DNA from: a virus
Strand: one strand, 5' to 3'
IMG/VR virus record: IMGVR_UViG_3300021387_001054
Length of the DNA stretch: 64,000 nt
Shown here: positions 1 to 64,000 of the stretch, one piece after another
Position numbering within the stretch: position 1 is the stretch's first letter
How the letters are laid out: every line of letters starts with the position of its first letter
Made by a program: the position numbers and the translations under genes
Notes under the pieces: generated by a model
What the model was told of the DNA's origin: nothing
The model's input: only the letters and a program-made list of their open reading frames with translations
The model's database searches: none

Positions 1-1
1 C

Positions 2-121
2 GCGCAGCGCGACAGACAGACAGTGCCGCCAGCGCGCAGAGCAACGCGCAGCGCGACAGACAGACAGTGCCGCCAGCGCGCAGAGCAACGCGCAGCGCGA
101 CAGACAGCGCGCAGAACGGCA
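2..121. repeat. GC-rich 44-bp tandem direct repeat; 2 full copies plus a diverged third; truncated by the window edge
   Basis: Unit gcgcagcgcgacagacagacagtgccgccagcgcgcagagcaac at 2-45 and 46-89, partial degenerate copy at 90-121. GC-rich against an AT-rich flank. Confidence 0.8.
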
Positions 122-122
122 G

Positions 123-151
123 TAGAAATATTTGATTTTTTGTGCTATAAT
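123..151 (+). promoter_or_regulatory. Candidate sigma-A promoter with extended -10 (TGcTATAAT, 143-151) and weak -35 tagaaa
   Basis: TGnTATAAT at 143-151. The -35-like tagaaa sits 17 nt upstream. Reads into the non-coding region. Confidence 0.3.
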
Positions 152-564
152 GAACGGGTACATTATATAGCAACGAAAAAGTATATCAATATGCGATTAA
201 GCAACGCGGTTTACCGCGCGTCGGATGCCCGTTTACGGAATGCTTATTAAAGCATAAAAAACGATAGCAAATTGACTATAACGCAAAAAGCTATAAAGGC
301 TATTTTTTTGCTATATTGCATCCGGGAAAGTACAAGCATTTTAGTATAGAAGTTAGCAAGTGTTAACACGGATTTAGTTAGCAAGTAGGGATAAAATGCA
401 AGTAGAATTAAATTGCTAATAAAGAAAGAATTGTTAGCAAAACATGAACGATTAAAAATATTTGTGCGGTTTTGCTAGTAAAAATGTTATTGATTTTTAA
501 TGGTTTGTATTGTGAAATATTTTATATTTTCAAGCATAAATAGAATATTATCACATATTGTTAG

Positions 565-700
565 TTAAATAGTATAGTGTTATATTATTATGATATACAA
601 TGTATAGTGTACAATTTGATACAAATATACATTGTATAGTTAGTATATAGTATGTATGTAGTATGTTAGGAAGATACAAAGTATACAGTTGATAGTAACA
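565..700. repeat. Iteron-like degenerate direct repeats containing TGTATAGT or GTATACAGT
   Basis: atacaatgtatagtgtacaat (591-611), atacattgtatagttagtat (625-644), gatacaaagtatacagttgatag (672-694), plus tagtatagtgtt (570-581). Confidence 0.5.
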
Positions 701-874
701 TACATTAAAGTATTAAAGAATAGTTGTTTTTCAGGCGGGAACGGCAGGCAGATTGCAGAGGTAGGAAGGCACGGCAGCCACGCAGGGAAGACGAGTTGCC
801 GTCATTGAGAAGCAATCGGAAATTGTATCAGATAATACATATTTCAAGCGTTATTTGCATGATAAAACAGAAAA

Positions 875-957
875 TATTGTACTTTTTTTGTGTTTAGAAT
901 GTAAAAATAAAGGAAAATGTATTGTTTTTTGTACTTTTTTTAATGTTTAGATAATGT
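875..957. repeat. Pair of about 28-bp direct repeats (gtactttttttNNgtttagaNNatg)
   Basis: gtactttttttgtgtttagaatg (879-901) and gtacttttttttaatgtttagataatg (931-957). Confidence 0.5.
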
Positions 958-1149
958 TTTATAGAGTAAGCAGCCGCTAACTTTTTAGTGAAAATGTTGC
1001 AATAATAATACAGGAAAACGGCTGTATTTGTAAAATTTGACCAAAACGAAAAATTTTGCATGGGGACAGAATTTTGAGAAAAAGGGTTTTTTTGAACTTT
1101 TCAGCCACTAAAACGGCGATTTTATATCAATAGGGGCATAATTTACAAC

Positions 1150-1440
1150 TATATACGCATAATTTACTTCTCATTCCGGCTAGTTCATAATTTAATCTAT
1201 TCAAACTTTTCATCCATCTAATCTCAAAAAACCATAAAAAACAAACCATTTTTTGTACTTTTACAAACATTTTCACTCTATTTTCTTAAAATTTCACACA
1301 AAATTTTTTACTTTTTTCTAACAATTTCCCACAAAAATCTAAAAATTTTTCAGTAAATCCGTAAAATTTTCCACCAAACTTTTTCAAAAAATCTAAAAAC
1401 TACACCCTTTTTAACATTTCAGCGAACAATTTTTTAAGTT
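1150..1440 (+). other. Strongly G-depleted, A/T/C-only tract on the + strand (about 7 G in 280 nt) with repeated aaaaatctaaaaa motifs
   Basis: Direct reading: lines 1201-1440 are almost devoid of G. aaaaatctaaaaa occurs at about 1334 and 1386. cataatttac occurs twice at 1137-1167. Confidence 0.6.
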
Positions 1441-1531
1441 CCAAGTTCTTTTTCCTTATCGTTACTGGAAACATTTACAATAAAACCCCTCCCTCTTTTA
1501 TGAGATATAAAATGTTTTTAATTTTACTTAC

Positions 1532-1560
1532 TTGTAAACCTGCAAATATTATGTTATAAT
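1532..1560 (+). promoter_or_regulatory. Sigma-A type promoter for the helicase gene: -35 ttgtaa, 17-nt spacer, extended -10 TGtTATAAT
   Basis: ttgtaa at 1532-1537 and TATAAT at 1555-1560 with TG at 1552-1553. RBS gaggag precedes the ATG at 1583. Confidence 0.55.
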
Positions 1561-1582
1561 TAACATCAAAACCTGCGAGGAG

Positions 1583-3154
1583 ATGGTAAAGATATTACCA
1601 TTACAAAATATAAGTCAACTTAACGACGGCTCTCTTCCGGCGAATCTGAATGCTCGTACCACTAAAGTTTCGATGATACTCTCCGTCGAGAGCATACTCT
1701 CTATGCCAGAGAACAGTTCTCTCTTTTTACTGGTAGGCACAGGAGGGGGAAAAAGTCACTTTGCATCTACTACACTATACGAGGTAGCTGAAAGGCTGCA
1801 AACGAGGGTGCTGATATTAGAGAACCGTATACGAACAAAGGAGCAGATGCAGTACGACATTACACAAGCTGACAGTTCGGATCGTATATCGGTTCTTAGC
1901 TATCAGGCTTACGAGTTTTTGAAATCACGAGGTGAGACATTAGATTTCTCTAAGTACGGTTTAATCGTATGTGATGAGTTTCAACACATTGTAATGGATG
2001 CACCATTACCAAAGGCTTACCGTACATACGATATCGTAGAGGATATAATGAAACTCTCTGTTCGTAGATTTTTTATGAGTGCAACGCCAGCGGGGTTAGT
2101 GCCACATTTACAGCAGTTGCACAATGAAGCCTCTATCCCCTACTACACTTTATCGTTAGATATGGATTATAGTAGAATATATTTACGTCCATTTTACAGG
2201 TTGAATGATATTCCACATATAATAAGTAAAGCTCTATCAGAAAAGAAAAAGATTATAATTTTTTCACGAGATTTACAACAAGCGAAAGAACTTTATAAAA
2301 TGTACAAAACAAATAAAAATTCAAATATTATGTTTATTTGTTCTAAAAGTGCAAAGTTTTGTTATACACGTTTAATGGATGACAAGCTAGTTAATATGTT
2401 GATCGAAACAAAACGTATTCCGGATGGAATAGATATTATTGTTACCAGTACAGTATTAGATGTAGGCATTAGCATTGTAGATCCCAAACTAACGTATGTA
2501 GTTACGATGCTCACAGACATTGAACAAAGTATTCAATGTTTAGGCCGTAAGAGGTTAGTTGGGGATGAAGAGGTTCAATTTTACGTTCAGAATGTAAGTG
2601 AAGGCAAGTTGAGGCAAGAATTAACCACTATACAAAAACGGTATGAGGCTTACCGTATTTATAGAGATCGAGGGATTGCGGCAATGCTTATACATATTGG
2701 TGGCGTATCGCTTGATTATTATAATATGATAGTCTATCCGGACAATGATACGATACGCTGTCAACCAATTATGGGTAGAGTATTATATGATGAGTACCGC
2801 ATGGCTGCCATTACAGAAATTTTAGAGAGTAAACGCAGGTTGGTAGATGTAATGGCTGCGAAGTATCACTTTAATCAAACAGACATGCAGCAGCCGGTCT
2901 TACCAACTCACATTACTCGTGAAGCTGTACTAGCTGACTATGTAGGGATTCCATTATTAAATATGACTGAACGGCAACCGTTCATCCGAGCATTGGGATT
3001 GAGAGGTATTGATCGTCATTTAATAAGTAGTCGCAAAAAGATTAACACTGTACTAAAGGATGAAGGTTTGCCGTATGAAATTCATGAGTACCGTAAAATG
3101 ATCGGGGGGGTTGATTATCAACGAGTATGGGAAGTAGTTAAAGCAAACGGGTAA
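1583..3154 (+). CDS. SF2 (DEAD/DExH-box-like) helicase, probable phage replication helicase
   Basis: Motif I LLVGTGGGKS, motif II VCDEFQH, motif III MSATP, motif VI QCLGRKRL. Good RBS. Confidence 0.6.
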   Translation: MVKILPLQNISQLNDGSLPANLNARTTKVSMILSVESILSMPENSSLFLLVGTGGGKSHFASTTLYEVAERLQTRVLILENRIRTKEQMQYDITQADSSDRISVLSYQAYEFLKSRGETLDFSKYGLIVCDEFQHIVMDAPLPKAYRTYDIVEDIMKLSVRRFFMSATPAGLVPHLQQLHNEASIPYYTLSLDMDYSRIYLRPFYRLNDIPHIISKALSEKKKIIIFSRDLQQAKELYKMYKTNKNSNIMFICSKSAKFCYTRLMDDKLVNMLIETKRIPDGIDIIVTSTVLDVGISIVDPKLTYVVTMLTDIEQSIQCLGRKRLVGDEEVQFYVQNVSEGKLRQELTTIQKRYEAYRIYRDRGIAAMLIHIGGVSLDYYNMIVYPDNDTIRCQPIMGRVLYDEYRMAAITEILESKRRLVDVMAAKYHFNQTDMQQPVLPTHITREAVLADYVGIPLLNMTERQPFIRALGLRGIDRHLISSRKKINTVLKDEGLPYEIHEYRKMIGGVDYQRVWEVVKANG

Positions 3155-3505
3155 AACCCCCCCATGTTGCGGGAATTTATAACGGAATGCTTATAGTATA
3201 AATAAAAAATAACTACCTTAATTTATACTAAACCATACCTGTTCATTATCCACCGCGACTTGGTTCGGGGATACCACCCCCATACTTATGTCTTACAACA
3301 AAGTAGATCAATTAAAAAACGAGAAAGCAAATCAACAATACATTATCGTAACAGCAATGGGGTGTTGTAGTTGTTTGTTTATGGTCTACCTCTACTCATA
3401 ACTAAAGCACCTAGGCTTTCCACTCATTTCTCTAAAAAAACTATTGTATACGATGATGTGATATAGTTAATTCAATTCTTAAAGGAAAAATGAGGTGATT
3501 ATATT

Positions 3506-3949
3506 ATGTATTCGGCATTTGAAGTAGCAAAGTACATCATATGGTACTGTACCAAAGAGAATCATATAGTAAGCAATCTTAAATTGCAAAAAATTTTATA
3601 CTTTGTACAAGCTGAATTTTTGGTTGCACGTAATACCCCATGCTTTAACGAAAAAATTGAGGCGTGGACTTTTGGGCCAGTTGTTCCTGATGTTTATTAT
3701 AAATATCGAGCATTTGGAAATGCACATATTCCTTGTGTAGATATGACGGATTCGTACAATATTACACATGAAGATAGATTACTCATCAACGGTATTATTG
3801 ATGCTTGTGCGCCTTACACAGCTCCGCAATTAACGGAAATTACACGAAATCAATCTCCATGGTTAAAAGCATATCACACAAACAAATCTTGTATAATTTC
3901 TGAAACATCTATCCATGAATTTTTCAAAAAAGAGGAAAGCGATCTATGA
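3506..3949 (+). CDS. Panacea (DUF4065/GepA/SocA-like) domain protein, antitoxin-like
   Basis: N-terminal MYSAFEVAKYIIWYC...NLKLQKILYFVQAEF...EAWTFGPVVPDVY matches the recalled KLQKLLYYAQ / AW.HGPV.P.VY pattern of the phage-associated GepA/Panacea family. RBS aggtga. Confidence 0.5.
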   Translation: MYSAFEVAKYIIWYCTKENHIVSNLKLQKILYFVQAEFLVARNTPCFNEKIEAWTFGPVVPDVYYKYRAFGNAHIPCVDMTDSYNITHEDRLLINGIIDACAPYTAPQLTEITRNQSPWLKAYHTNKSCIISETSIHEFFKKEESDL

Positions 3950-4134
3950 ACATACGCACTCAATCCGGTATAAAAATCTACTGTCTTCCTAGCAGCGCTC
4001 TATGCAAATGTACAAGGAAATCTCCAGAACATATGAATGAATGTCCGATTTGCAATTTTGACTACTTCGGCATGGAATGCGTCCCTGAATTATGTGATAA
4101 ATACGAGGAAAATGAAACATCTGTAGAAGAATAA
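3946..4134 (+). CDS. Small Cys-rich (7 Cys, zinc-ribbon-like) protein translationally coupled to the Panacea gene by a 4-bp ATGA overlap
   Basis: CLPSSALCKCTRKSPEHMNECPICNFDYFGMECVPELC. The start overlaps the upstream stop. Confidence 0.35.
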   Translation: MNIRTQSGIKIYCLPSSALCKCTRKSPEHMNECPICNFDYFGMECVPELCDKYEENETSVEE

Positions 4135-4323
4135 AAAAATCCCATATTATAAATAAGTACGAAATCCTTACGCGAACATAAGAAAAGGAATATTCATAAA
4201 TAAAACCCTTTCGTTTGTCGTAGGTGGAGTCGCAAGTCACGTACCTTTAGGTGCGTGGTAGTTGACTATGATGTAAAATCAAGAAATAGGTGTAATTCTA
4301 ACTCAAGTATTTAATTATTTTAA

Positions 4324-4352
4324 TTGACATTTCTTCCATCTTATGTTATAAT
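4324..4352 (+). promoter_or_regulatory. Consensus sigma-A promoter: TTGACA, 17-nt spacer, TGtTATAAT, driving the early small-gene cluster
   Basis: TTGACA at 4324-4329 and TATAAT at 4347-4352 with TG at 4344-4345. Shares ttatgttataat with the 1548 promoter. Confidence 0.65.
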
Positions 4353-4405
4353 ATAAACAGTATGGATATACAATCTTTTAATCGTTCTGAAAGGAGTGTT
4401 TAATC

Positions 4406-4792
4406 ATGTTACTTAATCCCAATGTAGATGTCGAGCCGACAAGTATGTGCAATCGTGATGTTGTCTGGGACTGTGTCGATATCTTGTCGTGTATTGGCCC
4501 GGTGGTTCAGGATTGTATGCAGTCTCCAGTAGTAAGCAATAGCACTGTGTATAATGCGTTAGAAGCTATGCGGATCACGGAACTGCTCTTTATTAAAGGT
4601 TATTTAGCGGGGAAAGAGGGCAGCGACGAATTTAGTGATATTTATAAAGTTCATAGTAAGATTGTCCAGATGGCGCATGAGTTAAGTCCGATTGCGGGAG
4701 CGCGGCTGAAGACAGCTTATAGTTATCTTGATGACGTAGTTCAGCGTGCTTCTGTCTCTGAGGAATTATCTTCCGATGATGATAAGGTGTGA
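4406..4792 (+). CDS. Hypothetical early protein (128 aa)
   Basis: ORF with RBS aaaggag. No recognisable domain. Confidence 0.45.
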   Translation: MLLNPNVDVEPTSMCNRDVVWDCVDILSCIGPVVQDCMQSPVVSNSTVYNALEAMRITELLFIKGYLAGKEGSDEFSDIYKVHSKIVQMAHELSPIAGARLKTAYSYLDDVVQRASVSEELSSDDDKV

Positions 4793-5103
4793 TTATGAGT
4801 GGTAGAGCAACAAGGTTTGAAGCCCAAATTATAGACCCAACCCTACCTCTTAATGGACGTAAGGTTGAAGTTCTTCAATGTGATTGGGATCCTGATTTTT
4901 TATTGCTGTGTGGTTGGAATCTTATAGATGATAGAGAGGCTATGCTGACTTCGTGGCAAGTCGAAAAGGAATCTGACGTGTGTCATTATAATACATTGGA
5001 AGAATTTATCAAAGCGTGGAATAATTGGGAATTACCGCCATTCGTTCTTCTCAGACCTGAACAAGTGGAAATTTGTCAGGAGTTAGGACATGTAGATATG
5101 TAG
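4789..5103 (+). CDS. Hypothetical early protein (104 aa), coupled to the upstream ORF by a 4-bp overlap
   Basis: ATGA overlap with the upstream ORF. Confidence 0.4.
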   Translation: MIMSGRATRFEAQIIDPTLPLNGRKVEVLQCDWDPDFLLLCGWNLIDDREAMLTSWQVEKESDVCHYNTLEEFIKAWNNWELPPFVLLRPEQVEICQELGHVDM

Positions 5104-5146
5104 ACGGCAATTCTTTTAGCGAAATTTTAACACTAAGGAGATAGAT

Positions 5147-5752
5147 ATGGGTAAACTAACAATTGATGACTTTGTAAAAGCAATTAAACTCTGCATGTCG
5201 ACTAAAGTAGAGGGTTGTAGTGGATGCCCCGCTGTGTATGTAGAGGATGATTGTCTGCAAATCAATGAGATTGTTGCACCGATCGTAACTGCAAGAGTAC
5301 GCGCGAAACGTCTTGAACGTGACCTTAAAGTGGCAAAAGCAGAAATTACTTTATTAAAAGGTGCAATGAAAACAATGACTGACCAGCCCGAAAAGGACAC
5401 CCGGAAAACAAGTTCTACTCCCCGCAACCAGAATGAAGAAGATTTAGAACGCTGGCACCTGATTGGTGCAAAAGCTCTTAACGATTTGTTATGTTTGCAC
5501 ATGATTGTCGAATATGGAGCACCATTAACCGGTTGTGTTATCAGCGAGTTAGAAAATAGCATGGATGTTTGTTTTGGCGTTTTAGCGAAAGTAGCTACTG
5601 CGTGTGAGTATCCTACTATTGGTGAATTTATGATTCGGGCTGCATTGATCTTAGATAAAAGATCGGCAGACCCCAGTAAACGAAAATATATTAACGAAAC
5701 TTTAGTTGTATTGTTGATGAGAGGAGATGGATCGCATGAGTCTATTTGGTAA
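5147..5752 (+). CDS. Hypothetical protein (201 aa)
   Basis: Strong RBS aaggagatagatATG. The antisense ORF 5116-5778 was judged spurious. Confidence 0.5.
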   Translation: MGKLTIDDFVKAIKLCMSTKVEGCSGCPAVYVEDDCLQINEIVAPIVTARVRAKRLERDLKVAKAEITLLKGAMKTMTDQPEKDTRKTSSTPRNQNEEDLERWHLIGAKALNDLLCLHMIVEYGAPLTGCVISELENSMDVCFGVLAKVATACEYPTIGEFMIRAALILDKRSADPSKRKYINETLVVLLMRGDGSHESIW

Positions 5753-6110
5753 GAAAGAACGTGACGAAATGTTAGCAAAAACTGCTCACACAGTTGCTAT
5801 TCGTGTTATGGATATTGCTAATCTTGCAAATATTATTTCACAGTTACATGATATTCACGGTGAATATGTTTTAGTGAGTGATATTGTAGATGGTGTAAAT
5901 GAAACAATTGACAATGCGTTCTTACATATTGCTCTAACCTCTGGCATAGTTAAGCACGATTTAATTCAGTTGGTATTACATACAGCCGAGCGACTTGATG
6001 AATCTGCTGCAAAGTCTGGCAAAAAAACTGATATGTATAATGTTGTTCGCGATTATCTCTCCCCTGATGTAGAGGCTCATATTATAGAGATGTTTGTTGA
6101 TGAAGAATAA
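5727..6110 (+). CDS. Hypothetical protein (127 aa)
   Basis: Overlapping-start arrangement and acidic small protein typical of phage early genes. Confidence 0.4.
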   Translation: MDRMSLFGKKERDEMLAKTAHTVAIRVMDIANLANIISQLHDIHGEYVLVSDIVDGVNETIDNAFLHIALTSGIVKHDLIQLVLHTAERLDESAAKSGKKTDMYNVVRDYLSPDVEAHIIEMFVDEE

Positions 6111-6519
6111 AATAGTCAAAGACACCTCTCCAGTCGATCTCAACCGTCATGTTGCTCTTATTCAAATTCGCGATTTCTTAAACTTCTTGCGTGATGCCGA
6201 GTATGAGTTTATCGCTGCAACAGGTATAATTGAATTAAAAGAGAGTGAACAACAAGATATCGAGCATTACTTAGAACTACACGATGTTTGTCCCAGTGAT
6301 TTAGAGAAATTAAGTGCAGCTCTAACTCAGATTCGCAGAGAGCGGCGCGAAGCAAAGAATTGTGTTGAACTACTTGCGCCGATTCAGAATTGGTATAATG
6401 ATAACCAAAAGATGATTTCTAGCTTGAAACATTTATTAGATGATGTATCTGCTATTGAATGTAAACAGCAACATAGAAACTATGTAGATCGAACGGATGT
6501 TATCAGACGCACCTTATGA
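6094..6519 (+). CDS. Hypothetical protein (141 aa)
   Basis: ORF overlapping the upstream stop. No recognisable domain. Confidence 0.4.
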   Translation: MLMKNKIVKDTSPVDLNRHVALIQIRDFLNFLRDAEYEFIAATGIIELKESEQQDIEHYLELHDVCPSDLEKLSAALTQIRRERREAKNCVELLAPIQNWYNDNQKMISSLKHLLDDVSAIECKQQHRNYVDRTDVIRRTL

Positions 6520-6586
6520 TTTGCAAAAGTGGTTTTAACAAATGTATTTAACGAATAAATATATTGTTTTGGAGGTGGAATGATTT

Positions 6587-6919
6587 ATGACTACCATGAT
6601 TCATCTGAAAACGGGCGAAGTTATCCCATGTTTTGGGGATGAGGAAATTCAATTGAGACGCATTATTGAAGAAAGGCTTGGCGACGATGCAGCGAAGACA
6701 TTTGATGATGTAATAGATCAATGTTGTCATAGCAATAAGGATGACGAATTCTTACTTGATGATATTGAACGTTTACAAAACCAACGCGAAGAAATCAGAG
6801 ACGCATTAGAAGATGCGTGCCAGACATTACATGAAACTGCAACTATGTTCCGGTTAGAGAATGAGATTGATGCGGATTATATTGAGGAGCAGGCGATGAT
6901 ATTGTCCCAGTTGTGTTGA
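6587..6919 (+). CDS. Hypothetical acidic protein (110 aa)
   Basis: RBS ggaggtgg upstream. Confidence 0.45.
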   Translation: MTTMIHLKTGEVIPCFGDEEIQLRRIIEERLGDDAAKTFDDVIDQCCHSNKDDEFLLDDIERLQNQREEIRDALEDACQTLHETATMFRLENEIDADYIEEQAMILSQLC

Positions 6920-6934
6920 TAGGGAGTGACTGAA

Positions 6935-7096
6935 ATGTGGTTTGTCTTTCTTGTATCTATGATTGCTATTAGTTTGGTAAGTTCACTTTTGGTTTTATTT
7001 ATCAACGCGGTAGCCAATAAGATTCACAAAGATAATATCCGAGCAGAAAAAGAACTAGAAGAATATCGTACAAAGGAGCACTACAAAGATGAGTAA
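6935..7096 (+). CDS. Unlisted 53-aa single-TM membrane peptide (MWFVFLVSMIAISLVSSLLVLFINAV...), overlapping the start of the SPFH gene
   Basis: ATG at 6935 preceded by agggag. Hydrophobic N-terminal helix then a charged tail. Stop TAA at 7094-7096 overlaps the ATG at 7089. Confidence 0.45.
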   Translation: MWFVFLVSMIAISLVSSLLVLFINAVANKIHKDNIRAEKELEEYRTKEHYKDE

Positions 7097-7961
7097 GAAA
7101 CTTATTGCTGTTATTATTGTTCTAATTGGAATTATTGGTGGTGTTTACACTGTCTTATCTTTAGAACACGTTGGTCAAGGTGAAGTTGGTGTTGTATATC
7201 GCATGAAGGACGGTGTACAAGATGAGACGCTTGCGCCAGGATTTCACTTCATCTCCCCCACTAGCAAAGTAAAGACGTACCCTATTGCTCAACAGCAACT
7301 TGTATTGAGTAATAATCCCTCTGATTACAATACTGATTCTCATGCGGATTGGCATGTCGATGCACCCGCTAATGGCGGTATGGTAAAACTCAATATGACG
7401 ATCAATTATAACTTCTTACCTGACCGTGTAGTAGAACTCTATGAAAAGTTCAACGGCATGGACGGCGATCAAATCATGGATAGTATGGTACAGAATAGTG
7501 CTATCGCTTACATCAAAGAAGTTACGCCGCAATTCACCGTAATGGATATTTATAGTGATAAACGGTCTGAGGTAAGCAAAGCAATTACTCAGTATCTTGA
7601 TTCTAAATTGACGGACGAGTACGGTATCAATATTTCTTCTGCTCTTATTATTGATGTACAACTTGATAAGACATTACAAGAAAAGGTACAGGCAAAAGAA
7701 CAGGCTAAACAGGATGCAGAAAAAGCTGAATTGGATAAACAGACAGCTATTGCACAGGGTGAAGCAAATAAAGCAAAGGCAGAAGCGGCTGCGGCGGTTA
7801 CTATTACAAATGCGCAAGCGGAAGCTAAAGCAAACCAGATTATTTCCGCTTCTATCACTGATAAGTTAATTGCAATGAAGGAAGCAGAAGCCCGGCAGAA
7901 GTTTGGTTGGATTACTGTACAAGGAGCCAATACAGTTGTTACTACAGATGAAGATCAGTAA
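7089..7961 (+). CDS. SPFH/band-7 (HflK/HflC/flotillin-like) domain membrane protein
   Basis: N-terminal TM segment (LIAVIIVLIGIIGGVY), then GEVGVVYRM...APGFHFISP, and a C-terminal A/E/K/Q-rich coiled coil (EKVQAKEQAKQDAEKAELDKQTAIAQGEANKAKAEAAAA). Confidence 0.6.
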   Translation: MSKKLIAVIIVLIGIIGGVYTVLSLEHVGQGEVGVVYRMKDGVQDETLAPGFHFISPTSKVKTYPIAQQQLVLSNNPSDYNTDSHADWHVDAPANGGMVKLNMTINYNFLPDRVVELYEKFNGMDGDQIMDSMVQNSAIAYIKEVTPQFTVMDIYSDKRSEVSKAITQYLDSKLTDEYGINISSALIIDVQLDKTLQEKVQAKEQAKQDAEKAELDKQTAIAQGEANKAKAEAAAAVTITNAQAEAKANQIISASITDKLIAMKEAEARQKFGWITVQGANTVVTTDEDQ

Positions 7962-7988
7962 TGCTAATATTTGTTTTGAGGTGATTTG

Positions 7989-8114
7989 ATGTCATGTATA
8001 AATTTTATATGGTTTGAATTTGGTGGGCTATTAGGTGTTCTTTTCATGACACTACTTAATATTTGCAGAGACTATCGTGATGATGATTACTATGACGACG
8101 ATGATGACGATTAA
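7989..8114 (+). CDS. Unlisted 41-aa micro-ORF: hydrophobic peptide with a poly-Asp tail (MSCINFIWFEFGGLLGVLFMTLLNICRDYRDDDYYDDDDDD)
   Basis: ATG at 7989 with RBS gaggtg. Stop TAA at 8112-8114. Confidence 0.35.
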   Translation: MSCINFIWFEFGGLLGVLFMTLLNICRDYRDDDYYDDDDDD

Positions 8115-8157
8115 ATAAAAGACTGTCGCAGTTAATACTGCGAGGGAGGAGGCGAAC

Positions 8158-8352
8158 ATGCCGGAGTGCCTGTACCGCGCTGCTTGCGGGAAGGAGGGAT
8201 TTGATGACTGCCCTTGTGATTTTTATTTTCCGATGTCCGACTATTCGAGGCTCTCCTGTCCGGATCGGCAGCAATTAACTTCGTATCGCATTTCTTTAGA
8301 ACAAAGACAGAAAGCGTACCGTGAAATTATAAAAGACTTTAAGGATGATTAA
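8158..8352 (+). CDS. Small Cys-rich protein (64 aa)
   Basis: Strong RBS gagggaggagg. Cysteines appear as C..C / C.C / C. Confidence 0.45.
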   Translation: MPECLYRAACGKEGFDDCPCDFYFPMSDYSRLSCPDRQQLTSYRISLEQRQKAYREIIKDFKDD

Positions 8353-8474
8353 ACATTTTTGCACCACCTCTGTATAAAGTAAGAAAATTCCCTTTATCAC
8401 TTTTAATAGAATGTGATTTCAAATTAAGTGATAATAAAGAATTAGACAAGTATTTAGTTAATCAGCAAGACAAT

Positions 8475-10931
8475 ATGCTGTTTCGTCAAATTAGAATGAT
8501 TACCGGTGATTGCGGCAAACGCAACGATTATATTATCTTTGTTAATTGTAAAGGTGGCAAAGCTCACCGTGACGCATTATCTGATTTAGTACGAGAAGGA
8601 TTTTGGATTGGTGATACACATTACGTAACCAGCGAACGGTCAGCATCTATGGTACGCACCTCTATACTTTCTTTTGTAGATGAAAGTATTAGTGAAGAAT
8701 TACGCCGTCGTGTCACGATGGATATACATTTAGAAACAACGGTTCTTTCTAAGTGGTATGCGTATCGCGGATTGATGTTAAGCTCGTGTCATTGTTTAGA
8801 GGGTTGGACGCCGCGTATTATTATCGTACCAGACTTATATCGTGTTATTGCAAATCAGACGATTAAGTATGTTTATGATAAACACATGACCTATGAAAAG
8901 GACGGTAAAGTATTACCGTGGGTGCAAAAAGATATTGCGACCGGTGTACGAGACATCGAGATCAATGCTGCGGATGGGTGTGGAATACATCATCCTGATA
9001 TTACCGATCAAGTTCGTGGCATGTTGGACGCTAAGTCCGACCCTACTTCAATCTTGTGGCGTGCGCCTTTTATCAAAGGCGTAACCCACGAGATGGATTA
9101 CATTTCATTTTTTCAAGAACGCGGGGTAACTGAAATAGTAGATATTTGGGGAGTACGTCACGACGTCTCCCCTTCTTCCCTACCTGCTATTATTATGTGT
9201 GAATCAATGTATAAAGGTTTCAAATATTTCAAACGCAATGGAGATGTGTCAGATTGGGAACATTATTGGGAAGTGTTTCATAAATACAATCATTGCATCG
9301 GAGTTGCGAAATGGAATTTTTCTTTAGATGAAGAACCTTTGTATACTCGCGGCAACTATCAGATATTGCAAGACTTAGATTTACCTTATGAGGATTTTGC
9401 TACGCTGGCGCGATATTCGATAAGTTGGGTGTCACGCATTCTTACCGGCGATCCCGTTTATCTGTATAGTTTTCTCGGATTATTTGCCGACCAACATAAG
9501 AGCTTTGATTTGCGCATGGAAGCGTTAGTTAAGAATCGTATGATGATTCATGAAGCTGGTGTACGTCAGTACATTATATCATTGATTTCTAAAACGATTG
9601 ATGATATGAAGTGTGGTAAATTATATTTGAAAGCCTGTTTTAAATTTGAAGCTCCTGACCTTATTATGTTAATGGAACATATCGGCGGTTTGCCTTTGCA
9701 TGGTTGTTTAGAATCAGATGAGTTTTTCTCGTTTAACAAACAAGGTAAGTTCAACGGTTATTATTTGGTGGAACGCAACCCCCATATTTGTCGATCTGAG
9801 CATTGCAAATTAAAAGCGGTTAATAATGAATTAACTGACAAGTATTGTTCCCACCTGGTGAATGTAGCTATGTTAAATAGTAAATCAATTACTGCCCAGC
9901 GATTAAACGGTAGTGACTTTGACGGCGATTTAGTATTAGTAATTGATGAACCCATGATGATGGCAGGCGTAGACCCCGACGTTCCAATTACGATTGATGT
10001 TGAAGATAAAGTTACTGCTTTAGAAGAAGCTGACACGCCTGAGAATCAGGTGAAAGTTGCATTACGTGGCATGAATTCGTTAATCGGTGAGACAAGTAAT
10101 TGTGCTACGGCATACATCAATAAAACGCCGAAGACCATTGAAGCTAAATTGCGCTATGACTCTTATATAAACTTACTGAGTGTTATCAATGGTAAAGCAA
10201 TTGATTCGGCTAAGACCGGTGTAGTGTATAATATTCCTAGATATATTGCTAAGTATGGGCGACCTCTCCCCTACTTCATGAAATATGCTTCACCATATTA
10301 TGCCAGCATGAAAGACTTATCTAAGTCACTTAGTAACATGAATCGTCTTTGCATGGAAATTGAATCGTGGCAGCGGTCTATCCGGTGGAATAAACCGTTT
10401 TCTAAATTTTCTGCTACGGGAACAATGCAAAACTTTGAGTATCATATTGACACAGAGGATAATATGAATCAGCCCGCAGAGTCACAGCATTTTGATTATA
10501 AAATCATGATCGACGATACAATCCCCGTCGATAAAAATAAACTCGAACAGATTCGGGCTATCTTTCTACAGTACAATCAAGAAAGTAGTGCTTTAACAAA
10601 AGAGTTTCGCGCAGGGTTATTAAAGGCTACAAATAAAAAGAGCCGATCTGAAAGCTATGTAATAGATATTGATTGGCAGACATTTTATAATTCGTACCGA
10701 TTAAGATGTTTTGATATTTGTCCTAACATCTGTGAGCTTGCTAACTATGCTGTTATTATTTGTTATGAGTATTATCCAAAAAGGTCAAAAGGTTTTTTGT
10801 GGCATATAGCTGGCGAAGGCATTATTGCTAATCTTAAACAAGTAGAAGAATATTTACCTATCAGAGATGATGCCGGTGACTACGAATATTTAGGTCGGCG
10901 GTATCGAATGGAGAAGATCATGTTTGATTAA
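8475..10931 (+). CDS. Candidate YonO-like single-chain DPBB RNA polymerase (818 aa)
   Basis: Contains NGSDFDGDLVLVIDE. DFDGD is the Mg-binding signature of the RNAP beta-prime double-psi beta-barrel and of YonO- and crAss-type phage RNAPs. The size is close to the recalled 839 aa of YonO. It is followed by an HU-like gene and then terminase and portal, as in SPbeta (from memory). Confidence 0.45.
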   Translation: MLFRQIRMITGDCGKRNDYIIFVNCKGGKAHRDALSDLVREGFWIGDTHYVTSERSASMVRTSILSFVDESISEELRRRVTMDIHLETTVLSKWYAYRGLMLSSCHCLEGWTPRIIIVPDLYRVIANQTIKYVYDKHMTYEKDGKVLPWVQKDIATGVRDIEINAADGCGIHHPDITDQVRGMLDAKSDPTSILWRAPFIKGVTHEMDYISFFQERGVTEIVDIWGVRHDVSPSSLPAIIMCESMYKGFKYFKRNGDVSDWEHYWEVFHKYNHCIGVAKWNFSLDEEPLYTRGNYQILQDLDLPYEDFATLARYSISWVSRILTGDPVYLYSFLGLFADQHKSFDLRMEALVKNRMMIHEAGVRQYIISLISKTIDDMKCGKLYLKACFKFEAPDLIMLMEHIGGLPLHGCLESDEFFSFNKQGKFNGYYLVERNPHICRSEHCKLKAVNNELTDKYCSHLVNVAMLNSKSITAQRLNGSDFDGDLVLVIDEPMMMAGVDPDVPITIDVEDKVTALEEADTPENQVKVALRGMNSLIGETSNCATAYINKTPKTIEAKLRYDSYINLLSVINGKAIDSAKTGVVYNIPRYIAKYGRPLPYFMKYASPYYASMKDLSKSLSNMNRLCMEIESWQRSIRWNKPFSKFSATGTMQNFEYHIDTEDNMNQPAESQHFDYKIMIDDTIPVDKNKLEQIRAIFLQYNQESSALTKEFRAGLLKATNKKSRSESYVIDIDWQTFYNSYRLRCFDICPNICELANYAVIICYEYYPKRSKGFLWHIAGEGIIANLKQVEEYLPIRDDAGDYEYLGRRYRMEKIMFD

Positions 10932-11568
10932 CGAAATATTATTAGTTCAGAATTTATTAGATGGAATCGGTATCAATAAGGCATGTTTGTTTCAACATTG
11001 TTATTTATTGGCGAAGTATTATTTGCAGTTAGGATACGAACCGGTAGATGTTCGTCGGAATATTTTTGCGTGGGCAAATAAATATAATTTATATTTAAGC
11101 AGCACAAAAATCAATATCAACCGCATCATTTTCAAAGCGCAAGAAGATAAACGTCGTTTACGTGAGGACGTAGTTGTTCGTGTTTCGCAGAAAGATTTAG
11201 ATAATATTGCAGAACGGTTTGATAATCCGAAAACGCGCCGCATTGCTCTGGCCATGTTGTGCTATGCAAAGGTTGCAGCAGATAGCGCAAATGAGTTTGA
11301 ACTATCTATCATATCATTCTGTAACTGGCTCGGAGTTGATTTCTCACGGATGCACAGGGCATATCTAAAAGAATTGCAAACCTTTGGATATGTTGAGCGG
11401 ATATCAAAGACTCATGCCAAGAAGATTTATTCGTGGGATCGCAACGTCAAAAGTAAAGCTGCGAATTTTAAGTTGTTAGTGAAGTTTAATAATTCTGGCA
11501 CGCATGTATTAAGAAATAACGATATTGATGCTTTGTTTCATGAATGTTTCGATGAGCGCACTGACTGA
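10924..11568 (+). CDS. Hypothetical protein (214 aa), last gene of the operon
   Basis: Start overlaps the upstream stop. Followed by a strong terminator. Confidence 0.45.
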   Translation: MINEILLVQNLLDGIGINKACLFQHCYLLAKYYLQLGYEPVDVRRNIFAWANKYNLYLSSTKININRIIFKAQEDKRRLREDVVVRVSQKDLDNIAERFDNPKTRRIALAMLCYAKVAADSANEFELSIISFCNWLGVDFSRMHRAYLKELQTFGYVERISKTHAKKIYSWDRNVKSKAANFKLLVKFNNSGTHVLRNNDIDALFHECFDERTD

Positions 11569-11586
11569 CGAAAACTTTATATTGAA

Positions 11587-11625
11587 CCACCCCTCTGTTG
11601 TTTTTGAGGGGTGGTTTTGTTTTGA
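11587..11625 (+). terminator. Rho-independent terminator (10-bp perfect stem accacccctc/gaggggtggt plus T-run)
   Basis: accacccctc tgttgttttt gaggggtggt tttgttttg. Confidence 0.75.
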
Positions 11626-11763
11626 AAAAGTCTGTGTATATGAATACATAATATGTGTGGTAAATATAAATTGTTAAAATAAATGGCTCTGGCTGAGTCA
11701 AATTTAATTTTTGCTCGTGGTCTTTGGATTACGATCAAAGAAGTAAAGGAATGAAAGAACGTA

Positions 11764-11973
11764 TTGATTAAGTTGTTAAGCACCGAAGTCACGGAGTTGG
11801 CACGCCAAAAGAAACATTATAATCTGGTTAAGACACAGGGATCTCATCGTGGACGTAAAAAATATTATTTGAAAAACGATGATTATGAGGCTATGGCAGT
11901 TATTGCCAATATGCGAGGGTACGATCTGAATACCTTCTATCATAACTGTGTCGAGGGATTGGGATATGTATGA
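11764..11973 (+). CDS. Hypothetical small protein (69 aa)
   Basis: ORF only. Confidence 0.3.
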   Translation: MIKLLSTEVTELARQKKHYNLVKTQGSHRGRKKYYLKNDDYEAMAVIANMRGYDLNTFYHNCVEGLGYV

Positions 11974-12170
11974 GCCAAGATAATGTATTTGAACAGGCTA
12001 TTGTAAAAATCTCAGGCGTATTCGATGTAGACGATAACGGGCAGATTGTTGTGTATGATGATGATATGCAGCCTTGTAGGTTGTCTGAGATATTAGAAAA
12101 ATATATGGGACACTACGCTTTGTTAACAATAGAAACACGCGAATTAGGAATCACAAAGAAAGGACGGTGA
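11970..12170 (+). CDS. Hypothetical small protein (66 aa)
   Basis: ATGA-coupled to the upstream ORF. Confidence 0.3.
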   Translation: MSQDNVFEQAIVKISGVFDVDDNGQIVVYDDDMQPCRLSEILEKYMGHYALLTIETRELGITKKGR

Positions 12171-12509
12171 GTGCTAGTGGTTAAAAAGGAATTAGTAGCA
12201 GAGATTGCTGACCGTATGAATATCGACAAAGAAACCGCAGGTTTATTCTTTCAAACATTTCAGGATGTAGTCTATGACACGCTTAATTCTGGCGAGGATA
12301 TTTTAATTGTTAATATGATGCGTATGGAGATTGTGCTACGCGATGGACGTAGCTATTATGATTTATCTGCAAAGGCAAACGCATGGGCACCGCCTAGATA
12401 TAATTTAGTAATTCGTCCTATTGGCAAATTAAAGGACTCTATTAAGAGCCAGAAGGTTTCTACTTATGAAGCAAAGAAATTGCGTAAGCACTCTCGGAGC
12501 GAAGACTAA
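12171..12509 (+). CDS. HU/IHF-like DNA-binding protein (GTG start)
   Basis: Length and pattern (KKELVAEIADRMNIDKETAGLFFQTFQDVVYDTL..GEDILIV...R.GR...........P...LVIRPIGKLKDSIK) parallel bacterial HU (MNKTELI..VA...L.K......V......I...L..GD.V.L.GFG.F.V..R..R.GRNP.TG....I.....P.FK.GK.LKD.V). Confidence 0.5.
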   Translation: MLVVKKELVAEIADRMNIDKETAGLFFQTFQDVVYDTLNSGEDILIVNMMRMEIVLRDGRSYYDLSAKANAWAPPRYNLVIRPIGKLKDSIKSQKVSTYEAKKLRKHSRSED

Positions 12510-13471
12510 TGGGTAGAGCAAAACAAAGTAAACACATTAAGTTGTTCGATAAAGAAAAAGTTGCGAAGATTAACCCTGAGAGTAAAAGGCTATTAAGAGA
12601 ATATAAAAAAGATATGGTGTTGCGTGAACTGTCTCCCGGAACAATCGAAGGTTATTTTGGTGACTTATATCAGTGGTTGATTTTTGTATTAGAGAATCAA
12701 GAGAATAAGTCTGTTTTAGAAATAGACGAAGATGATCTGACAGATTTTTTCTATTGGTGTAAAACCGAAGGAAACAATACACGCCGCATGAGACGTAGAT
12801 ATTCTAGCATTTCAGCGTTTTATAAATTTTTAAGGAAAAAGCGCAAGGTCACAGAGAACCCGATGGAGTTTGTAGACCGACCAATTAAAGATGTCGATGT
12901 AATCACTCAGACATATTTAACAGTAGAGCAAATTGAAGAAATGAAAGAGAAATTAGCAGCGACGGGAAATCTCACACTTGAAGTGTATGCTTTATTCTCT
13001 TTGAGTACAATGGCTCGTGTCAATGCTGTGTCCAACATCAAGTGGAAACAGATTGATTTTGCGCAACGCATTGTTACGGACGTTTTAGAAAAAGAAGGAA
13101 AAATAGTAACCTTATATTTTTCTGAGGAAGTCCGGTTAAAACTTATTCGACTTCAACAGTTCCGCGAACTAAACGAGATCGACGATGGTGGTTATGTCTT
13201 TTTCAGCAGAGATAAAGATGGTCATCCTAAACCTGTATCGACTGGTACATTACATAGTTGGGCAAGGAAGATTGGTCGCATGATTGGGGTGCCTACGCTG
13301 CATCCGCATGACTTTAGGCACTCTGGTAGCCAGCAACTTAAACTTGCTGGTATGCCCTTAGAGGAAATATCGGTTTTATTAAATCATGAATCGACTGAAA
13401 CTACCCGGAGACATTACCTACAAGCCGACACACAAAGTATACGAGCATCCAAAGATAAGTATGGCTTGTGA
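12509..13471 (+). CDS. Tyrosine site-specific recombinase (XerC/D or phage-integrase family)
   Basis: C-terminal catalytic block LHPHDFRHSGSQQLK ... TRRHYLQ (H-x-x-R ... Y) and an N-terminal SAM-like domain. Confidence 0.8.
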   Translation: MGRAKQSKHIKLFDKEKVAKINPESKRLLREYKKDMVLRELSPGTIEGYFGDLYQWLIFVLENQENKSVLEIDEDDLTDFFYWCKTEGNNTRRMRRRYSSISAFYKFLRKKRKVTENPMEFVDRPIKDVDVITQTYLTVEQIEEMKEKLAATGNLTLEVYALFSLSTMARVNAVSNIKWKQIDFAQRIVTDVLEKEGKIVTLYFSEEVRLKLIRLQQFRELNEIDDGGYVFFSRDKDGHPKPVSTGTLHSWARKIGRMIGVPTLHPHDFRHSGSQQLKLAGMPLEEISVLLNHESTETTRRHYLQADTQSIRASKDKYGL

Positions 13472-13513
13472 GTTTGGATAATTTTGGAATAGAAGAATTA
13501 AAGGATTGATAGC

Positions 13514-14650
13514 ATGGATTTACTTGATTTACGAGCAGATCAACGTGCTGCGGCAGCTAAGAACGAGAAACTTGGCGAGATGTATGTATTCGCGTCGCGC
13601 CATGTTAAATGTACACGGTGCGGTCTGGTGCCGCGCAAAGCTGATACTGTTTTCTTCAAAAAGAATGATTCTCCTGTTTACTCAGCAAACAATGGACGTA
13701 TTTGTATTTGTAAATCGTGTGCACAGAAAATATTTGAAGCATACGCAAAGGAAACAAATGATCCTTTGTACGCATTGATGCAATTTTGTGCTGAGTTTAA
13801 TTACTATTATGATAAAGAAGTCGCCATTGCACTGTATGATAATGGCACATTATCATTAGGTAGATACATAGCGAAGATCAATACAGTAGACAGAGGTAAA
13901 ACATTTGCTGACAATTTTGCATCTGTTGTATCTACTCAACGAGAAGAACCTGCGGTTTTAGAGCAACCAACCTATAATCGTACAACGTCTTGGGCAATTG
14001 AAGACAAGAAAAACAAAGACAATGTTTCAGAACGTATCGGCTACGACCCGTTTATTGACGGGGGATTTTCTGATGAACAGTTAAAATTTCTGTATAATAC
14101 CTGCGCGGGGTATTTAACAGATGCGGTTGAACAAGACCCGCATAAATTGCAAAACGTCGTTTTGATGTGTAAAACATTTTTACAGTTGGAAACAATTGAT
14201 AAGATGTTAAATAATCAATTTAACTCAGTTAATCCAGACACACAACTCATTGCGTCACTCACTGCCACTAAAGAGAAATTGACTAATACTATTACTAGAA
14301 TAGCGAACGAAAATGGTTTTGCTGAAAAAACTAGCGGTCGTTCCAACCAAGGTTCAAACACACTGTCGTTCAAAATGCGTGAAATGGAACAAAAACATTT
14401 TGAGTTTTCTAAGGTAAATATACATGATGTTCGTATGGCTGAATCATTTAAGGAAATCGCCAAAATTAACGCACACGCTTTAATGGATGAACTTGCAGAA
14501 ACCGGCGATGATTTTGCTCGTCTCTGCGCGGATCAGCGACAGTTTGTTGTGGAATTGCAAGAAGAGAACGATGAATTAACTGAGCAGAATAGATTGCTTA
14601 ATATTCGTATCAAAGACTTAGAAGAACAAATAAAGGCGAAGGCTCGGTGA
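13514..14650 (+). CDS. Zn-ribbon plus leucine-zipper coiled-coil protein (378 aa); possible terminase small subunit or DNA-binding packaging factor
   Basis: CTRCG...CICKSC Zn-ribbon-like N-terminus and a C-terminal heptad coiled coil. Sits immediately upstream of TerL. Confidence 0.3.
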   Translation: MDLLDLRADQRAAAAKNEKLGEMYVFASRHVKCTRCGLVPRKADTVFFKKNDSPVYSANNGRICICKSCAQKIFEAYAKETNDPLYALMQFCAEFNYYYDKEVAIALYDNGTLSLGRYIAKINTVDRGKTFADNFASVVSTQREEPAVLEQPTYNRTTSWAIEDKKNKDNVSERIGYDPFIDGGFSDEQLKFLYNTCAGYLTDAVEQDPHKLQNVVLMCKTFLQLETIDKMLNNQFNSVNPDTQLIASLTATKEKLTNTITRIANENGFAEKTSGRSNQGSNTLSFKMREMEQKHFEFSKVNIHDVRMAESFKEIAKINAHALMDELAETGDDFARLCADQRQFVVELQEENDELTEQNRLLNIRIKDLEEQIKAKAR

Positions 14651-14655
14651 TATAG

Positions 14656-16644
14656 GTGGCAGTTAGTACACAGCTCTCCCCCGCTATTGCCGATGATGAA
14701 ATTTTCCAGTTTGACACAGTGCGTTTTGATTTAGCGTCTATTCGTTTAGACCAGATCGAGATTACTGACCCTGACTTGTTACAGTTAGCGTACAAATACT
14801 ATAAAGCACTCAGCGCAAAAAAGATTAAAGAGTATTTGCGTTTCTGCAAATTTGTGCAATGGGGACGTTTGAATCCAGTTGATTTTGCTTCGGCTGTATT
14901 TGGCATTGAGATGTTAGATTTGCAGAAATATGCTTTAATCAACTCTTGGCCGCGACAGTTTGTATTATGGCTTGAATGTCGAAACGCTGGCAAGACTACC
15001 TTGATCGCAATTTATGTTATGTTACGGTCGTTATTGATTCCCTATCATGTTACATACTTGTTAGGCAAAATCGGCGGTCAGTCAAAGCAAATATTCAAAA
15101 AAATTGAAGAAATTGCTACACAACGTATTGAGACATTCCTAGGTGTTACTGATGTGTTCTACAATGAGTTGCGCAAAGATGGTGCAAACTCAACAGGATT
15201 TAAGCACGATCCGAACTCGTTTGAATTGAATTTGTTTAATAACGCTGCTGTATATACATTGAACTCTGACCCAACAAATATTAAAGGTAAGCGTGCATCA
15301 TTAGTCGTATTTGACGAAGCAGGTTGGTTCTCTGACGAATTGTTTACACAAGCAGAAGCATTTGTAAATCAGAATGAAGAATTCAAATTAGGTGGAGATG
15401 TCGATTTAAGCATTGAGCCTACAGGATTCCCTAGACAGTTATTATATGCGTCTTCGGCTTCTGATACAAACTCTGGTTTTTATCGTAAGTTTAAGAATAT
15501 ATCAGAACGTATGTTACTTGGCGATACTCGGTACTTCTCTGTCAACTTTACAGCAGATGCTTTGTTGAATGCAAAGGTTGATGGTAAACCTTATACTTCT
15601 CTGGTATCTAAAGATCAGATTGATAAAATGATGACCGAAAAGCGCGAGGCTGCATTACGAGAATACTATAATCATTTTTCTGCTGACTCTTTTGAAGGGC
15701 AAATTATTTCTCGTCGAGATTTGATGCAGTGTACAGAAAACTATACTCCTATTATGTCCAACGATACCGGCAATCGAATCATTTGTATGTCGTGGGACTC
15801 TGCGAGACTGAACGATAATTCGGTTATTGTAATCGCAGAATTTTATAAAAAGAAAGAACGCGACAAAGATTCTGGCCGTACACGCGATATGGGATGGCAC
15901 ATGCGCATTCTCAATGTTGTCTCATTAGTTGACGTTAAAACCAAACAGCGCACGCCAATGCGTTTCCCTGAGCAAGTAGAAAGATTCAAACAATTATTGT
16001 TGGATTATAACGGCACGCAACACGGCAAAAAAGACTATGAAAACATTAAACGTATTATTTGTGATGCCGGTGCCGGTGGTCAGATCATTGGTTCTGTAGC
16101 TGATTATATGTTAGCTCACTGGACAGATTCATTTGGTAATGAACACAAAGGCATTATTGATGTTTCTCATAAGGCGAATGAAAGTGCTAGAGCCACTTAT
16201 CCTGATGCAGTTGATATTATGACGCTTGTCGATCCTAGAGCGCACAGAAATGAAATTTTTGATGCGATTGAAAAAATGGTGAAACTTGGAGTGGTATCAT
16301 TCCCTGCCGATCCAGAAGGCAGAGACTTTATTACCCATATTGATGATGAAGGCAATGACATTGTTACTCAACTGACGCCGGAACAGATGGTAGCTTGTTC
16401 TCAAATCGAGTTAATGAAAACAGAAATTGTTACTATGTGCAAGTATGTAACGCAAGGTAATATTCGTTATGATTTTCCGGCCGACAAAAGAAATCGTATG
16501 CACGATGACCGCGTATTTGCGTTTGGATTGTTGTGTTGGTATTTAGCGAAACTGCGGCGCGGTGATGTGGTAACACGTAGACCAGAAGATGAACCAGAAG
16601 TGTTTGTACTTCCGTTCCGTAAACCAGTATTAAGAAAACTCTAA
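14656..16644 (+). CDS. Terminase large subunit
   Basis: Walker A-like LECRNAGKTTLIAIYV and Walker B LVVFDEAGWF. Size, nuclease-like C-terminal half, and position before the portal gene all fit. Confidence 0.75.
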   Translation: MAVSTQLSPAIADDEIFQFDTVRFDLASIRLDQIEITDPDLLQLAYKYYKALSAKKIKEYLRFCKFVQWGRLNPVDFASAVFGIEMLDLQKYALINSWPRQFVLWLECRNAGKTTLIAIYVMLRSLLIPYHVTYLLGKIGGQSKQIFKKIEEIATQRIETFLGVTDVFYNELRKDGANSTGFKHDPNSFELNLFNNAAVYTLNSDPTNIKGKRASLVVFDEAGWFSDELFTQAEAFVNQNEEFKLGGDVDLSIEPTGFPRQLLYASSASDTNSGFYRKFKNISERMLLGDTRYFSVNFTADALLNAKVDGKPYTSLVSKDQIDKMMTEKREAALREYYNHFSADSFEGQIISRRDLMQCTENYTPIMSNDTGNRIICMSWDSARLNDNSVIVIAEFYKKKERDKDSGRTRDMGWHMRILNVVSLVDVKTKQRTPMRFPEQVERFKQLLLDYNGTQHGKKDYENIKRIICDAGAGGQIIGSVADYMLAHWTDSFGNEHKGIIDVSHKANESARATYPDAVDIMTLVDPRAHRNEIFDAIEKMVKLGVVSFPADPEGRDFITHIDDEGNDIVTQLTPEQMVACSQIELMKTEIVTMCKYVTQGNIRYDFPADKRNRMHDDRVFAFGLLCWYLAKLRRGDVVTRRPEDEPEVFVLPFRKPVLRKL

Positions 16645-16657
16645 AGGAGGTGTATGT

Positions 16658-18112
16658 GTGAGTAGCAATCAAGTTGTAGATGAACAGTTTTTAAGATACG
16701 CGAAACTTGCGAAACAATATTTAAGACCTCCGGGCAGTATTACTTCTGATACTCAGACCACATTTGGTTCTTTTACAAAAAAAGATATTCTGGATTTGTT
16801 AGAGCGTCCAGCAAATTCTGAAAGGCAACTGCGAAAAGCATCTATCATGCTTTACAATATTTCCAGTCATTATCGTCGTTTGATTTCTTATTTTGCTAAA
16901 ATGCCGACGTTTGACTTCTATCTAACACCACTTGGGGTTGATCCCCAGGCGAAAATTAACGAGAAGAGTTTTAAGAGTTGTTTCAAAAAGGCCGTTGACC
17001 AAGTAGAGCGGATGAATTTGAAACATGAATTACAAAAAGTATCAACTACGATTTGGCGTGAGGATGTATTTTATGGATATGAGTATGAGCAGAAAGACTC
17101 GTACTTCATCCAAAAATTAAATGCTGATTATTGTAGACTGTCTGCAATTGAAGACGGCGTGTTTACTTTTGAATTTGATTTTAGCTTTTTCAATTCTCGG
17201 TTGCATTTGCTGCCGTACTATGCTCCTGAATTTCAGCGCAAATATGAATTGTATAAATCAGATCGAAAAGGCAAACGCTGGCAAGAGCTTGATACAAAAA
17301 AAGAAGTATGTTTCAAGCTAAATGAAGATTTAGAATATATTTTCCCTCCCTTTGCAGGGACGTTCCCTGACATTTACGACATCGCTGATTATAAGCAGCT
17401 CATGAAGGCTCGCACTGAGATTGATAACTATAAATTGGTCTATTTGAAAATACCTTTTGAAAATGGCAGATTTAAGTTACCAGAAAGACTTGCGAATAAT
17501 TACTATGAGCAAATGGGACAGCAGATGCCACCCGGTGTTGGTCTTGGCATGACCCCCATGGATATCGACCAAGTAAGTTTTGAGCAATCTGGTAATACTC
17601 GTGACACAGATACGGTTGCGCGAAGTGAAGCTGCATTTTGGAGCGGTAGCGGTGCATCGTCTGCTATTCTCGGTAAAGATGATATTACATCGTCTTCTGC
17701 AATTATGCTGTCAATCGAAACAGATGCAGAAATTGTATATTCATTACTGCGGCAGATTGAACGATGGGTTAATCGTAAATTAAAACAATTATCGGGAACG
17801 TATCATTTTAAGCTCACATTCTTAAATTCGACTGTATTTAATAAGCAAAACGCACAGGAACAATACCTCAAGGCTTGTCAATATAGTTTCCCGTTGAAAT
17901 ATGCGGCTGCCGCAGCATACGGCATTACGCCGTCTGATTTTAGCGGTTTATTAGTATTAGAAAATGAGACAATGAAATTGCACGAGGAAATGATACCTGT
18001 ATCATCTTCTCATACGCAAAGCAGTGATAGTTCGCCGGGGCGTCCTGCCCAGGACACAGTAGATGAGTCGGGTGAAAAGAATAGGGCGAATGATAGCAAT
18101 GATAAACGGTAA
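16658..18112 (+). CDS. Portal protein
   Basis: 484-aa protein directly downstream of TerL, with a Ser/Asp-rich acidic C-terminus. Called by position and size. Confidence 0.55.
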   Translation: MSSNQVVDEQFLRYAKLAKQYLRPPGSITSDTQTTFGSFTKKDILDLLERPANSERQLRKASIMLYNISSHYRRLISYFAKMPTFDFYLTPLGVDPQAKINEKSFKSCFKKAVDQVERMNLKHELQKVSTTIWREDVFYGYEYEQKDSYFIQKLNADYCRLSAIEDGVFTFEFDFSFFNSRLHLLPYYAPEFQRKYELYKSDRKGKRWQELDTKKEVCFKLNEDLEYIFPPFAGTFPDIYDIADYKQLMKARTEIDNYKLVYLKIPFENGRFKLPERLANNYYEQMGQQMPPGVGLGMTPMDIDQVSFEQSGNTRDTDTVARSEAAFWSGSGASSAILGKDDITSSSAIMLSIETDAEIVYSLLRQIERWVNRKLKQLSGTYHFKLTFLNSTVFNKQNAQEQYLKACQYSFPLKYAAAAAYGITPSDFSGLLVLENETMKLHEEMIPVSSSHTQSSDSSPGRPAQDTVDESGEKNRANDSNDKR

Positions 18113-18360
18113 CGCATTATTTTTATATACCTGCAACCCCTCAACCGCCGAACGGTTGCGAGAGTTAAATTTTGATCTATTAAATGTTAGAGGCGGTCAA
18201 TATATATTCGTTTGTTCTCCTGATATGTATAGTTGTTATTCAAGTAATGAGTTAAGTGATATATTATCAGAATTATATGTGACAAATAAATTGATACTCT
18301 AACTGCCTGATGGCAGTTTTATTATTTGATAGGAGGTGAGATATCATAGAAAAGATTCGT

Positions 18361-19890
18361 TTGAAGTCTTCACTTTCTAATTCGGTTTCTAATTTAACTG
18401 ATATCAATGACTCTTTCGCTCTTGGAACATTGAATGTAGCTTACACCGGTGAAAATCGAAATCAGACTGCAATCTCCAAAGAGGCATTTGAAAAAAGTGC
18501 TTGGTCAGCCTTAAACTGTCCGATTGTTGCTAATTATGACTTCGAGACAAAAGAAATCGGTGGTCATGACACAATTTTATCATTGTCACCTAATGGAGCA
18601 AGTGTTATCAACCTCACCCAACCTGTCGGTGTTGTGCCTGAATCGGCGAAATTTTATTGGAAATCAATTGAGGACAATGGCGTTGTGCATGACTATTTAT
18701 GTATTGATAATGTTATATTATGGAAACGTCAACCATGTTATCAGAAACTTGTCGAGAATGGCACAACCGCTCAGTCTATAGAAATTAGTGTTACTAATGG
18801 ACAGTTAGATGATGGCATATTACATATCAACGAATTTCAGTTTGAAGCATTTTGTTTGTTAGAACGCGATGAGCCGTGTTTTGAACAGGCTTCTTTGCAG
18901 TTATTTAGTAAGCAAGAATTTGCTGAACAGTGGCAACAGATGTTACAAGAATATGCACAAACCACATTACCGGATTCCGAGAATGGAGGGAAATCAGTGG
19001 ATTTAGAAAATACCGTAATTCAGGAAGTAGAAGATATAGCGGAGGAGACAGTAGTTGCCCCCGCAGATGATGGTGCACAAAATGATGTGGACGTAGCTGA
19101 ACAGTCTGCGGACGAAGAGGTTGTAGCAACTTCTGAGGAAACATCTGAGGTGGAAACGACAGAAAATAAAACGTCTGATGGTGAACTGCCTGTCGATGAC
19201 GAAACTGTTGAAAGCGAAGGAGCAGAAGTACTGGAGTCGTTTGCTTTAACTGCGGAACAAATTCGCTGCCAATTATTGCGAGAACTTGATGTTATGGGCA
19301 ATCATTTTAGCTTGTATGATTACGATAATGAAAATGTCTATTTTTATGATTGTGAAGATGGACTGTTGTATGGATGTGCGTACCAGATCGTAGATGGACA
19401 CGCGGTTATTAACTTAGAGACTAAAACTCGTAAGCAACTTGCTATTGTTGATGTAGAACAATCTGAGAGTCATTCTGTTTTGTCTGACTTAATCAATCAT
19501 ATGGTGGACGAGCAGGTTGGTAATTGCTCTGCTGCGTATGCAGATAAGATAGCTCAATTAGAAACTCAGATTGGCGAATTAAATGCTACCATTAAAGAAC
19601 TGACTGAGTTTAAGACACAGAAGTTGGCAGACGAGCGTGCATCTGCGGAGACGGCATTGTTTGATCGTTTTGATGAACAACTGCAACGGTGTGATGCGTA
19701 TACCGAATTAAAGCAACATGCAGCTGAGTATTCGCTCTCTGAATTAGAGACTCAGTGTTATGTATTAGTAGCAAAGAAAGCTATGATGTTTTCAAAGGCA
19801 CCTGTGTCTCGTAGAATACCCGTCGAGGGTGTTACAAATACGTCGGTAGATGCTTATGGTGGTTTACTGAACGATAAAAAACAAATTTAA
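18361..19890 (+). CDS. Scaffolding or prohead-protease-scaffold fusion-like protein
   Basis: Globular N-terminal domain, highly acidic low-complexity linker (EETVVAPADDGAQNDVDVAEQSADEEVVATSEETSEVETTEN) and a C-terminal coiled coil. Sits between portal and capsid. Confidence 0.35.
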   Translation: MKSSLSNSVSNLTDINDSFALGTLNVAYTGENRNQTAISKEAFEKSAWSALNCPIVANYDFETKEIGGHDTILSLSPNGASVINLTQPVGVVPESAKFYWKSIEDNGVVHDYLCIDNVILWKRQPCYQKLVENGTTAQSIEISVTNGQLDDGILHINEFQFEAFCLLERDEPCFEQASLQLFSKQEFAEQWQQMLQEYAQTTLPDSENGGKSVDLENTVIQEVEDIAEETVVAPADDGAQNDVDVAEQSADEEVVATSEETSEVETTENKTSDGELPVDDETVESEGAEVLESFALTAEQIRCQLLRELDVMGNHFSLYDYDNENVYFYDCEDGLLYGCAYQIVDGHAVINLETKTRKQLAIVDVEQSESHSVLSDLINHMVDEQVGNCSAAYADKIAQLETQIGELNATIKELTEFKTQKLADERASAETALFDRFDEQLQRCDAYTELKQHAAEYSLSELETQCYVLVAKKAMMFSKAPVSRRIPVEGVTNTSVDAYGGLLNDKKQI

Positions 19891-19905
19891 GATGGAGGTA
19901 ATATA

Positions 19906-20421
19906 ATGGCTAATTGTGTAGTTCGTACCGATCTTATGAGCGGTATTACAGATGCTTCTTGCCTTGAGCATGGTCGTTTCTATGGCTCTGACGGTAAGTT
20001 CGCAGAGATTCAAAATGGTTCGATTGTACAGGTAGGTGCTTTAGAGGAAAATGAGCGTGAGTCTCATAAATACACCGACGTTGCCGATGGTGCGACTTTA
20101 ACGGATGTAGTGCTTATTGCTGAACCGGAGATGGGTAAGACTTATAGAAATCATGTTGATCTGACTGAGTATATCAACGAGGCAGGCAAGTGTATCCGTG
20201 GTTATCGTCTGCACGCTTTTGATGAGTTTTCTGTAACCGCAGATGGTTTTAAGGACGCAACAGCAGCAAAGGTTGGTGCCTTTGTGTCGGTTGCTAAGAA
20301 TGAGCACATTCTGACTGTTGGTGCTTCTAAGCCGTCCTCTGGTCTGTACATTGGTAAGATTGAGCATGTAGAGACTCGCGGAACTCTGACGTTCTATAAC
20401 ATCGCTGTTTACGCAAAGTAA
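19906..20421 (+). CDS. Hypothetical head protein (171 aa)
   Basis: Strong RBS ggaggtaat. Position upstream of the capsid gene. Confidence 0.35.
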   Translation: MANCVVRTDLMSGITDASCLEHGRFYGSDGKFAEIQNGSIVQVGALEENERESHKYTDVADGATLTDVVLIAEPEMGKTYRNHVDLTEYINEAGKCIRGYRLHAFDEFSVTADGFKDATAAKVGAFVSVAKNEHILTVGASKPSSGLYIGKIEHVETRGTLTFYNIAVYAK

Positions 20422-20445
20422 TTATAAGAGGAGGTTTTAATAATA

Positions 20446-21462
20446 ATGGCTAATACTAACGAGATCGTAAGACTGGCTCTTGATAGCCGTCATGGTCGTG
20501 GTGATGCGACACATTATTCTGCGCATGACGTGCAAGACTCCCTGCGTTCTGCTCTGATTGACCTGAATGGTGGTTCTACGAAGTTGAATGCAAAGGCTAT
20601 CCGCAATGGCAATGCTAATGAGATGTTTTCTGTTGCCGAAGAGGTTATCCAGCATGAGTTAAATGATTATTGGACGAACAACGAGATTGTTAATCGTGTT
20701 GTTGAGCATCGCAATGCAGCTCTTGGCGATGACCTTGAGTTCTATGTACCGGACAATTCTCTGTTCGCAGTTGCTACTATTTCTGAGGGTAACACTGGTA
20801 TTCGTCGCCAGCGTTTTACGAATGGCCAGTACGTTAATGTTCCGGTTGAACTGCGCGGTATTAAGATTTATGAGGATATGATTCGCGTACTGTCTGGCCG
20901 TGTTGATTTTAATGATATGATTGACAGAGCTATTGCATCTATGGCAAAGGACGGTTACGACCGCGCTATGAGTGCATGGGCTAAGATTTCTGCTACCGAG
21001 CTTGGCGACACTTATGTTCCGACCGTAACTGGCACATACGACGAGGACACTCTTCTGCGCCTGGTTGATGACGTCGAGGCTGAAACCGGTAAGAAGGCTG
21101 TTATTTACGGCACGAAGCGTGCTCTGCGCACCATTGCTCCGTCCGTTGAGATGGCAGCATCGTCTGCGAAGGAAGACCTGTATCAGATGGGTTACTTTGG
21201 TAAGTTCTATGGCACCGATTGTGTTGCTATGCAGCAGGCGCACAAGACCAATTCGACCGAAATGGTTCTTGATGACAAGACCTTGTTTGTTATGGCAGCA
21301 GATGACAAGCCGATCAAGCACGTTACTTATGGTGAAGGACTCATCCTGCAAAAGGATGCTATCGAGAATGCTGATCTTACCTACGAGTGGCTTTACACTG
21401 AACGCGATGGTTTTGGTGTTGTTGTCAGCGACGTATTTGGTAAGTACACGTTTGCGAACTAA
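20446..21462 (+). CDS. Major capsid protein (candidate)
   Basis: 338 aa with strong RBS aggaggtt and codon usage biased to GC-ending codons (highly expressed). Position after the scaffold. The antisense ORF 20659-21351 is spurious. Confidence 0.5.
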   Translation: MANTNEIVRLALDSRHGRGDATHYSAHDVQDSLRSALIDLNGGSTKLNAKAIRNGNANEMFSVAEEVIQHELNDYWTNNEIVNRVVEHRNAALGDDLEFYVPDNSLFAVATISEGNTGIRRQRFTNGQYVNVPVELRGIKIYEDMIRVLSGRVDFNDMIDRAIASMAKDGYDRAMSAWAKISATELGDTYVPTVTGTYDEDTLLRLVDDVEAETGKKAVIYGTKRALRTIAPSVEMAASSAKEDLYQMGYFGKFYGTDCVAMQQAHKTNSTEMVLDDKTLFVMAADDKPIKHVTYGEGLILQKDAIENADLTYEWLYTERDGFGVVVSDVFGKYTFAN

Positions 21463-21500
21463 TTTTATTTTTCCGTAGATTAAACGGGATTATTTTTTGA

Positions 21501-22073
21501 ATGAAAGGATTTAATATGGCAGAAACAAATACGAAGACTCGTAAAACGCAATCTGCAAAGGACAGCACCGAAAAAGCTACACGGAAACCGAGACACACCG
21601 CTCAACGTAGACAACAGATTAGTATTCCGCTTGATACTCAAATTTGCTGTGTGAGTGGTGTAGTTGGTAAGTTGATTTACGAAAGTAAACTGTTGCAAGG
21701 GCGTGTTTATGAATGGTCTGGATATGGCGATGAGCAGTATTTAGATTTAGCAGAATTACAGTCGATGCGTAATGCGTATCCGGCATTCTTTACTCAAAAC
21801 TGGATTTTAATTGACGATGAGGAAGTATTAAAGTTTTTGCGTATTGCGTCTTATTATCCGCACATTCGTTCGATTGAAGATATTGAGGACGTGTTTGACG
21901 CTACGCCGAATGTAATTCGGGCAAGAGTATCGCCCTGTGGCAACACTCTGAAACACACAATTGCTTCTTTGGCACGCAAAAAATTGGCTAGTGGTGAGTT
22001 GGATTCTAATGCCGCCATTACAGCTCTTGAGGAATCGACCGGTGTAAGTATCCGAAATACGGCATTGGGGTGA
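21501..22073 (+). CDS. Hypothetical structural protein with a basic N-terminus (190 aa)
   Basis: ORF in the head-tail module. Confidence 0.4.
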   Translation: MKGFNMAETNTKTRKTQSAKDSTEKATRKPRHTAQRRQQISIPLDTQICCVSGVVGKLIYESKLLQGRVYEWSGYGDEQYLDLAELQSMRNAYPAFFTQNWILIDDEEVLKFLRIASYYPHIRSIEDIEDVFDATPNVIRARVSPCGNTLKHTIASLARKKLASGELDSNAAITALEESTGVSIRNTALG

Positions 22074-22077
22074 GTAT

Positions 22078-22518
22078 GTGGCTACCAGTTATACAACTAT
22101 CATTGAGAGATTTCTTCCGACTGTGAAGGAATACTTATATGCTGATATTGATGAGGATGAACTCTACGAGTTAGTATGCCCTTATATTATAAGTGCTGCA
22201 ACTCAATTCAACGATGCTTGCATTGTAGACCTTAATGATAGAGATGACGAAGCAAGAGAGTTCGTGAATGATTTATCTGACGAGGAAATTGATATTTTAG
22301 TTGATTTGATGCGTGTTGAGTGGCTTAAACATAAATTATATAATTCCGAGTTGTTGCGTAATGGTATGAGCACAAAGGATTATACTGTGTTCTCCCCCGC
22401 TAATCTGCAAAATCAAATTCGCATAACATATCAAGATGCACGCGAAGAAGCAAGAATGCGTTTATATCAATACTCATACACTCACCCCCTCTCTAATAAA
22501 CTGGGGGGAGTGACATGA
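22078..22518 (+). CDS. Head-tail connector/adaptor-like protein (146 aa; GTG start)
   Basis: Position and size only. Confidence 0.3.
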   Translation: MATSYTTIIERFLPTVKEYLYADIDEDELYELVCPYIISAATQFNDACIVDLNDRDDEAREFVNDLSDEEIDILVDLMRVEWLKHKLYNSELLRNGMSTKDYTVFSPANLQNQIRITYQDAREEARMRLYQYSYTHPLSNKLGGVT

Positions 22519-22826
22519 AATTAACATTTTCTTCGTCCGATGACCGAGCGTATGTACAAAGGTTGATTGGTAAAATTTATAAAATTTTGCCGATTTGTGA
22601 AACTAACCCGTCTACAAAGCAGGCTTATATTGAATCGTTAATGCGTGAATTACACGGTAGTTTATATACTATTTCAAATGCGTATTATCGTGTTCAATGT
22701 ATTACAGTCTTGAACACTCTCATGTATTTAAGTGTTGCAGATTACGATGCAGACATTTATCGAAGTGAGGTATTTAAGTGTCTCCATATCATTGAGTCTA
22801 TCGGAGATGAGCTGAATGAATCTTAA
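22515..22826 (+). CDS. Hypothetical head-tail protein (103 aa)
   Basis: Overlapping start-stop coupling. Confidence 0.3.
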   Translation: MKLTFSSSDDRAYVQRLIGKIYKILPICETNPSTKQAYIESLMRELHGSLYTISNAYYRVQCITVLNTLMYLSVADYDADIYRSEVFKCLHIIESIGDELNES

Positions 22827-23790
22827 CACGTACCAGAAGATGCTGACTCATGATGGCGCGACACGTAGAGAAAGGGCAGTTAATAAAATTCATCGTGATA
22901 TTTACGATCTTGCTGTTGACAATCCTGCATATCACAAAGTTCTCATCAACGGAGAAGAAAGATATGCGACTATTGTTTCATCTCTTGATCCGCATATTAA
23001 GAAGATTACTGCTATGCCGGGAGAGAGATTATCGGTAGGAAATCATGTGCGCTATTGCGATCATGATTATTGGATTACAGCTTGTAGTGCAGATGATGGT
23101 ATTTACGCATTTGGTGAAATGGTTTTGTGCAATGAGGTTGTTCGGTTCATTTCCCCTCTTGACCATAAAACAATCTTAGAATATCCGACGTTGGTTACGA
23201 ATACTACGAAGTTTAACACAGGTGAAACTCCTAATAAACGCTTGACTCTTCCGAGTGGTCAGTTTTCAATGCTGTTGCCGATCAACGAGCACACACTGTT
23301 GGTGGATAATAATTTCCGTTTCTTAATTGATAAAAGAAAGGATTACCCGTCTGCTTATCGCGTGACTTATGTTGACCCGGAAACATACGGCTATGATGAT
23401 GGCTTGTTGAGTTTGATTTTGTTGCAGTGCGAATTAAACCGCGGCACTGACAACATCGACCTTATGATTGCAGACTATTGGAATCAAAAGGTAGATGACC
23501 CCCCTGCTCCTAAGATTTCACTGGATACTACTAAACCGACTATGCGTATAGGTTTGTCAAAGACGTTTACGCCGATTTTAGAGGGAGATATTTTAACCCC
23601 GTTGTTATTTACTGTGACTATGATGGATGAGATTGCTCCGTATGTATCTTACGAAAAATCTGATACATCTATTACATTCACTGTACAAAACGATATGCGG
23701 TTGGTTGGCAATGTAGTGAATTTATCTATCACTGATGCAGATGGATATAACCAATACAAGACATCAATTCAGATCCGAGGGGTGGTTTAA
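22816..23790 (+). CDS. Hypothetical structural protein (324 aa)
   Basis: ORF coupled into the operon. Confidence 0.4.
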   Translation: MNLNTYQKMLTHDGATRRERAVNKIHRDIYDLAVDNPAYHKVLINGEERYATIVSSLDPHIKKITAMPGERLSVGNHVRYCDHDYWITACSADDGIYAFGEMVLCNEVVRFISPLDHKTILEYPTLVTNTTKFNTGETPNKRLTLPSGQFSMLLPINEHTLLVDNNFRFLIDKRKDYPSAYRVTYVDPETYGYDDGLLSLILLQCELNRGTDNIDLMIADYWNQKVDDPPAPKISLDTTKPTMRIGLSKTFTPILEGDILTPLLFTVTMMDEIAPYVSYEKSDTSITFTVQNDMRLVGNVVNLSITDADGYNQYKTSIQIRGVV

Positions 23791-24254
23791 TGGCTGGTTT
23801 GCATAGTAGCGTTATTCGCTATAAAAACAACGCAATTGCCGCGATCTTAAATGACCCTGAGATTGTTGCCGCATTAGAACCTGAGACAGATTCAATCGAG
23901 GATTTAATTGAACGCAACGTTTTTCCGTATTTTCGTGTGCCGAGGACGGACACTGAAACGCTTACATATATCACCGTATGTATTGATTTGCCAGAAGAAT
24001 ATCATCCCCAAAATTTAATGCGTGATCTTATCTTGAAAATTTGTATTATTGTACATCAAGACGAGATGCACACAGACTTTGGTGCCACAAGATTAGATTA
24101 TATTGCTGCGCAATTGGACGATATTTTTCTTGACAATCCAGAATATGGTTATGGACGTTTGCGTTTATTATCCAGTATTGAAAGTAGTCTGGATCAATTT
24201 CATCGTTATCGTGAGATTATGTATGTGACGAACGAGTCTCAGGTGAAGTGCTAA
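23790..24254 (+). CDS. Hypothetical head-tail joining protein (154 aa)
   Basis: ATGG overlap coupling. Confidence 0.35.
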   Translation: MAGLHSSVIRYKNNAIAAILNDPEIVAALEPETDSIEDLIERNVFPYFRVPRTDTETLTYITVCIDLPEEYHPQNLMRDLILKICIIVHQDEMHTDFGATRLDYIAAQLDDIFLDNPEYGYGRLRLLSSIESSLDQFHRYREIMYVTNESQVKC

Positions 24255-24991
24255 TGGACGAGCACCGTCAATTATTTATTGATAAATTACAATACTATCG
24301 CGGCAACGATGTAAAAATTGATGATCTTATATTGCGCTGTCCGACTTTGGGCGAAGTATGTGATTATGGCGATAATAGGTTTTTATCTATGGCGCACCAT
24401 TTTTGCGCTATCCCCACAGATTATATGGATGAGTTGGACGCTGCCGGCATTCGTTATGAGGATTTAGATGAGTATGAATTTTTTATTACTAATATCTTCC
24501 CCTCTTTGGCAGACATGAATATTGGCATATTATTCCCGAACTTAAATATAACACAAATGCAATTAGCTGAAAATACGGAAACCAAAGAAATCCTACAGGT
24601 TGATTGGAGCACAGGGTTTCAATTCAATAAAGAAACGTACAACAAACTAATTCCGACGTTGCGTAATATTTTTGGTTTTGAATATGCACCTAAGATAGCA
24701 GGCACCGCGTTGACGAGAGAGAAAATGATAGAAGCTGCCCGTCAACAAAAATTGATGGCCAAAAACAAGAGTCATGAATCGTTTTTGTTACCACTTATCT
24801 CAGCCTTAATAAATACGGCTGAGTTCAAATATAACCATCGAGAAGTATGGGATATGCCGTTTTTTGCATTTATGGACTCTGTTCGTAGAATTCAAGCGGT
24901 CAAGGTAGCCCATGAAATGTCTACTGGTGGTTACTTCGGATTGAAATTATCCGAAGTGAAAGAATACTTAGATTGGATGCGTGATTTGTGA
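24248..24991 (+). CDS. Hypothetical structural protein (247 aa)
   Basis: ORF. Confidence 0.4.
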   Translation: MLMDEHRQLFIDKLQYYRGNDVKIDDLILRCPTLGEVCDYGDNRFLSMAHHFCAIPTDYMDELDAAGIRYEDLDEYEFFITNIFPSLADMNIGILFPNLNITQMQLAENTETKEILQVDWSTGFQFNKETYNKLIPTLRNIFGFEYAPKIAGTALTREKMIEAARQQKLMAKNKSHESFLLPLISALINTAEFKYNHREVWDMPFFAFMDSVRRIQAVKVAHEMSTGGYFGLKLSEVKEYLDWMRDL

Positions 24992-25026
24992 CGCATCTAT
25001 TTTTTATGTTTGGAGGTTATTAAATA

Positions 25027-25803
25027 ATGGCTACTTTTTATAAAGACGACATTATTATCAATATGATGCTGTCTGCCACGATGTTCAGTAAGTCTACCAA
25101 CGAGGTTCTGTTCTCTGCGACGATGTTGGAAGAGCCGAGCCTTGAACTTGGCGGCGAGAAGGCATACGTTACCGATAACTATGGCATGAACATTGCTGCA
25201 TTCAATAGACAGAAGACTTGTACATTCTCTGCAACCAACTCTCTGTTTTCTCTTGGTATGTTAGCAAACCAGTTTGGTGCAACGCCGCAGACGGGTTCTG
25301 ACATTCTGATTCCGGCTCGTGAAATCTTGAAGGTTGCAAGTGGCAATACTGTCAGTTTGAAGCACGCGCCGCGTACCGGTTCTGTTTCTATTGATGTTCT
25401 GGACGATAGTCGTTCGTCTATTGGCGTTCGTCTGACTGAATCTGCTACTGGCTCTGGTGTTGCTGTTCAGGACAAGAAGGTTACTATTACGTCTGATGAT
25501 GTAAAGGCAGGCACTCTGGTTGCTGTTCATTACACTTATGCAGGCGATGCAGTTCGTATTGCCAACAAGACCGATAGCTTTACCGCTGCTGGCGAGTTCC
25601 GCATTGAAATTCTGTTCTGCGATAAGTGCGATCAGATGACTCAGTATTATGGTTTCTTAGTATTCCCGAATGCTGCCCTTGACAACAATGCTACCATCAA
25701 CTTAACTTCTGATGGCAAGCACGCATTCTCTGTCGAGGCACTTGTTGACTATTGCTCTGAGGGTCAGGAGCTTTGCTACGTTGTAGTTCCGGACAGCAAG
25801 TAA
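25027..25803 (+). CDS. Major tail protein (candidate)
   Basis: S/T/V-rich beta-type 258-aa protein with strong RBS ggaggtt, upstream of the chaperone-like ORFs and the tape-measure protein. Confidence 0.35.
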   Translation: MATFYKDDIIINMMLSATMFSKSTNEVLFSATMLEEPSLELGGEKAYVTDNYGMNIAAFNRQKTCTFSATNSLFSLGMLANQFGATPQTGSDILIPAREILKVASGNTVSLKHAPRTGSVSIDVLDDSRSSIGVRLTESATGSGVAVQDKKVTITSDDVKAGTLVAVHYTYAGDAVRIANKTDSFTAAGEFRIEILFCDKCDQMTQYYGFLVFPNAALDNNATINLTSDGKHAFSVEALVDYCSEGQELCYVVVPDSK

Positions 25804-25804
25804 T

Positions 25805-26089
25805 ATGACTACGCGCATCTGTAAAATTTGCGGGAAAAAATATAAAGTATGTCCCTCATGTGAAGAAGTGCGAACTTTTGCACCGTGGCGCACGCTAGTT
25901 TGTTCGGTCGAGCATTATCAAGTGTTTACAATATTGTCTGAGCATATTTGTACTAAAGATTCAAAACAGGCCGCGCAATCGCTGCATAGACTGCATCTCA
26001 CTAAAGATGAGATGATAAAGTTTACGCCAGCGGTTCAGAAATCAATTACTGATATTTATGCGGCTGCTAAAAGCGAAGCGAAAAAGTGA
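25805..26089 (+). CDS. Small Zn-ribbon protein (CxxC...CxxC), paralog A
   Basis: ICKICGKKYKVCPSCEE... Confidence 0.4.
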   Translation: MTTRICKICGKKYKVCPSCEEVRTFAPWRTLVCSVEHYQVFTILSEHICTKDSKQAAQSLHRLHLTKDEMIKFTPAVQKSITDIYAAAKSEAKK

Positions 26090-26229
26090 TGACAATTAAA
26101 ACATGTGAAGTATGTGGGACAAAGTATGAAGTGTGTGATACATGCCCGAAGGAAATTGTTTTCTTTTGGAAAAATTATGTTTGTAGCCCCGAATGCTTTA
26201 TGATATATGCTCGTCAGCATTTGAATTAA
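26089..26229 (+). CDS. Unlisted 46-aa Zn-ribbon protein, paralog B (MTIKTCEVCGTKYEVCDTCPKEIVFFWKNYVCSPECFMIYARQHLN)
   Basis: ATG at 26089 overlaps the upstream TGA. Same C-x-x-C-G-x-K-Y-x-V-C-x-x-C pattern as paralog A. Confidence 0.4.
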   Translation: MTIKTCEVCGTKYEVCDTCPKEIVFFWKNYVCSPECFMIYARQHLN

Positions 26230-26278
26230 GGATAAAGGGGGAACGTAATGTTTCCCCTTTTTTCAGCGAATTTAAGGA

Positions 26279-26734
26279 GTGAATTTGGTGCCATCGAAAT
26301 TTAACGTGTCTTCTGATGTTAGCAAACGTACATATGATGGCATCGTATACGATTCAGCCGTCGAGATGAAGTTTATGCGGGATTATTTGAAACCCAAATT
26401 AGAATCAGGTGAATTGGTATCTGTTGAAAGACAAGTTAAGTATGTCTTACAACCCGCTTTCCGCCGTGAGGATAAATTAGTTAGAGCTATAAATTATGTC
26501 GCTGATTTTGTAATCACATACCAAGATGGTCATGTGTCAGTAATTGATATCAAGGGTATGGCAGATGCAACAGCATTATTAAAACGTAAGTTGTTTTGGT
26601 ATACGTTTCCAGATGTAGATTATCAATGGATTTCGTATTCTAAAACAGACGGCGGTTGGATATCTTACGATACTCTCATACAAAAGCGCAAAGAGCGCAG
26701 ACTAGAACGAAAGAAAAGGATGGAACATAAATGA
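26279..26734 (+). CDS. Hypothetical protein (151 aa)
   Basis: ORF with RBS aaggagtg. Confidence 0.35.
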   Translation: MNLVPSKFNVSSDVSKRTYDGIVYDSAVEMKFMRDYLKPKLESGELVSVERQVKYVLQPAFRREDKLVRAINYVADFVITYQDGHVSVIDIKGMADATALLKRKLFWYTFPDVDYQWISYSKTDGGWISYDTLIQKRKERRLERKKRMEHK

Positions 26735-27255
26735 TCGAAACAAGTAAGTTGATGGAAGTATTGCCTGTTGACGATGTATATACTACAGAACGTGCATCAG
26801 TAAATATACAAGGTCGTACCTTAGAGTTTGAGGTTGCAAAGTTGTTACCTATCTCTTCGGTCAACGATATATACGAAGATGTCTTATCTATGTGGTACGA
26901 CAGCGAAGGTGGCTTTCGTTTTGTTATGGCAGAATATCTTTGGAGATATGTGATTATTCACGCTTACACGGATATTGATTTGCCGGAGAGTCTTGATGAT
27001 GCTTATGCGTATTGTTACAGCGAGATATGGGATGCTGTGATTGATATTGTATCAGCAGATCAGTTGTTAGATTTACGCGCAGCATTAGATGCTGTAGTTG
27101 AGCAACGCGAATATCGTCAGCGGTCGAAACAACATATTACAGAGATTATGGACGATATCAACATGATTTCTCAAGCAATGTTGAATGTTGACAATCTGCC
27201 GGAATGGTTGGCAGATAATTTAAGCGAAGACAAACATCCCTTAATTAAGGGCTGA
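26731..27255 (+). CDS. Acidic protein; tail assembly chaperone-like
   Basis: Acidic composition and position upstream of the tape-measure protein. Confidence 0.3.
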   Translation: MIETSKLMEVLPVDDVYTTERASVNIQGRTLEFEVAKLLPISSVNDIYEDVLSMWYDSEGGFRFVMAEYLWRYVIIHAYTDIDLPESLDDAYAYCYSEIWDAVIDIVSADQLLDLRAALDAVVEQREYRQRSKQHITEIMDDINMISQAMLNVDNLPEWLADNLSEDKHPLIKG

Positions 27256-27260
27256 TAGTT

Positions 27261-27689
27261 GTGCTTGTAACATGGGGAGAGGTCGAAAGACGCGCAAAAG
27301 CCGCCATAAAAACGTCAATTACAAATACTACAAAGTTCGCACAAAAGGCTGCTATAAGATCATATGTCACCATGAAGCCAAGTTCTATTACTCATCATCA
27401 ATTAGTTAGCCGTGCTGGATACTCTATGGCGGTATCTTCTACTGGTTTAGGATATATTGGCACAGTTATTCCTACAGCATCTCCGCATCAATCAATTGTT
27501 AATCCAGCCAAATATAAGGTTATTCCGGGAAGTTTAGCTTACTTGTATGAATATGGGCATCGTTATAATTTAAGAACTCGTACTAAAGACCCTGCTTTTC
27601 CAGTTATTGCCAAAGTGCAAGCAGACGCAAATAATGAATTAAGAAAAGAGTTACTTACAAATTTCGCAGCAAAAGGATTCCGCTTATAA
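27261..27689 (+). CDS. Hypothetical protein (142 aa; GTG start)
   Basis: ORF. Confidence 0.3.
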   Translation: MLVTWGEVERRAKAAIKTSITNTTKFAQKAAIRSYVTMKPSSITHHQLVSRAGYSMAVSSTGLGYIGTVIPTASPHQSIVNPAKYKVIPGSLAYLYEYGHRYNLRTRTKDPAFPVIAKVQADANNELRKELLTNFAAKGFRL

Positions 27690-27708
27690 GAGTGTGGGGT
27701 GATCGCGG

Positions 27709-29997
27709 ATGGATGATAAATTACAAGTCAAAGTAGGCGTTGCCCTAGACCCTGCAAGCAAGCAGAAAGTATTAAGTGAACTTAAAACTCTAAAACCTAA
27801 AAACAAAATTAAAGTTCTTGTTGACGCTGATACTAAACCTGCGTCAAAAAAAATTCAGAAACTCATTAACAAATACGCCAAAAAGAAACTTACACTTAAT
27901 GTTGATGCAAAAATTGGTGGAACGAATACTTCTAGGAGTTCGGCTGCTCTCAATAAGGTGCTTGTAGGACAAGCGCAACAAACAAAAAAGAAACTTGAAA
28001 AAACTTTTCAAGGGGTTAAATTTAATACATCATTCACTGATATTGGTGCAGAACGCAAACGCCTTGAACAAAAATTACAAGCAGCGGGTAAATCAGCCAA
28101 GGTTGGTGCCGGTTATAATGTCAAGAGAGACACTGATGGTAATATTACTCGTTTTGCTTTTGGTATTAAAAATGTAGGCGCTGAAGCTGAGTCGTCTCAG
28201 AAATCGGTTGCAAAATTATTTTATACCCTTAAAGAAATAGACGGACAAAAGATGTTCGTTTTAGACAGCAGTTCATTAGGTTCTCTCCCTACTTTTACGA
28301 AACAAATTGATAACTATGAACAAAAACTCAAAAACCTAAAAGCATTGTGGGGAAAGGAAGGAACTCTTTCTTCTACTCTTCCAGGTGGGCTACAACAAAC
28401 TGCTATTAGTGAGTTAAGTCAATTAGAAAGCATATTACAAAAGGTTCGTGGGCAAGCAGTTGTTACGGGCGAAGATGTGGCGCGTGTTGGGGCTGCGTTT
28501 ACGAGGTTTGATAAACAACCCGCTTTGTGGAAAAAACAGTTGACCCCAGATTCAAAATCACGGATGTCATTAGAGCAGTACAATAAACAGATAGATACTC
28601 TCTATAACAAAATGCGTCGCTTTCAAGCAGATAATCCTAAAACAAAACAAATGAGTGGGTTTTCTGGCCTATTACAAGAATTAGGTCAATTAGATCGAAA
28701 CAAGGTTGACGTCAATGGGTTAAATGACCTTAAAAGTAGATATGAAGGATTAGTTACTTCTGCTCACGAAATGGGCTTTGCTGGACAATCCGCTTTTAGT
28801 GCTTTAATAGGCAAAGCTAAAGAACTTGGTCTTTATTTAAGTACCAGTGTCATGTTTACCCATGTTATAGATGGGTTTAAGATGATGGTATCTAATGTAG
28901 TTGAATTAGATACTGCATTAACAGAACTTAAAAAGACTACGAATGGTTCACAACAGGATTATGCAAACTTCATTCAAGGAGCTGCAAATACCGCACAAGC
29001 TGTTGGTGCCAAAATCTCTGATGTTGTACAATCTGCGGCTGAATGGTCACGTTCTGGTTATGGACTACAAGAATCAGGTGACTTAGCGAAGGCAGCCAAC
29101 ATGTACATGAATGTCTCGGAGTATGACAATATCACTGATGCAACCCAATCTATGATTTCTTCTATGAAAGCATATGGTTATGAAGCATCGAATGTTATGA
29201 CTCTGTTAGACAAGTTCAATGCTGTCGGCAATACTACTGCAACCAGTTCGAGCGGTTTAGGCGATGCTTTACTGCGAAGCGCAAGCGCATTAGCAACAGC
29301 AGGAAATACTATTGACCAATCGTTAGGTTTGGTCGTAGCCGCCAACGAAACGGTGCAAAACCCGGAAAAAGTTGGTAACGGATTAAAGACTATTTCTTTG
29401 CGTATTCGCAATACGAAGGGTGAACTTGAAGAACTGGGCGAAGAATCCGATGGTGCAGTAGAGTCTATCACGAAACTGCAAACTCAATTGTTGAATCAAA
29501 CCCATGGCAAGGTTAACATTTTTGATTCTAACGGACAATTTAGATCAACGTATGATATTTTAACCGACCTTTCTCAAGCATGGGGTAGCTTAGATTCGGT
29601 TGAGCAAGCGAATATTACCACCATGCTTGCCGGTGCAACACAAGCCAATACATTGACTGCGATTATGCAGAATATGTCTGTCGGCGCGAAAGCTGTAGAA
29701 ACTTCGTTACATAGTCAAGGCTCTGCGGCAGAAGAAAATGCTCGTTGGATGGATTCTATTCAGGGCAGAATGCAGCAGCTCTCTGCAAGTTTCCAAGAAT
29801 TATCTGCGACTGCGATCAACACTGATTTCGTCAAAGGTTTCATTAGCGGTGGACAATCTATCATTGAAATCTTAAATCAAATCATTTCTACAGCCGGTGT
29901 ACTTAAACCTTTATTAGCAGGGTTTGGCGTCGGCGCATTTATTAAGAACTTTGGTTGGCTCATAAAACATAGAGTCACGCTTATTCCTATTTCATAA
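27709..29997 (+). CDS. Tail tape-measure protein, N-terminal portion (TP901-family core)
   Basis: SMISSMKAYGYEASNVMTLLDKFNAVGNTTATSSSGLGDALLRSASALATAGNTIDQSLGLVVAANETVQNPEKVGNGLKTISLRIRN matches the tape-measure core motif. Has a hydrophobic C-terminal segment. Confidence 0.7.
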   Translation: MDDKLQVKVGVALDPASKQKVLSELKTLKPKNKIKVLVDADTKPASKKIQKLINKYAKKKLTLNVDAKIGGTNTSRSSAALNKVLVGQAQQTKKKLEKTFQGVKFNTSFTDIGAERKRLEQKLQAAGKSAKVGAGYNVKRDTDGNITRFAFGIKNVGAEAESSQKSVAKLFYTLKEIDGQKMFVLDSSSLGSLPTFTKQIDNYEQKLKNLKALWGKEGTLSSTLPGGLQQTAISELSQLESILQKVRGQAVVTGEDVARVGAAFTRFDKQPALWKKQLTPDSKSRMSLEQYNKQIDTLYNKMRRFQADNPKTKQMSGFSGLLQELGQLDRNKVDVNGLNDLKSRYEGLVTSAHEMGFAGQSAFSALIGKAKELGLYLSTSVMFTHVIDGFKMMVSNVVELDTALTELKKTTNGSQQDYANFIQGAANTAQAVGAKISDVVQSAAEWSRSGYGLQESGDLAKAANMYMNVSEYDNITDATQSMISSMKAYGYEASNVMTLLDKFNAVGNTTATSSSGLGDALLRSASALATAGNTIDQSLGLVVAANETVQNPEKVGNGLKTISLRIRNTKGELEELGEESDGAVESITKLQTQLLNQTHGKVNIFDSNGQFRSTYDILTDLSQAWGSLDSVEQANITTMLAGATQANTLTAIMQNMSVGAKAVETSLHSQGSAAEENARWMDSIQGRMQQLSASFQELSATAINTDFVKGFISGGQSIIEILNQIISTAGVLKPLLAGFGVGAFIKNFGWLIKHRVTLIPIS

Positions 29998-30417
29998 GCG
30001 GCCTACTTTATAGTAAGGATGCAACGAATATGGTGTTGCTACAAGCTATATTAACATAGGGGTTCTAAAATACCTAGAGGAGTATTGGCGGTCTGCAATT
30101 CCGCTATGCTGGAACGGAAAGTGTTATATAACCAAAACGGAATCGGTGACGATAAACGGCAATGGTTTGAAAATATATAATGCAAGAAAATAACGATTTT
30201 ATTTTCATGTCCCAATCAGCAGGACACGCTTCTGATATCATTTTATGATAGTGAAGGATATACTGGTAATACAGAGTAATCTTCTTAACAGAGTGCATCT
30301 TCATCGACTACCCATCCTCCCTGCTATTCAGACCTTATATGAATAACAGGTAAAGTATAGTCAAAAATGTGCCCATAATATTTGATGGATTGTTATGGGT
30401 TAATATAATTGCAAAAT

Positions 30418-30446
30418 AAAGAAGCGACAAACTGCCGCTTCTTTTT
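30418..30446 (-). terminator. Bidirectional stem-loop terminator (gaagcg...cgcttc with flanking A and T runs) downstream of the antisense moron
   Basis: aaagaagcgacaaactgccgcttctttttt. Confidence 0.6.
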
Positions 30447-30449
30447 TAA

Positions 30450-31145
30450 TTAAAAATCACTATTACAATTATTGCAATGCCACTGTTTGCCAATCTTTGA
30501 ACTAGCAAGTCCTGTCATACCGACAGATACAGCTCGTCCCCCTACCCCGATCTTTTTGCAATTATGCGATCCGCAATATGGACAAGTGACGGTATGCTCT
30601 TGAACTGGAGGGTCGAATTGTTGCATTTCTATAGCATGACGCATTTCACGTTCCATAACTTCTTCCTCGTGTTGTTCGTCTACTATTTTACTTGCGTAAG
30701 AATCGAAGTCAGCCATGATTTCATTATATTTTTTAAGTTCATCCGTGTAAGATTGCCCCATAAATAAAACCGGGAATGTTGTAATAAACCAAAAAATCAA
30801 AATAAATATTCCAAAAATCCACCAATCAAGGTCGTATGGATCTACAAAAGTCCAAATTGCCGCGCCAAGCAATGGTGATAATAGGATAGCATATTTGAAT
30901 TTATCTAGTATTGTCCATTTAACTGGTTCTTTTGGTTTTGGGACTTGCTTGATAAGTTGTTCTCGTTTTTTCTCCCATTCCAAATCTTCTTGTCTGCATT
31001 GTTCTTCAAACCTCTTTTGCTTTTGCTCTTGTTCATCTTCAAGTTGTTTGCGATAGGTTTGAATGTCGTATCCGCAATTCGGACAAATTAAAGCACTGCT
31101 TGATACGTCTTCTTTGCCACATTCCGGGCATTTAATTAGTGCCAT
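30450..31145 (-). CDS. Double zinc-ribbon membrane protein (N-terminal CPECG..CPNCG, coiled coil, 2 TM helices, C-terminal CPYCG..CNNCN); moron in the tape-measure region
   Basis: Opposite strand to every flanking late gene. Has its own terminator and RBS (aggagggatgatatATG on the minus strand). Confidence 0.55.
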   Translation of the reverse strand: MALIKCPECGKEDVSSSALICPNCGYDIQTYRKQLEDEQEQKQKRFEEQCRQEDLEWEKKREQLIKQVPKPKEPVKWTILDKFKYAILLSPLLGAAIWTFVDPYDLDWWIFGIFILIFWFITTFPVLFMGQSYTDELKKYNEIMADFDSYASKIVDEQHEEEVMEREMRHAIEMQQFDPPVQEHTVTCPYCGSHNCKKIGVGGRAVSVGMTGLASSKIGKQWHCNNCNSDF

Positions 31146-34100
31146 ATATCATCCCTCCTTACAAAAATTATATCACATTTTGCAGTTAAAAGAAATAGGA
31201 AATATTTTTAAGGCACTACAAAATGGTAAGAATTTTGGTGATATCAAAGATTCTTTAGATGGGCTGACGAAGTTCGGACGAGCAGTTACAGGAAAAGGAT
31301 TAGCGCGGTTACATGCAAAAGGTGCTATTGATGATTCTACATGGAAGGCTGCGCGCAATAGATTAGGTTTAGACGCAAGCGATGCTGCTAATGCGGCTAG
31401 TTTAATAGACACTGTTTCTGGAAAAGTTAATTCTCTAAAAACTGCATTGTCTGGATTAAAACAAATTGGCAGCAATGGGCTGTCCACAATCGCATCTGGA
31501 TTACAGCAAATTATTTCAGCAGGAGAAGGTGCTACCAACATCTTCCAAGGCGTTTGGGCTATGCTAAAACAAGGTGGAACCATGTTTATGGGTTCGTCGT
31601 TGCCGATAGTTGCTATGATTGCTGCCGCGACGGTTGCACTAAAAAAAGCATACGACGCAGCGCATGAATACGAAAACGCTCACCAAAAAGCTGTCGATTC
31701 ACAATCTTCATATGATAGTACGATCAGCGAGATAGATACACTTAATTCTAAATTAGATACTACTAAGCAACGGCTGAATGAACTGCGGACTATGCGCAGC
31801 AACGGTACTATCAGTGTAACAGACAAAGCAGAGTTGGATCGGTTAGAACGTGAAAACACTGAACTGGAAACTAGACAAAAGTTATTAGAAGGCGAAGCAA
31901 AACGACAACAGCGAACCGCTTCTATTGATGCTGTAGGCGCACTCAAAGCTAAAGAGCAGTCTCAGTACATGAAAGAACATGGGTATGAGACAGAAGAAGC
32001 AGTTAACTATACAGATAAAATTACTGCTGTTCGGCAAGACCTGCAATATCTCGATCAATTATATCGTAACCGTTCTGATTTAGAACAGCGACTCATCTCC
32101 GCATATAATAGTGGAGACACAAAAACTCAAGATAATCTTAAAAGCCAACTCAACGACAATGAGGCAGAAATCGAAAAGTATCATGAAACTTTATCGAAGA
32201 CTATGCCTGAGATCGAAAAGTATAGAGATACTTTACAACAGGATACGAATTTAGGTTCTATTGCAGGTGGAGAACAAGCCCTTACTGCTGCTTCTCAGTT
32301 AATGAATATGTGGCAAAATATTGGCACATCTCAAAGCGCAGCCGAAAAGACCTTATCTCAACTGAATACATTCTTTGATGGTAGTTCTAACAACACCGCC
32401 ATCAAAGACCAGATTATTGAGATGATGGATGCAGCAACCCCCGCTTCTGATGCTTTACATATGCTGGGCTTATCTTTGCAAGATTTAGGCGTTGAAGCTA
32501 CGCCTGAAAACCTTGCTGCTTTTAATAAGTATTTTGGTGAGTTAAAACAGCAAGCAGAGGATGCTGCGACTTCTGTCAAAACGCTTCAAGACGAAGTAGA
32601 TGGCACTATGTCTGGCATTGCAACAGCGATGGAGTCTCAAAATGCTGGAGCAAACTACGAACAGCTTGACCAATATTTAACTAAAGCAAAATCTTTATAT
32701 GATAGCGGATTAGTTGGTACTGATGATTTTAAGACTGTCGCTAAGATGATCTCTACAGGTGGCGCAGATATTGAAAAAGCTGTTCAAGATTTTTCTACTA
32801 ACTACGCAAACCTTCAGAAATATTTTACTAAAGATAGTAGTGGCAATTTCACTCGCACCGGTATTGACAAGTTTGTTTCTGACTTAGAAGCAACTGGGAA
32901 AACCTTCCATTCTACCGCAGAGGCCGCTGATGCACTCGGCATTTCAGCGGGAGCTTTTGAAGTTATTTTAGGCAGATTAGGAGATTATGACATCAAAAAG
33001 TATGGGGACAATGCTTTTGATGGCATGGTCAAATCTGCGGCAGCTTTTGAACAGGCCAAAGAAAATCTGTCACAATTACAGACTTTGTATGATAATATGG
33101 ATGAGGGCGGTCGCAAAGACGCTCTTGGCGATAAATTATCTAATTGGGAATCTCAAATTGACAAAGCGCAAACCGATCTGGAATCATTAGATACGGACAT
33201 TGTTTTGCAAATGAAATTAGAATATGATTTAGACTCTTTGCGAAACGAGATCGACGAAGCGCGTAGCGTGGCTCAAGCTGGTGGCGACGCTACAACTTGG
33301 GCTACTGCCATTAGCAAGCAACAGAAATATACTCAGGTTTCAGAACATGCCATGGGTATTGACCGTGAAGGCATTGAATTGCCTGTTAGTTATAAGATCG
33401 CAAAAGAATCATTTGCAGATTTACAAAGCCAGTTGAAAGAAGCTGTAGATAATGGCGATACTGAACTAATTGCTAAATTGCAACCTCAAGTTGAAAATGC
33501 TGGCGAGTTAGTTAACAGTTTAGACGACGCAATTCGAGAAAGCAAACCCGAACTCTCCCCCACGCTGGACGTCAGCGAAGCTAATAAACAACTTAGTGAC
33601 TGGGAAGCACAAAGTCGCAACACAAAGTTAGTCAAAGAGGCTTATATCAACTACATAACTGGTGGACAAGAAGCTCCCGAAGAAATGGATGCTTTGATGG
33701 ATTATATCTTGGCACATCAAGATAATCCGGAAGATACGCAGGCAATGCTTGATTACATTAAAAGTCATCAAGACAACCCTGATGATATGCAAGCAATGCT
33801 TGATTACTTATTAAAGCATCAAGACGATCCAAACCCAATGAAAGCAGCATTGGATTACTGGAAACGAACTCAAGAAGGAGCGACACAATCAAATACTAAG
33901 GTTAACTATAGACGAGGATCGCAGGAAGGCCCCGCACCAAAAACAGCTTTTGTACATTATATTGCATCGGGAGTTGCGGGTGCGGTTAGACGAGCTAAAG
34001 ACTGGGTATCTCAACACGCACCTCACGCCCAAGGCACAGCTCATGCTTTTGGTTCTTGGGGTTTGCATAAAAACCAAACTTCTCTCATCAATGAGTTAGG

Positions 34101-36408
34101 CGAAGAAATCATTGTTCGTAATGGTAAATGGTTTACTCTCAATAATGGCTATCCTACTTTTGCAAAACTCCGGCGCGGTGACATAATTTTCAATCATAAA
34201 CAAACAGAAGAATTGTTGAAGAATGGTTATGTCACCAATTCTCATGCTCGTATATTTGGTGCGGCTCGTGCAGCAGGAACAGTCAGCGGTACTGCATTTG
34301 CAACTGGAACGAAAAAATCTAAATCATCTAAGAATACATCTTCTGATAAAACAACAATTGATTGGCTTGAAATTCTGCTTGACCGCGCAGAACGTGCCGT
34401 TAAAAAACTGACTGATAAAGTTGGAAACACTTTTGCAAAGTACACATATCGTTTACAAGATGTTGCAAAAGCAATTACATCTACTCAGTCTGAAATCGCC
34501 AAACAACGCAAGGCGCAAGCTGCTTATCAGAAAAAAGCAAATGCTGTAAAACTTTCTGCTGGCTTAAAAAAGCAAGTGCGCGAAGGTGCATACTATATTT
34601 ATGATTATGATGAGAAAACCCAAAAACTCATTAACGATTATAAAGAGTGGTATGAAAAGAGTTTAGACGCCAAGGATGCTATTGATGAATTAACTGAATC
34701 GTTAGGCGAGTTAGCGCAGAAGGCGTTTGACATTGTATCAAAAGAGTATGCGAATGAGTTTGATACATTAGAAAACCATGGAAAGTTGATTAGTGGCGCG
34801 GCAGACCTTGCAGAAGCAAGAGGGTACTTTGTTAATAGCGGCACGTATACCGATCTTATTGGTATGGAACAACGCAAACGCGATAAAGGCATTAAACAAT
34901 ACAATGACTTAAAAGCACAACTTGATAAAGCTGTAAAATCCGGCGCGGTCGCAAAATTTTCCGAAGAATGGTGGGCGATGTCGAACGAGGTTCGTGAAGC
35001 CTCTATTGCAATTCAAGAGTGCGATGTAAGCATTGCAGAGTTCCAGCAAAAGATCAATGAGTTGAACTGGGAGAAGTTTGATTATCTGCAAGATACAATT
35101 AGTAAAGTAATTGACGAATCTAATTTCTTAATTGATTTATTGGAAGATTCGGATTTATTTACTGATTCGGGTCAGCCTACATCTGAAGGCTGGGCAACGA
35201 TTGGATTGCACAGTTCTAACATTAAAGTGTATCAAGATCAAGTTAAGCAATACGCCAAAGCTATTCAAGATGTAGACAAACAACTCGCCAACGATCCGTA
35301 TAATAAAGAACTGATTTCTCGCAGAACTGACTTATACGAAGCGCAACAAAAAGCTATTCTAGCAGCCAAAGATGAAAAGAAGGCTATTTCTGATTTAATC
35401 GAAGATGGTATTGATAAGCAAGTCGATCATATTAAAACTCTGATTGATACTTATACAGATGCTTTAGATGAAGCAAAGAGTTTATATGATTATCAGCGGA
35501 AGGTCACTGACCATACCAAAGAAATTGCTGCTATTCGTAAACAAATTGCGGCTTATAGCGGCGATGAATCTGATGAATCCAAAGCACGTATTCAGAAATT
35601 ACAAGTTGACTTAGAAAATGCAGAGAACGATCTTAAAGATACTGAGTATGATAAATATGTATCTGACACGAAGAAATTATTAGACAATTTCTATACACAG
35701 TACAAAGAAGATATGGAACGCCGTGCCGAACATTCTGATTCGTTGGTAGATGAATTGATTGGACAAGTAGACAGTCATTCCACAGAAATCAATGATGTTA
35801 TTCGGACTACAGCAAAAGATGTTGGTTATACGTTATCTTCTTCTATGAGCACACTAATCAGTGACACAAATGGTGGATTAACAAATATTACATCTATGTT
35901 GCAAACCATTAGTGACTACATAAAAGAGATGGCTGATGTTGCGGGTAAAACAGAGTTAAATAAAAACGGAGATCCTGTTGTGAACAGCAATGGCGAAGTT
36001 CAGTATGTAAAACCCAAAAAATGGGTATCTCGAACCAGTATCACGACAGGAGATCCTTCTAAGAGAGTAATTTCTGCTGACAGTAATGGCGCATCTATGC
36101 TCTCAACGATGAGTAATTTGCGTCCTATAACTCATCGTACCATTGGCGTTAAACCAACAATGTACCGCAATGGCAATAGTTTATTAAGTATGCCTGCCGT
36201 CGGATATGACACTAATAGCACAGGTGGCAATATCAATATCGCGGCAACAGCTAATGTAAGTATCGACCATGTATCTGACTACAATGATTTTGTAACGCAG
36301 TTACAGCACGACAAACAATTTGAATCTATGATTCAGTCCATGTCTGTTGATCGTCTTGTCGGCAAAACGTCTTTAGCCAAGAATAAATATAATTGGAGAA
36401 ATAATTAG
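31063..36408 (+). CDS. Tail tape-measure protein, C-terminal portion (start uncertain)
   Basis: Long coiled-coil protein with tandem about 16-aa repeats (AMLDYIKSHQDNPDD, x3-4 at about 33690-33870). The first 27 codons of the listed ORF overlap the antisense gene and are probably not coding. The first in-frame ATGs with a Shine-Dalgarno sequence are 31561/31582 (aaggtgg-N4-ATG), but TMP-like coding continues upstream to about 31195. Confidence 0.55.
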   Translation: MSYPQFGQIKALLDTSSLPHSGHLISAIYHPSLQKLYHILQLKEIGNIFKALQNGKNFGDIKDSLDGLTKFGRAVTGKGLARLHAKGAIDDSTWKAARNRLGLDASDAANAASLIDTVSGKVNSLKTALSGLKQIGSNGLSTIASGLQQIISAGEGATNIFQGVWAMLKQGGTMFMGSSLPIVAMIAAATVALKKAYDAAHEYENAHQKAVDSQSSYDSTISEIDTLNSKLDTTKQRLNELRTMRSNGTISVTDKAELDRLERENTELETRQKLLEGEAKRQQRTASIDAVGALKAKEQSQYMKEHGYETEEAVNYTDKITAVRQDLQYLDQLYRNRSDLEQRLISAYNSGDTKTQDNLKSQLNDNEAEIEKYHETLSKTMPEIEKYRDTLQQDTNLGSIAGGEQALTAASQLMNMWQNIGTSQSAAEKTLSQLNTFFDGSSNNTAIKDQIIEMMDAATPASDALHMLGLSLQDLGVEATPENLAAFNKYFGELKQQAEDAATSVKTLQDEVDGTMSGIATAMESQNAGANYEQLDQYLTKAKSLYDSGLVGTDDFKTVAKMISTGGADIEKAVQDFSTNYANLQKYFTKDSSGNFTRTGIDKFVSDLEATGKTFHSTAEAADALGISAGAFEVILGRLGDYDIKKYGDNAFDGMVKSAAAFEQAKENLSQLQTLYDNMDEGGRKDALGDKLSNWESQIDKAQTDLESLDTDIVLQMKLEYDLDSLRNEIDEARSVAQAGGDATTWATAISKQQKYTQVSEHAMGIDREGIELPVSYKIAKESFADLQSQLKEAVDNGDTELIAKLQPQVENAGELVNSLDDAIRESKPELSPTLDVSEANKQLSDWEAQSRNTKLVKEAYINYITGGQEAPEEMDALMDYILAHQDNPEDTQAMLDYIKSHQDNPDDMQAMLDYLLKHQDDPNPMKAALDYWKRTQEGATQSNTKVNYRRGSQEGPAPKTAFVHYIASGVAGAVRRAKDWVSQHAPHAQGTAHAFGSWGLHKNQTSLINELGEEIIVRNGKWFTLNNGYPTFAKLRRGDIIFNHKQTEELLKNGYVTNSHARIFGAARAAGTVSGTAFATGTKKSKSSKNTSSDKTTIDWLEILLDRAERAVKKLTDKVGNTFAKYTYRLQDVAKAITSTQSEIAKQRKAQAAYQKKANAVKLSAGLKKQVREGAYYIYDYDEKTQKLINDYKEWYEKSLDAKDAIDELTESLGELAQKAFDIVSKEYANEFDTLENHGKLISGAADLAEARGYFVNSGTYTDLIGMEQRKRDKGIKQYNDLKAQLDKAVKSGAVAKFSEEWWAMSNEVREASIAIQECDVSIAEFQQKINELNWEKFDYLQDTISKVIDESNFLIDLLEDSDLFTDSGQPTSEGWATIGLHSSNIKVYQDQVKQYAKAIQDVDKQLANDPYNKELISRRTDLYEAQQKAILAAKDEKKAISDLIEDGIDKQVDHIKTLIDTYTDALDEAKSLYDYQRKVTDHTKEIAAIRKQIAAYSGDESDESKARIQKLQVDLENAENDLKDTEYDKYVSDTKKLLDNFYTQYKEDMERRAEHSDSLVDELIGQVDSHSTEINDVIRTTAKDVGYTLSSSMSTLISDTNGGLTNITSMLQTISDYIKEMADVAGKTELNKNGDPVVNSNGEVQYVKPKKWVSRTSITTGDPSKRVISADSNGASMLSTMSNLRPITHRTIGVKPTMYRNGNSLLSMPAVGYDTNSTGGNINIAATANVSIDHVSDYNDFVTQLQHDKQFESMIQSMSVDRLVGKTSLAKNKYNWRNN

Positions 36409-36411
36409 TTT

Positions 36412-36442
36412 GGGGGGGAGGGTTTGCCCCCCCTCCCATTTT
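36412..36442 (+). terminator. G7/C7 stem-loop followed by ATTTT
   Basis: gggggggagggtttgccccccctcccatttt. Confidence 0.35.
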
Positions 36443-36481
36443 GGCGCATATGTTAACAATAGAAATTGAAAGGATTAAAAA

Positions 36482-36775
36482 ATGAGAATACGTCAAGCGC
36501 GACAACGCCAGTATCTTATTGAATTAGCACAAGAGAATAAAATTCTCTTAAAAGAAAACGAGCGGTTGCGTACTCAATTAGAAGAGCAAGAAGAAATAAC
36601 TGCTCAAATTGTAAATAAATATGAACAAGATCATAAAGAACACCAAGAGCAATTGGAACGATTAAGAAAAATAGAAATTGAGTATCAAGATTTAATGCGA
36701 CAAGCAAGAAAAACTCAACATGATTATTCTAGCGATATGCAATTTTTGCTAAAGCAGTTGAATATAATAACTTGA
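36482..36775 (+). CDS. Small coiled-coil protein (97 aa)
   Basis: Heptad-rich Q/E/L sequence. Confidence 0.4.
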   Translation: MRIRQARQRQYLIELAQENKILLKENERLRTQLEEQEEITAQIVNKYEQDHKEHQEQLERLRKIEIEYQDLMRQARKTQHDYSSDMQFLLKQLNIIT

Positions 36776-38065
36776 TTGGAGGTGTTGCAAATGTATATCC
36801 GTGACTTTGAATATGACGGACAAAGGCTGAGTGATTTTGGTTTTATTGTAGGCAATGTTGATGGTAACGCAGGAACAGAATCAATCAATCCTGGCTATGA
36901 TTTAACATTTAACACAGTAAGCACACGGTACGGTCAACGGTGGCTATCGGCGGGGACGCAATATGATGAATGTTTGCAATCATCCATTCAAATTTGCAAA
37001 GACCCATGTTGTGCAGATGGGTTAGCTATTACTTCTACAGAATATCGCAATCTTGTACGATGGCTCAATCGTAAACAATTTTTACCGTTTCGTGCTATAA
37101 ATACTAGCAATAATTTATTGATGGACGTTTACGCACCGAGCCTAAAAAAAGTTAATGCCCCTGCGGATCGTTACCTATCAGATGCCGCCAATATAAATAC
37201 AACCGGTGCTTTTGTAGGAGTATTCGACCTCCCCGATCCAAAGGCGAATTATGTATACCGCATTACTTCGACAGATGGTCAACGACGCATGTTATGCTGG
37301 TACGCTGGCACACACCCCCCGCTGCACGTTGGTTTAACTTATCGTATGTCGTGTTATGCAAAAGCGAATTCTGGAAACCCTAATTTGCGTTTATTTGTAA
37401 ATGCAGTAGCCAGCCAGTTTTTTGAATTAACATCTGAATGGAAACGCTACGAGTATGTATTCACCGTTCCGGTCTACGACGGCACCCCCCCCGATCAATA
37501 TATGCGTGTATATTTTGGGCTAGGCGAATCGTCTGGCGCATGTGAGCTTGATATGTGTGGGTTTCGACTTGAACAAGTATCAGATATTTTATGGTGCGAT
37601 GCTAGTTTTAATATGACTAAGACTATGGTTGATGGGCGTTGTTATGGCGTTGAATTGACAATGCAAACAAATCGACCGTTTTGTTATGGTGATACCATCT
37701 CCCAAACGCTAACTTTTGATGAAGTTAATGCAACGGCTACCATAGATAACCAGTCTGATGAGTTTGGATATATGTATCCGACTGTAGTAATTACATGCAA
37801 GCAGGCCGGAGATTTAACTTTAACAAATACTTTTGCTGATTGTACGACTGTCATTAAAGGATGTTCGTCTGGCGAAAAAATTACTATGTCCGGCGATACG
37901 CAAATTATTACTACATCAAAATCTAGTCATAAACTCTCAAAAAATTTTAACTTTGAATTTTTGAGATTGAATCGTTCTTATGAACAATCAGACAATATTA
38001 TATCAGCCTCTCTCCCCTGCACAGTGAAAATTACATATAATCCAATTATAAAAGATGTATGGTGA
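36776..38065 (+). CDS. Distal tail protein (Dit) with an inserted carbohydrate-binding-like module
   Basis: Position between the tape-measure protein and Tal. The internal about 155-aa module (LLMDVYAPSLKKVNAPADRYLSD...CGFRLEQVSD) recurs twice in the 44971 gene. Confidence 0.45.
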   Translation: MEVLQMYIRDFEYDGQRLSDFGFIVGNVDGNAGTESINPGYDLTFNTVSTRYGQRWLSAGTQYDECLQSSIQICKDPCCADGLAITSTEYRNLVRWLNRKQFLPFRAINTSNNLLMDVYAPSLKKVNAPADRYLSDAANINTTGAFVGVFDLPDPKANYVYRITSTDGQRRMLCWYAGTHPPLHVGLTYRMSCYAKANSGNPNLRLFVNAVASQFFELTSEWKRYEYVFTVPVYDGTPPDQYMRVYFGLGESSGACELDMCGFRLEQVSDILWCDASFNMTKTMVDGRCYGVELTMQTNRPFCYGDTISQTLTFDEVNATATIDNQSDEFGYMYPTVVITCKQAGDLTLTNTFADCTTVIKGCSSGEKITMSGDTQIITTSKSSHKLSKNFNFEFLRLNRSYEQSDNIISASLPCTVKITYNPIIKDVW

Positions 38066-38071
38066 TGTGGA

Positions 38072-41000
38072 ATGGATATAAAGATTAAATTCGACGACGA
38101 ATGTATGCCACAGACTCCTACATTTGTACTTGCTACACGCAGCGGAGAGTATATTGGCGCGGTGCCTGCTGTTAATATTACGTGTAAAAACCCATGGAAT
38201 GCTAATGCTGATTTAATGTTTCGAGTCTATAAATATGATAATGACGTAGAGTATCAATACTGGCATGAATTAAAAGACTTTAGATTGGTTTGGTGTAGAG
38301 AATGGAATGCGTGGTTTGAGATTTCAGTAGAGTTAGAAGAAGCTCCTCATATATCAAAAATTATTACTTGTACTTCTTTAGCAGAAGCAGAATTGGGACA
38401 AATCATGTTATATGAGACTGAAATCAATACTGAGGATGATATTGCTCGTTCTGATTATATACCGACAGTGTTATATCAACCAGACAAACCGCGAGGTTCT
38501 TTATTAACGCGCATACTCAAAAAGGCTCCAAACTATATCATTGAACATGTAGATGACAGCATTAAAAATATCCAACGAACTTTTTCATTTCACGATGTGA
38601 GTATTTACGATGCTTTTCAAACTATTACAGAAGAAATAGATTGTATTGCGATCTTTCGCGCTTATACTACAGATACAGGGGAAATTAAACGCTCTATATC
38701 TGTATATGATTTAGAAAATTCTTGTTCTGCATGTGGTGAACGAGGAACTTTTGAAGATATATGTCCAAAATGTGGCAGCACAAATATAACACCCGGATAC
38801 GGAGAAGACACTACTGTTTTTGTTTCAGTAGATAATTTAGCTGATAATATTAACTACACTACGGATGTAGGTTCTGTTAAGAATTGTTTCCGGTTAGAAG
38901 CTGGGGACGATTTAATGACTGCGGCGATTGTGGCTTGTAACCCGAATGGAACACAATATTTGTGGCATTTTTCGGACGATATGAAAAGCGATATGTCGCA
39001 AGCATTAGTAAAAAAAATCAACAACTATGACCAACTTTATCAATCATACCTCACCACCCACGAGATTAGTATTGAAAACACTAAGTTATTGCAACAATAT
39101 AACCAGATTGTTACGAAATATAATAATTTACATTCACAAAATTTTTCAACCATTGAATCGCCTTTGCATGGTTTTTCAGAACTAATGCGTGCGTACTACA
39201 ATGTCATAGATTTTGATTTGTATTTATCCCACGGTATGATGCCATCCCCTCCCCCCGCTCCTGATTCGGCTACCGAGCAAGCAACATTGTTAGAGACGGA
39301 GCATATGCCTGCTGTAGCTGTATTATCTATACCAAAGTGTACAGTTTCTACAGCATCAAGTGCGGTGCAGGCTATGGCTCGTGTAGTTGTAGACCCTCAC
39401 TTCCAAGTTCGCGTCGGAGACAGTGCATTGAGTGATATAACAACAGAAGCATCTGGGGAGCAATATCGGCAATGGACAGGCACGTTTGTTATTACGAATT
39501 ATGATGATGATACTGATACGGCTACAACTAATAGTATTTCTATTAGAATCACAAACGAATATATAAGCTATGTTCAGCAACGTATGCAGTCTCTTTTGGA
39601 TCGACACAGTGAAGACGCTTCAGATATTGTTACTTTATTTCAGTTACCCATTGCTAACTTTAAGCAAGAATTAAAAAAGTATGGACAAGCATCTTTGCAA
39701 ATATTTTATGATGCTTGTCAGTCTTGTATGGATGTTTTAATTCAGCAACAGGCGTATGCTGATTACACAGATGTAGCAACAAGTTATTATAACAATTATT
39801 ATGAACGATTATCTGCTTTATCTGATGAATTAGCCGTGAGAGCATCGGAGATTGCTGTTGTGTCTGGACAACAGGTTGGAGTGGTTGCGGGGCATAGTAT
39901 GTTAGAAATCTTACAGGCTAAACGCACCAAAATTCAAGCAGCACTAGATTTTGAAACTTATTTAGGTGAAAATTTATGGTTAGAATTTTCGTTATATAGA
40001 CGAGAATGCTCGTTCTCGAACAGCAACTATATTTCTGATGGCTTAGATAATTTTCAGTTATTTCAACGCGCACAAGAGTTTTTTGATAAAGCATCCCAAG
40101 AGATTTATAAATCAGCCAATTTGCAACACTCTATTACCGCTACTCTAAAAAATTTGTTAGCTATGGAAGAATTCAAACCTTTAGTTCAACATTTTCAGTG
40201 TGGTAATTGGATTCGTATTCGAGTCGATGACAATGTTTATCGTTTGCGTTTAATAAGTTATGACATAGATTTTGATGATTTAACACATATAACAGTTGAA
40301 TTTTCAGATGTAAAGCAAGTTTCTAATGGTGTAACTGACGCAGAAAGTATTTTTGCACAAGCCAAACAAATGGCAACCTCTTACACTGCAACACAGAGAC
40401 AGGCCAGTAAAGGCAATAAGAGCAGCCGACAAGTGCAAAATTGGGTAGACGATGGTTTATCATTAACTACCATGAAGATTGTGAATGATGCTAGTAATCA
40501 AGATATTGTTTATTCTGATAGTGGCATTACGTTACGCGAAAAAATCCCGTTCACCGACGAATATGATCCGCGCCAAATTAAATTGATAAATCAAGGGTTG
40601 TATGTCACGAATGATAATTGGCAAACGTCCAGCGCAGGGGTTGGACACTTTTATTATTATGATCCTGCTACTGGAAACATCGTTGATGATTATGGTGTTA
40701 TAGCAAATACTATTGTCGGTAACTTATTATTAGGTAAGAATTTAGGTATTTATAATTCAGACGGCAGTGTAACAGTTAATGAGAATGGATTGACTTTAAC
40801 AACAAATACTGATGATGACCAATCGCAAAAAAATATCTTCACCATACAAAAAGAAACGGATAATCAGGATGGCACAAAAACAACCATTCCCCTCTTATAC
40901 ATTGATGACGACGGAAACCTTGTCTTAAACGGTTCGATGAAAATTGTATCTGATATTGAAGGAGTTACTACACGTACCTTTGACGATGTCGCTGCGGATG

Positions 41001-41290
41001 TAGACGAGATCAAATCGCAAGACAGATATCGTGTTGAAACGGTTGTATCTGGTGTCAACATTTTTAATTCAAGAAACCAGAGCAGTCGCATGGAATGTCA
41101 TGTGTATTCGTGGGATAAAGATATCACTGATACTATAAATGCTTCGTGCTTTGCGTGGCATCGTCATTCTGCGAACCCAAACTCAGACGCGACATGGGAT
41201 GCCGCTCATAAAGGCATGAAATATATTGTTGTATCAACAGAAGATGTGTTTCAGAATGCGTCGTTTACGTGCGAGGTTACGTTAGAATAA
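38072..41290 (+). CDS. Tail-associated lysin (Tal) / phage minor structural protein, 1072 aa
   Basis: Position after Dit and its size. Has an internal CSACG...CPKCG zinc ribbon. Confidence 0.5.
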   Translation: MDIKIKFDDECMPQTPTFVLATRSGEYIGAVPAVNITCKNPWNANADLMFRVYKYDNDVEYQYWHELKDFRLVWCREWNAWFEISVELEEAPHISKIITCTSLAEAELGQIMLYETEINTEDDIARSDYIPTVLYQPDKPRGSLLTRILKKAPNYIIEHVDDSIKNIQRTFSFHDVSIYDAFQTITEEIDCIAIFRAYTTDTGEIKRSISVYDLENSCSACGERGTFEDICPKCGSTNITPGYGEDTTVFVSVDNLADNINYTTDVGSVKNCFRLEAGDDLMTAAIVACNPNGTQYLWHFSDDMKSDMSQALVKKINNYDQLYQSYLTTHEISIENTKLLQQYNQIVTKYNNLHSQNFSTIESPLHGFSELMRAYYNVIDFDLYLSHGMMPSPPPAPDSATEQATLLETEHMPAVAVLSIPKCTVSTASSAVQAMARVVVDPHFQVRVGDSALSDITTEASGEQYRQWTGTFVITNYDDDTDTATTNSISIRITNEYISYVQQRMQSLLDRHSEDASDIVTLFQLPIANFKQELKKYGQASLQIFYDACQSCMDVLIQQQAYADYTDVATSYYNNYYERLSALSDELAVRASEIAVVSGQQVGVVAGHSMLEILQAKRTKIQAALDFETYLGENLWLEFSLYRRECSFSNSNYISDGLDNFQLFQRAQEFFDKASQEIYKSANLQHSITATLKNLLAMEEFKPLVQHFQCGNWIRIRVDDNVYRLRLISYDIDFDDLTHITVEFSDVKQVSNGVTDAESIFAQAKQMATSYTATQRQASKGNKSSRQVQNWVDDGLSLTTMKIVNDASNQDIVYSDSGITLREKIPFTDEYDPRQIKLINQGLYVTNDNWQTSSAGVGHFYYYDPATGNIVDDYGVIANTIVGNLLLGKNLGIYNSDGSVTVNENGLTLTTNTDDDQSQKNIFTIQKETDNQDGTKTTIPLLYIDDDGNLVLNGSMKIVSDIEGVTTRTFDDVAADVDEIKSQDRYRVETVVSGVNIFNSRNQSSRMECHVYSWDKDITDTINASCFAWHRHSANPNSDATWDAAHKGMKYIVVSTEDVFQNASFTCEVTLE

Positions 41291-41433
41291 TTGAGTCAAT
41301 TACCCACCCACTAAAGTGAGTGGGCTTGTAACTCCCCAGTAGTGCGAACGTCTTGTGACTCCTACCTTTGGCTTATCTGATTACTCAGATAGTGGGGTTA
41401 CATCGCAGGGTGATTGACTGCACCCTTATCATC

Positions 41434-42588
41434 TCAGACGTGCTGAGATGATACTGTATCCGGTACTTGACTATCCTTTGCAAGATAGTTGATTCCCATG
41501 CGATACAGATTCATTGCTCCGATACGGTCATCATTGGACGTGTAACCGCAAGATTTACAGCAGAAGATATGCTTATTTTTATCACGGTTAGACTTTTCCG
41601 TGTGACCGCAAACAGGACAGGTCTGGCTCGTATAACGAGGGTCTACGTTAATTACTAGACTCTCGTTGAGCGCAGCCTTATACTTTAACTTCTTCTCCAG
41701 GTCGTAAAACGACCAAGATACGGTAACATAACGGTCTTTGCGACGCACCTTCTCTGTGGCAGAACGAACGCCGGACAGGTCCTCTAAGACAAAGAGCGTG
41801 TGCTTCGGGTTAGACTCAACGAGTGCCTTTGATACACAATGGTTTACATCCTGCATCCAACGGTTTTCTCGCTGACCGATAGCTTTTAGCCTTCGTCTTG
41901 CAGAAGGAGTCTGTCTTTGCTGAAGTTCCTTGCGGAGCTGTTTGTACTTAGCACGTTTTTGCTTAATATTCCTGCCGCTTACAAAGCCGGACTTATGTTT
42001 GCTGTCATAGGTTGCAACGACAAAGTTAATACCCCTGTCTACGCCGACAACATTACAAACGTCGCAATCCAAGGCTTCAAGGATATCTCTGGTAACTGGG
42101 ATATGCAGAAAATACTTGCCATGCTTTTTCACAAGTTTGGCAGTGCCAAAGGAGTAGATATCGTGGTCAAAGTATTTCTCCATGCCACCAGAATAGTATG
42201 GCAGCTTCACACGACCGCTAAGTGTATTTACAGAGAACAAGTTCTGCGTAAGAGAATAGTCTCTATTCCACACAAGGTCGTATTGAGGATTAGAAAAATC
42301 TGGCTTAATCCATTCATGTTGGTTTTCTAAGATGGTTTTGTATCTTGCAATAACCGTCTTAAAAACAGATTGTGCCATCTGGGATTTTAAGCCATAGCGC
42401 TTACGGAGATCATAATACAATGCCTTATTAAGCGAAAACTGCTTCAGGTCATGCGTCTGGAAGATGTAATTTGCCACAAAGTTACACGCACTGCGATAGG
42501 TGTCCATAGTAACATCCAACAGCTCACGCTGTTCGGGTGCAACTCGGACCTGAATCTTTGCAGTAGTAGTGATTTGCATCAGTAACAT
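41434..42588 (-). CDS. tnpB: TnpB (OrfB) RuvC-like RNA-guided endonuclease of IS200/IS605
   Basis: RuvC-I VVGVDRGINF, RuvC-II LFVLEDLSG, zinc finger CPVCG...CKSCG, RuvC-III NDDRIGAMN. Confidence 0.85.
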   Translation of the reverse strand: MLLMQITTTAKIQVRVAPEQRELLDVTMDTYRSACNFVANYIFQTHDLKQFSLNKALYYDLRKRYGLKSQMAQSVFKTVIARYKTILENQHEWIKPDFSNPQYDLVWNRDYSLTQNLFSVNTLSGRVKLPYYSGGMEKYFDHDIYSFGTAKLVKKHGKYFLHIPVTRDILEALDCDVCNVVGVDRGINFVVATYDSKHKSGFVSGRNIKQKRAKYKQLRKELQQRQTPSARRRLKAIGQRENRWMQDVNHCVSKALVESNPKHTLFVLEDLSGVRSATEKVRRKDRYVTVSWSFYDLEKKLKYKAALNESLVINVDPRYTSQTCPVCGHTEKSNRDKNKHIFCCKSCGYTSNDDRIGAMNLYRMGINYLAKDSQVPDTVSSQHV

Positions 42589-42662
42589 CTCCCTTCATTG
42601 TATTTCACTATAAATTATTATAGCATGGATTTAGTGAATACACAATAGGAGGAACTAAATTT

Positions 42663-43067
42663 ATGCAAAACCGCTATAATCGCAGAAATAGACGCAAATA
42701 CAATCTTAAAGTGCATATCGTACTTGTGACCAAGTATAGGAAAGCGTTGTTGCAGAATGGTATCGACGACTTCGTAAAACGTGCTATAAGCTATCTCGCA
42801 GACCAAAACGACTGGACAATTATCGTTATGGAAACGGACAAGGATCACGTTCACATACTTCTGGAATATGACGCAACAGAACGCATCTGTGACATCATCA
42901 GCATCATCAAACAGAGAACAACACATTGGCTCTGGACACGCTACAGAAATATATTAAATAAGCAATACTGGGAAAAACACATCTTCTGGTCAGACGGATA
43001 CTTTGCCTGTAGTATTGGAGAAGTATCATCTGCAACCATTGAAAAGTATATAGCCGAACAAGGCTAA
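42663..43067 (+). CDS. tnpA: IS200-type Y1 HUH transposase TnpA
   Basis: HuH motif HVHIL. C-terminal Tyr block (RTTHWLWTRY...SDGYFACSIG). 134 aa. Confidence 0.8.
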   Translation: MQNRYNRRNRRKYNLKVHIVLVTKYRKALLQNGIDDFVKRAISYLADQNDWTIIVMETDKDHVHILLEYDATERICDIISIIKQRTTHWLWTRYRNILNKQYWEKHIFWSDGYFACSIGEVSSATIEKYIAEQG

Positions 43068-43147
43068 GAAAGGAGAAAGCGGCTCCTCCCACCTGCTAAA
43101 GCAAGTGGGTTTCCGCCGCTAAATGATTTTATGAAAGGATTATATAA

Positions 43148-44962
43148 ATGGCTATTTTAACCAGTTCTCCGCAGACATTTATTGATATTACCGATCAACG
43201 TAAATTATCTGCGTATATAACTGCTAATTTGCCGAAAGTACAAACGGAAGACCCGAATGTGTTACCGCATGAATACGAGCCGGATTGGACAACGACAAAA
43301 CTTAAATTAACGCCCGTAGTGTTCCTCGACCAAACTGAAATTGGTCTTAAAGAAACCGGCTTAACTATCTCATGGAAACGTAAAGATGGTTCTGGCGCGG
43401 AAACATCATTAGTGTCCGGCGAATCTGTCAGTAATGGTATTTTGACAATTTCTAAAAATGTACTACCTACTTCAAGTAGTGGCATGATTACTTATCTTTG
43501 TCATATTAGTTTTTACGACAGTGAAACGCAAAGCACTGTAAAGATTACATCTGATTTGACTTTTACTCTTGTCAAAAACGCATCTAATGCAAGATTAGCT
43601 TATGTGACTGCTGACACTTATGTATTCAAATATAATACAAATTCGACTTTAGTTGGAGCAAAACAGGCTACTCTGAGCGGACAAGTACAAGGTGTGCAAA
43701 TTTCTAAATGGCAATATAAAAATAGTTCAGGTAATTGGGTGGATTATCCGACCACTTCTGATAACGATAATATCACAAGTGATACTCTAATCGTGAAACC
43801 AACTCATGCAGTATTTGTGAGCAATGTTGCTCAAATTAAATTAGTAACGGATGATGCAGATGTTTTTGATACTATTAGCATTACAAAGTTATATGATGGA
43901 GCGCAAGGCAGCGGTGGCGTAGGAGGTTTATCTGTAGTTCTCGGAAACGAAGCACAGACTATTGCGTGCACGAAGGATGGCTTAGTTGAATCTGCTTTTA
44001 ACATTGAAATACCTTTTTCTGCTTATCAAGGTACAACTCAGATTGCATGTTCATGTACGGTTGGTACTTTGCCTTCTGGTATAACAATTAAAACCAATAC
44101 TGCGGCTACAGCAAGTGCCGCAGGTAAATTGATTCTAGCGGTAGAAGCCAATGGGACATTAGGTGGTAAGAATGTCGTAAATGGTTCTATTACTCTTACT
44201 TTTGCTGTTTCTGATAAATCTGTCGTTAAGAATTTTACATGGTCTAAATCAACGAAAGGCGCAACGGGAGAACCGGGTGCGGCCGGTAAAAACGCGGTCG
44301 TTTTCTCTGTTTATGCTCCTAATGGAACAATCGTTCAGAATCAATCTGGTTCTATTACATTGGCGACTGCTGCATACGACGGCGGCGATGAAATTACGTC
44401 CGACGCGACATACCAATGGGCGAAATATGTAAGTGGCAAATGGACAAATATCAGTGGCGCAACGTCCGCTACATTAAGTGTGTCTGGCAGCGATATTGTT
44501 AATATTCAATCGTATCGTTGTACCATGACATATTCTGGGACTACTTATAAAGACATTATTACAGTAGAAGATAAGTCTGACCCGTATGTATCTGAAATGT
44601 TGAGTATTGGTGGTTTTACAGTCAAAAACGGACAAGGTGGATTAGTGCCGTATGTCATTGTTCGTACAAACCAAAAAGAGGTAGATGCTCTTAAAGGTAT
44701 TATAAGTACAACAGCACCAAGTAATCCAACAACTGGAACATTTTGGTACGCTATAGATCACAGTGCTAAAACTGTGACATTAAAAAAATATTCTGGTTCA
44801 GCGTGGAAAAACGCAACAGAAAAACAGTCTTTAACTTATACATGGTACAAACAAGATAAAAATGGCAATGCAGTTACCTTCAATAAGACCGGTAAAGTAA
44901 TTTATTTATCAGCCGATGATATAGATGTGTTGGCAACTTTGCAATGCGACGTGACACAGTGA
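43148..44962 (+). CDS. Tail fibre / receptor-binding protein 1
   Basis: N-terminus MAILTSSPQTFIDITDQ is paralogous to the N-terminus of the 44971 gene. Ig-like, S/T-rich beta-type sequence and a short collagen-like GATGEPGAAGKN. Confidence 0.45.
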   Translation: MAILTSSPQTFIDITDQRKLSAYITANLPKVQTEDPNVLPHEYEPDWTTTKLKLTPVVFLDQTEIGLKETGLTISWKRKDGSGAETSLVSGESVSNGILTISKNVLPTSSSGMITYLCHISFYDSETQSTVKITSDLTFTLVKNASNARLAYVTADTYVFKYNTNSTLVGAKQATLSGQVQGVQISKWQYKNSSGNWVDYPTTSDNDNITSDTLIVKPTHAVFVSNVAQIKLVTDDADVFDTISITKLYDGAQGSGGVGGLSVVLGNEAQTIACTKDGLVESAFNIEIPFSAYQGTTQIACSCTVGTLPSGITIKTNTAATASAAGKLILAVEANGTLGGKNVVNGSITLTFAVSDKSVVKNFTWSKSTKGATGEPGAAGKNAVVFSVYAPNGTIVQNQSGSITLATAAYDGGDEITSDATYQWAKYVSGKWTNISGATSATLSVSGSDIVNIQSYRCTMTYSGTTYKDIITVEDKSDPYVSEMLSIGGFTVKNGQGGLVPYVIVRTNQKEVDALKGIISTTAPSNPTTGTFWYAIDHSAKTVTLKKYSGSAWKNATEKQSLTYTWYKQDKNGNAVTFNKTGKVIYLSADDIDVLATLQCDVTQ

Positions 44963-44970
44963 GGTGAAGT

Positions 44971-47900
44971 ATGTCAATTTTAACATCTTGTCAAAACACA
45001 TTTATGGATTTAACCGATCCTGTTGGAATTAGTAATGTTTCGGAACATTATGCTGTATCTTCCTCTAATAGTACGCCCCCAACAAAATGGTACGACACGC
45101 CGCAGACCATGACGATCACGAATAAATATTTGTGGAATTACGAAACAATTACTTACTCTAACAACACAACCAAAGATACGGATAAACGTGTTATTGGTGT
45201 TTATGGTAGTACCGGTAAAGGCATTTCTAAAGTTACAAATTATTATCTTGCGACTTCTTCATCATCTGGAATTACAACATCAACATCTGGATGGTCAGAA
45301 GACGCTGAATCCCAAAATGTCACGCCGTCTAAAAAGTATTTGTGGAACTACGAGAAACTAACATACACGGATAATAGCATATACTCTACCGATCCATGTA
45401 TCATAGGAGCATATGGTGAAAAAGGGGACAAAGGTGATCGCGGTACAGCCGGAACGACCTCGAATCTGCTGCTAGACGTCTACGCGTCCACGCTGAAAAA
45501 GGTTGACGCACCGGCTGACCGGTATCTGTCGAACAGCAAAAACACAAACACAACCGGCGCGTTTGTAGCGGCAAGTGATCTGCCCGACCCGAATGCCACA
45601 CATGTGTACCGCGTTACCTCGACGGACGGGAAACAAAGAATGCTGTGTTGGTACGCTAGTGGACATCCCCCACTGCTTGTTGGCGCAACCTACCGTCTGT
45701 CGTGTTACGCAAAAGCCAACAGCGGAAGTCCGAAGCTGCGCTTTGAGATCAACAGTGTCGGGCACAAAACCTTTGACATCACGGACGAGTGGAAACGGTA
45801 TGAATTTACCAAAACGATACCGATTTACGACAGCACACCTCCCGACACTTATCTGCGAGTATATTTTGGATTAGGTGATTCATCCAACGCATGTGAGTTG
45901 GACCTGTGCGGATTTCGTGTAGAGCAAGTATCGGATGGCATATTTGGACTTGCTGAACACTATGCGGTATCGTCTTCTAATACCACTGCTCCGAGTACAT
46001 GGTATGACACCCCGCAAACCATGACCCCCACTAAGAAATACCTGTGGAATTACGAGACGGTCACTTACGCGGACGGAACGACTAAAGACACCACGAAACG
46101 TGTCATCGGTGTGTATGGTAATACAGGCAATCCGGGAGTCGCAGGTAAAGGAATATCTGCGGTCACGAACTACTATCTTGCAACCGCATCATCTTCTGGT
46201 GTAACGACTACTACTTCTGGATGGACAACTACAGTACAAAATGTAACTTCATCTAAGAAATATTTATGGAACTATGAAAAGTTAACGTATACAGACAGTT
46301 CCACATATTCTACTGACCCGTGTATCATAGGAGCATATGGTGACACAGGAACGCGAGGAGCCACATGGTATGCAGGAACAGCGATTTCCGGAGGTAGTTC
46401 GGTATCTGCAAAGGTGTTTGATAACTCTGGTATAACCTCTGCTATCGTAGGAGATGTTTACTTAAACACGAGCACTCAAGACACATACAAGTGTGTTAAA
46501 GCAGGAAATGCAGCAACCGCACAGTGGACATATTTGAGTAATATCAAGGGCGCAACAGGATCGCCTGGAGGAAAAGGCACAGACGGGAAAACCGCATATT
46601 TTCACGTCAAGTATAGCAATGATGGTGGAAAAACTTTTACAGGAAATTCTGGAGAAGACCCCGGTACTTATATTGGTACATATACTGATAATACATCTGC
46701 GGATAGTACGTCTGTTTCAAAATATACTTGGGTGAAAATTGAAGGCGAAGACGGTGTTAGTCCAACTGTGTCTACGTCAAAATCTGGCGCCACAACAACT
46801 ATTACAATTAAAGACGCACAAGGAATAAAAACAGCAACCGTAAAAGACGGGGACAAGGGTGACAAAGGTGATAAGGGAACATCGGGTATGAGCGCAAATT
46901 TGCTGATGGACGTTTATGCGTCTACACTAACAAAAATCGACGCACCGGCTGACCGGTATCTGTCGAACAGCATAAACACAAACACAACCGGCGCGTTTGT
47001 AGCGGCAAGTGATCTGCCAGACCCGAATGCTACGCATTTGTTCCGTATTACCTCTACTGACGGGAAAACTCGCATGTTATGCTGGTACGCTGGCACACAC
47101 CCCCCGCTGTTTACAGGGGCGACCTATCGCCTGTCATGTTATGCGAAGGCAAATTCCGGCAATCCGAAGTTGCGTTTATTTGTTAATGGAGTTGAGACAA
47201 AAACAGTTAACACTACCTCAGAATGGAAACGATATGAATTAACGGTAACTGTATCGGAATACGATGGAACTCCAGATAGTAATTACCTTCGTGTTTATTT
47301 CGGACTAGCTACATCGTCGGGCGCGTGTGAGTTGGATATGTGCGGATTCCGCGTTGAACAAGTATCAGAGGATATTTTAGATATCAAAGATACTGCTAGT
47401 AGAGCATTAACTTCTGCTGACGGAAAAAATAAAGTGTTTTATCAAAAGACAGCTCCGACTTCTGGCATGAAAACGAATGATGTATGGTTCAATACAAAAA
47501 AAGACAAAGACCATACTATGAATGTTTATGATGGAACACAGTGGGTGTTGCATAAGGCTGGAACAACGTCAATTTCACAAGGAGCAATCACTACAGATTT
47601 ACTCGCTGCGAATGCTGTAACGGCAGATAAAATATTGGCAGGAGAAATTGGGACAGACCAATTAGCTGCGAATGCTGTGACAGCTGCAAAAATAAATGTA
47701 AAGGATTTGTTTGCACAAAATATCGAAGCAACAGGAACAATCAAGGGTTTAACATTAGAGGGTGCACAAATTCGCGGAAAACAAATTGATATATGTAATT
47801 TGCCTGCGGGCGATTATGACGTATTAGAGCCGCGCTGCTCTATATCTACAAACACAGACACGAATAGTTTGGTCTTAGAAGCCAAAGAGGGTGGCTCTAC

Positions 47901-48456
47901 AAATGCTAAATCAATACAAATCAATCCATATAATATATACATTGGCTCCCCAAAAGGAGGAGACATTATCCTTGCAGGCGAGACTGAATTCACAGAAACC
48001 CCTTATGTTTTAAAAGGGGGAGTCGTTTATCCCATAGACGCTTGTATCACTGGAATATACTTGGATGGGGTGATAGAGACTTGGCGATATGAGTGGCATA
48101 TAGGCGGTAGACTTCGTTTAACTATGAAGATTCCAGTAAACCCTGCTGTTAAAACCGCTTTGGGTAATAGCTATCGTAGTGGGTACTGTTATACTCCATC
48201 TGATTATAAATACCCATCATCTATTCTAGATCCAAACACTGACCTAGACGTTGCCATAAAATTCTCTCAAGTTCCTGTTGTGCAGATGACATTTACCCCG
48301 ACTAACAATCAAGGTGCATTCGTTTGGGCTACCGACTCTGGAACAACAACAACTCCCCCTCATTGTTATTTAGTTCGTCCTACCAGTTCAGATAGCGTAC
48401 AGGGATGGATTAACATTATTGTTGATGGAGAGTGGGAATACACAAATACTGAATAA
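44971..48456 (+). CDS. Tail fibre / receptor-binding protein 2 with tandemly duplicated [YLWNYE domain + collagen-like GDKGDKG + CBM] units
   Basis: Two copies of the about 155-aa CBM-like module (about 45440-45920 and 46890-47360), two copies of the upstream about 140-aa domain, and a C-terminal fibre domain. Confidence 0.5.
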   Translation: MSILTSCQNTFMDLTDPVGISNVSEHYAVSSSNSTPPTKWYDTPQTMTITNKYLWNYETITYSNNTTKDTDKRVIGVYGSTGKGISKVTNYYLATSSSSGITTSTSGWSEDAESQNVTPSKKYLWNYEKLTYTDNSIYSTDPCIIGAYGEKGDKGDRGTAGTTSNLLLDVYASTLKKVDAPADRYLSNSKNTNTTGAFVAASDLPDPNATHVYRVTSTDGKQRMLCWYASGHPPLLVGATYRLSCYAKANSGSPKLRFEINSVGHKTFDITDEWKRYEFTKTIPIYDSTPPDTYLRVYFGLGDSSNACELDLCGFRVEQVSDGIFGLAEHYAVSSSNTTAPSTWYDTPQTMTPTKKYLWNYETVTYADGTTKDTTKRVIGVYGNTGNPGVAGKGISAVTNYYLATASSSGVTTTTSGWTTTVQNVTSSKKYLWNYEKLTYTDSSTYSTDPCIIGAYGDTGTRGATWYAGTAISGGSSVSAKVFDNSGITSAIVGDVYLNTSTQDTYKCVKAGNAATAQWTYLSNIKGATGSPGGKGTDGKTAYFHVKYSNDGGKTFTGNSGEDPGTYIGTYTDNTSADSTSVSKYTWVKIEGEDGVSPTVSTSKSGATTTITIKDAQGIKTATVKDGDKGDKGDKGTSGMSANLLMDVYASTLTKIDAPADRYLSNSINTNTTGAFVAASDLPDPNATHLFRITSTDGKTRMLCWYAGTHPPLFTGATYRLSCYAKANSGNPKLRLFVNGVETKTVNTTSEWKRYELTVTVSEYDGTPDSNYLRVYFGLATSSGACELDMCGFRVEQVSEDILDIKDTASRALTSADGKNKVFYQKTAPTSGMKTNDVWFNTKKDKDHTMNVYDGTQWVLHKAGTTSISQGAITTDLLAANAVTADKILAGEIGTDQLAANAVTAAKINVKDLFAQNIEATGTIKGLTLEGAQIRGKQIDICNLPAGDYDVLEPRCSISTNTDTNSLVLEAKEGGSTNAKSIQINPYNIYIGSPKGGDIILAGETEFTETPYVLKGGVVYPIDACITGIYLDGVIETWRYEWHIGGRLRLTMKIPVNPAVKTALGNSYRSGYCYTPSDYKYPSSILDPNTDLDVAIKFSQVPVVQMTFTPTNNQGAFVWATDSGTTTTPPHCYLVRPTSSDSVQGWINIIVDGEWEYTNTE

Positions 48457-48581
48457 AAAATTAAGGTTATATCCCCTATTTGTAATCAGACTTCAAAAGA
48501 GGTGATTGGTCTTTTATTTTTGATGCTTTAAGTTGTTAAATAAGAGTTTTTAACAATCCACTACCCTATTTATAAAAAGCG

Positions 48582-48983
48582 ATGTGTTTTATGGAGGTTT
48601 ATCAGATACTTTGTTTGCTCGGTCTTCCCTCTTTGGTGTCTGGTGCTGTTGTATATTGTGTGAAAAAAATTGTGGCTATGATAGAAAGAATCGAATGTGC
48701 CAAGCAACAACAGATTGATAATAGTCGCCACGAGATAGAGAAAATTCAGAACCGAATTGATCTATTAGAACACTCACAACAAGCACAGTTAAGAGATAGT
48801 CTGATAGCAAATTATGAAAAATATGCAGCCCAAGGTAGTGCGCCCCTTTATGCAAAAGATAATTTTGAAAATTGTTGGATGTGGTATCACAGCTTGGGTG
48901 CTAACGGTGTCATGGACGATATTCACGCAAAGTTCATGGCACTACCTATACATCCCGAAGGAGATGATTCAAATGAGAATTGA
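48582..48983 (+). CDS. Membrane-anchored coiled-coil protein in the lysis cassette (133 aa)
   Basis: N-terminal TM segment and coiled coil. Overlaps the holin start. Confidence 0.3.
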   Translation: MCFMEVYQILCLLGLPSLVSGAVVYCVKKIVAMIERIECAKQQQIDNSRHEIEKIQNRIDLLEHSQQAQLRDSLIANYEKYAAQGSAPLYAKDNFENCWMWYHSLGANGVMDDIHAKFMALPIHPEGDDSNEN

Positions 48984-49248
48984 TGTTACAAAAATCAGTT
49001 CGGCAACTGTAACACGTTTTATTGTTTTAGTATTAGCTTTAGTCAATCAAGTTCTGTCAGCGTCCGGGCACCCTGTTCTTCCCATTGATGACGCTCAAGT
49101 TGAAATGTTGGTTACTTCCCTGTTTACTGTGGGTTCTGCCCTCGTCGGTTATTGGTTTGACAACGATGTTACTCGTTATGCGATTGAACGCAAAAAAGCC
49201 GGAGAGGAAATTATGTCCGCTCAAGAAGATACTGTAGATACATACTAA
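48973..49248 (+). CDS. Holin (phage phi-LC3-family-like), 91 aa
   Basis: MRIDVTKISSATVTRFIVLVLALVNQVLSASGHPVLPIDDAQVEMLVTSLFTVGSALVGYWFDND has the two-TM layout and pattern of phiLC3-type holins. ATG at 48973 is in frame within the listed 48814 ORF. Confidence 0.5.
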   Translation: MRIDVTKISSATVTRFIVLVLALVNQVLSASGHPVLPIDDAQVEMLVTSLFTVGSALVGYWFDNDVTRYAIERKKAGEEIMSAQEDTVDTY

Positions 49249-49255
49249 GAGTTAA

Positions 49256-49290
49256 GGAGCTGTCGGACTTCGGCAGCTCCATTTTATTAT
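49256..49290 (+). terminator. Rho-independent terminator (10-bp stem ggagctgtcg/cggcagctcc, then ATTTTATT)
   Basis: ggagctgtcggacttcggcagctccattttatt. Confidence 0.65.
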
Positions 49291-49301
49291 GAGGTGAAAT
49301 A

Positions 49302-49586
49302 ATGTTTATAGACGTTGTAAGGAAAGAAATTACAGCTAATTCTCCCGAAACATTTCAATTAAAAATCAGTGCTTGCAGTTTTCAGGTAAAGAATTTCACT
49401 GATGGCGCCGTATTGGTATGCTTAGATCATTGGAATGAAGATGAATCTGTAATGATTGGCGCGGGTATGTGTGAGGTTATCAACAGTAATCCAGACTTTG
49501 ACCGTGGCATGACACGCACGCCAACAAATAAGGTTGTTGTCAAAGGCGAACAGTCTGGTTTGGTAGAAGTTATTCGTTTTGACTAA
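49302..49586 (+). CDS. Hypothetical protein (94 aa)
   Basis: RBS gaggtga. Confidence 0.4.
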   Translation: MFIDVVRKEITANSPETFQLKISACSFQVKNFTDGAVLVCLDHWNEDESVMIGAGMCEVINSNPDFDRGMTRTPTNKVVVKGEQSGLVEVIRFD

Positions 49587-49664
49587 TAGTGTAATCTTAT
49601 TTGTATTTTTTATTCATCGTACTTCTGTGACATTATCACAGAAGTTTGCAAAGAAAGGACTACT

Positions 49665-50192
49665 ATGATTGAAAGAAAATCAATAATTGCCTCTACCCTT
49701 GGCGTTCAAAATCATGGTGGCAGTGGTGGAGATGTAGATTTAAGTGAATACAGGAAATATGTAGATCAAGATGTGATTGATGCGGCACTGACTGCGAAGG
49801 TGACGGCATTAGAAGATAAAGCCGAACGCTTTGTTGTACATTGTACTGCCTCTTCTATCCCGCCTTTTGGAGGAGCATTTGATATTGCTACTGATAAATC
49901 GTTCAATGATATATTATCTGCATACAACAGTAATAGAGAGGTATGCGCTATTTTGACGTCATCCGCAATGCAAGGTGTTGCATTCCTTACAGGCATTGCT
50001 CCGGATGCTGCTATATTTTACACTCTCATTACTTTAGGTTCGCAAAGCAATCTTATGTACTTACTCGTTTGTATTAGTAACGATAAACCGTTTGGCGTAT
50101 TGATGTCTGCAACATATGATGATACTGATATTTCTAATCGCGTTTCCGCACTGGAAACCGCGCTGACAGGACTAGACGAGGTGATCGGATGA
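49665..50192 (+). CDS. Hypothetical protein (175 aa)
   Basis: ORF with RBS aaggac. Confidence 0.4.
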   Translation: MIERKSIIASTLGVQNHGGSGGDVDLSEYRKYVDQDVIDAALTAKVTALEDKAERFVVHCTASSIPPFGGAFDIATDKSFNDILSAYNSNREVCAILTSSAMQGVAFLTGIAPDAAIFYTLITLGSQSNLMYLLVCISNDKPFGVLMSATYDDTDISNRVSALETALTGLDEVIG

Positions 50193-51700
50193 GTACATAT
50201 GTTGAGCGTATTCAAGCGCAGATTGATAAAGCGAATACTGCAACGGGAAAAGATGATTCCACGCTGGTACAAGCCGTTCAATCGCTCGTCGACGGCTACG
50301 GTGCAGGCGGCGGCGATTCCGGGGCGGAAGATATGCTGAAAGGCTTGATCGAACGCTCTGCAACGGAAATCACGATCCCAAACGGTGTGACGAGCATCGG
50401 GGATTATGGGTTTGCATATTATTCCGGCCTGACCAGCATCACGATCCCGAACAGCGTGACAAGCATCGGGAGTAATGCGTTTTTTAACTGTGCAAAATTA
50501 GCTAGTATTACGATCCCGGGCAGTGTGAAAACCATCGGAACCTTCGCATTTCAAAGGTGTTCACAACTTGCCAGCGTCACAATCCTGAACGGCGTGACGA
50601 GCATCAAGGATTATGCGTTTTACAACTGTGCAGAATTAGCTAGCATCACAATTCCGAACAGCGTGACAAGCATCGGGAGTAATGCGTTCAAGGGTATCAA
50701 CGCGAACGCCGTAATCACTTGCAAATTCGCAGAAGGCGCGGTGTCAGGTGCGCCGTGGGGTGCGCCAGACACGGTTCAAATTATTTACGAACGACGTGTA
50801 TATACTGTATATTTTTATAACGGTTCTACGCTGTTACAGACGGTTGAAGGAGTACAAGCAGGAGGAACGGCGACTTATACCGGGGAGACCCCGACAAGGA
50901 CTGGCGTGGAGAACCCTGAGGACTATTCGTTCAGCGGATGGTCGCCGTCTAACACCAACATCCAGAGCAACACATCCTGCTATGCACAGTTCAATTATAC
51001 TGGCGTGCCGGAGACCATTACGGATAGTTGGGACGACATCATCGCGGCGGTCAACAACGGGACCTATGCCAGCAAGTACAGCGTCGGAGACACCAAGCAA
51101 ATCGACCTCGGCACGGAGGGTATCGTGGCTATGCAGATTGCGGCCATCGACACCGACGCGCTCGCCAGCGGCAGCGGAACGGCGGCCATCACATGGATTT
51201 CGCAGCAGCTTATCGCTACGAGCCATCGCATGAACCCGGCCAGAGCCGCAGACCCGGAGGATTCCTCCAAGTATCAGGAGGGTACGGGAACCATCGGCGG
51301 CTGGGAAAAGACGGAGATGCGGAGCTGGCTGAAAGAAACGGTCAAGCCGCTTATCCCGGCGAACGTATTGGCAGCCATCAAGCCCGTAACGAAGTACAGC
51401 AGGATTTACGACACTTCCGGCAGCGCGGTGAACAACGTCACCAGCACGGAGGATGTATGGATTCCGTCGGCCAGAGAGGTCGGCTTCACCGGGTACGAGA
51501 CAGAGGGACCGACCTACACCGGGCTGTTTACGGCCAATGCAGACCGTATCAAGAGCAAGACAGGCGCGTCCAGCGCCTTGTGGTGGCGGCTGCGGTCCGC
51601 TTCCGGAAGCGATACCTTCGGTAATGTGCATTCGGCCGGCTCCTATATCAGTTACAGCGCGTACTACTCTGGCGCGGTGGTTCTCGGCTTCTGCATATAA
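50189..51700 (+). CDS. BspA-type leucine-rich-repeat protein with a Listeria-Bacteroides (flg_new-like) repeat and an uncharacterised C-terminal domain; GC-rich cargo gene
   Basis: About 5 LRR_5 repeats (ITIPNSVTSIGSNAF..C..L.SITIP..V..IG..AF). YTVYFYNGS...GETPTRTG..F.GW motif. GC rises to about 55-60% by eye against about 38-40% around it. The overlapping ORFs 50748-51233, 50834-51631(-), 51028-51624 and 51453-51836 are GC-driven artefacts. Confidence 0.65.
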   Translation: MSTYVERIQAQIDKANTATGKDDSTLVQAVQSLVDGYGAGGGDSGAEDMLKGLIERSATEITIPNGVTSIGDYGFAYYSGLTSITIPNSVTSIGSNAFFNCAKLASITIPGSVKTIGTFAFQRCSQLASVTILNGVTSIKDYAFYNCAELASITIPNSVTSIGSNAFKGINANAVITCKFAEGAVSGAPWGAPDTVQIIYERRVYTVYFYNGSTLLQTVEGVQAGGTATYTGETPTRTGVENPEDYSFSGWSPSNTNIQSNTSCYAQFNYTGVPETITDSWDDIIAAVNNGTYASKYSVGDTKQIDLGTEGIVAMQIAAIDTDALASGSGTAAITWISQQLIATSHRMNPARAADPEDSSKYQEGTGTIGGWEKTEMRSWLKETVKPLIPANVLAAIKPVTKYSRIYDTSGSAVNNVTSTEDVWIPSAREVGFTGYETEGPTYTGLFTANADRIKSKTGASSALWWRLRSASGSDTFGNVHSAGSYISYSAYYSGAVVLGFCI

Positions 51701-51753
51701 TCCGCAAACCCCTAATCTGGCTCCCTTTGTGGGGCCAGATAGGATTTGTCGGC

Positions 51754-51806
<53 letters not shown>

Positions 51807-51938
51807 GTGGGGCGTGTCTTTTTCTTTTTTGTTTAAAACGAACAGGGGGAAGGTAAGAGTAGCAGGGCGGGGGTGCGGTATAGTATTATTAACATCTCCT
51901 CTCTACCCCTCCCTCAAAACAAAAATCAACTATATCAA

Positions 51939-51957
51939 GGGGGAGTACCCCTTTTTT
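51939..51957 (+). terminator. Weak stem-loop ggggg-agta-cccc followed by TTTTTT
   Basis: aagggggagtaccccttttttc. Confidence 0.3.
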
Positions 51958-52033
51958 CTCCATATTACCTCCCCTAAAAATATATAAAACTCTCCAAACC
52001 TCCCCATAAACACTAGATTAACCAAATTTTATG

Positions 52034-52042
52034 TGATATAAT
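52034..52042 (+). promoter_or_regulatory. Extended -10 element TGaTATAAT upstream of the second-module TerS gene
   Basis: tgtgatataat, then RBS aaggagg and ATG at 52080. Confidence 0.4.
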
Positions 52043-52079
52043 ATACTTGATAAAAACAAAAAAGGAGGAAATACATACT

Positions 52080-52520
52080 ATGACTATAAACGAAAGACAA
52101 TTTGTAAACAATTATATTGAAACTCTAGATGACAAAAAATCACAAAAACTCGCTAACATAACCCCTTATGACCCTTCCTTGCTCTCTCGTCCAGATATTA
52201 ACTCTTTGATTTCTGAAAAACTAGAAGACCATTTCGCTACCTTAGATATCACCGATGAGTATATCTTATCCAACATCAAGAAAGTTTTTGAAGATGCCTC
52301 ACGTCCCGTACCTCGAGTTAAGATTGATAAATACGGAGACCAGATTTACTACCAAACTCAAGATGGTAAACCCATCATGGACATTGACCGCTCCAGCCAG
52401 TTGAAAGCCTTAGAACTATTAGGTAGGTATCGCAGCTTGTTCACTGACAAACAACAAGTTGATGTAAGCACAGATTTTGAGAAATATATATCCCAGGCTC
52501 AAGATAAGGAGGAATGGTAA
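52080..52520 (+). CDS. Terminase small subunit (candidate)
   Basis: ERQFVNNYIETLDDKKSQKLANI resembles the TerS helix-turn-helix N-terminus (..Q.F...Y.....N.T.AA..AGYS). Sits upstream of the second TerL. Start chosen at the RBS-supported ATG 52080, not the listed 52047. Confidence 0.45.
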   Translation: MTINERQFVNNYIETLDDKKSQKLANITPYDPSLLSRPDINSLISEKLEDHFATLDITDEYILSNIKKVFEDASRPVPRVKIDKYGDQIYYQTQDGKPIMDIDRSSQLKALELLGRYRSLFTDKQQVDVSTDFEKYISQAQDKEEW

Positions 52521-52524
52521 GACC

Positions 52525-53490
52525 ATGAGTACATCTACATCCACACCCACACCCACACTAGCAACTTTGAAACAACGTTTTTCTGAATATTTATCCAAAG
52601 TTAAACATCCGTATATATCGAAAATTGCTTCTGACTTAAATATATCTGAACTAGAAGTTAGAGGACTTATTGCTTTATTAAATTCGGAGTCACATTCACT
52701 AATGATAGATGATAAAGGTAGATTAAAACCGCTATCACCACAATCGTCACAAGAACCGTATCAGATACCGAACTTCTTAGACCATGTGCGTCTGTTATTA
52801 ATATCTGATACACATCTAGCCTCAAAATTTGATAGATTAGATATCTTACGATACTTGTATGATAAAGCTGATTCTACTCATACTAATTATATATTACACG
52901 CAGGAGATTTGACAGAAGGAGTAAGTGGTAGACCAGAACAACTCTATGACTTACGTGAACTATCGTACACAGGACAAAGAGACTACGTGATTTCAAACTA
53001 TCCCATCTCACCCACTGACTGCCCTACATATTTTATAGCTGGTAATCACGACAATTGGTGGTTAAAGAAATGTGGTTCAGATATATGTAAAGATATTTCT
53101 ATAAGACGACCTGACTTACACTATTTGGGTTCAGATTGTGAGGATTTGGCTATAGGTAGCCTACGCATACGTCTGTATCATGGGAAAGGTGGCTGTTCGT
53201 ATGCCCGTTCGTATAAATTACAGAAGTATTTAGATTCAATTCCAGCAGAACAACGACCTCACTTGTTGGTAACAGGTCACGTACATAATAGTTTTTACAT
53301 GAAACAAGATAAAACCCACTGCTTCCAAACTAGTTGCTTACAGGATTTGACACCGTACGCACGTTCACTAGGTCTTGCGTCAGATAAAAGTTGTTGGTGG
53401 GTAGATGTGTATTTTGATGCACAAGGTAGACCACATTCAGTAAAACAAGAATTAGAAACGTTTGAGAATAAAAAACAGTTAAAGAGGTGA
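52525..53490 (+). CDS. Metallophosphoesterase (calcineurin-like) with an N-terminal HTH-like domain
   Basis: Motifs LLISDTHL (D-x-H), HAGDLTEG (GD), FIAGNHDNWW (GNHD), VTGHVHNS (GH-x-H). Start at the RBS-supported ATG 52525. Confidence 0.65.
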   Translation: MSTSTSTPTPTLATLKQRFSEYLSKVKHPYISKIASDLNISELEVRGLIALLNSESHSLMIDDKGRLKPLSPQSSQEPYQIPNFLDHVRLLLISDTHLASKFDRLDILRYLYDKADSTHTNYILHAGDLTEGVSGRPEQLYDLRELSYTGQRDYVISNYPISPTDCPTYFIAGNHDNWWLKKCGSDICKDISIRRPDLHYLGSDCEDLAIGSLRIRLYHGKGGCSYARSYKLQKYLDSIPAEQRPHLLVTGHVHNSFYMKQDKTHCFQTSCLQDLTPYARSLGLASDKSCWWVDVYFDAQGRPHSVKQELETFENKKQLKR

Positions 53491-53496
53491 TATATC

Positions 53497-55179
53497 GTGT
53501 CATCGACAATAAATATAAAGAAATATATTGAGAACTTTATTAAAATTCGTAATAAAAATTCAGATATAGTGCCACTACACTTGAATAAACCACAACAAAA
53601 ATTATATGATATAATTCGCATGCAGAAACAACAAAATAAACCCGTTCGTATAATTATTTTGAAAGCACGTCAGATGGGGTTTTCGACAGTTACAGGTGGT
53701 TTGATACTCTCACAAACAGCCACACATAAAAATAAGATGGCTGCGATAGTCGCTCACCAGGAGGACTCAACAACTAACTTATTTAATATGTATAAGTTAA
53801 TGTATCAGAATTTGCCGACCGCTATACAGCCAACACAGTTGGCGTCAAACGCTAAAGAATTAGTGTTTGATAATAAAGCACACACGGGATTGAACTCACG
53901 TATAAGGTGTATGACCGCAGGTACAGGTGGAGTTGGACGTTCGTTCACGATAAATTATTTACACATATCAGAGTTAGCCTTCTGGAAAAGTGACGTACAA
54001 GAAACTATGTTAGGTTTGATGCAGGCTGTACCGAATACACCAGACTCTATGGTAATAATTGAGTCTACTGCAAACGGTTATGAGGAGTTTCAGTCACGTT
54101 GGGAGGCTGCTGAAAAAGGAGAATCAGACTTCTACCCACTATTTGTTGGTTGGAACGAGTTAGATGAATACTCTATGCCGTACTCTGGGTTCGAGCTAAC
54201 TGATGAGGAGCACAATCTTCAGGACACCTACTCCTTGACAAATGACCAGCTTGAGTGGAGAAGATGGTGTATTAAAAATAACTGTGGTGGAGATGTACGC
54301 TTGTTCAAACAAGAGTATCCGATAAGTCCAGAAGAAGCGTTCCTAACAACAGGTGACTGCGTATTTGACCAGGAGAAAATAATGGAGCGATTAAAACATA
54401 TTCCTGAACCACTATATAGAGGACACTTTGAGTATAAATATGATGATACTAAAGAAAAAGCTGAAAAGATGTCGGACATAAAATTCGTACCAACTAAAAC
54501 AGGATACATAAAAATATATAAAGAACCTGACCCATCACATTCGTATACACTATGTGGTGATACAGCTGGAGATACACAAGGAGACTATTTTGCGGCTCAT
54601 GTAATTGATAATATAACTTGCGAGCAGGTAGCCGTATATCACAACATGACAGACGAGACGTTATTTGCTAGGCAGATGATATGTTTAGGCTACAGATACA
54701 ATAAAGCACTGATAGCGATAGAGGCTAACTTCTCGACATATCCTAACAAAGAGATTGCGAGACTAGGGTATCCGAACATATACGTACGTGATAAAGAAGA
54801 TGACTATAGACAACCTATCGTATCAGCCTACGGATTTAAAACGACACAGATAACTAGACCACTAATAATATCATCACTAGTTGATATAGTTCGTGACAAT
54901 GTAGAGTGTATAAATGATAGATTAACACTAAATGAGTGCTTGACGTTCATAACAAATGAGCACGGTAGAAAAGAAGCCATGCAGGGTAAACACGATGACT
55001 TGGTTATGAGTTTGGGTATAGGGTATTATGTAAGAAATGCACATTACTTTAGAGTATCCTATAAAGAACCTGAACTTAAAAAATTATTTAAATGGAGCGA
55101 GGACTTGAAACAGGACTACTATAAAGCAGACCTTGCGACAAGAAAGAGAATGGAGGAGAAATATGGAGCAATCAATTAA
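53497..55179 (+). CDS. Terminase large subunit (second copy in the window)
   Basis: ATPase N-terminal half (ILKARQMGFSTVTGGLIL Walker A-like) and nuclease-like C-terminus. GTG start with RBS aaagaggtga. Position after TerS. Confidence 0.65.
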   Translation: MSSTINIKKYIENFIKIRNKNSDIVPLHLNKPQQKLYDIIRMQKQQNKPVRIIILKARQMGFSTVTGGLILSQTATHKNKMAAIVAHQEDSTTNLFNMYKLMYQNLPTAIQPTQLASNAKELVFDNKAHTGLNSRIRCMTAGTGGVGRSFTINYLHISELAFWKSDVQETMLGLMQAVPNTPDSMVIIESTANGYEEFQSRWEAAEKGESDFYPLFVGWNELDEYSMPYSGFELTDEEHNLQDTYSLTNDQLEWRRWCIKNNCGGDVRLFKQEYPISPEEAFLTTGDCVFDQEKIMERLKHIPEPLYRGHFEYKYDDTKEKAEKMSDIKFVPTKTGYIKIYKEPDPSHSYTLCGDTAGDTQGDYFAAHVIDNITCEQVAVYHNMTDETLFARQMICLGYRYNKALIAIEANFSTYPNKEIARLGYPNIYVRDKEDDYRQPIVSAYGFKTTQITRPLIISSLVDIVRDNVECINDRLTLNECLTFITNEHGRKEAMQGKHDDLVMSLGIGYYVRNAHYFRVSYKEPELKKLFKWSEDLKQDYYKADLATRKRMEEKYGAIN

Positions 55180-57049
55180 AGATTGGCAAGACAAATATAT
55201 TGATGCGTATAATCGATATGAAGAAGTCTTACGAAATGGTAAAGATAATGAGAAAGCCTATGAAGGTACTCGTAAAATTAAAAAACCAGATGGTACTGAT
55301 GCTGATAAACAGGGTTCAGTTTCACGTAAGATGTGTTTTGAGTTAACAGAAACTCAGGCTGATATTCAGATTCCAATGCCTCGTGTAATATCTAAAAGAG
55401 GTGCTGAAGAAAGAGCTATAATGATTGAAAATGTTATTAGAACAGAACTTGATGAGATGAATATGGAGGAGATAGTCGACGAACAAGCACGACTTACACC
55501 TATATGGGGTGGTTCAATATTTATGCTTGAATGGGATAACACCTATAGAGATTCATTTGGTGTAGGTAAATTAGTTGTAAAAAATTTACACCCATCACAA
55601 GTAATACCTCAGCCGGGTGTATACAAATTAGATGAAATGGACTACTTATTTATAACATTTGAGCAGACTAAAGACTATATTTTAAGAACATATGGTGTAA
55701 ATGTTGAGGAAGAAGGAGACCAGAATAAAGACGGCGAACCACTAGACCATATGAGAACTCACATATATTGTTATTACAGAAATGACGAAGGTAATATAGG
55801 ACTAATAAGTTGGGTAGGAGATACTAAAATTCAGGACTATGAAGACTATTTTTCTAGAAAACAAGAAGTATGTGAGAAATGTGGTGCTGTAAAAGACCCG
55901 TTTAAAGAAGAGTGTATTAAATGTGGTAGTAAAAAATTTAAAATAGAAGATAAAGAATACGAAGATGTTGACTATGATGTTGAAGTAACTGACCCTCAAA
56001 CAGGACTAACTACAACAACTAAGAAAACAGCTAAGGTAAAATATTATGTACCGAAGGTATTTCCGATAGTAATTCATAAAAATGTTGGTGATATTCACAG
56101 TTTCTTAGGTCGTTCAGATATTGACTTCATAAAAGACCAGCAGAATGATATGAATATTTATATGAATAAGATAAGAGAAAAGTTATTGAAAGGTGGTTCA
56201 TATTTTACACTACCGGAAGGTGTTGATGTTGAGGCTAGTGATGAAGAACTTAAAATAGTTAGAATAAAAGACCCAGCACAAAAGGCTATGATTGATGTAA
56301 CTACTGTTCAACCCAATATAGCAACCGACTTAGAAATCTTAAACTTTAACTATCAGATAGGTCGTCAGACACTAGGTATAACTGATTCATATCAAGGTCG
56401 TGAAGATAGAACAGCAACGTCTGGTAAAGCAAAACAAATAGCTGTTGAACAGAGTGCTGGTAGATTAAAAAGTAAACAGACTATGAAAGATGCTGCATTT
56501 GCTGATTTATATAAGTTGATGTTTCAGTTCTTGTTAGCATATACCGATGAGAAAAGACCATATATACAAGAAGATACAAACGGAAAACTTGAATACAAAT
56601 GGTTTGATAAGAAATTTTTCGTTGAAGAAGATGATAATGGAGAAATATATTACGATGATGAGTTTGTATTTAGTGTTGATGTATCTGGTACTTTGGCTAA
56701 CGATAGACAGGCTATGTGGCAGGAGACACGTTCTAACTTTGAAAGTGGTGCATACGGAGACCCAACTCAGTTAGATACACTAGAAATGTATTGGACTACT
56801 ATGAACAAACTTCACTATCCATGTGCTCCAGATGCATTGAAGTTAATATCACAACGTAAAGCAGAACAACAACAATTAATGTTACAACAACAAGCACAAG
56901 AGGCTGCTATAAATGCTATGAACGCTAGTCAGACTAAGAGATTACTTGCTGAGAATATAGACCAGCAGAATCAGTTAAATAGACAACAGAATGAACTACA
57001 AAGAGTTAAGCGAGAAGCAAAAGCTCCCTTAACGGATAAGGAGGATTAA
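55163..57049 (+). CDS. Portal protein (second copy)
   Basis: About 630-aa protein directly after TerL. RBS ggaggag before ATG 55163. Confidence 0.5.
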   Translation: MEQSIKDWQDKYIDAYNRYEEVLRNGKDNEKAYEGTRKIKKPDGTDADKQGSVSRKMCFELTETQADIQIPMPRVISKRGAEERAIMIENVIRTELDEMNMEEIVDEQARLTPIWGGSIFMLEWDNTYRDSFGVGKLVVKNLHPSQVIPQPGVYKLDEMDYLFITFEQTKDYILRTYGVNVEEEGDQNKDGEPLDHMRTHIYCYYRNDEGNIGLISWVGDTKIQDYEDYFSRKQEVCEKCGAVKDPFKEECIKCGSKKFKIEDKEYEDVDYDVEVTDPQTGLTTTTKKTAKVKYYVPKVFPIVIHKNVGDIHSFLGRSDIDFIKDQQNDMNIYMNKIREKLLKGGSYFTLPEGVDVEASDEELKIVRIKDPAQKAMIDVTTVQPNIATDLEILNFNYQIGRQTLGITDSYQGREDRTATSGKAKQIAVEQSAGRLKSKQTMKDAAFADLYKLMFQFLLAYTDEKRPYIQEDTNGKLEYKWFDKKFFVEEDDNGEIYYDDEFVFSVDVSGTLANDRQAMWQETRSNFESGAYGDPTQLDTLEMYWTTMNKLHYPCAPDALKLISQRKAEQQQLMLQQQAQEAAINAMNASQTKRLLAENIDQQNQLNRQQNELQRVKREAKAPLTDKED

Positions 57050-57051
57050 TA

Positions 57052-57435
57052 ATGATAAGATTAGATGAAAAGGATTTTACAACCTTACACTTAACTCGTG
57101 GTGATAGATGTACTTTTAGAGCATATGTTATTGATAGTAAAACAAGAGAACGATATACTTTTCCAGCTGGTTGTTGGGTAAGTTTTGTAATCATTGATAA
57201 ATTAGGCTATACTTTAGAAAATCCACTTCTTAGAAAGAAAGTTTATGTACCAGAAGACACACTTGAAGTAGAATTTACTTTAACAGCTGAAGATACTAAG
57301 ATAGGTGATATGATTGATAAAAAACAAAAATATTGGTATAATATCGTTGTTAATGATGATATAACTATACTTGGTAGTGATGAAAAAGGAGAAAAAGTAA
57401 TTATAATTTATCCAGAGGTAGGTGAGAAAAGATGA
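57052..57435 (+). CDS. Hypothetical protein (127 aa)
   Basis: ORF. Confidence 0.35.
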   Translation: MIRLDEKDFTTLHLTRGDRCTFRAYVIDSKTRERYTFPAGCWVSFVIIDKLGYTLENPLLRKKVYVPEDTLEVEFTLTAEDTKIGDMIDKKQKYWYNIVVNDDITILGSDEKGEKVIIIYPEVGEKR

Positions 57436-59606
57436 ATAATAATTCATTGAATATTTTAGGACAATTGAGATTGGTGGAAACAAGAGGATACAGTGCGTAC
57501 GAAGTAGCAGTATTAAATGGTTATACAGGTACAGAAGAAGAATGGTTAGAGAGTTTAGTTGGACCACAAGGACCACAAGGACCTGAAGGAAAGAGTGCCT
57601 ATGAGGTGGCAGTTGAAAATGGATTTATTGGTACAGAACAAGATTGGATAGATTCATTTTTAACACCAGATGGTTATTATACTAAAGAAACAATAGATGA
57701 GAATTTTACTAAGATTTGTTCTAATATAGAAGAAATGGAAGATTTAGATTCAAAAGAAGGAATGACGATACATACTTTGGGTTATTATACTGCTAATGAT
57801 GGTGGAGAAAGCTTTTATAAAATAAGACTTAAAACAGAAGAAGATGTTGATGATGGTGGTTCTATCATTATAATTGGTGATTTAGTAGCCGAATTAATAG
57901 TTGAAAATAATACTGTAAATGTAAAACAATTTGGTGCTAAAGGTGATGGTATTAGTGATGATACATTACCAATTCAAAATGCATTAAATAGTCAAGCAGA
58001 TAAAATATATGTTTCAGAAGGAAATTATTTAATAACATCAACTTTAACAATGCCTTTTAATAAAACACTATATGGATGTAATGCTAATACTTGTATTTTT
58101 AAAGGCGATGATTTCGATGATTATTTAATAATATATGGAACTACTTATGATTATGGAAGCAAAAGGGGAAAGATTGAAGATATTAGATTGGAGACTTCGG
58201 ATGAACAGCTTGCTAATCAAACATATGGTTTATACTTAAATAGTGGATTAGAAATAAAAAATGTTTATTTTAATCATTTAAAACAAGCGATAAGTAAATC
58301 TAGTTCATATATAGATAATTTAATTTTATATCGTTGTCATATAATGTATTGTGGTGGAAAAGCTAATTCTTATGTTGTAGACTTGGCTGGAAAAGGTGAT
58401 GCTATTTTAATTTCACAATGTCATTTTGTTGCAGGATATACATTGGATAATTATAATGATTATCTTGGAATCAGAGTTCAGAGTAGTACAGGTACTTTAT
58501 TAGAAAACAATATAATTAATGCACCGATAACAATTAACAATTCCATAGCAACTTTATTAAATAATCATGTGGAAGGTCCAAGTGCACCTTTACATTTTAA
58601 TTTATCTAATATTATGATAAATAATTCTAATGTTTCAATAGATACATTATTTATACATAAATGTATAAATAAACCTGAAATTGCCATTCAATTAGAAACA
58701 TCTAATGAAGCACATAATAGTGAAGTTAATTTGAAAAATGTAAACATTTGTTTGACAAGTTTAATGTTTTCAAATTATCAAAATATGTCTGATATGTATA
58801 ATTTATATGTTGGAAATCAAGTTGTTGTATATATTGATAATGTTATTAATTATGTAGATTATTCGGCTACATGGAGTCAAGTTAAACCAGAGACAGGTAT
58901 TATCGTTAAAAATGCTGATGGATTACTTGAAGACTTTAATATAATTTCTTCTATTGCTAGTCTACATTCATTAATTTCAATGAATAAAGTTTATACTCAT
59001 GATTTACAACCTATTGATGTTAATAGTACAAATAATTCATTATCAAATTCTACTGGTAATAAATACACTCCGTGGTTTGAAAGCGGATTTAACAACGACA
59101 GTGTATTTTATAGAAGGGTTAGTTGTTATGATTTCGATAGAAAATTAGCAGCATCTATATCCAATGAAAAAGAAGTTACAGGCATAACATCATATACAAG
59201 TGATAGTGAAATTGGAAAAGGTGCAACTATTTCAAATTTATCAAGTTTTATGAATAAAACTGTTGGTTGTGGATTATTAGATATTATATATCGTGGTAGT
59301 AGTACTGGTACATATGATAAAATTACTAAATTACCTGTATGTTGTGGTAGAGCTATATATGACTTTGGTACACATATCTTAGGTTATCCAACAATAGCAA
59401 GAGAGGCTTCTGCTATAGATGATTACAATATAGTTACTAATTTCAAAAGAATTGGAAATAATGTTGAATTTACATCTAGTAGTACACCTACTTATGGAAC
59501 ATTCATAAAAGGGGATATATGCATTAATTCTAGCATTGGAACAGGAAATACTATTTCATGGATATACGATGGAGAGAATTGGGTTTCGCAAGGAACGTAT
59601 GCGTAA
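57432..59606 (+). CDS. Tail spike with two N-terminal anchor repeats, a collagen-like GPQGPQGPEG motif and a pectate-lyase-type right-handed beta-helix
   Basis: VNVKQFGAKGDGISDDTLPIQNALN is the hallmark N-cap of Pectate_lyase_3-type tailspikes. The repeat SAYEVAV.NGF.GTEE.W appears twice. Confidence 0.55.
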   Translation: MNNNSLNILGQLRLVETRGYSAYEVAVLNGYTGTEEEWLESLVGPQGPQGPEGKSAYEVAVENGFIGTEQDWIDSFLTPDGYYTKETIDENFTKICSNIEEMEDLDSKEGMTIHTLGYYTANDGGESFYKIRLKTEEDVDDGGSIIIIGDLVAELIVENNTVNVKQFGAKGDGISDDTLPIQNALNSQADKIYVSEGNYLITSTLTMPFNKTLYGCNANTCIFKGDDFDDYLIIYGTTYDYGSKRGKIEDIRLETSDEQLANQTYGLYLNSGLEIKNVYFNHLKQAISKSSSYIDNLILYRCHIMYCGGKANSYVVDLAGKGDAILISQCHFVAGYTLDNYNDYLGIRVQSSTGTLLENNIINAPITINNSIATLLNNHVEGPSAPLHFNLSNIMINNSNVSIDTLFIHKCINKPEIAIQLETSNEAHNSEVNLKNVNICLTSLMFSNYQNMSDMYNLYVGNQVVVYIDNVINYVDYSATWSQVKPETGIIVKNADGLLEDFNIISSIASLHSLISMNKVYTHDLQPIDVNSTNNSLSNSTGNKYTPWFESGFNNDSVFYRRVSCYDFDRKLAASISNEKEVTGITSYTSDSEIGKGATISNLSSFMNKTVGCGLLDIIYRGSSTGTYDKITKLPVCCGRAIYDFGTHILGYPTIAREASAIDDYNIVTNFKRIGNNVEFTSSSTPTYGTFIKGDICINSSIGTGNTISWIYDGENWVSQGTYA

Positions 59607-59700
59607 TTAAGAAACTATTTATAGTTTCTTTTTTATTTACTTTTAATTAATTCCATGTTATAATTTAGTTATGAAAAACTATTTGAAAGGAGATATTCAA

Positions 59701-60210
59701 ATGGAAAACGAAAACGAAAATCAAGTTGGTGAATTATATGTTGTTGGTACTAGAGGATATAGTGCTTATGAAATAGCTGTTCAAGAAGGTTTTGAAGGTA
59801 CAGAAGAAGAATGGTTAGAGAGTTTAGTTGGACCACAAGGACCACAAGGTCCTCAAGGAGAAATTGGACCTCAAGGAATACCTGGGACACCTCCTCAATT
59901 AAGAATAGGTAGGGTTGATACTTTAAATCCACAGCAAAATGCTTATGTTAATATAACAGGAACACCTTCAAATGTAATATTAAGTTTTGGCATACCAAAA
60001 GGAGAAAAAGGTGATGAAGGAGAACCAGGTCCATCTCCTGATTTAAGCAATTATTATACCAAAGGTGAGGTAGATAACCTAATTCCTGAAGTACCTACAA
60101 ATATAAGTTATTTTACAAATGATTCTGATTATACAACGAAAAGTTATGTTGATGGTTTGATAGGAGATATAAACGATTATTTGGATTTAATAAATGGTGA
60201 GGTGATTTAA
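59701..60210 (+). CDS. Collagen-like triple-helix repeat tail fibre protein
   Basis: GPQGPQGPQGEIGPQGIPGTPP... GEKGDEGEPGPSP. Shares the N-terminal anchor repeat. RBS aaaggag before ATG 59701. Confidence 0.5.
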   Translation: MENENENQVGELYVVGTRGYSAYEIAVQEGFEGTEEEWLESLVGPQGPQGPQGEIGPQGIPGTPPQLRIGRVDTLNPQQNAYVNITGTPSNVILSFGIPKGEKGDEGEPGPSPDLSNYYTKGEVDNLIPEVPTNISYFTNDSDYTTKSYVDGLIGDINDYLDLINGEVI

Positions 60211-61856
60211 TGGGAACTACTTCTAACAAAATGGTTTATTTAAATGAAACAAAGCAAAAATTAAAGACCTACATTAATACCTTTGGTGGAAATATAACAG
60301 ATGAAAGTACATTTAGAAGTTATATAGATAAATTGAATAATGTTATTTTAAATTCAATGGATGGAAAAATTGATCTATATAGTCTTTATCCTAAATACAC
60401 TGGTTCTGCAGATGAGGTTAGTTTAAATAATACTGAAAAATATAAAATAAAATTTTCATTGTTATGTAAAGAATTATCTCAAAATGGAACACCTTCACCA
60501 GATACTCCAATTTCTCTTAATGTTATAAAAGGAAAAAATAATATTAAAATTAAAAATGAAAATTTATTTGATAAAGAAAATATGAATATTTTTAATGGTG
60601 GAATACAGCTGAATACATTGGTTATGCAAACATCTGAAGCAAATAGAAGCTTGTGGATTTCATGTAATCCAAATACAACATATACAATACAAAAAAGAAA
60701 CGATGGTAATACTAATAGATTTGCTGTAGCAAGTAGTACTGTTCCACCTGCAGCTGGCTCTTCTTTAACAAAAGCAACTCGTGATGATAACTCTAATGTT
60801 TTAACAATAACAACCGGGTCTTCCGACATATATTTAATAGTTCAATTTTACAGAACAGCAGAATCAGAGATAACATACCGAGATGTTATCGATAGTATTC
60901 AAATAGAAATAGAAAAAAAGAATTTATTTGATAAAGATAACGCCAATATTTTAAATGCATATATTGATAGAACAACTACAACAATAACTTCTATCAATAA
61001 TAATAGAATAGTATGGATACCTTGTAATCCCAATACAACGTACACTATAAGTAGAATGAATGGGTTTCAACCAAATGTTGCGTGGACTGAAGAAACACCT
61101 GCTATAGGGGTTAGTTCTTACGGACAAGTTAAGGCAGAAAATAATGTTGCAACAATAACAACAGAGGCAACTGCAAAATATTTAATTGTGAGAGTATATC
61201 AAGCTACAACCGATACTGAAAGTCTTGAAACAGTTTTAAATAGTTTACAAATAGAAGAAGGTAATCAAGCAACTTCATACGAACCATATCAATCACAAAT
61301 TCAAAATTATTCTATTGATTTGGGTGATATTGAATATACAAAAATAGGAACAACAGAAGATAAAATATATCGAGATGAAAATGGAGATTGGTATTTTGAA
61401 GAACATATTGGTAAAAAGATTTTAAATGGAACTGAAAATTGGATTTTAAGTTCTGCATATACAAATGATACTATTTTATCTGTTTTTGTTCCAATTAGTG
61501 GAAAAGATAATGCAATTTATAAATCAGATAAATTTCCTTATATGCCAGTTATAAGTGCATCTACTACTGAAGAATATATAAGAGCAAATGGAACTTCAGT
61601 TAGAATTGGAATTTTTAAAAGCAGATTAACAGAAGGAACACCAGCAGCATTTAAAACATGGTTAACCCAAAATAATGTAAAAACTTATTATGAATTAGCA
61701 ACACCAATAACAACTAAAATAACAGATACTTCGCTAGGAATACAATTAGAAAACTTATACCAAAATGCTATGAGTTATAAAGGAAGTACGATTATAACGC
61801 AACTAAACGATGGGTTACCGTTTACATTAGAGTATGCTGTTTTAAAAGAAATATAA
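60210..61856 (+). CDS. Tail fibre / receptor-binding protein with an internal about 120-aa domain duplication
   Basis: NLFDKENMNIF...CNPNTTYTIQK... and NLFDKDNANIL...CNPNTTYTISR... are tandem paralogous domains. Confidence 0.4.
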   Translation: MGTTSNKMVYLNETKQKLKTYINTFGGNITDESTFRSYIDKLNNVILNSMDGKIDLYSLYPKYTGSADEVSLNNTEKYKIKFSLLCKELSQNGTPSPDTPISLNVIKGKNNIKIKNENLFDKENMNIFNGGIQLNTLVMQTSEANRSLWISCNPNTTYTIQKRNDGNTNRFAVASSTVPPAAGSSLTKATRDDNSNVLTITTGSSDIYLIVQFYRTAESEITYRDVIDSIQIEIEKKNLFDKDNANILNAYIDRTTTTITSINNNRIVWIPCNPNTTYTISRMNGFQPNVAWTEETPAIGVSSYGQVKAENNVATITTEATAKYLIVRVYQATTDTESLETVLNSLQIEEGNQATSYEPYQSQIQNYSIDLGDIEYTKIGTTEDKIYRDENGDWYFEEHIGKKILNGTENWILSSAYTNDTILSVFVPISGKDNAIYKSDKFPYMPVISASTTEEYIRANGTSVRIGIFKSRLTEGTPAAFKTWLTQNNVKTYYELATPITTKITDTSLGIQLENLYQNAMSYKGSTIITQLNDGLPFTLEYAVLKEI

Positions 61857-61867
61857 GGAGGTATGAA

Positions 61868-62080
61868 ATGAATTTGAAAAAATTATGGAATAATAGAATA
61901 TTTAGAACTTTTATACAAACAATAATCGCTACTATCGCAACTTATTTTATGACAACTAATGTTTTTGATATTGACAACAAAGCTTTGATAGGATTGATGA
62001 TAAGTGCAATTTCAACAGCTGTAGCAAAAATAATGCCTTTGTTTGATGAGGAGGGAAATAATGGACGATACAACAGTTAA
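61868..62080 (+). CDS. Small two-TM membrane protein (holin-like candidate)
   Basis: FIQTIIATIATYFMTT and LIGLMISAISTAVAKIM hydrophobic segments. 70 aa. Confidence 0.3.
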   Translation: MNLKKLWNNRIFRTFIQTIIATIATYFMTTNVFDIDNKALIGLMISAISTAVAKIMPLFDEEGNNGRYNS

Positions 62081-64000
62081 TAACAGGGAAGGTTATTTAT
62101 ATTTAACAGGTAGACGAGGCTACTCTGCTTATGAAGTAGCAGTACAAAATGGTTTCGTTGGAACTGAAGAAGAATGGTTAGAATCGTTGAGAGGAGAACC
62201 AGGAACTCCTTTCGGCGAATTAACTCCCGAAGAAAGAGAATTAATTAGAGGCTCAGAAGGAAAATCAGCATATGAGGTTGCTGTTGATAATGGATATATT
62301 GGTACAGAAGAACAATGGGTTAATAGTTTCCTAACACCAGATGGATATTATAATAAAGAAACCCTAGATTATAAGTTGAATAAAATTAAACAAGAAGAAA
62401 ATCAAGTGAAATATATTTTTCCTAAATCACATAGTTTAAGTGGAGATTATAACATCATTCAAGTAGATGGAAAAAATATATTAATCGATTGTTTTGTTTA
62501 TGAAGGTTGGAGTGAATTTAAAGCTGTATTAGATAGTTATAATATTTCTCATATAGACATATTTATATGCACTCACTTTCATGCAGACCATATAGGTAAT
62601 TTTAATAATTTAGTAACAAATGGCTATATAAATGAAGAAACAACTATATATTTTCCAAAATATACATTTAGTTTATGGGAAAATGATAGCTCTTATACAA
62701 CAACCCATGGATATTTAGAAGCAATGAGTACAGTAGAACAATATAGTTTAAGTCCAATACAACCAACAGAAGGAATGGAAGTAATTTTAAATGATAATAC
62801 AAAATTTACTTTTTATAATACTGACGATGAATATTCTTATGAAACATTTACTCAACAAAATAAATATAATAATACATCTTTAATTGTATTGTTTAAACAT
62901 TACGATATTTATAATGTTTATTGGGGTGATTGTTATAATCAACCTGTACAATGGTTATATGGTTTAGGATTGCTTCCTGAGAATATAGGTATATGGAAAA
63001 TGGGTCATCATGGAGTTGATTATACAGGGCAATCTGCTTTTGAAGTATTAAGAAAGTTAAAAATAAACTATGCTATTCAAGAATTAGGACGAAATTATTT
63101 ATCTGCAGGTCATAGTTATTCAAATGGAACAGCGAGTGAATTACAAAAATTAGGAGTTCCAGTATATGTGTCTGCTTATAACGATAATAATATTGAAATA
63201 ATAACTAACAAAAATTTAATTAACTTAATATCTGGTACAGATAATTTAACGTCTGAACGTAGTCGTTATAAAACAGTAACATGGTATGTTGACCCTGTTA
63301 ATTATAGTTCTGATAAACAGGATGGAAGTCAAAGCTATCCATTTAGTAACTTAAATCAATGTTTGGGAAATATAACTAGAAATAATGCTATTAGTTATAC
63401 TATTAATCTTGCGGATGGAGATTATAATAATGAATTTATTTCTTATGATGAAACAAAAGATATATCGACTTTATATGGAGTAACGAATACAGTTGTTATT
63501 CAAGGAAATTCAGAAGATAAATCACAAGTTATTTTGCATCATGGATTTAATATTTCCAATTGTTCAAATATAACAATTAAAGACTTGACCATAAATAACG
63601 GTGGTACTGAAAATGGAATAGACGTATTAAATTCAAACATAGTAATATCCAATATTGAATATACAATTGATACTACAAAAACTACGGCTCATCCTGTAGC
63701 AGTTAATTCTGTTTATAGTAAAATAAACATGAATAATTGTTTAGTCTCAGGAACAAATCACGCAATAAAAGCTGAATATTCTAATTTGATTTTGGATACT
63801 ATTCAGATGAGCGAAATGAGATATGCAGGCTTCAATTTGTTGAGTTGTATTGTTCAAGCAAAAGATTGTTCTGTTACCGATGATAGTAACAAGTTAATAG
63901 TCAATGCAGATAACAATAAGAAAAGTGACTTTATAAATGGTATTTCTTTATGGAAAGGAACATTGGTATATGATGATGTAACTCCTGAAAATAATACAAT
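62061..64000 (+). CDS. Partial tail fibre: two anchor repeats plus an MBL-fold metallo-hydrolase domain (HFHADHIG) plus a right-handed beta-helix; continues past the window end
   Basis: ATG at 62061. YSAYEVAVQNGFVGTEEEWLESL and KSAYEVAVDNGYIGTEEQWVNSF repeats. ICTHFHADHIGNF. Beta-helix-like NNGGTENGIDVLNSNIVISN repeats. Confidence 0.45.
   Translation, partial: MDDTTVNNREGYLYLTGRRGYSAYEVAVQNGFVGTEEEWLESLRGEPGTPFGELTPEERELIRGSEGKSAYEVAVDNGYIGTEEQWVNSFLTPDGYYNKETLDYKLNKIKQEENQVKYIFPKSHSLSGDYNIIQVDGKNILIDCFVYEGWSEFKAVLDSYNISHIDIFICTHFHADHIGNFNNLVTNGYINEETTIYFPKYTFSLWENDSSYTTTHGYLEAMSTVEQYSLSPIQPTEGMEVILNDNTKFTFYNTDDEYSYETFTQQNKYNNTSLIVLFKHYDIYNVYWGDCYNQPVQWLYGLGLLPENIGIWKMGHHGVDYTGQSAFEVLRKLKINYAIQELGRNYLSAGHSYSNGTASELQKLGVPVYVSAYNDNNIEIITNKNLINLISGTDNLTSERSRYKTVTWYVDPVNYSSDKQDGSQSYPFSNLNQCLGNITRNNAISYTINLADGDYNNEFISYDETKDISTLYGVTNTVVIQGNSEDKSQVILHHGFNISNCSNITIKDLTINNGGTENGIDVLNSNIVISNIEYTIDTTKTTAHPVAVNSVYSKINMNNCLVSGTNHAIKAEYSNLILDTIQMSEMRYAGFNLLSCIVQAKDCSVTDDSNKLIVNADNNKKSDFINGISLWKGTLVYDDVTPENNT

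Follow-up and report, generated by a model that had tools for sequence, protein, structure and literature searches.

Diverged CBM4-like cassettes in the Dit hub and tail fibre of a phage, probably of gut Clostridia, and their exchange between slots in relatives

The analysed stretch of viral DNA (64,000 nt, the window) contains the host-adhesion region of a long-tailed phage, whose host is probably among the gut Clostridia. The following genes and features make up the region:

31063-36408, + strand: tape measure protein (TMP, 1781 aa) upstream of Dit, assigned from PHROG 4211, size and position
36776-38065, + strand: evolved Dit, with Pfam domains DUF6558 and DUF6558_C and a Dit fold by Foldseek
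38072-41290, + strand: Tal-like large tail-tip protein (1072 aa), so named purely by position, directly after Dit
41295-43130, unstranded: IS200/IS605-family insertion, with Pfam Cas12f1-like_TNB/OrfB_IS605 and Y1_Tnp
43148-44962, + strand: tail protein (604 aa) upstream of the fibre, PHROG 3267 (E 2e-73)
44971-48456, + strand: tail fibre and putative receptor-binding protein (1161 aa), with tail-fibre/host-specificity PHROGs and Pfam CFSR
48814-49248, + strand: SPP1-type holin at the end of the tail module, Pfam Holin_SPP1 (E 2e-18)

A 97-aa ORF (36482-36775) separates the tape measure and Dit genes. The tail-fibre PHROG match of the Tal-like protein is confined to its C-terminal ~100 aa, and the protein has no match in Pfam or among PDB sequences. 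The IS200/IS605 insertion, with TnpB at 41434-42588 (- strand) and TnpA at 42663-43067 (+ strand), is not part of the adhesion device: it is missing in a relative, L022, where its flanking genes lie 33 nt apart. The fibre combines short collagen-like GxY runs with two copies of the module described below, and a public protein (P0269) is 100% identical to it; its C-terminus found nothing usable among PDB sequences. The first-pass annotation had named this gene as a receptor-binding second carrier of the module, which agrees with its PHROG matches and with its place as the last large structural tail gene before the holin; the Tal and receptor-binding roles are putative, drawn from synteny and PHROG names. 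Megablast of positions 36000-48500 against 50,697 phage records matched the IS TnpB part only, and thus yielded no annotated close relative.

Translation of Dit probably starts at the ATG at 36791, giving a 424-aa form; homologs begin MY.. at this end. Both Pfam domains score far above their cutoffs: DUF6558 at aa 6-112 (E 6e-29, 101.3 bits against 24.1) and DUF6558_C at aa 309-421 (E 3e-30, 105.5 bits against 24.4). This Dit family is structurally uncharacterised and common in prophages of gut Clostridia. As the Dit-family profile found no match among PDB sequences, the assignment as Dit is taken from the fold. Confidence in the full-length model is moderate (pLDDT 70.6, pTM 0.45, the C-terminal domain reaching ~90), and Foldseek recovers from it the two-domain Dit fold, with matches to the SPP1 Dit (2x8k, E 8e-6, TMt 0.62), the 80alpha baseplate (6v8i_AC), the monocin tip (9j1k_K), the Douge baseplate (8zdo_m) and 9m8o; the Dits or baseplate hubs matched by the fold include that of NF5. 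Nearly all of the 120 listed homologs, out of 471, are ~270 aa long, and a ~158-aa insertion present in the window Dit is absent from 39 of 39 aligned homologs. The ~270-aa scaffold is interrupted near residue 112, close to or at the presumed domain junction, with the ring domain, the linker and the peripheral domain as candidate sites; the insertion follows the strand at 103-108 and precedes the strands from 273 onwards, and its site corresponds to position ~108 of 140 in the Pfam N-domain model. The inserted module was not found in 19 related prophage loci from Clostridia MAGs, covered with at most 10 kb of flank per side and less on several shorter contigs. The domains, the fold and the insertion missing from homologs bear out the earlier description of this gene as an evolved Dit.

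The module occurs exactly three times in the window, as determined by a six-frame HMM scan, and has a length of 158 aa in every copy when bounded at the protein level:

37112-37585, + strand: cassette A, CBM4-like module in Dit, aa 113-270 of ORF 36776-38065
45463-45936, + strand: cassette B, fibre slot 1, aa 165-322 of ORF 44971-48456
46897-47370, + strand: cassette C, fibre slot 2, aa 643-800 of ORF 44971-48456

A self-repeat search likewise returned three in-register copies of one family, spaced by 8351 and 1434 nt, and the count of one copy in Dit and two in the 44971 gene stands as first proposed. Pairwise identities are 70% (aa) and 66% (nt) for A-B, 72% and 68% for A-C, and 77% and 73% for B-C. 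A BLASTP match between Dit and fibre that reaches past the module (46% over 305 aa) is spurious: identity outside the 158 aa is ~20%, and composition correction was off. The GC content of the modules is 45% (A), 51% (B) and 47% (C) against 38% in the window; the initial estimate of about 50% against about 40% thus holds approximately for B but is too high for A. GC at third codon positions is 39%, 56% and 45% in A, B and C, against 28-33% in the flanks within the same genes.

The AlphaFold model of the module is all beta and of high confidence (pLDDT 94.8, pTM 0.90). Foldseek superimposes this predicted beta-jelly-roll on CBM4 structures, the best matches being CBM4 (1gui/1gu3), CBM16, CBM22 and a porphyran CBM, in line with the jelly-roll CBM that the first-pass annotation expected from structure prediction. 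At the sequence level, a 38-sequence profile matches solved CBM4-type modules in the PDB (4qpw at E 1.7e-5, also 1k42 and 1gui). The Pfam CBM_4_9 model (PF02018) scores the Dit copy below threshold (18.6 against a gathering cutoff of 25.9, E 0.0025) and does not match fibre copies B and C; among relatives, with scores of 20.6-28.9, P0173 (28.9) alone exceeds the cutoff. A word-indexed homolog search with a three-sequence module alignment found no match, though relatives exist; these were recovered by an exhaustive HMMER search and by the full-length Dit search. The family obtained by exhaustive HMMER comprises 281 representative proteins, mostly very long and fibre-like, which often carry two or three copies at variable positions. 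Its invariant residues are N1, L3, D5, Y21, Y77, W110, C149 and G150. The scans made found no dedicated Pfam model for this NLLxD...RY...CGFxLE family, which can serve in practice to mark adhesion modules when gut phage fibres are annotated. Membership in a CAZy family demands demonstrated carbohydrate binding; the modules described here would most likely bind host cell-wall or capsular saccharides.

The same fold could instead serve as a structural or decorative beta-sandwich (a spacer, stabiliser or assembly interface) without a receptor role, shared by Dit and fibre for common assembly contacts. Such a role would suit the sub-threshold CBM_4_9 match of the window copies and the core-like, structural appearance of the invariant residues, and jelly-rolls are also found in non-binding proteins, such as MAM, reelin and toxin domains. 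The top structural matches, however, are overwhelmingly bona fide CBMs, several of them solved with ligand, and the spread of the family over 281 representatives, with two or three copies at shifting positions, is the pattern of an adhesion module rather than of a fixed interface. Together with the variation among relatives described below, this makes a purely structural role improbable.

Two stretches of the cassettes are far more similar at the nucleotide level than the surrounding sequence, and are read here as gene-conversion tracts:

37286-37324 and 47071-47109, + strand: A-C tract, 39 nt
45505-45602 and 46939-47036, + strand: B-C tract, 98 nt

The first was reported in the initial reading and recurs exactly, with 39 of 39 positions identical. 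The second had been given as about 98 nt of 97% identity with a first arm at 45505-45600; the tract is real, with 94 of 98 positions identical (96%) and a first arm ending at 45602, and it includes a 45-nt exact run. Chance is excluded for both tracts by codon-column shuffles (p<5e-5 each). Synonymous choice alone, tested over identical residues, gives p=0.0016 for the A-C run, and the B-C run was reached in 0 of 20,000 shuffles. Collapse of repeats in short-read metagenome assemblies, which had been named beforehand as a refuting explanation, or their chimeric joining would account for such tracts as well as for the variant alleles of relatives; all the data are metagenomic contigs, and the 39- and 45-nt exact runs exceed small assembler k-mers. 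Yet L027 (ERZ12302812, 581x coverage) and L028 (ERZ28612970), assembled in two different projects, reproduce window positions 35004-51779, all three modules included, at 99.99% identity, and L001 matches module A at 100% identity. The tracts are therefore not an assembly artefact.

In close relatives of the window whole cassettes are exchanged between slots, as observed in metagenome assemblies throughout, several of them independent, with source samples such as ERZ12302812/18/20/22, ERZ28612941/47/70 and ERZ28655260. The Dit scaffold of L022 agrees with that of the window at ~99%, whereas the cassette is B-type and only 67% identical to A, with the breakpoints of the replacement at the cassette edges. 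This Dit cassette is 97.3% identical to the fibre cassette of the same genome, and 100% identical over ~420 nt. Its first ~40 nt are nearer to P0067 (ASGLAKVD as against ASRLAKVD), a module whose contig is unrelated and rich in GC, than to any window type. Four fibre variants carry the B-type in both slots: in L023 and L024, from two samples, the slots are 98.5% identical to each other in nucleotides, and across L023/L024 and L025/L026 the two slots of a gene are 98.5-99.8% identical while their flanks are unrelated. Proteins P0389/P0391 and P0392/P0395 differ from each other at variant residues, which are the same in both slots within each protein. Dit variants P0398 and P0402 show substitutions within the cassette only, except for one at the alternative start codon. 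Variable positions of the module include residues ~93-106 and 115-129, and a change to Ser recurs at position 95 (F95S in types A and C, E95S in type B). Copy number changes as well, by a unit identified when L022, L023 and L025 were compared with the window by blastn:

45415-46848, + strand: 1434-nt unit of cassette B, repeat region and middle region

L022 lacks this unit, and L025/L026 have it as a tandem duplicate. It accounts for the fibre lengths of 672, 1161 and 1639 aa, which go with one, two and three cassettes; the three-cassette form is present in two independent assemblies. The natural alleles are thus A or B in Dit, and B, B/C, B/B or B/B/C in the fibre. The proposal of cassette exchange among tail proteins, to be checked against population variation, is borne out by the change in copy number and by these whole-cassette swaps, which affect fibre slot 2 as well as the slot in Dit.

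The same variants bear on the alternatives. At 70% aa identity, B could not stand in for A in Dit if the module were a fixed assembly interface, and the concentration of variation in the cassette on conserved scaffolds is equally at odds with such a role. Misassembly would have to switch twice at dissimilar edges (flanks alike at 2-10 of 20 nt) to produce a whole-cassette swap, would have to recur in the two samples that each of the B/B and B/B/C alleles comes from, and would leave the 5' end of the L022 Dit cassette, absent from A, B and C, without a source; we consider it hardly credible. In phages, diversity-generating retroelements classically target the variable ligand-binding domains of tail fibres, and such an element or another targeted mutagenesis system could be thought to diversify the modules. 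The mismatches, however, lack an adenine bias (A on either side in 33-43 of 126-160) and the differences come as whole-tract replacements; a Pfam scan of 27 ORFs, a subset of those in the window, found no reverse transcriptase. This mechanism was rejected, its probability being negligible.

The duplication that gave rise to the three copies was initially described as recent, which is not borne out. Between copies, 27-34% of nucleotides differ and synonymous sites are saturated (pS 0.61-0.81), and B and C are no nearer to each other than to the P0067 module, which lies on a contig of 53% GC; cassette types A, B and C are therefore old. The context of cassette C (collagen-like run, module and 'LDIKDTA..' stalk) is also common to P0067. 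Recent events are limited to the short tracts of the window and the swaps in relatives. Separate horizontal acquisition of every copy and variant allele, with no exchange between the slots of one genome, would fit the elevated cassette GC (45-51% against 38%), the equal distance of P0067, the closest outside relative, from B and C, and the P0067-like beginning of the L022 Dit cassette. It fails to explain the ~420 nt of perfect identity between Dit and fibre cassettes in L022, the near-identical slots between unrelated flanks in L023-L026 and the variant residues shared across slots within single proteins, and we regard it as very unlikely. The within-genome likeness of cassettes is concerted evolution. 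External acquisition, probably from a higher-GC source, probably explains the origin of the types, not their swaps.

Taken together, we consider it likely that the locus bears diverged CBM4-like cassettes in the Dit hub and the fibre, which are reshuffled by recombination and used for adsorption. Dit would form a hexameric hub at the tail tip, and a CBM4-like jelly-roll in a putative surface loop of this protein would be displayed six times. Trimerisation of the fibre is probably brought about by its short collagen-like runs, with two modules per chain, and the diverged A, B and C types would allow multivalent, possibly multi-specific adsorption. Nucleotide identities of 66-73%, with conserved stretches, let homologous recombination act on the cassettes: gene conversion copies tracts between slots, which range in size from 39-98 nt to almost a whole cassette, and unequal crossing-over between fibre cassettes gains or loses the 1434-nt unit. 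The result is a population with differing cassette combinations on a tail of otherwise ~94-100% identity. We infer carbohydrate binding, the oligomeric states and the effect of swaps on host range. More tentatively, and in our view rather doubtfully, the three slots and at least three cassette types could form a combinatorial adhesin system shuffled by frequent intragenomic conversion and unequal crossing-over. If so, the population would continually sample combinations of receptor specificity and valency on one conserved tail, a recombination-based host-range strategy reminiscent of antigenic variation that links hub and fibre in phages, possibly phage-plasmids, of gut Clostridia.

To our knowledge, good documentation of evolved Dits and of tails decorated with CBMs is limited to dairy and other lactic acid bacteria (LAB) phages. 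The insertions of LAB-phage evolved Dits are reported to lie in galectin-domain loops; the one seen here is near residue 112, probably close to or at the domain junction. The locus adds to these known adhesion devices a variant built on a Dit family that is uncharacterised. Like the evolved Dits of Lactobacillus J-1, lactococcal 936/Skunavirus and S. thermophilus cos/pac phages, the window Dit follows the TMP and carries an inserted, here putative, CBM, and further tail proteins of the virion also bear related CBMs. Evolved Dits with BppA-type CBMs resembling PDB 1GUI/1GU3 have been described (PMC7291167), and these structures are the top Foldseek matches of the window module. By contrast, the scaffold here is DUF6558, without a PDB sequence match, the hosts are probably gut Clostridia, and the same cassette family is also found in the fibre and moves between Dit and fibre in population data. 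The locus extends the evolved-Dit principle to DUF6558 Dits, with hub and fibre drawing on one cassette pool; its near-isogenic natural alleles can be used for testing cassette identity and copy number against adsorption and host range.

The SPP1 Dit gp19.1 (2x8k) has the same two-domain fold (TM 0.60-0.62 on the SPP1 chain) and the same position after the TMP, but only ~10% identity to the window Dit and no CBM insertion. CBM4 modules of CAZy and Pfam CBM_4_9 (CenC-like; Rhodothermus Xyn10A CBM4-2, 4bj0 and 1k42; Thermotoga Lam16A CBM4-2, 1gui) are matched by profile at E 2e-5 to 8e-4, yet at 13-19% identity and with the window copies below the Pfam gathering threshold, and the window modules are borne by virion proteins instead of glycoside hydrolases. 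The CBM-CenC baseplate protein of Staphylococcus phage phi812 (9euf chain 8, named from the Foldseek description) has low overall TM-scores (0.18-0.25), so that it corresponds in its CBM part only, and is a 640-aa protein of a contractile-tailed phage, not a Dit. As in general tail-fibre mosaicism, repeats or paralogous segments recombine homologously and bring adhesion modules into new arrangements, a known way in which phages probably change their adhesion target and of which this locus is a natural example; here, the exchange spans the hub and fibre proteins of one genome, and several of its states are caught among near-identical natural genomes.

The region under study belongs to the tail module of a phage, whose genes are ordered as follows:

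31063-36408, tape measure protein gene (TMP)
between the tape measure gene and ORF 36776-38065, a 97-aa ORF
36776-38065, the Dit ORF
38072-41290, a 1072-aa ORF (Tal-like gene)
41295-43130, an IS200/IS605 element
41434-42588, minus strand, TnpB of this element
42663-43067, plus strand, Y1 TnpA of this element
43148-44962, a 604-aa tail protein
44971-48456, a 1161-aa ORF (fibre)
downstream of the fibre ORF, small ORFs including an SPP1-type holin

The IS200/IS605 element sits in a short intergenic stretch, with the Tal-like gene on one side and the gene of the 604-aa tail protein on the other, and is the sole nucleotide match of 36000-48500 in the phage database (MT838989, 74%). Among related metagenome contigs it is present in L023, L024, L027 and L028; contig L001 stops within it, and L022 does not carry it, its two flanking genes lying 33 nt apart. 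Two large tape-measure-like genes stand in series, a 762-aa gene with PhageMin_Tail (27709-29997) and the 1781-aa TMP (31063-36408), separated by a 231-aa ORF on the minus strand (30450-31145).

A repeat search of the window recovers one direct-repeat family of three in-register copies, spaced by 8351 and 1434 nt. Bounded on the protein, the copies are modules of 158 aa each: A in the Dit ORF (37112-37585), B and C in the two slots of the fibre (45463-45936 and 46897-47370). An HMM scan of all six frames of the window likewise gives three copies and no more. These results bear out the first-pass annotation of a three-copy module in the two genes, and the 39-nt identity it reported between A and C (37286-37324 and 47071-47109) is exact. 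Pairwise identity of the modules is 70-77% in amino acids and 66-73% in nucleotides; a tract shared by B and C is identical at 94 of 98 nt, including a 45-nt exact run. Neither tract was ever regained in codon-column shuffles (p<5e-5), and the runs are still significant for synonymous codon choice at identical residues alone (A-C, p=0.0016; B-C, 0 of 20000 shuffles). Protein-level constraint is therefore not able to explain them. The suspicion that the tracts are assembly artefacts is answered by contigs from different projects, L027 (581x coverage) and L028, which reproduce window 35004-51779 at 99.99% identity, and by L001, in which module A is identical.

The copies had been taken for a recent duplication, which their divergence does not support. 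Synonymous sites are saturated among A, B and C (pS 0.61-0.81), with dN/dS of ~0.1-0.2. The nearest outside relative, in a 730-aa collagen-like protein from a 53% GC contig (P0067), shows 74-75% identity with B and C, against 65% with A, and is thus as near to B and C as B is to C; relatives beyond it are at most 51% identical. On these sequence comparisons, A, B and C are best regarded as old paralogous types under purifying selection. GC is raised in all three cassettes, most in B and least in A, pointing to a source of higher GC: it is 45% in A, 51% in B and 47% in C against 38% in the window, and GC3 is 39%, 56% and 45%, respectively, compared with 28-33% in the parts of these genes that flank the cassettes.

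The window copies match Pfam CBM_4_9 only below threshold, and no dedicated Pfam model for the module family was found in these scans. An exhaustive HMMER search returned 281 representative proteins with the module (E<=1e-3), mostly fibre-like and 600-4000 aa long, often with two or three copies; one carries a Prophage_tail (Tal) domain. Some relatives come near the CBM_4_9 threshold, and one exceeds it. By sequence, a 38-sequence module profile matches the solved CBM4-type modules 4qpw and 4mgs at E 2e-5, followed by weaker matches to 3jxs, 1k42, 1gui and the phi812 baseplate protein 9euf_8. The BppA CBM fold, frequent in evolved Dits, resembles 1GUI/1GU3 (PMC7291167). Together with the profile matches, this identifies the module as a CBM4-like jelly roll of a kind already known on phage tails. 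It presumably binds carbohydrate; set beside these matches, a purely structural domain appears unlikely.

The first carrier contains Pfam DUF6558 at aa 6-112 and DUF6558_C at aa 309-421. The protein has 471 homologs, and among the 120 listed nearly all are ~270 aa long. Aligned with 39 of these homologs, the window protein has the conserved motifs WLNRKxFLxF and ASFNxxK separated by a clean insertion of ~158 aa, which takes the place of a short loop of variable sequence. The family has no sequence relative in the PDB; the full-length model (pLDDT 70.6, C-terminal domain near 90) matches the folds of SPP1 Dit gp19.1 (TMt 0.62) and the 80alpha baseplate Dit, and further those of the monocin tip and the Douge and NF5 baseplates. 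The fold matches of this predicted structure and the position after the TMP support assignment as a Dit, and with the insertion as the evolved Dit proposed earlier. In described evolved Dits the insertion lies in the peripheral domain; here it may sit in the ring domain, a linker or the peripheral domain. The family is represented in MAGs of gut Clostridia, at loci resembling prophages (Eubacteriales, Lachnospiraceae, Oscillospiraceae, Mogibacterium, Tyzzerella, Christensenella and others). The Dit has the short form in 19/19 such loci, and the module is missing from all of them as far as the flanking sequence extends, up to 10 kb on either side. The mechanical ORF begins at TTG (36776-36790), and homologs and population alleles begin at MYIRDF.. 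(ATG 36791) or MLQMY..; the annotated start probably lies 6-15 nt too far upstream.

The second carrier (ORF 44971-48456) gives matches to PHROGs of tail fibres and of host specificity and to a collagen-flanked surface repeat, has short collagen-like GxY runs directly ahead of each cassette, and is the last large structural gene ahead of the holin, all of which make it a putative RBP.

Natural variants, taken as near-identical alleles in 90% clusters of the fibre and Dit, were typed cassette by cassette against A, B and C and then compared as DNA. The Dit slot is A-type in most alleles; in P0398 and P0402, 4/4 substitutions fall within the cassette, a start-codon difference aside. In the Dit of L022 (P0400), 48 of the 52 differences lie within the cassette, which is B-type; on either side of it, to about 37120 and again from about 37570, the DNA of the scaffold agrees with the window at ~99% identity. 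At the nucleotide level this cassette is 67% identical to A and 97.3% to the fibre cassette of its own genome, with 100% identity along a stretch of about 420 nt; outside the cassettes the two slots have unrelated flanks, and the 5' end of the Dit cassette matches none of A, B and C. Fibre slot 2 is C-type in window-type alleles and B-type in P0389, P0391, P0392 and P0395, whose two slots agree at 99% of amino acids and 98.5% of nucleotides and have the same variant residues in common within each protein. The B/B fibre allele was found in two samples (L023, L024). A one-cassette fibre of 672 aa is present in L022, and a three-cassette fibre (B, B, C) of 1639 aa in two samples (L025 and L026); the forms differ by a 1434-nt unit, 45415-46848. 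Gene conversion and unequal crossing-over, acting on homologous cassettes, are expected to give just these states, and the window's own tracts of 39 and 98 nt are minor traces of the same process. The suggested exchange among baseplate proteins is thus seen directly, in the B-type cassette of the L022 Dit, in B in fibre slot 2 and in fibres with one to three copies. That each allele was acquired purely from outside is quite improbable. Assembly chimeras are a very improbable source, since the replacements need two switches at edges without shared sequence, every key allele recurs in independent assemblies, and the L022 Dit cassette has its distinct 5' end. Diversification of the modules by a DGR, against which the mismatch spectrum between cassettes speaks, is scarcely credible.

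A further pattern concerns module residue ~95 (window 37394-37396, 45745-47 and 47179-81), within the most variable strand region (residues ~93-106). Here natural variants of each of the three types show a change to Ser, as F95S in A (P0398/P0402) and C (P0393) and as E95S in B (P0389/P0391). Selection or micro-conversion could account for this recurrence.

The best-supported reading is that hub and fibre draw on a shared pool of cassettes. The hexameric hub would show one CBM per subunit and the fibre one to three per chain, all from diverged cassettes recombining among slots, which would alter the specificity mix and valency of adsorption to a saccharidic receptor of a Gram-positive gut host.

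Elsewhere in the window, a 503-aa protein with BspA-type leucine-rich repeats (LRR_5) and DUF6273 (50189-51700) is encoded immediately past the lysis genes, in an island where GC is strongly raised (55-60%, against 38% for the window); its gene resembles a second surface or adhesion gene of foreign appearance. Near-identity with L027 and L028 (99.99%) ends abruptly at 51779. Past this junction, the relatives (L027 16811-22892, L028 16844-22925, L023 9010-15091) carry genes for CBM_5_12, Rep3_N replication, RHH, ParA and ParB proteins, which suggests that they are phage-plasmids; the window has a metallophosphoesterase, a pectate-lyase-like protein and others instead. The pectate-lyase-like protein, of 724 aa (57432-59606, Pect-lyase_RHGA_epim), is a possible tailspike or depolymerase. 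Next to it comes a small ORF (59671-60210) whose match to a collagen repeat stays below threshold (E 3e-4, 20.9 bits against a cutoff of 27.2); the two genes are not part of the main tail module. An 818-aa ORF (8475-10931) has a Pfam match to RNA-dependent RNA polymerase (PF05183, E 2.7e-17), the family to which YonO/crAss-type single-subunit RNA polymerases of phages belong, and is possibly a phage-encoded RNAP. A tyrosine recombinase (12509-13471, Phage_integrase and SAM-like N-terminal domain), a SocA/Panacea antitoxin-domain protein (3506-3949) and an SPFH/Band 7 protein (7089-7961) are also present; there are no tRNA genes anywhere in the window.

A limited literature search found no description of intragenomic cassette conversion between Dit and RBP. 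Earlier work has established evolved Dits, virions with CBMs on several of their tail proteins, and mosaicism in fibres (PMC7291167, PMC6669499, PMC7533335). New are DUF6558 as a Dit family in gut Clostridia phages, a module family without a dedicated Pfam model in these scans, the occurrence of one cassette family in both hub and fibre, and direct population evidence of hub-to-fibre cassette conversion with one-, two- and three-copy alleles. For the specialist this is not a surprise, but a neat and useful case.
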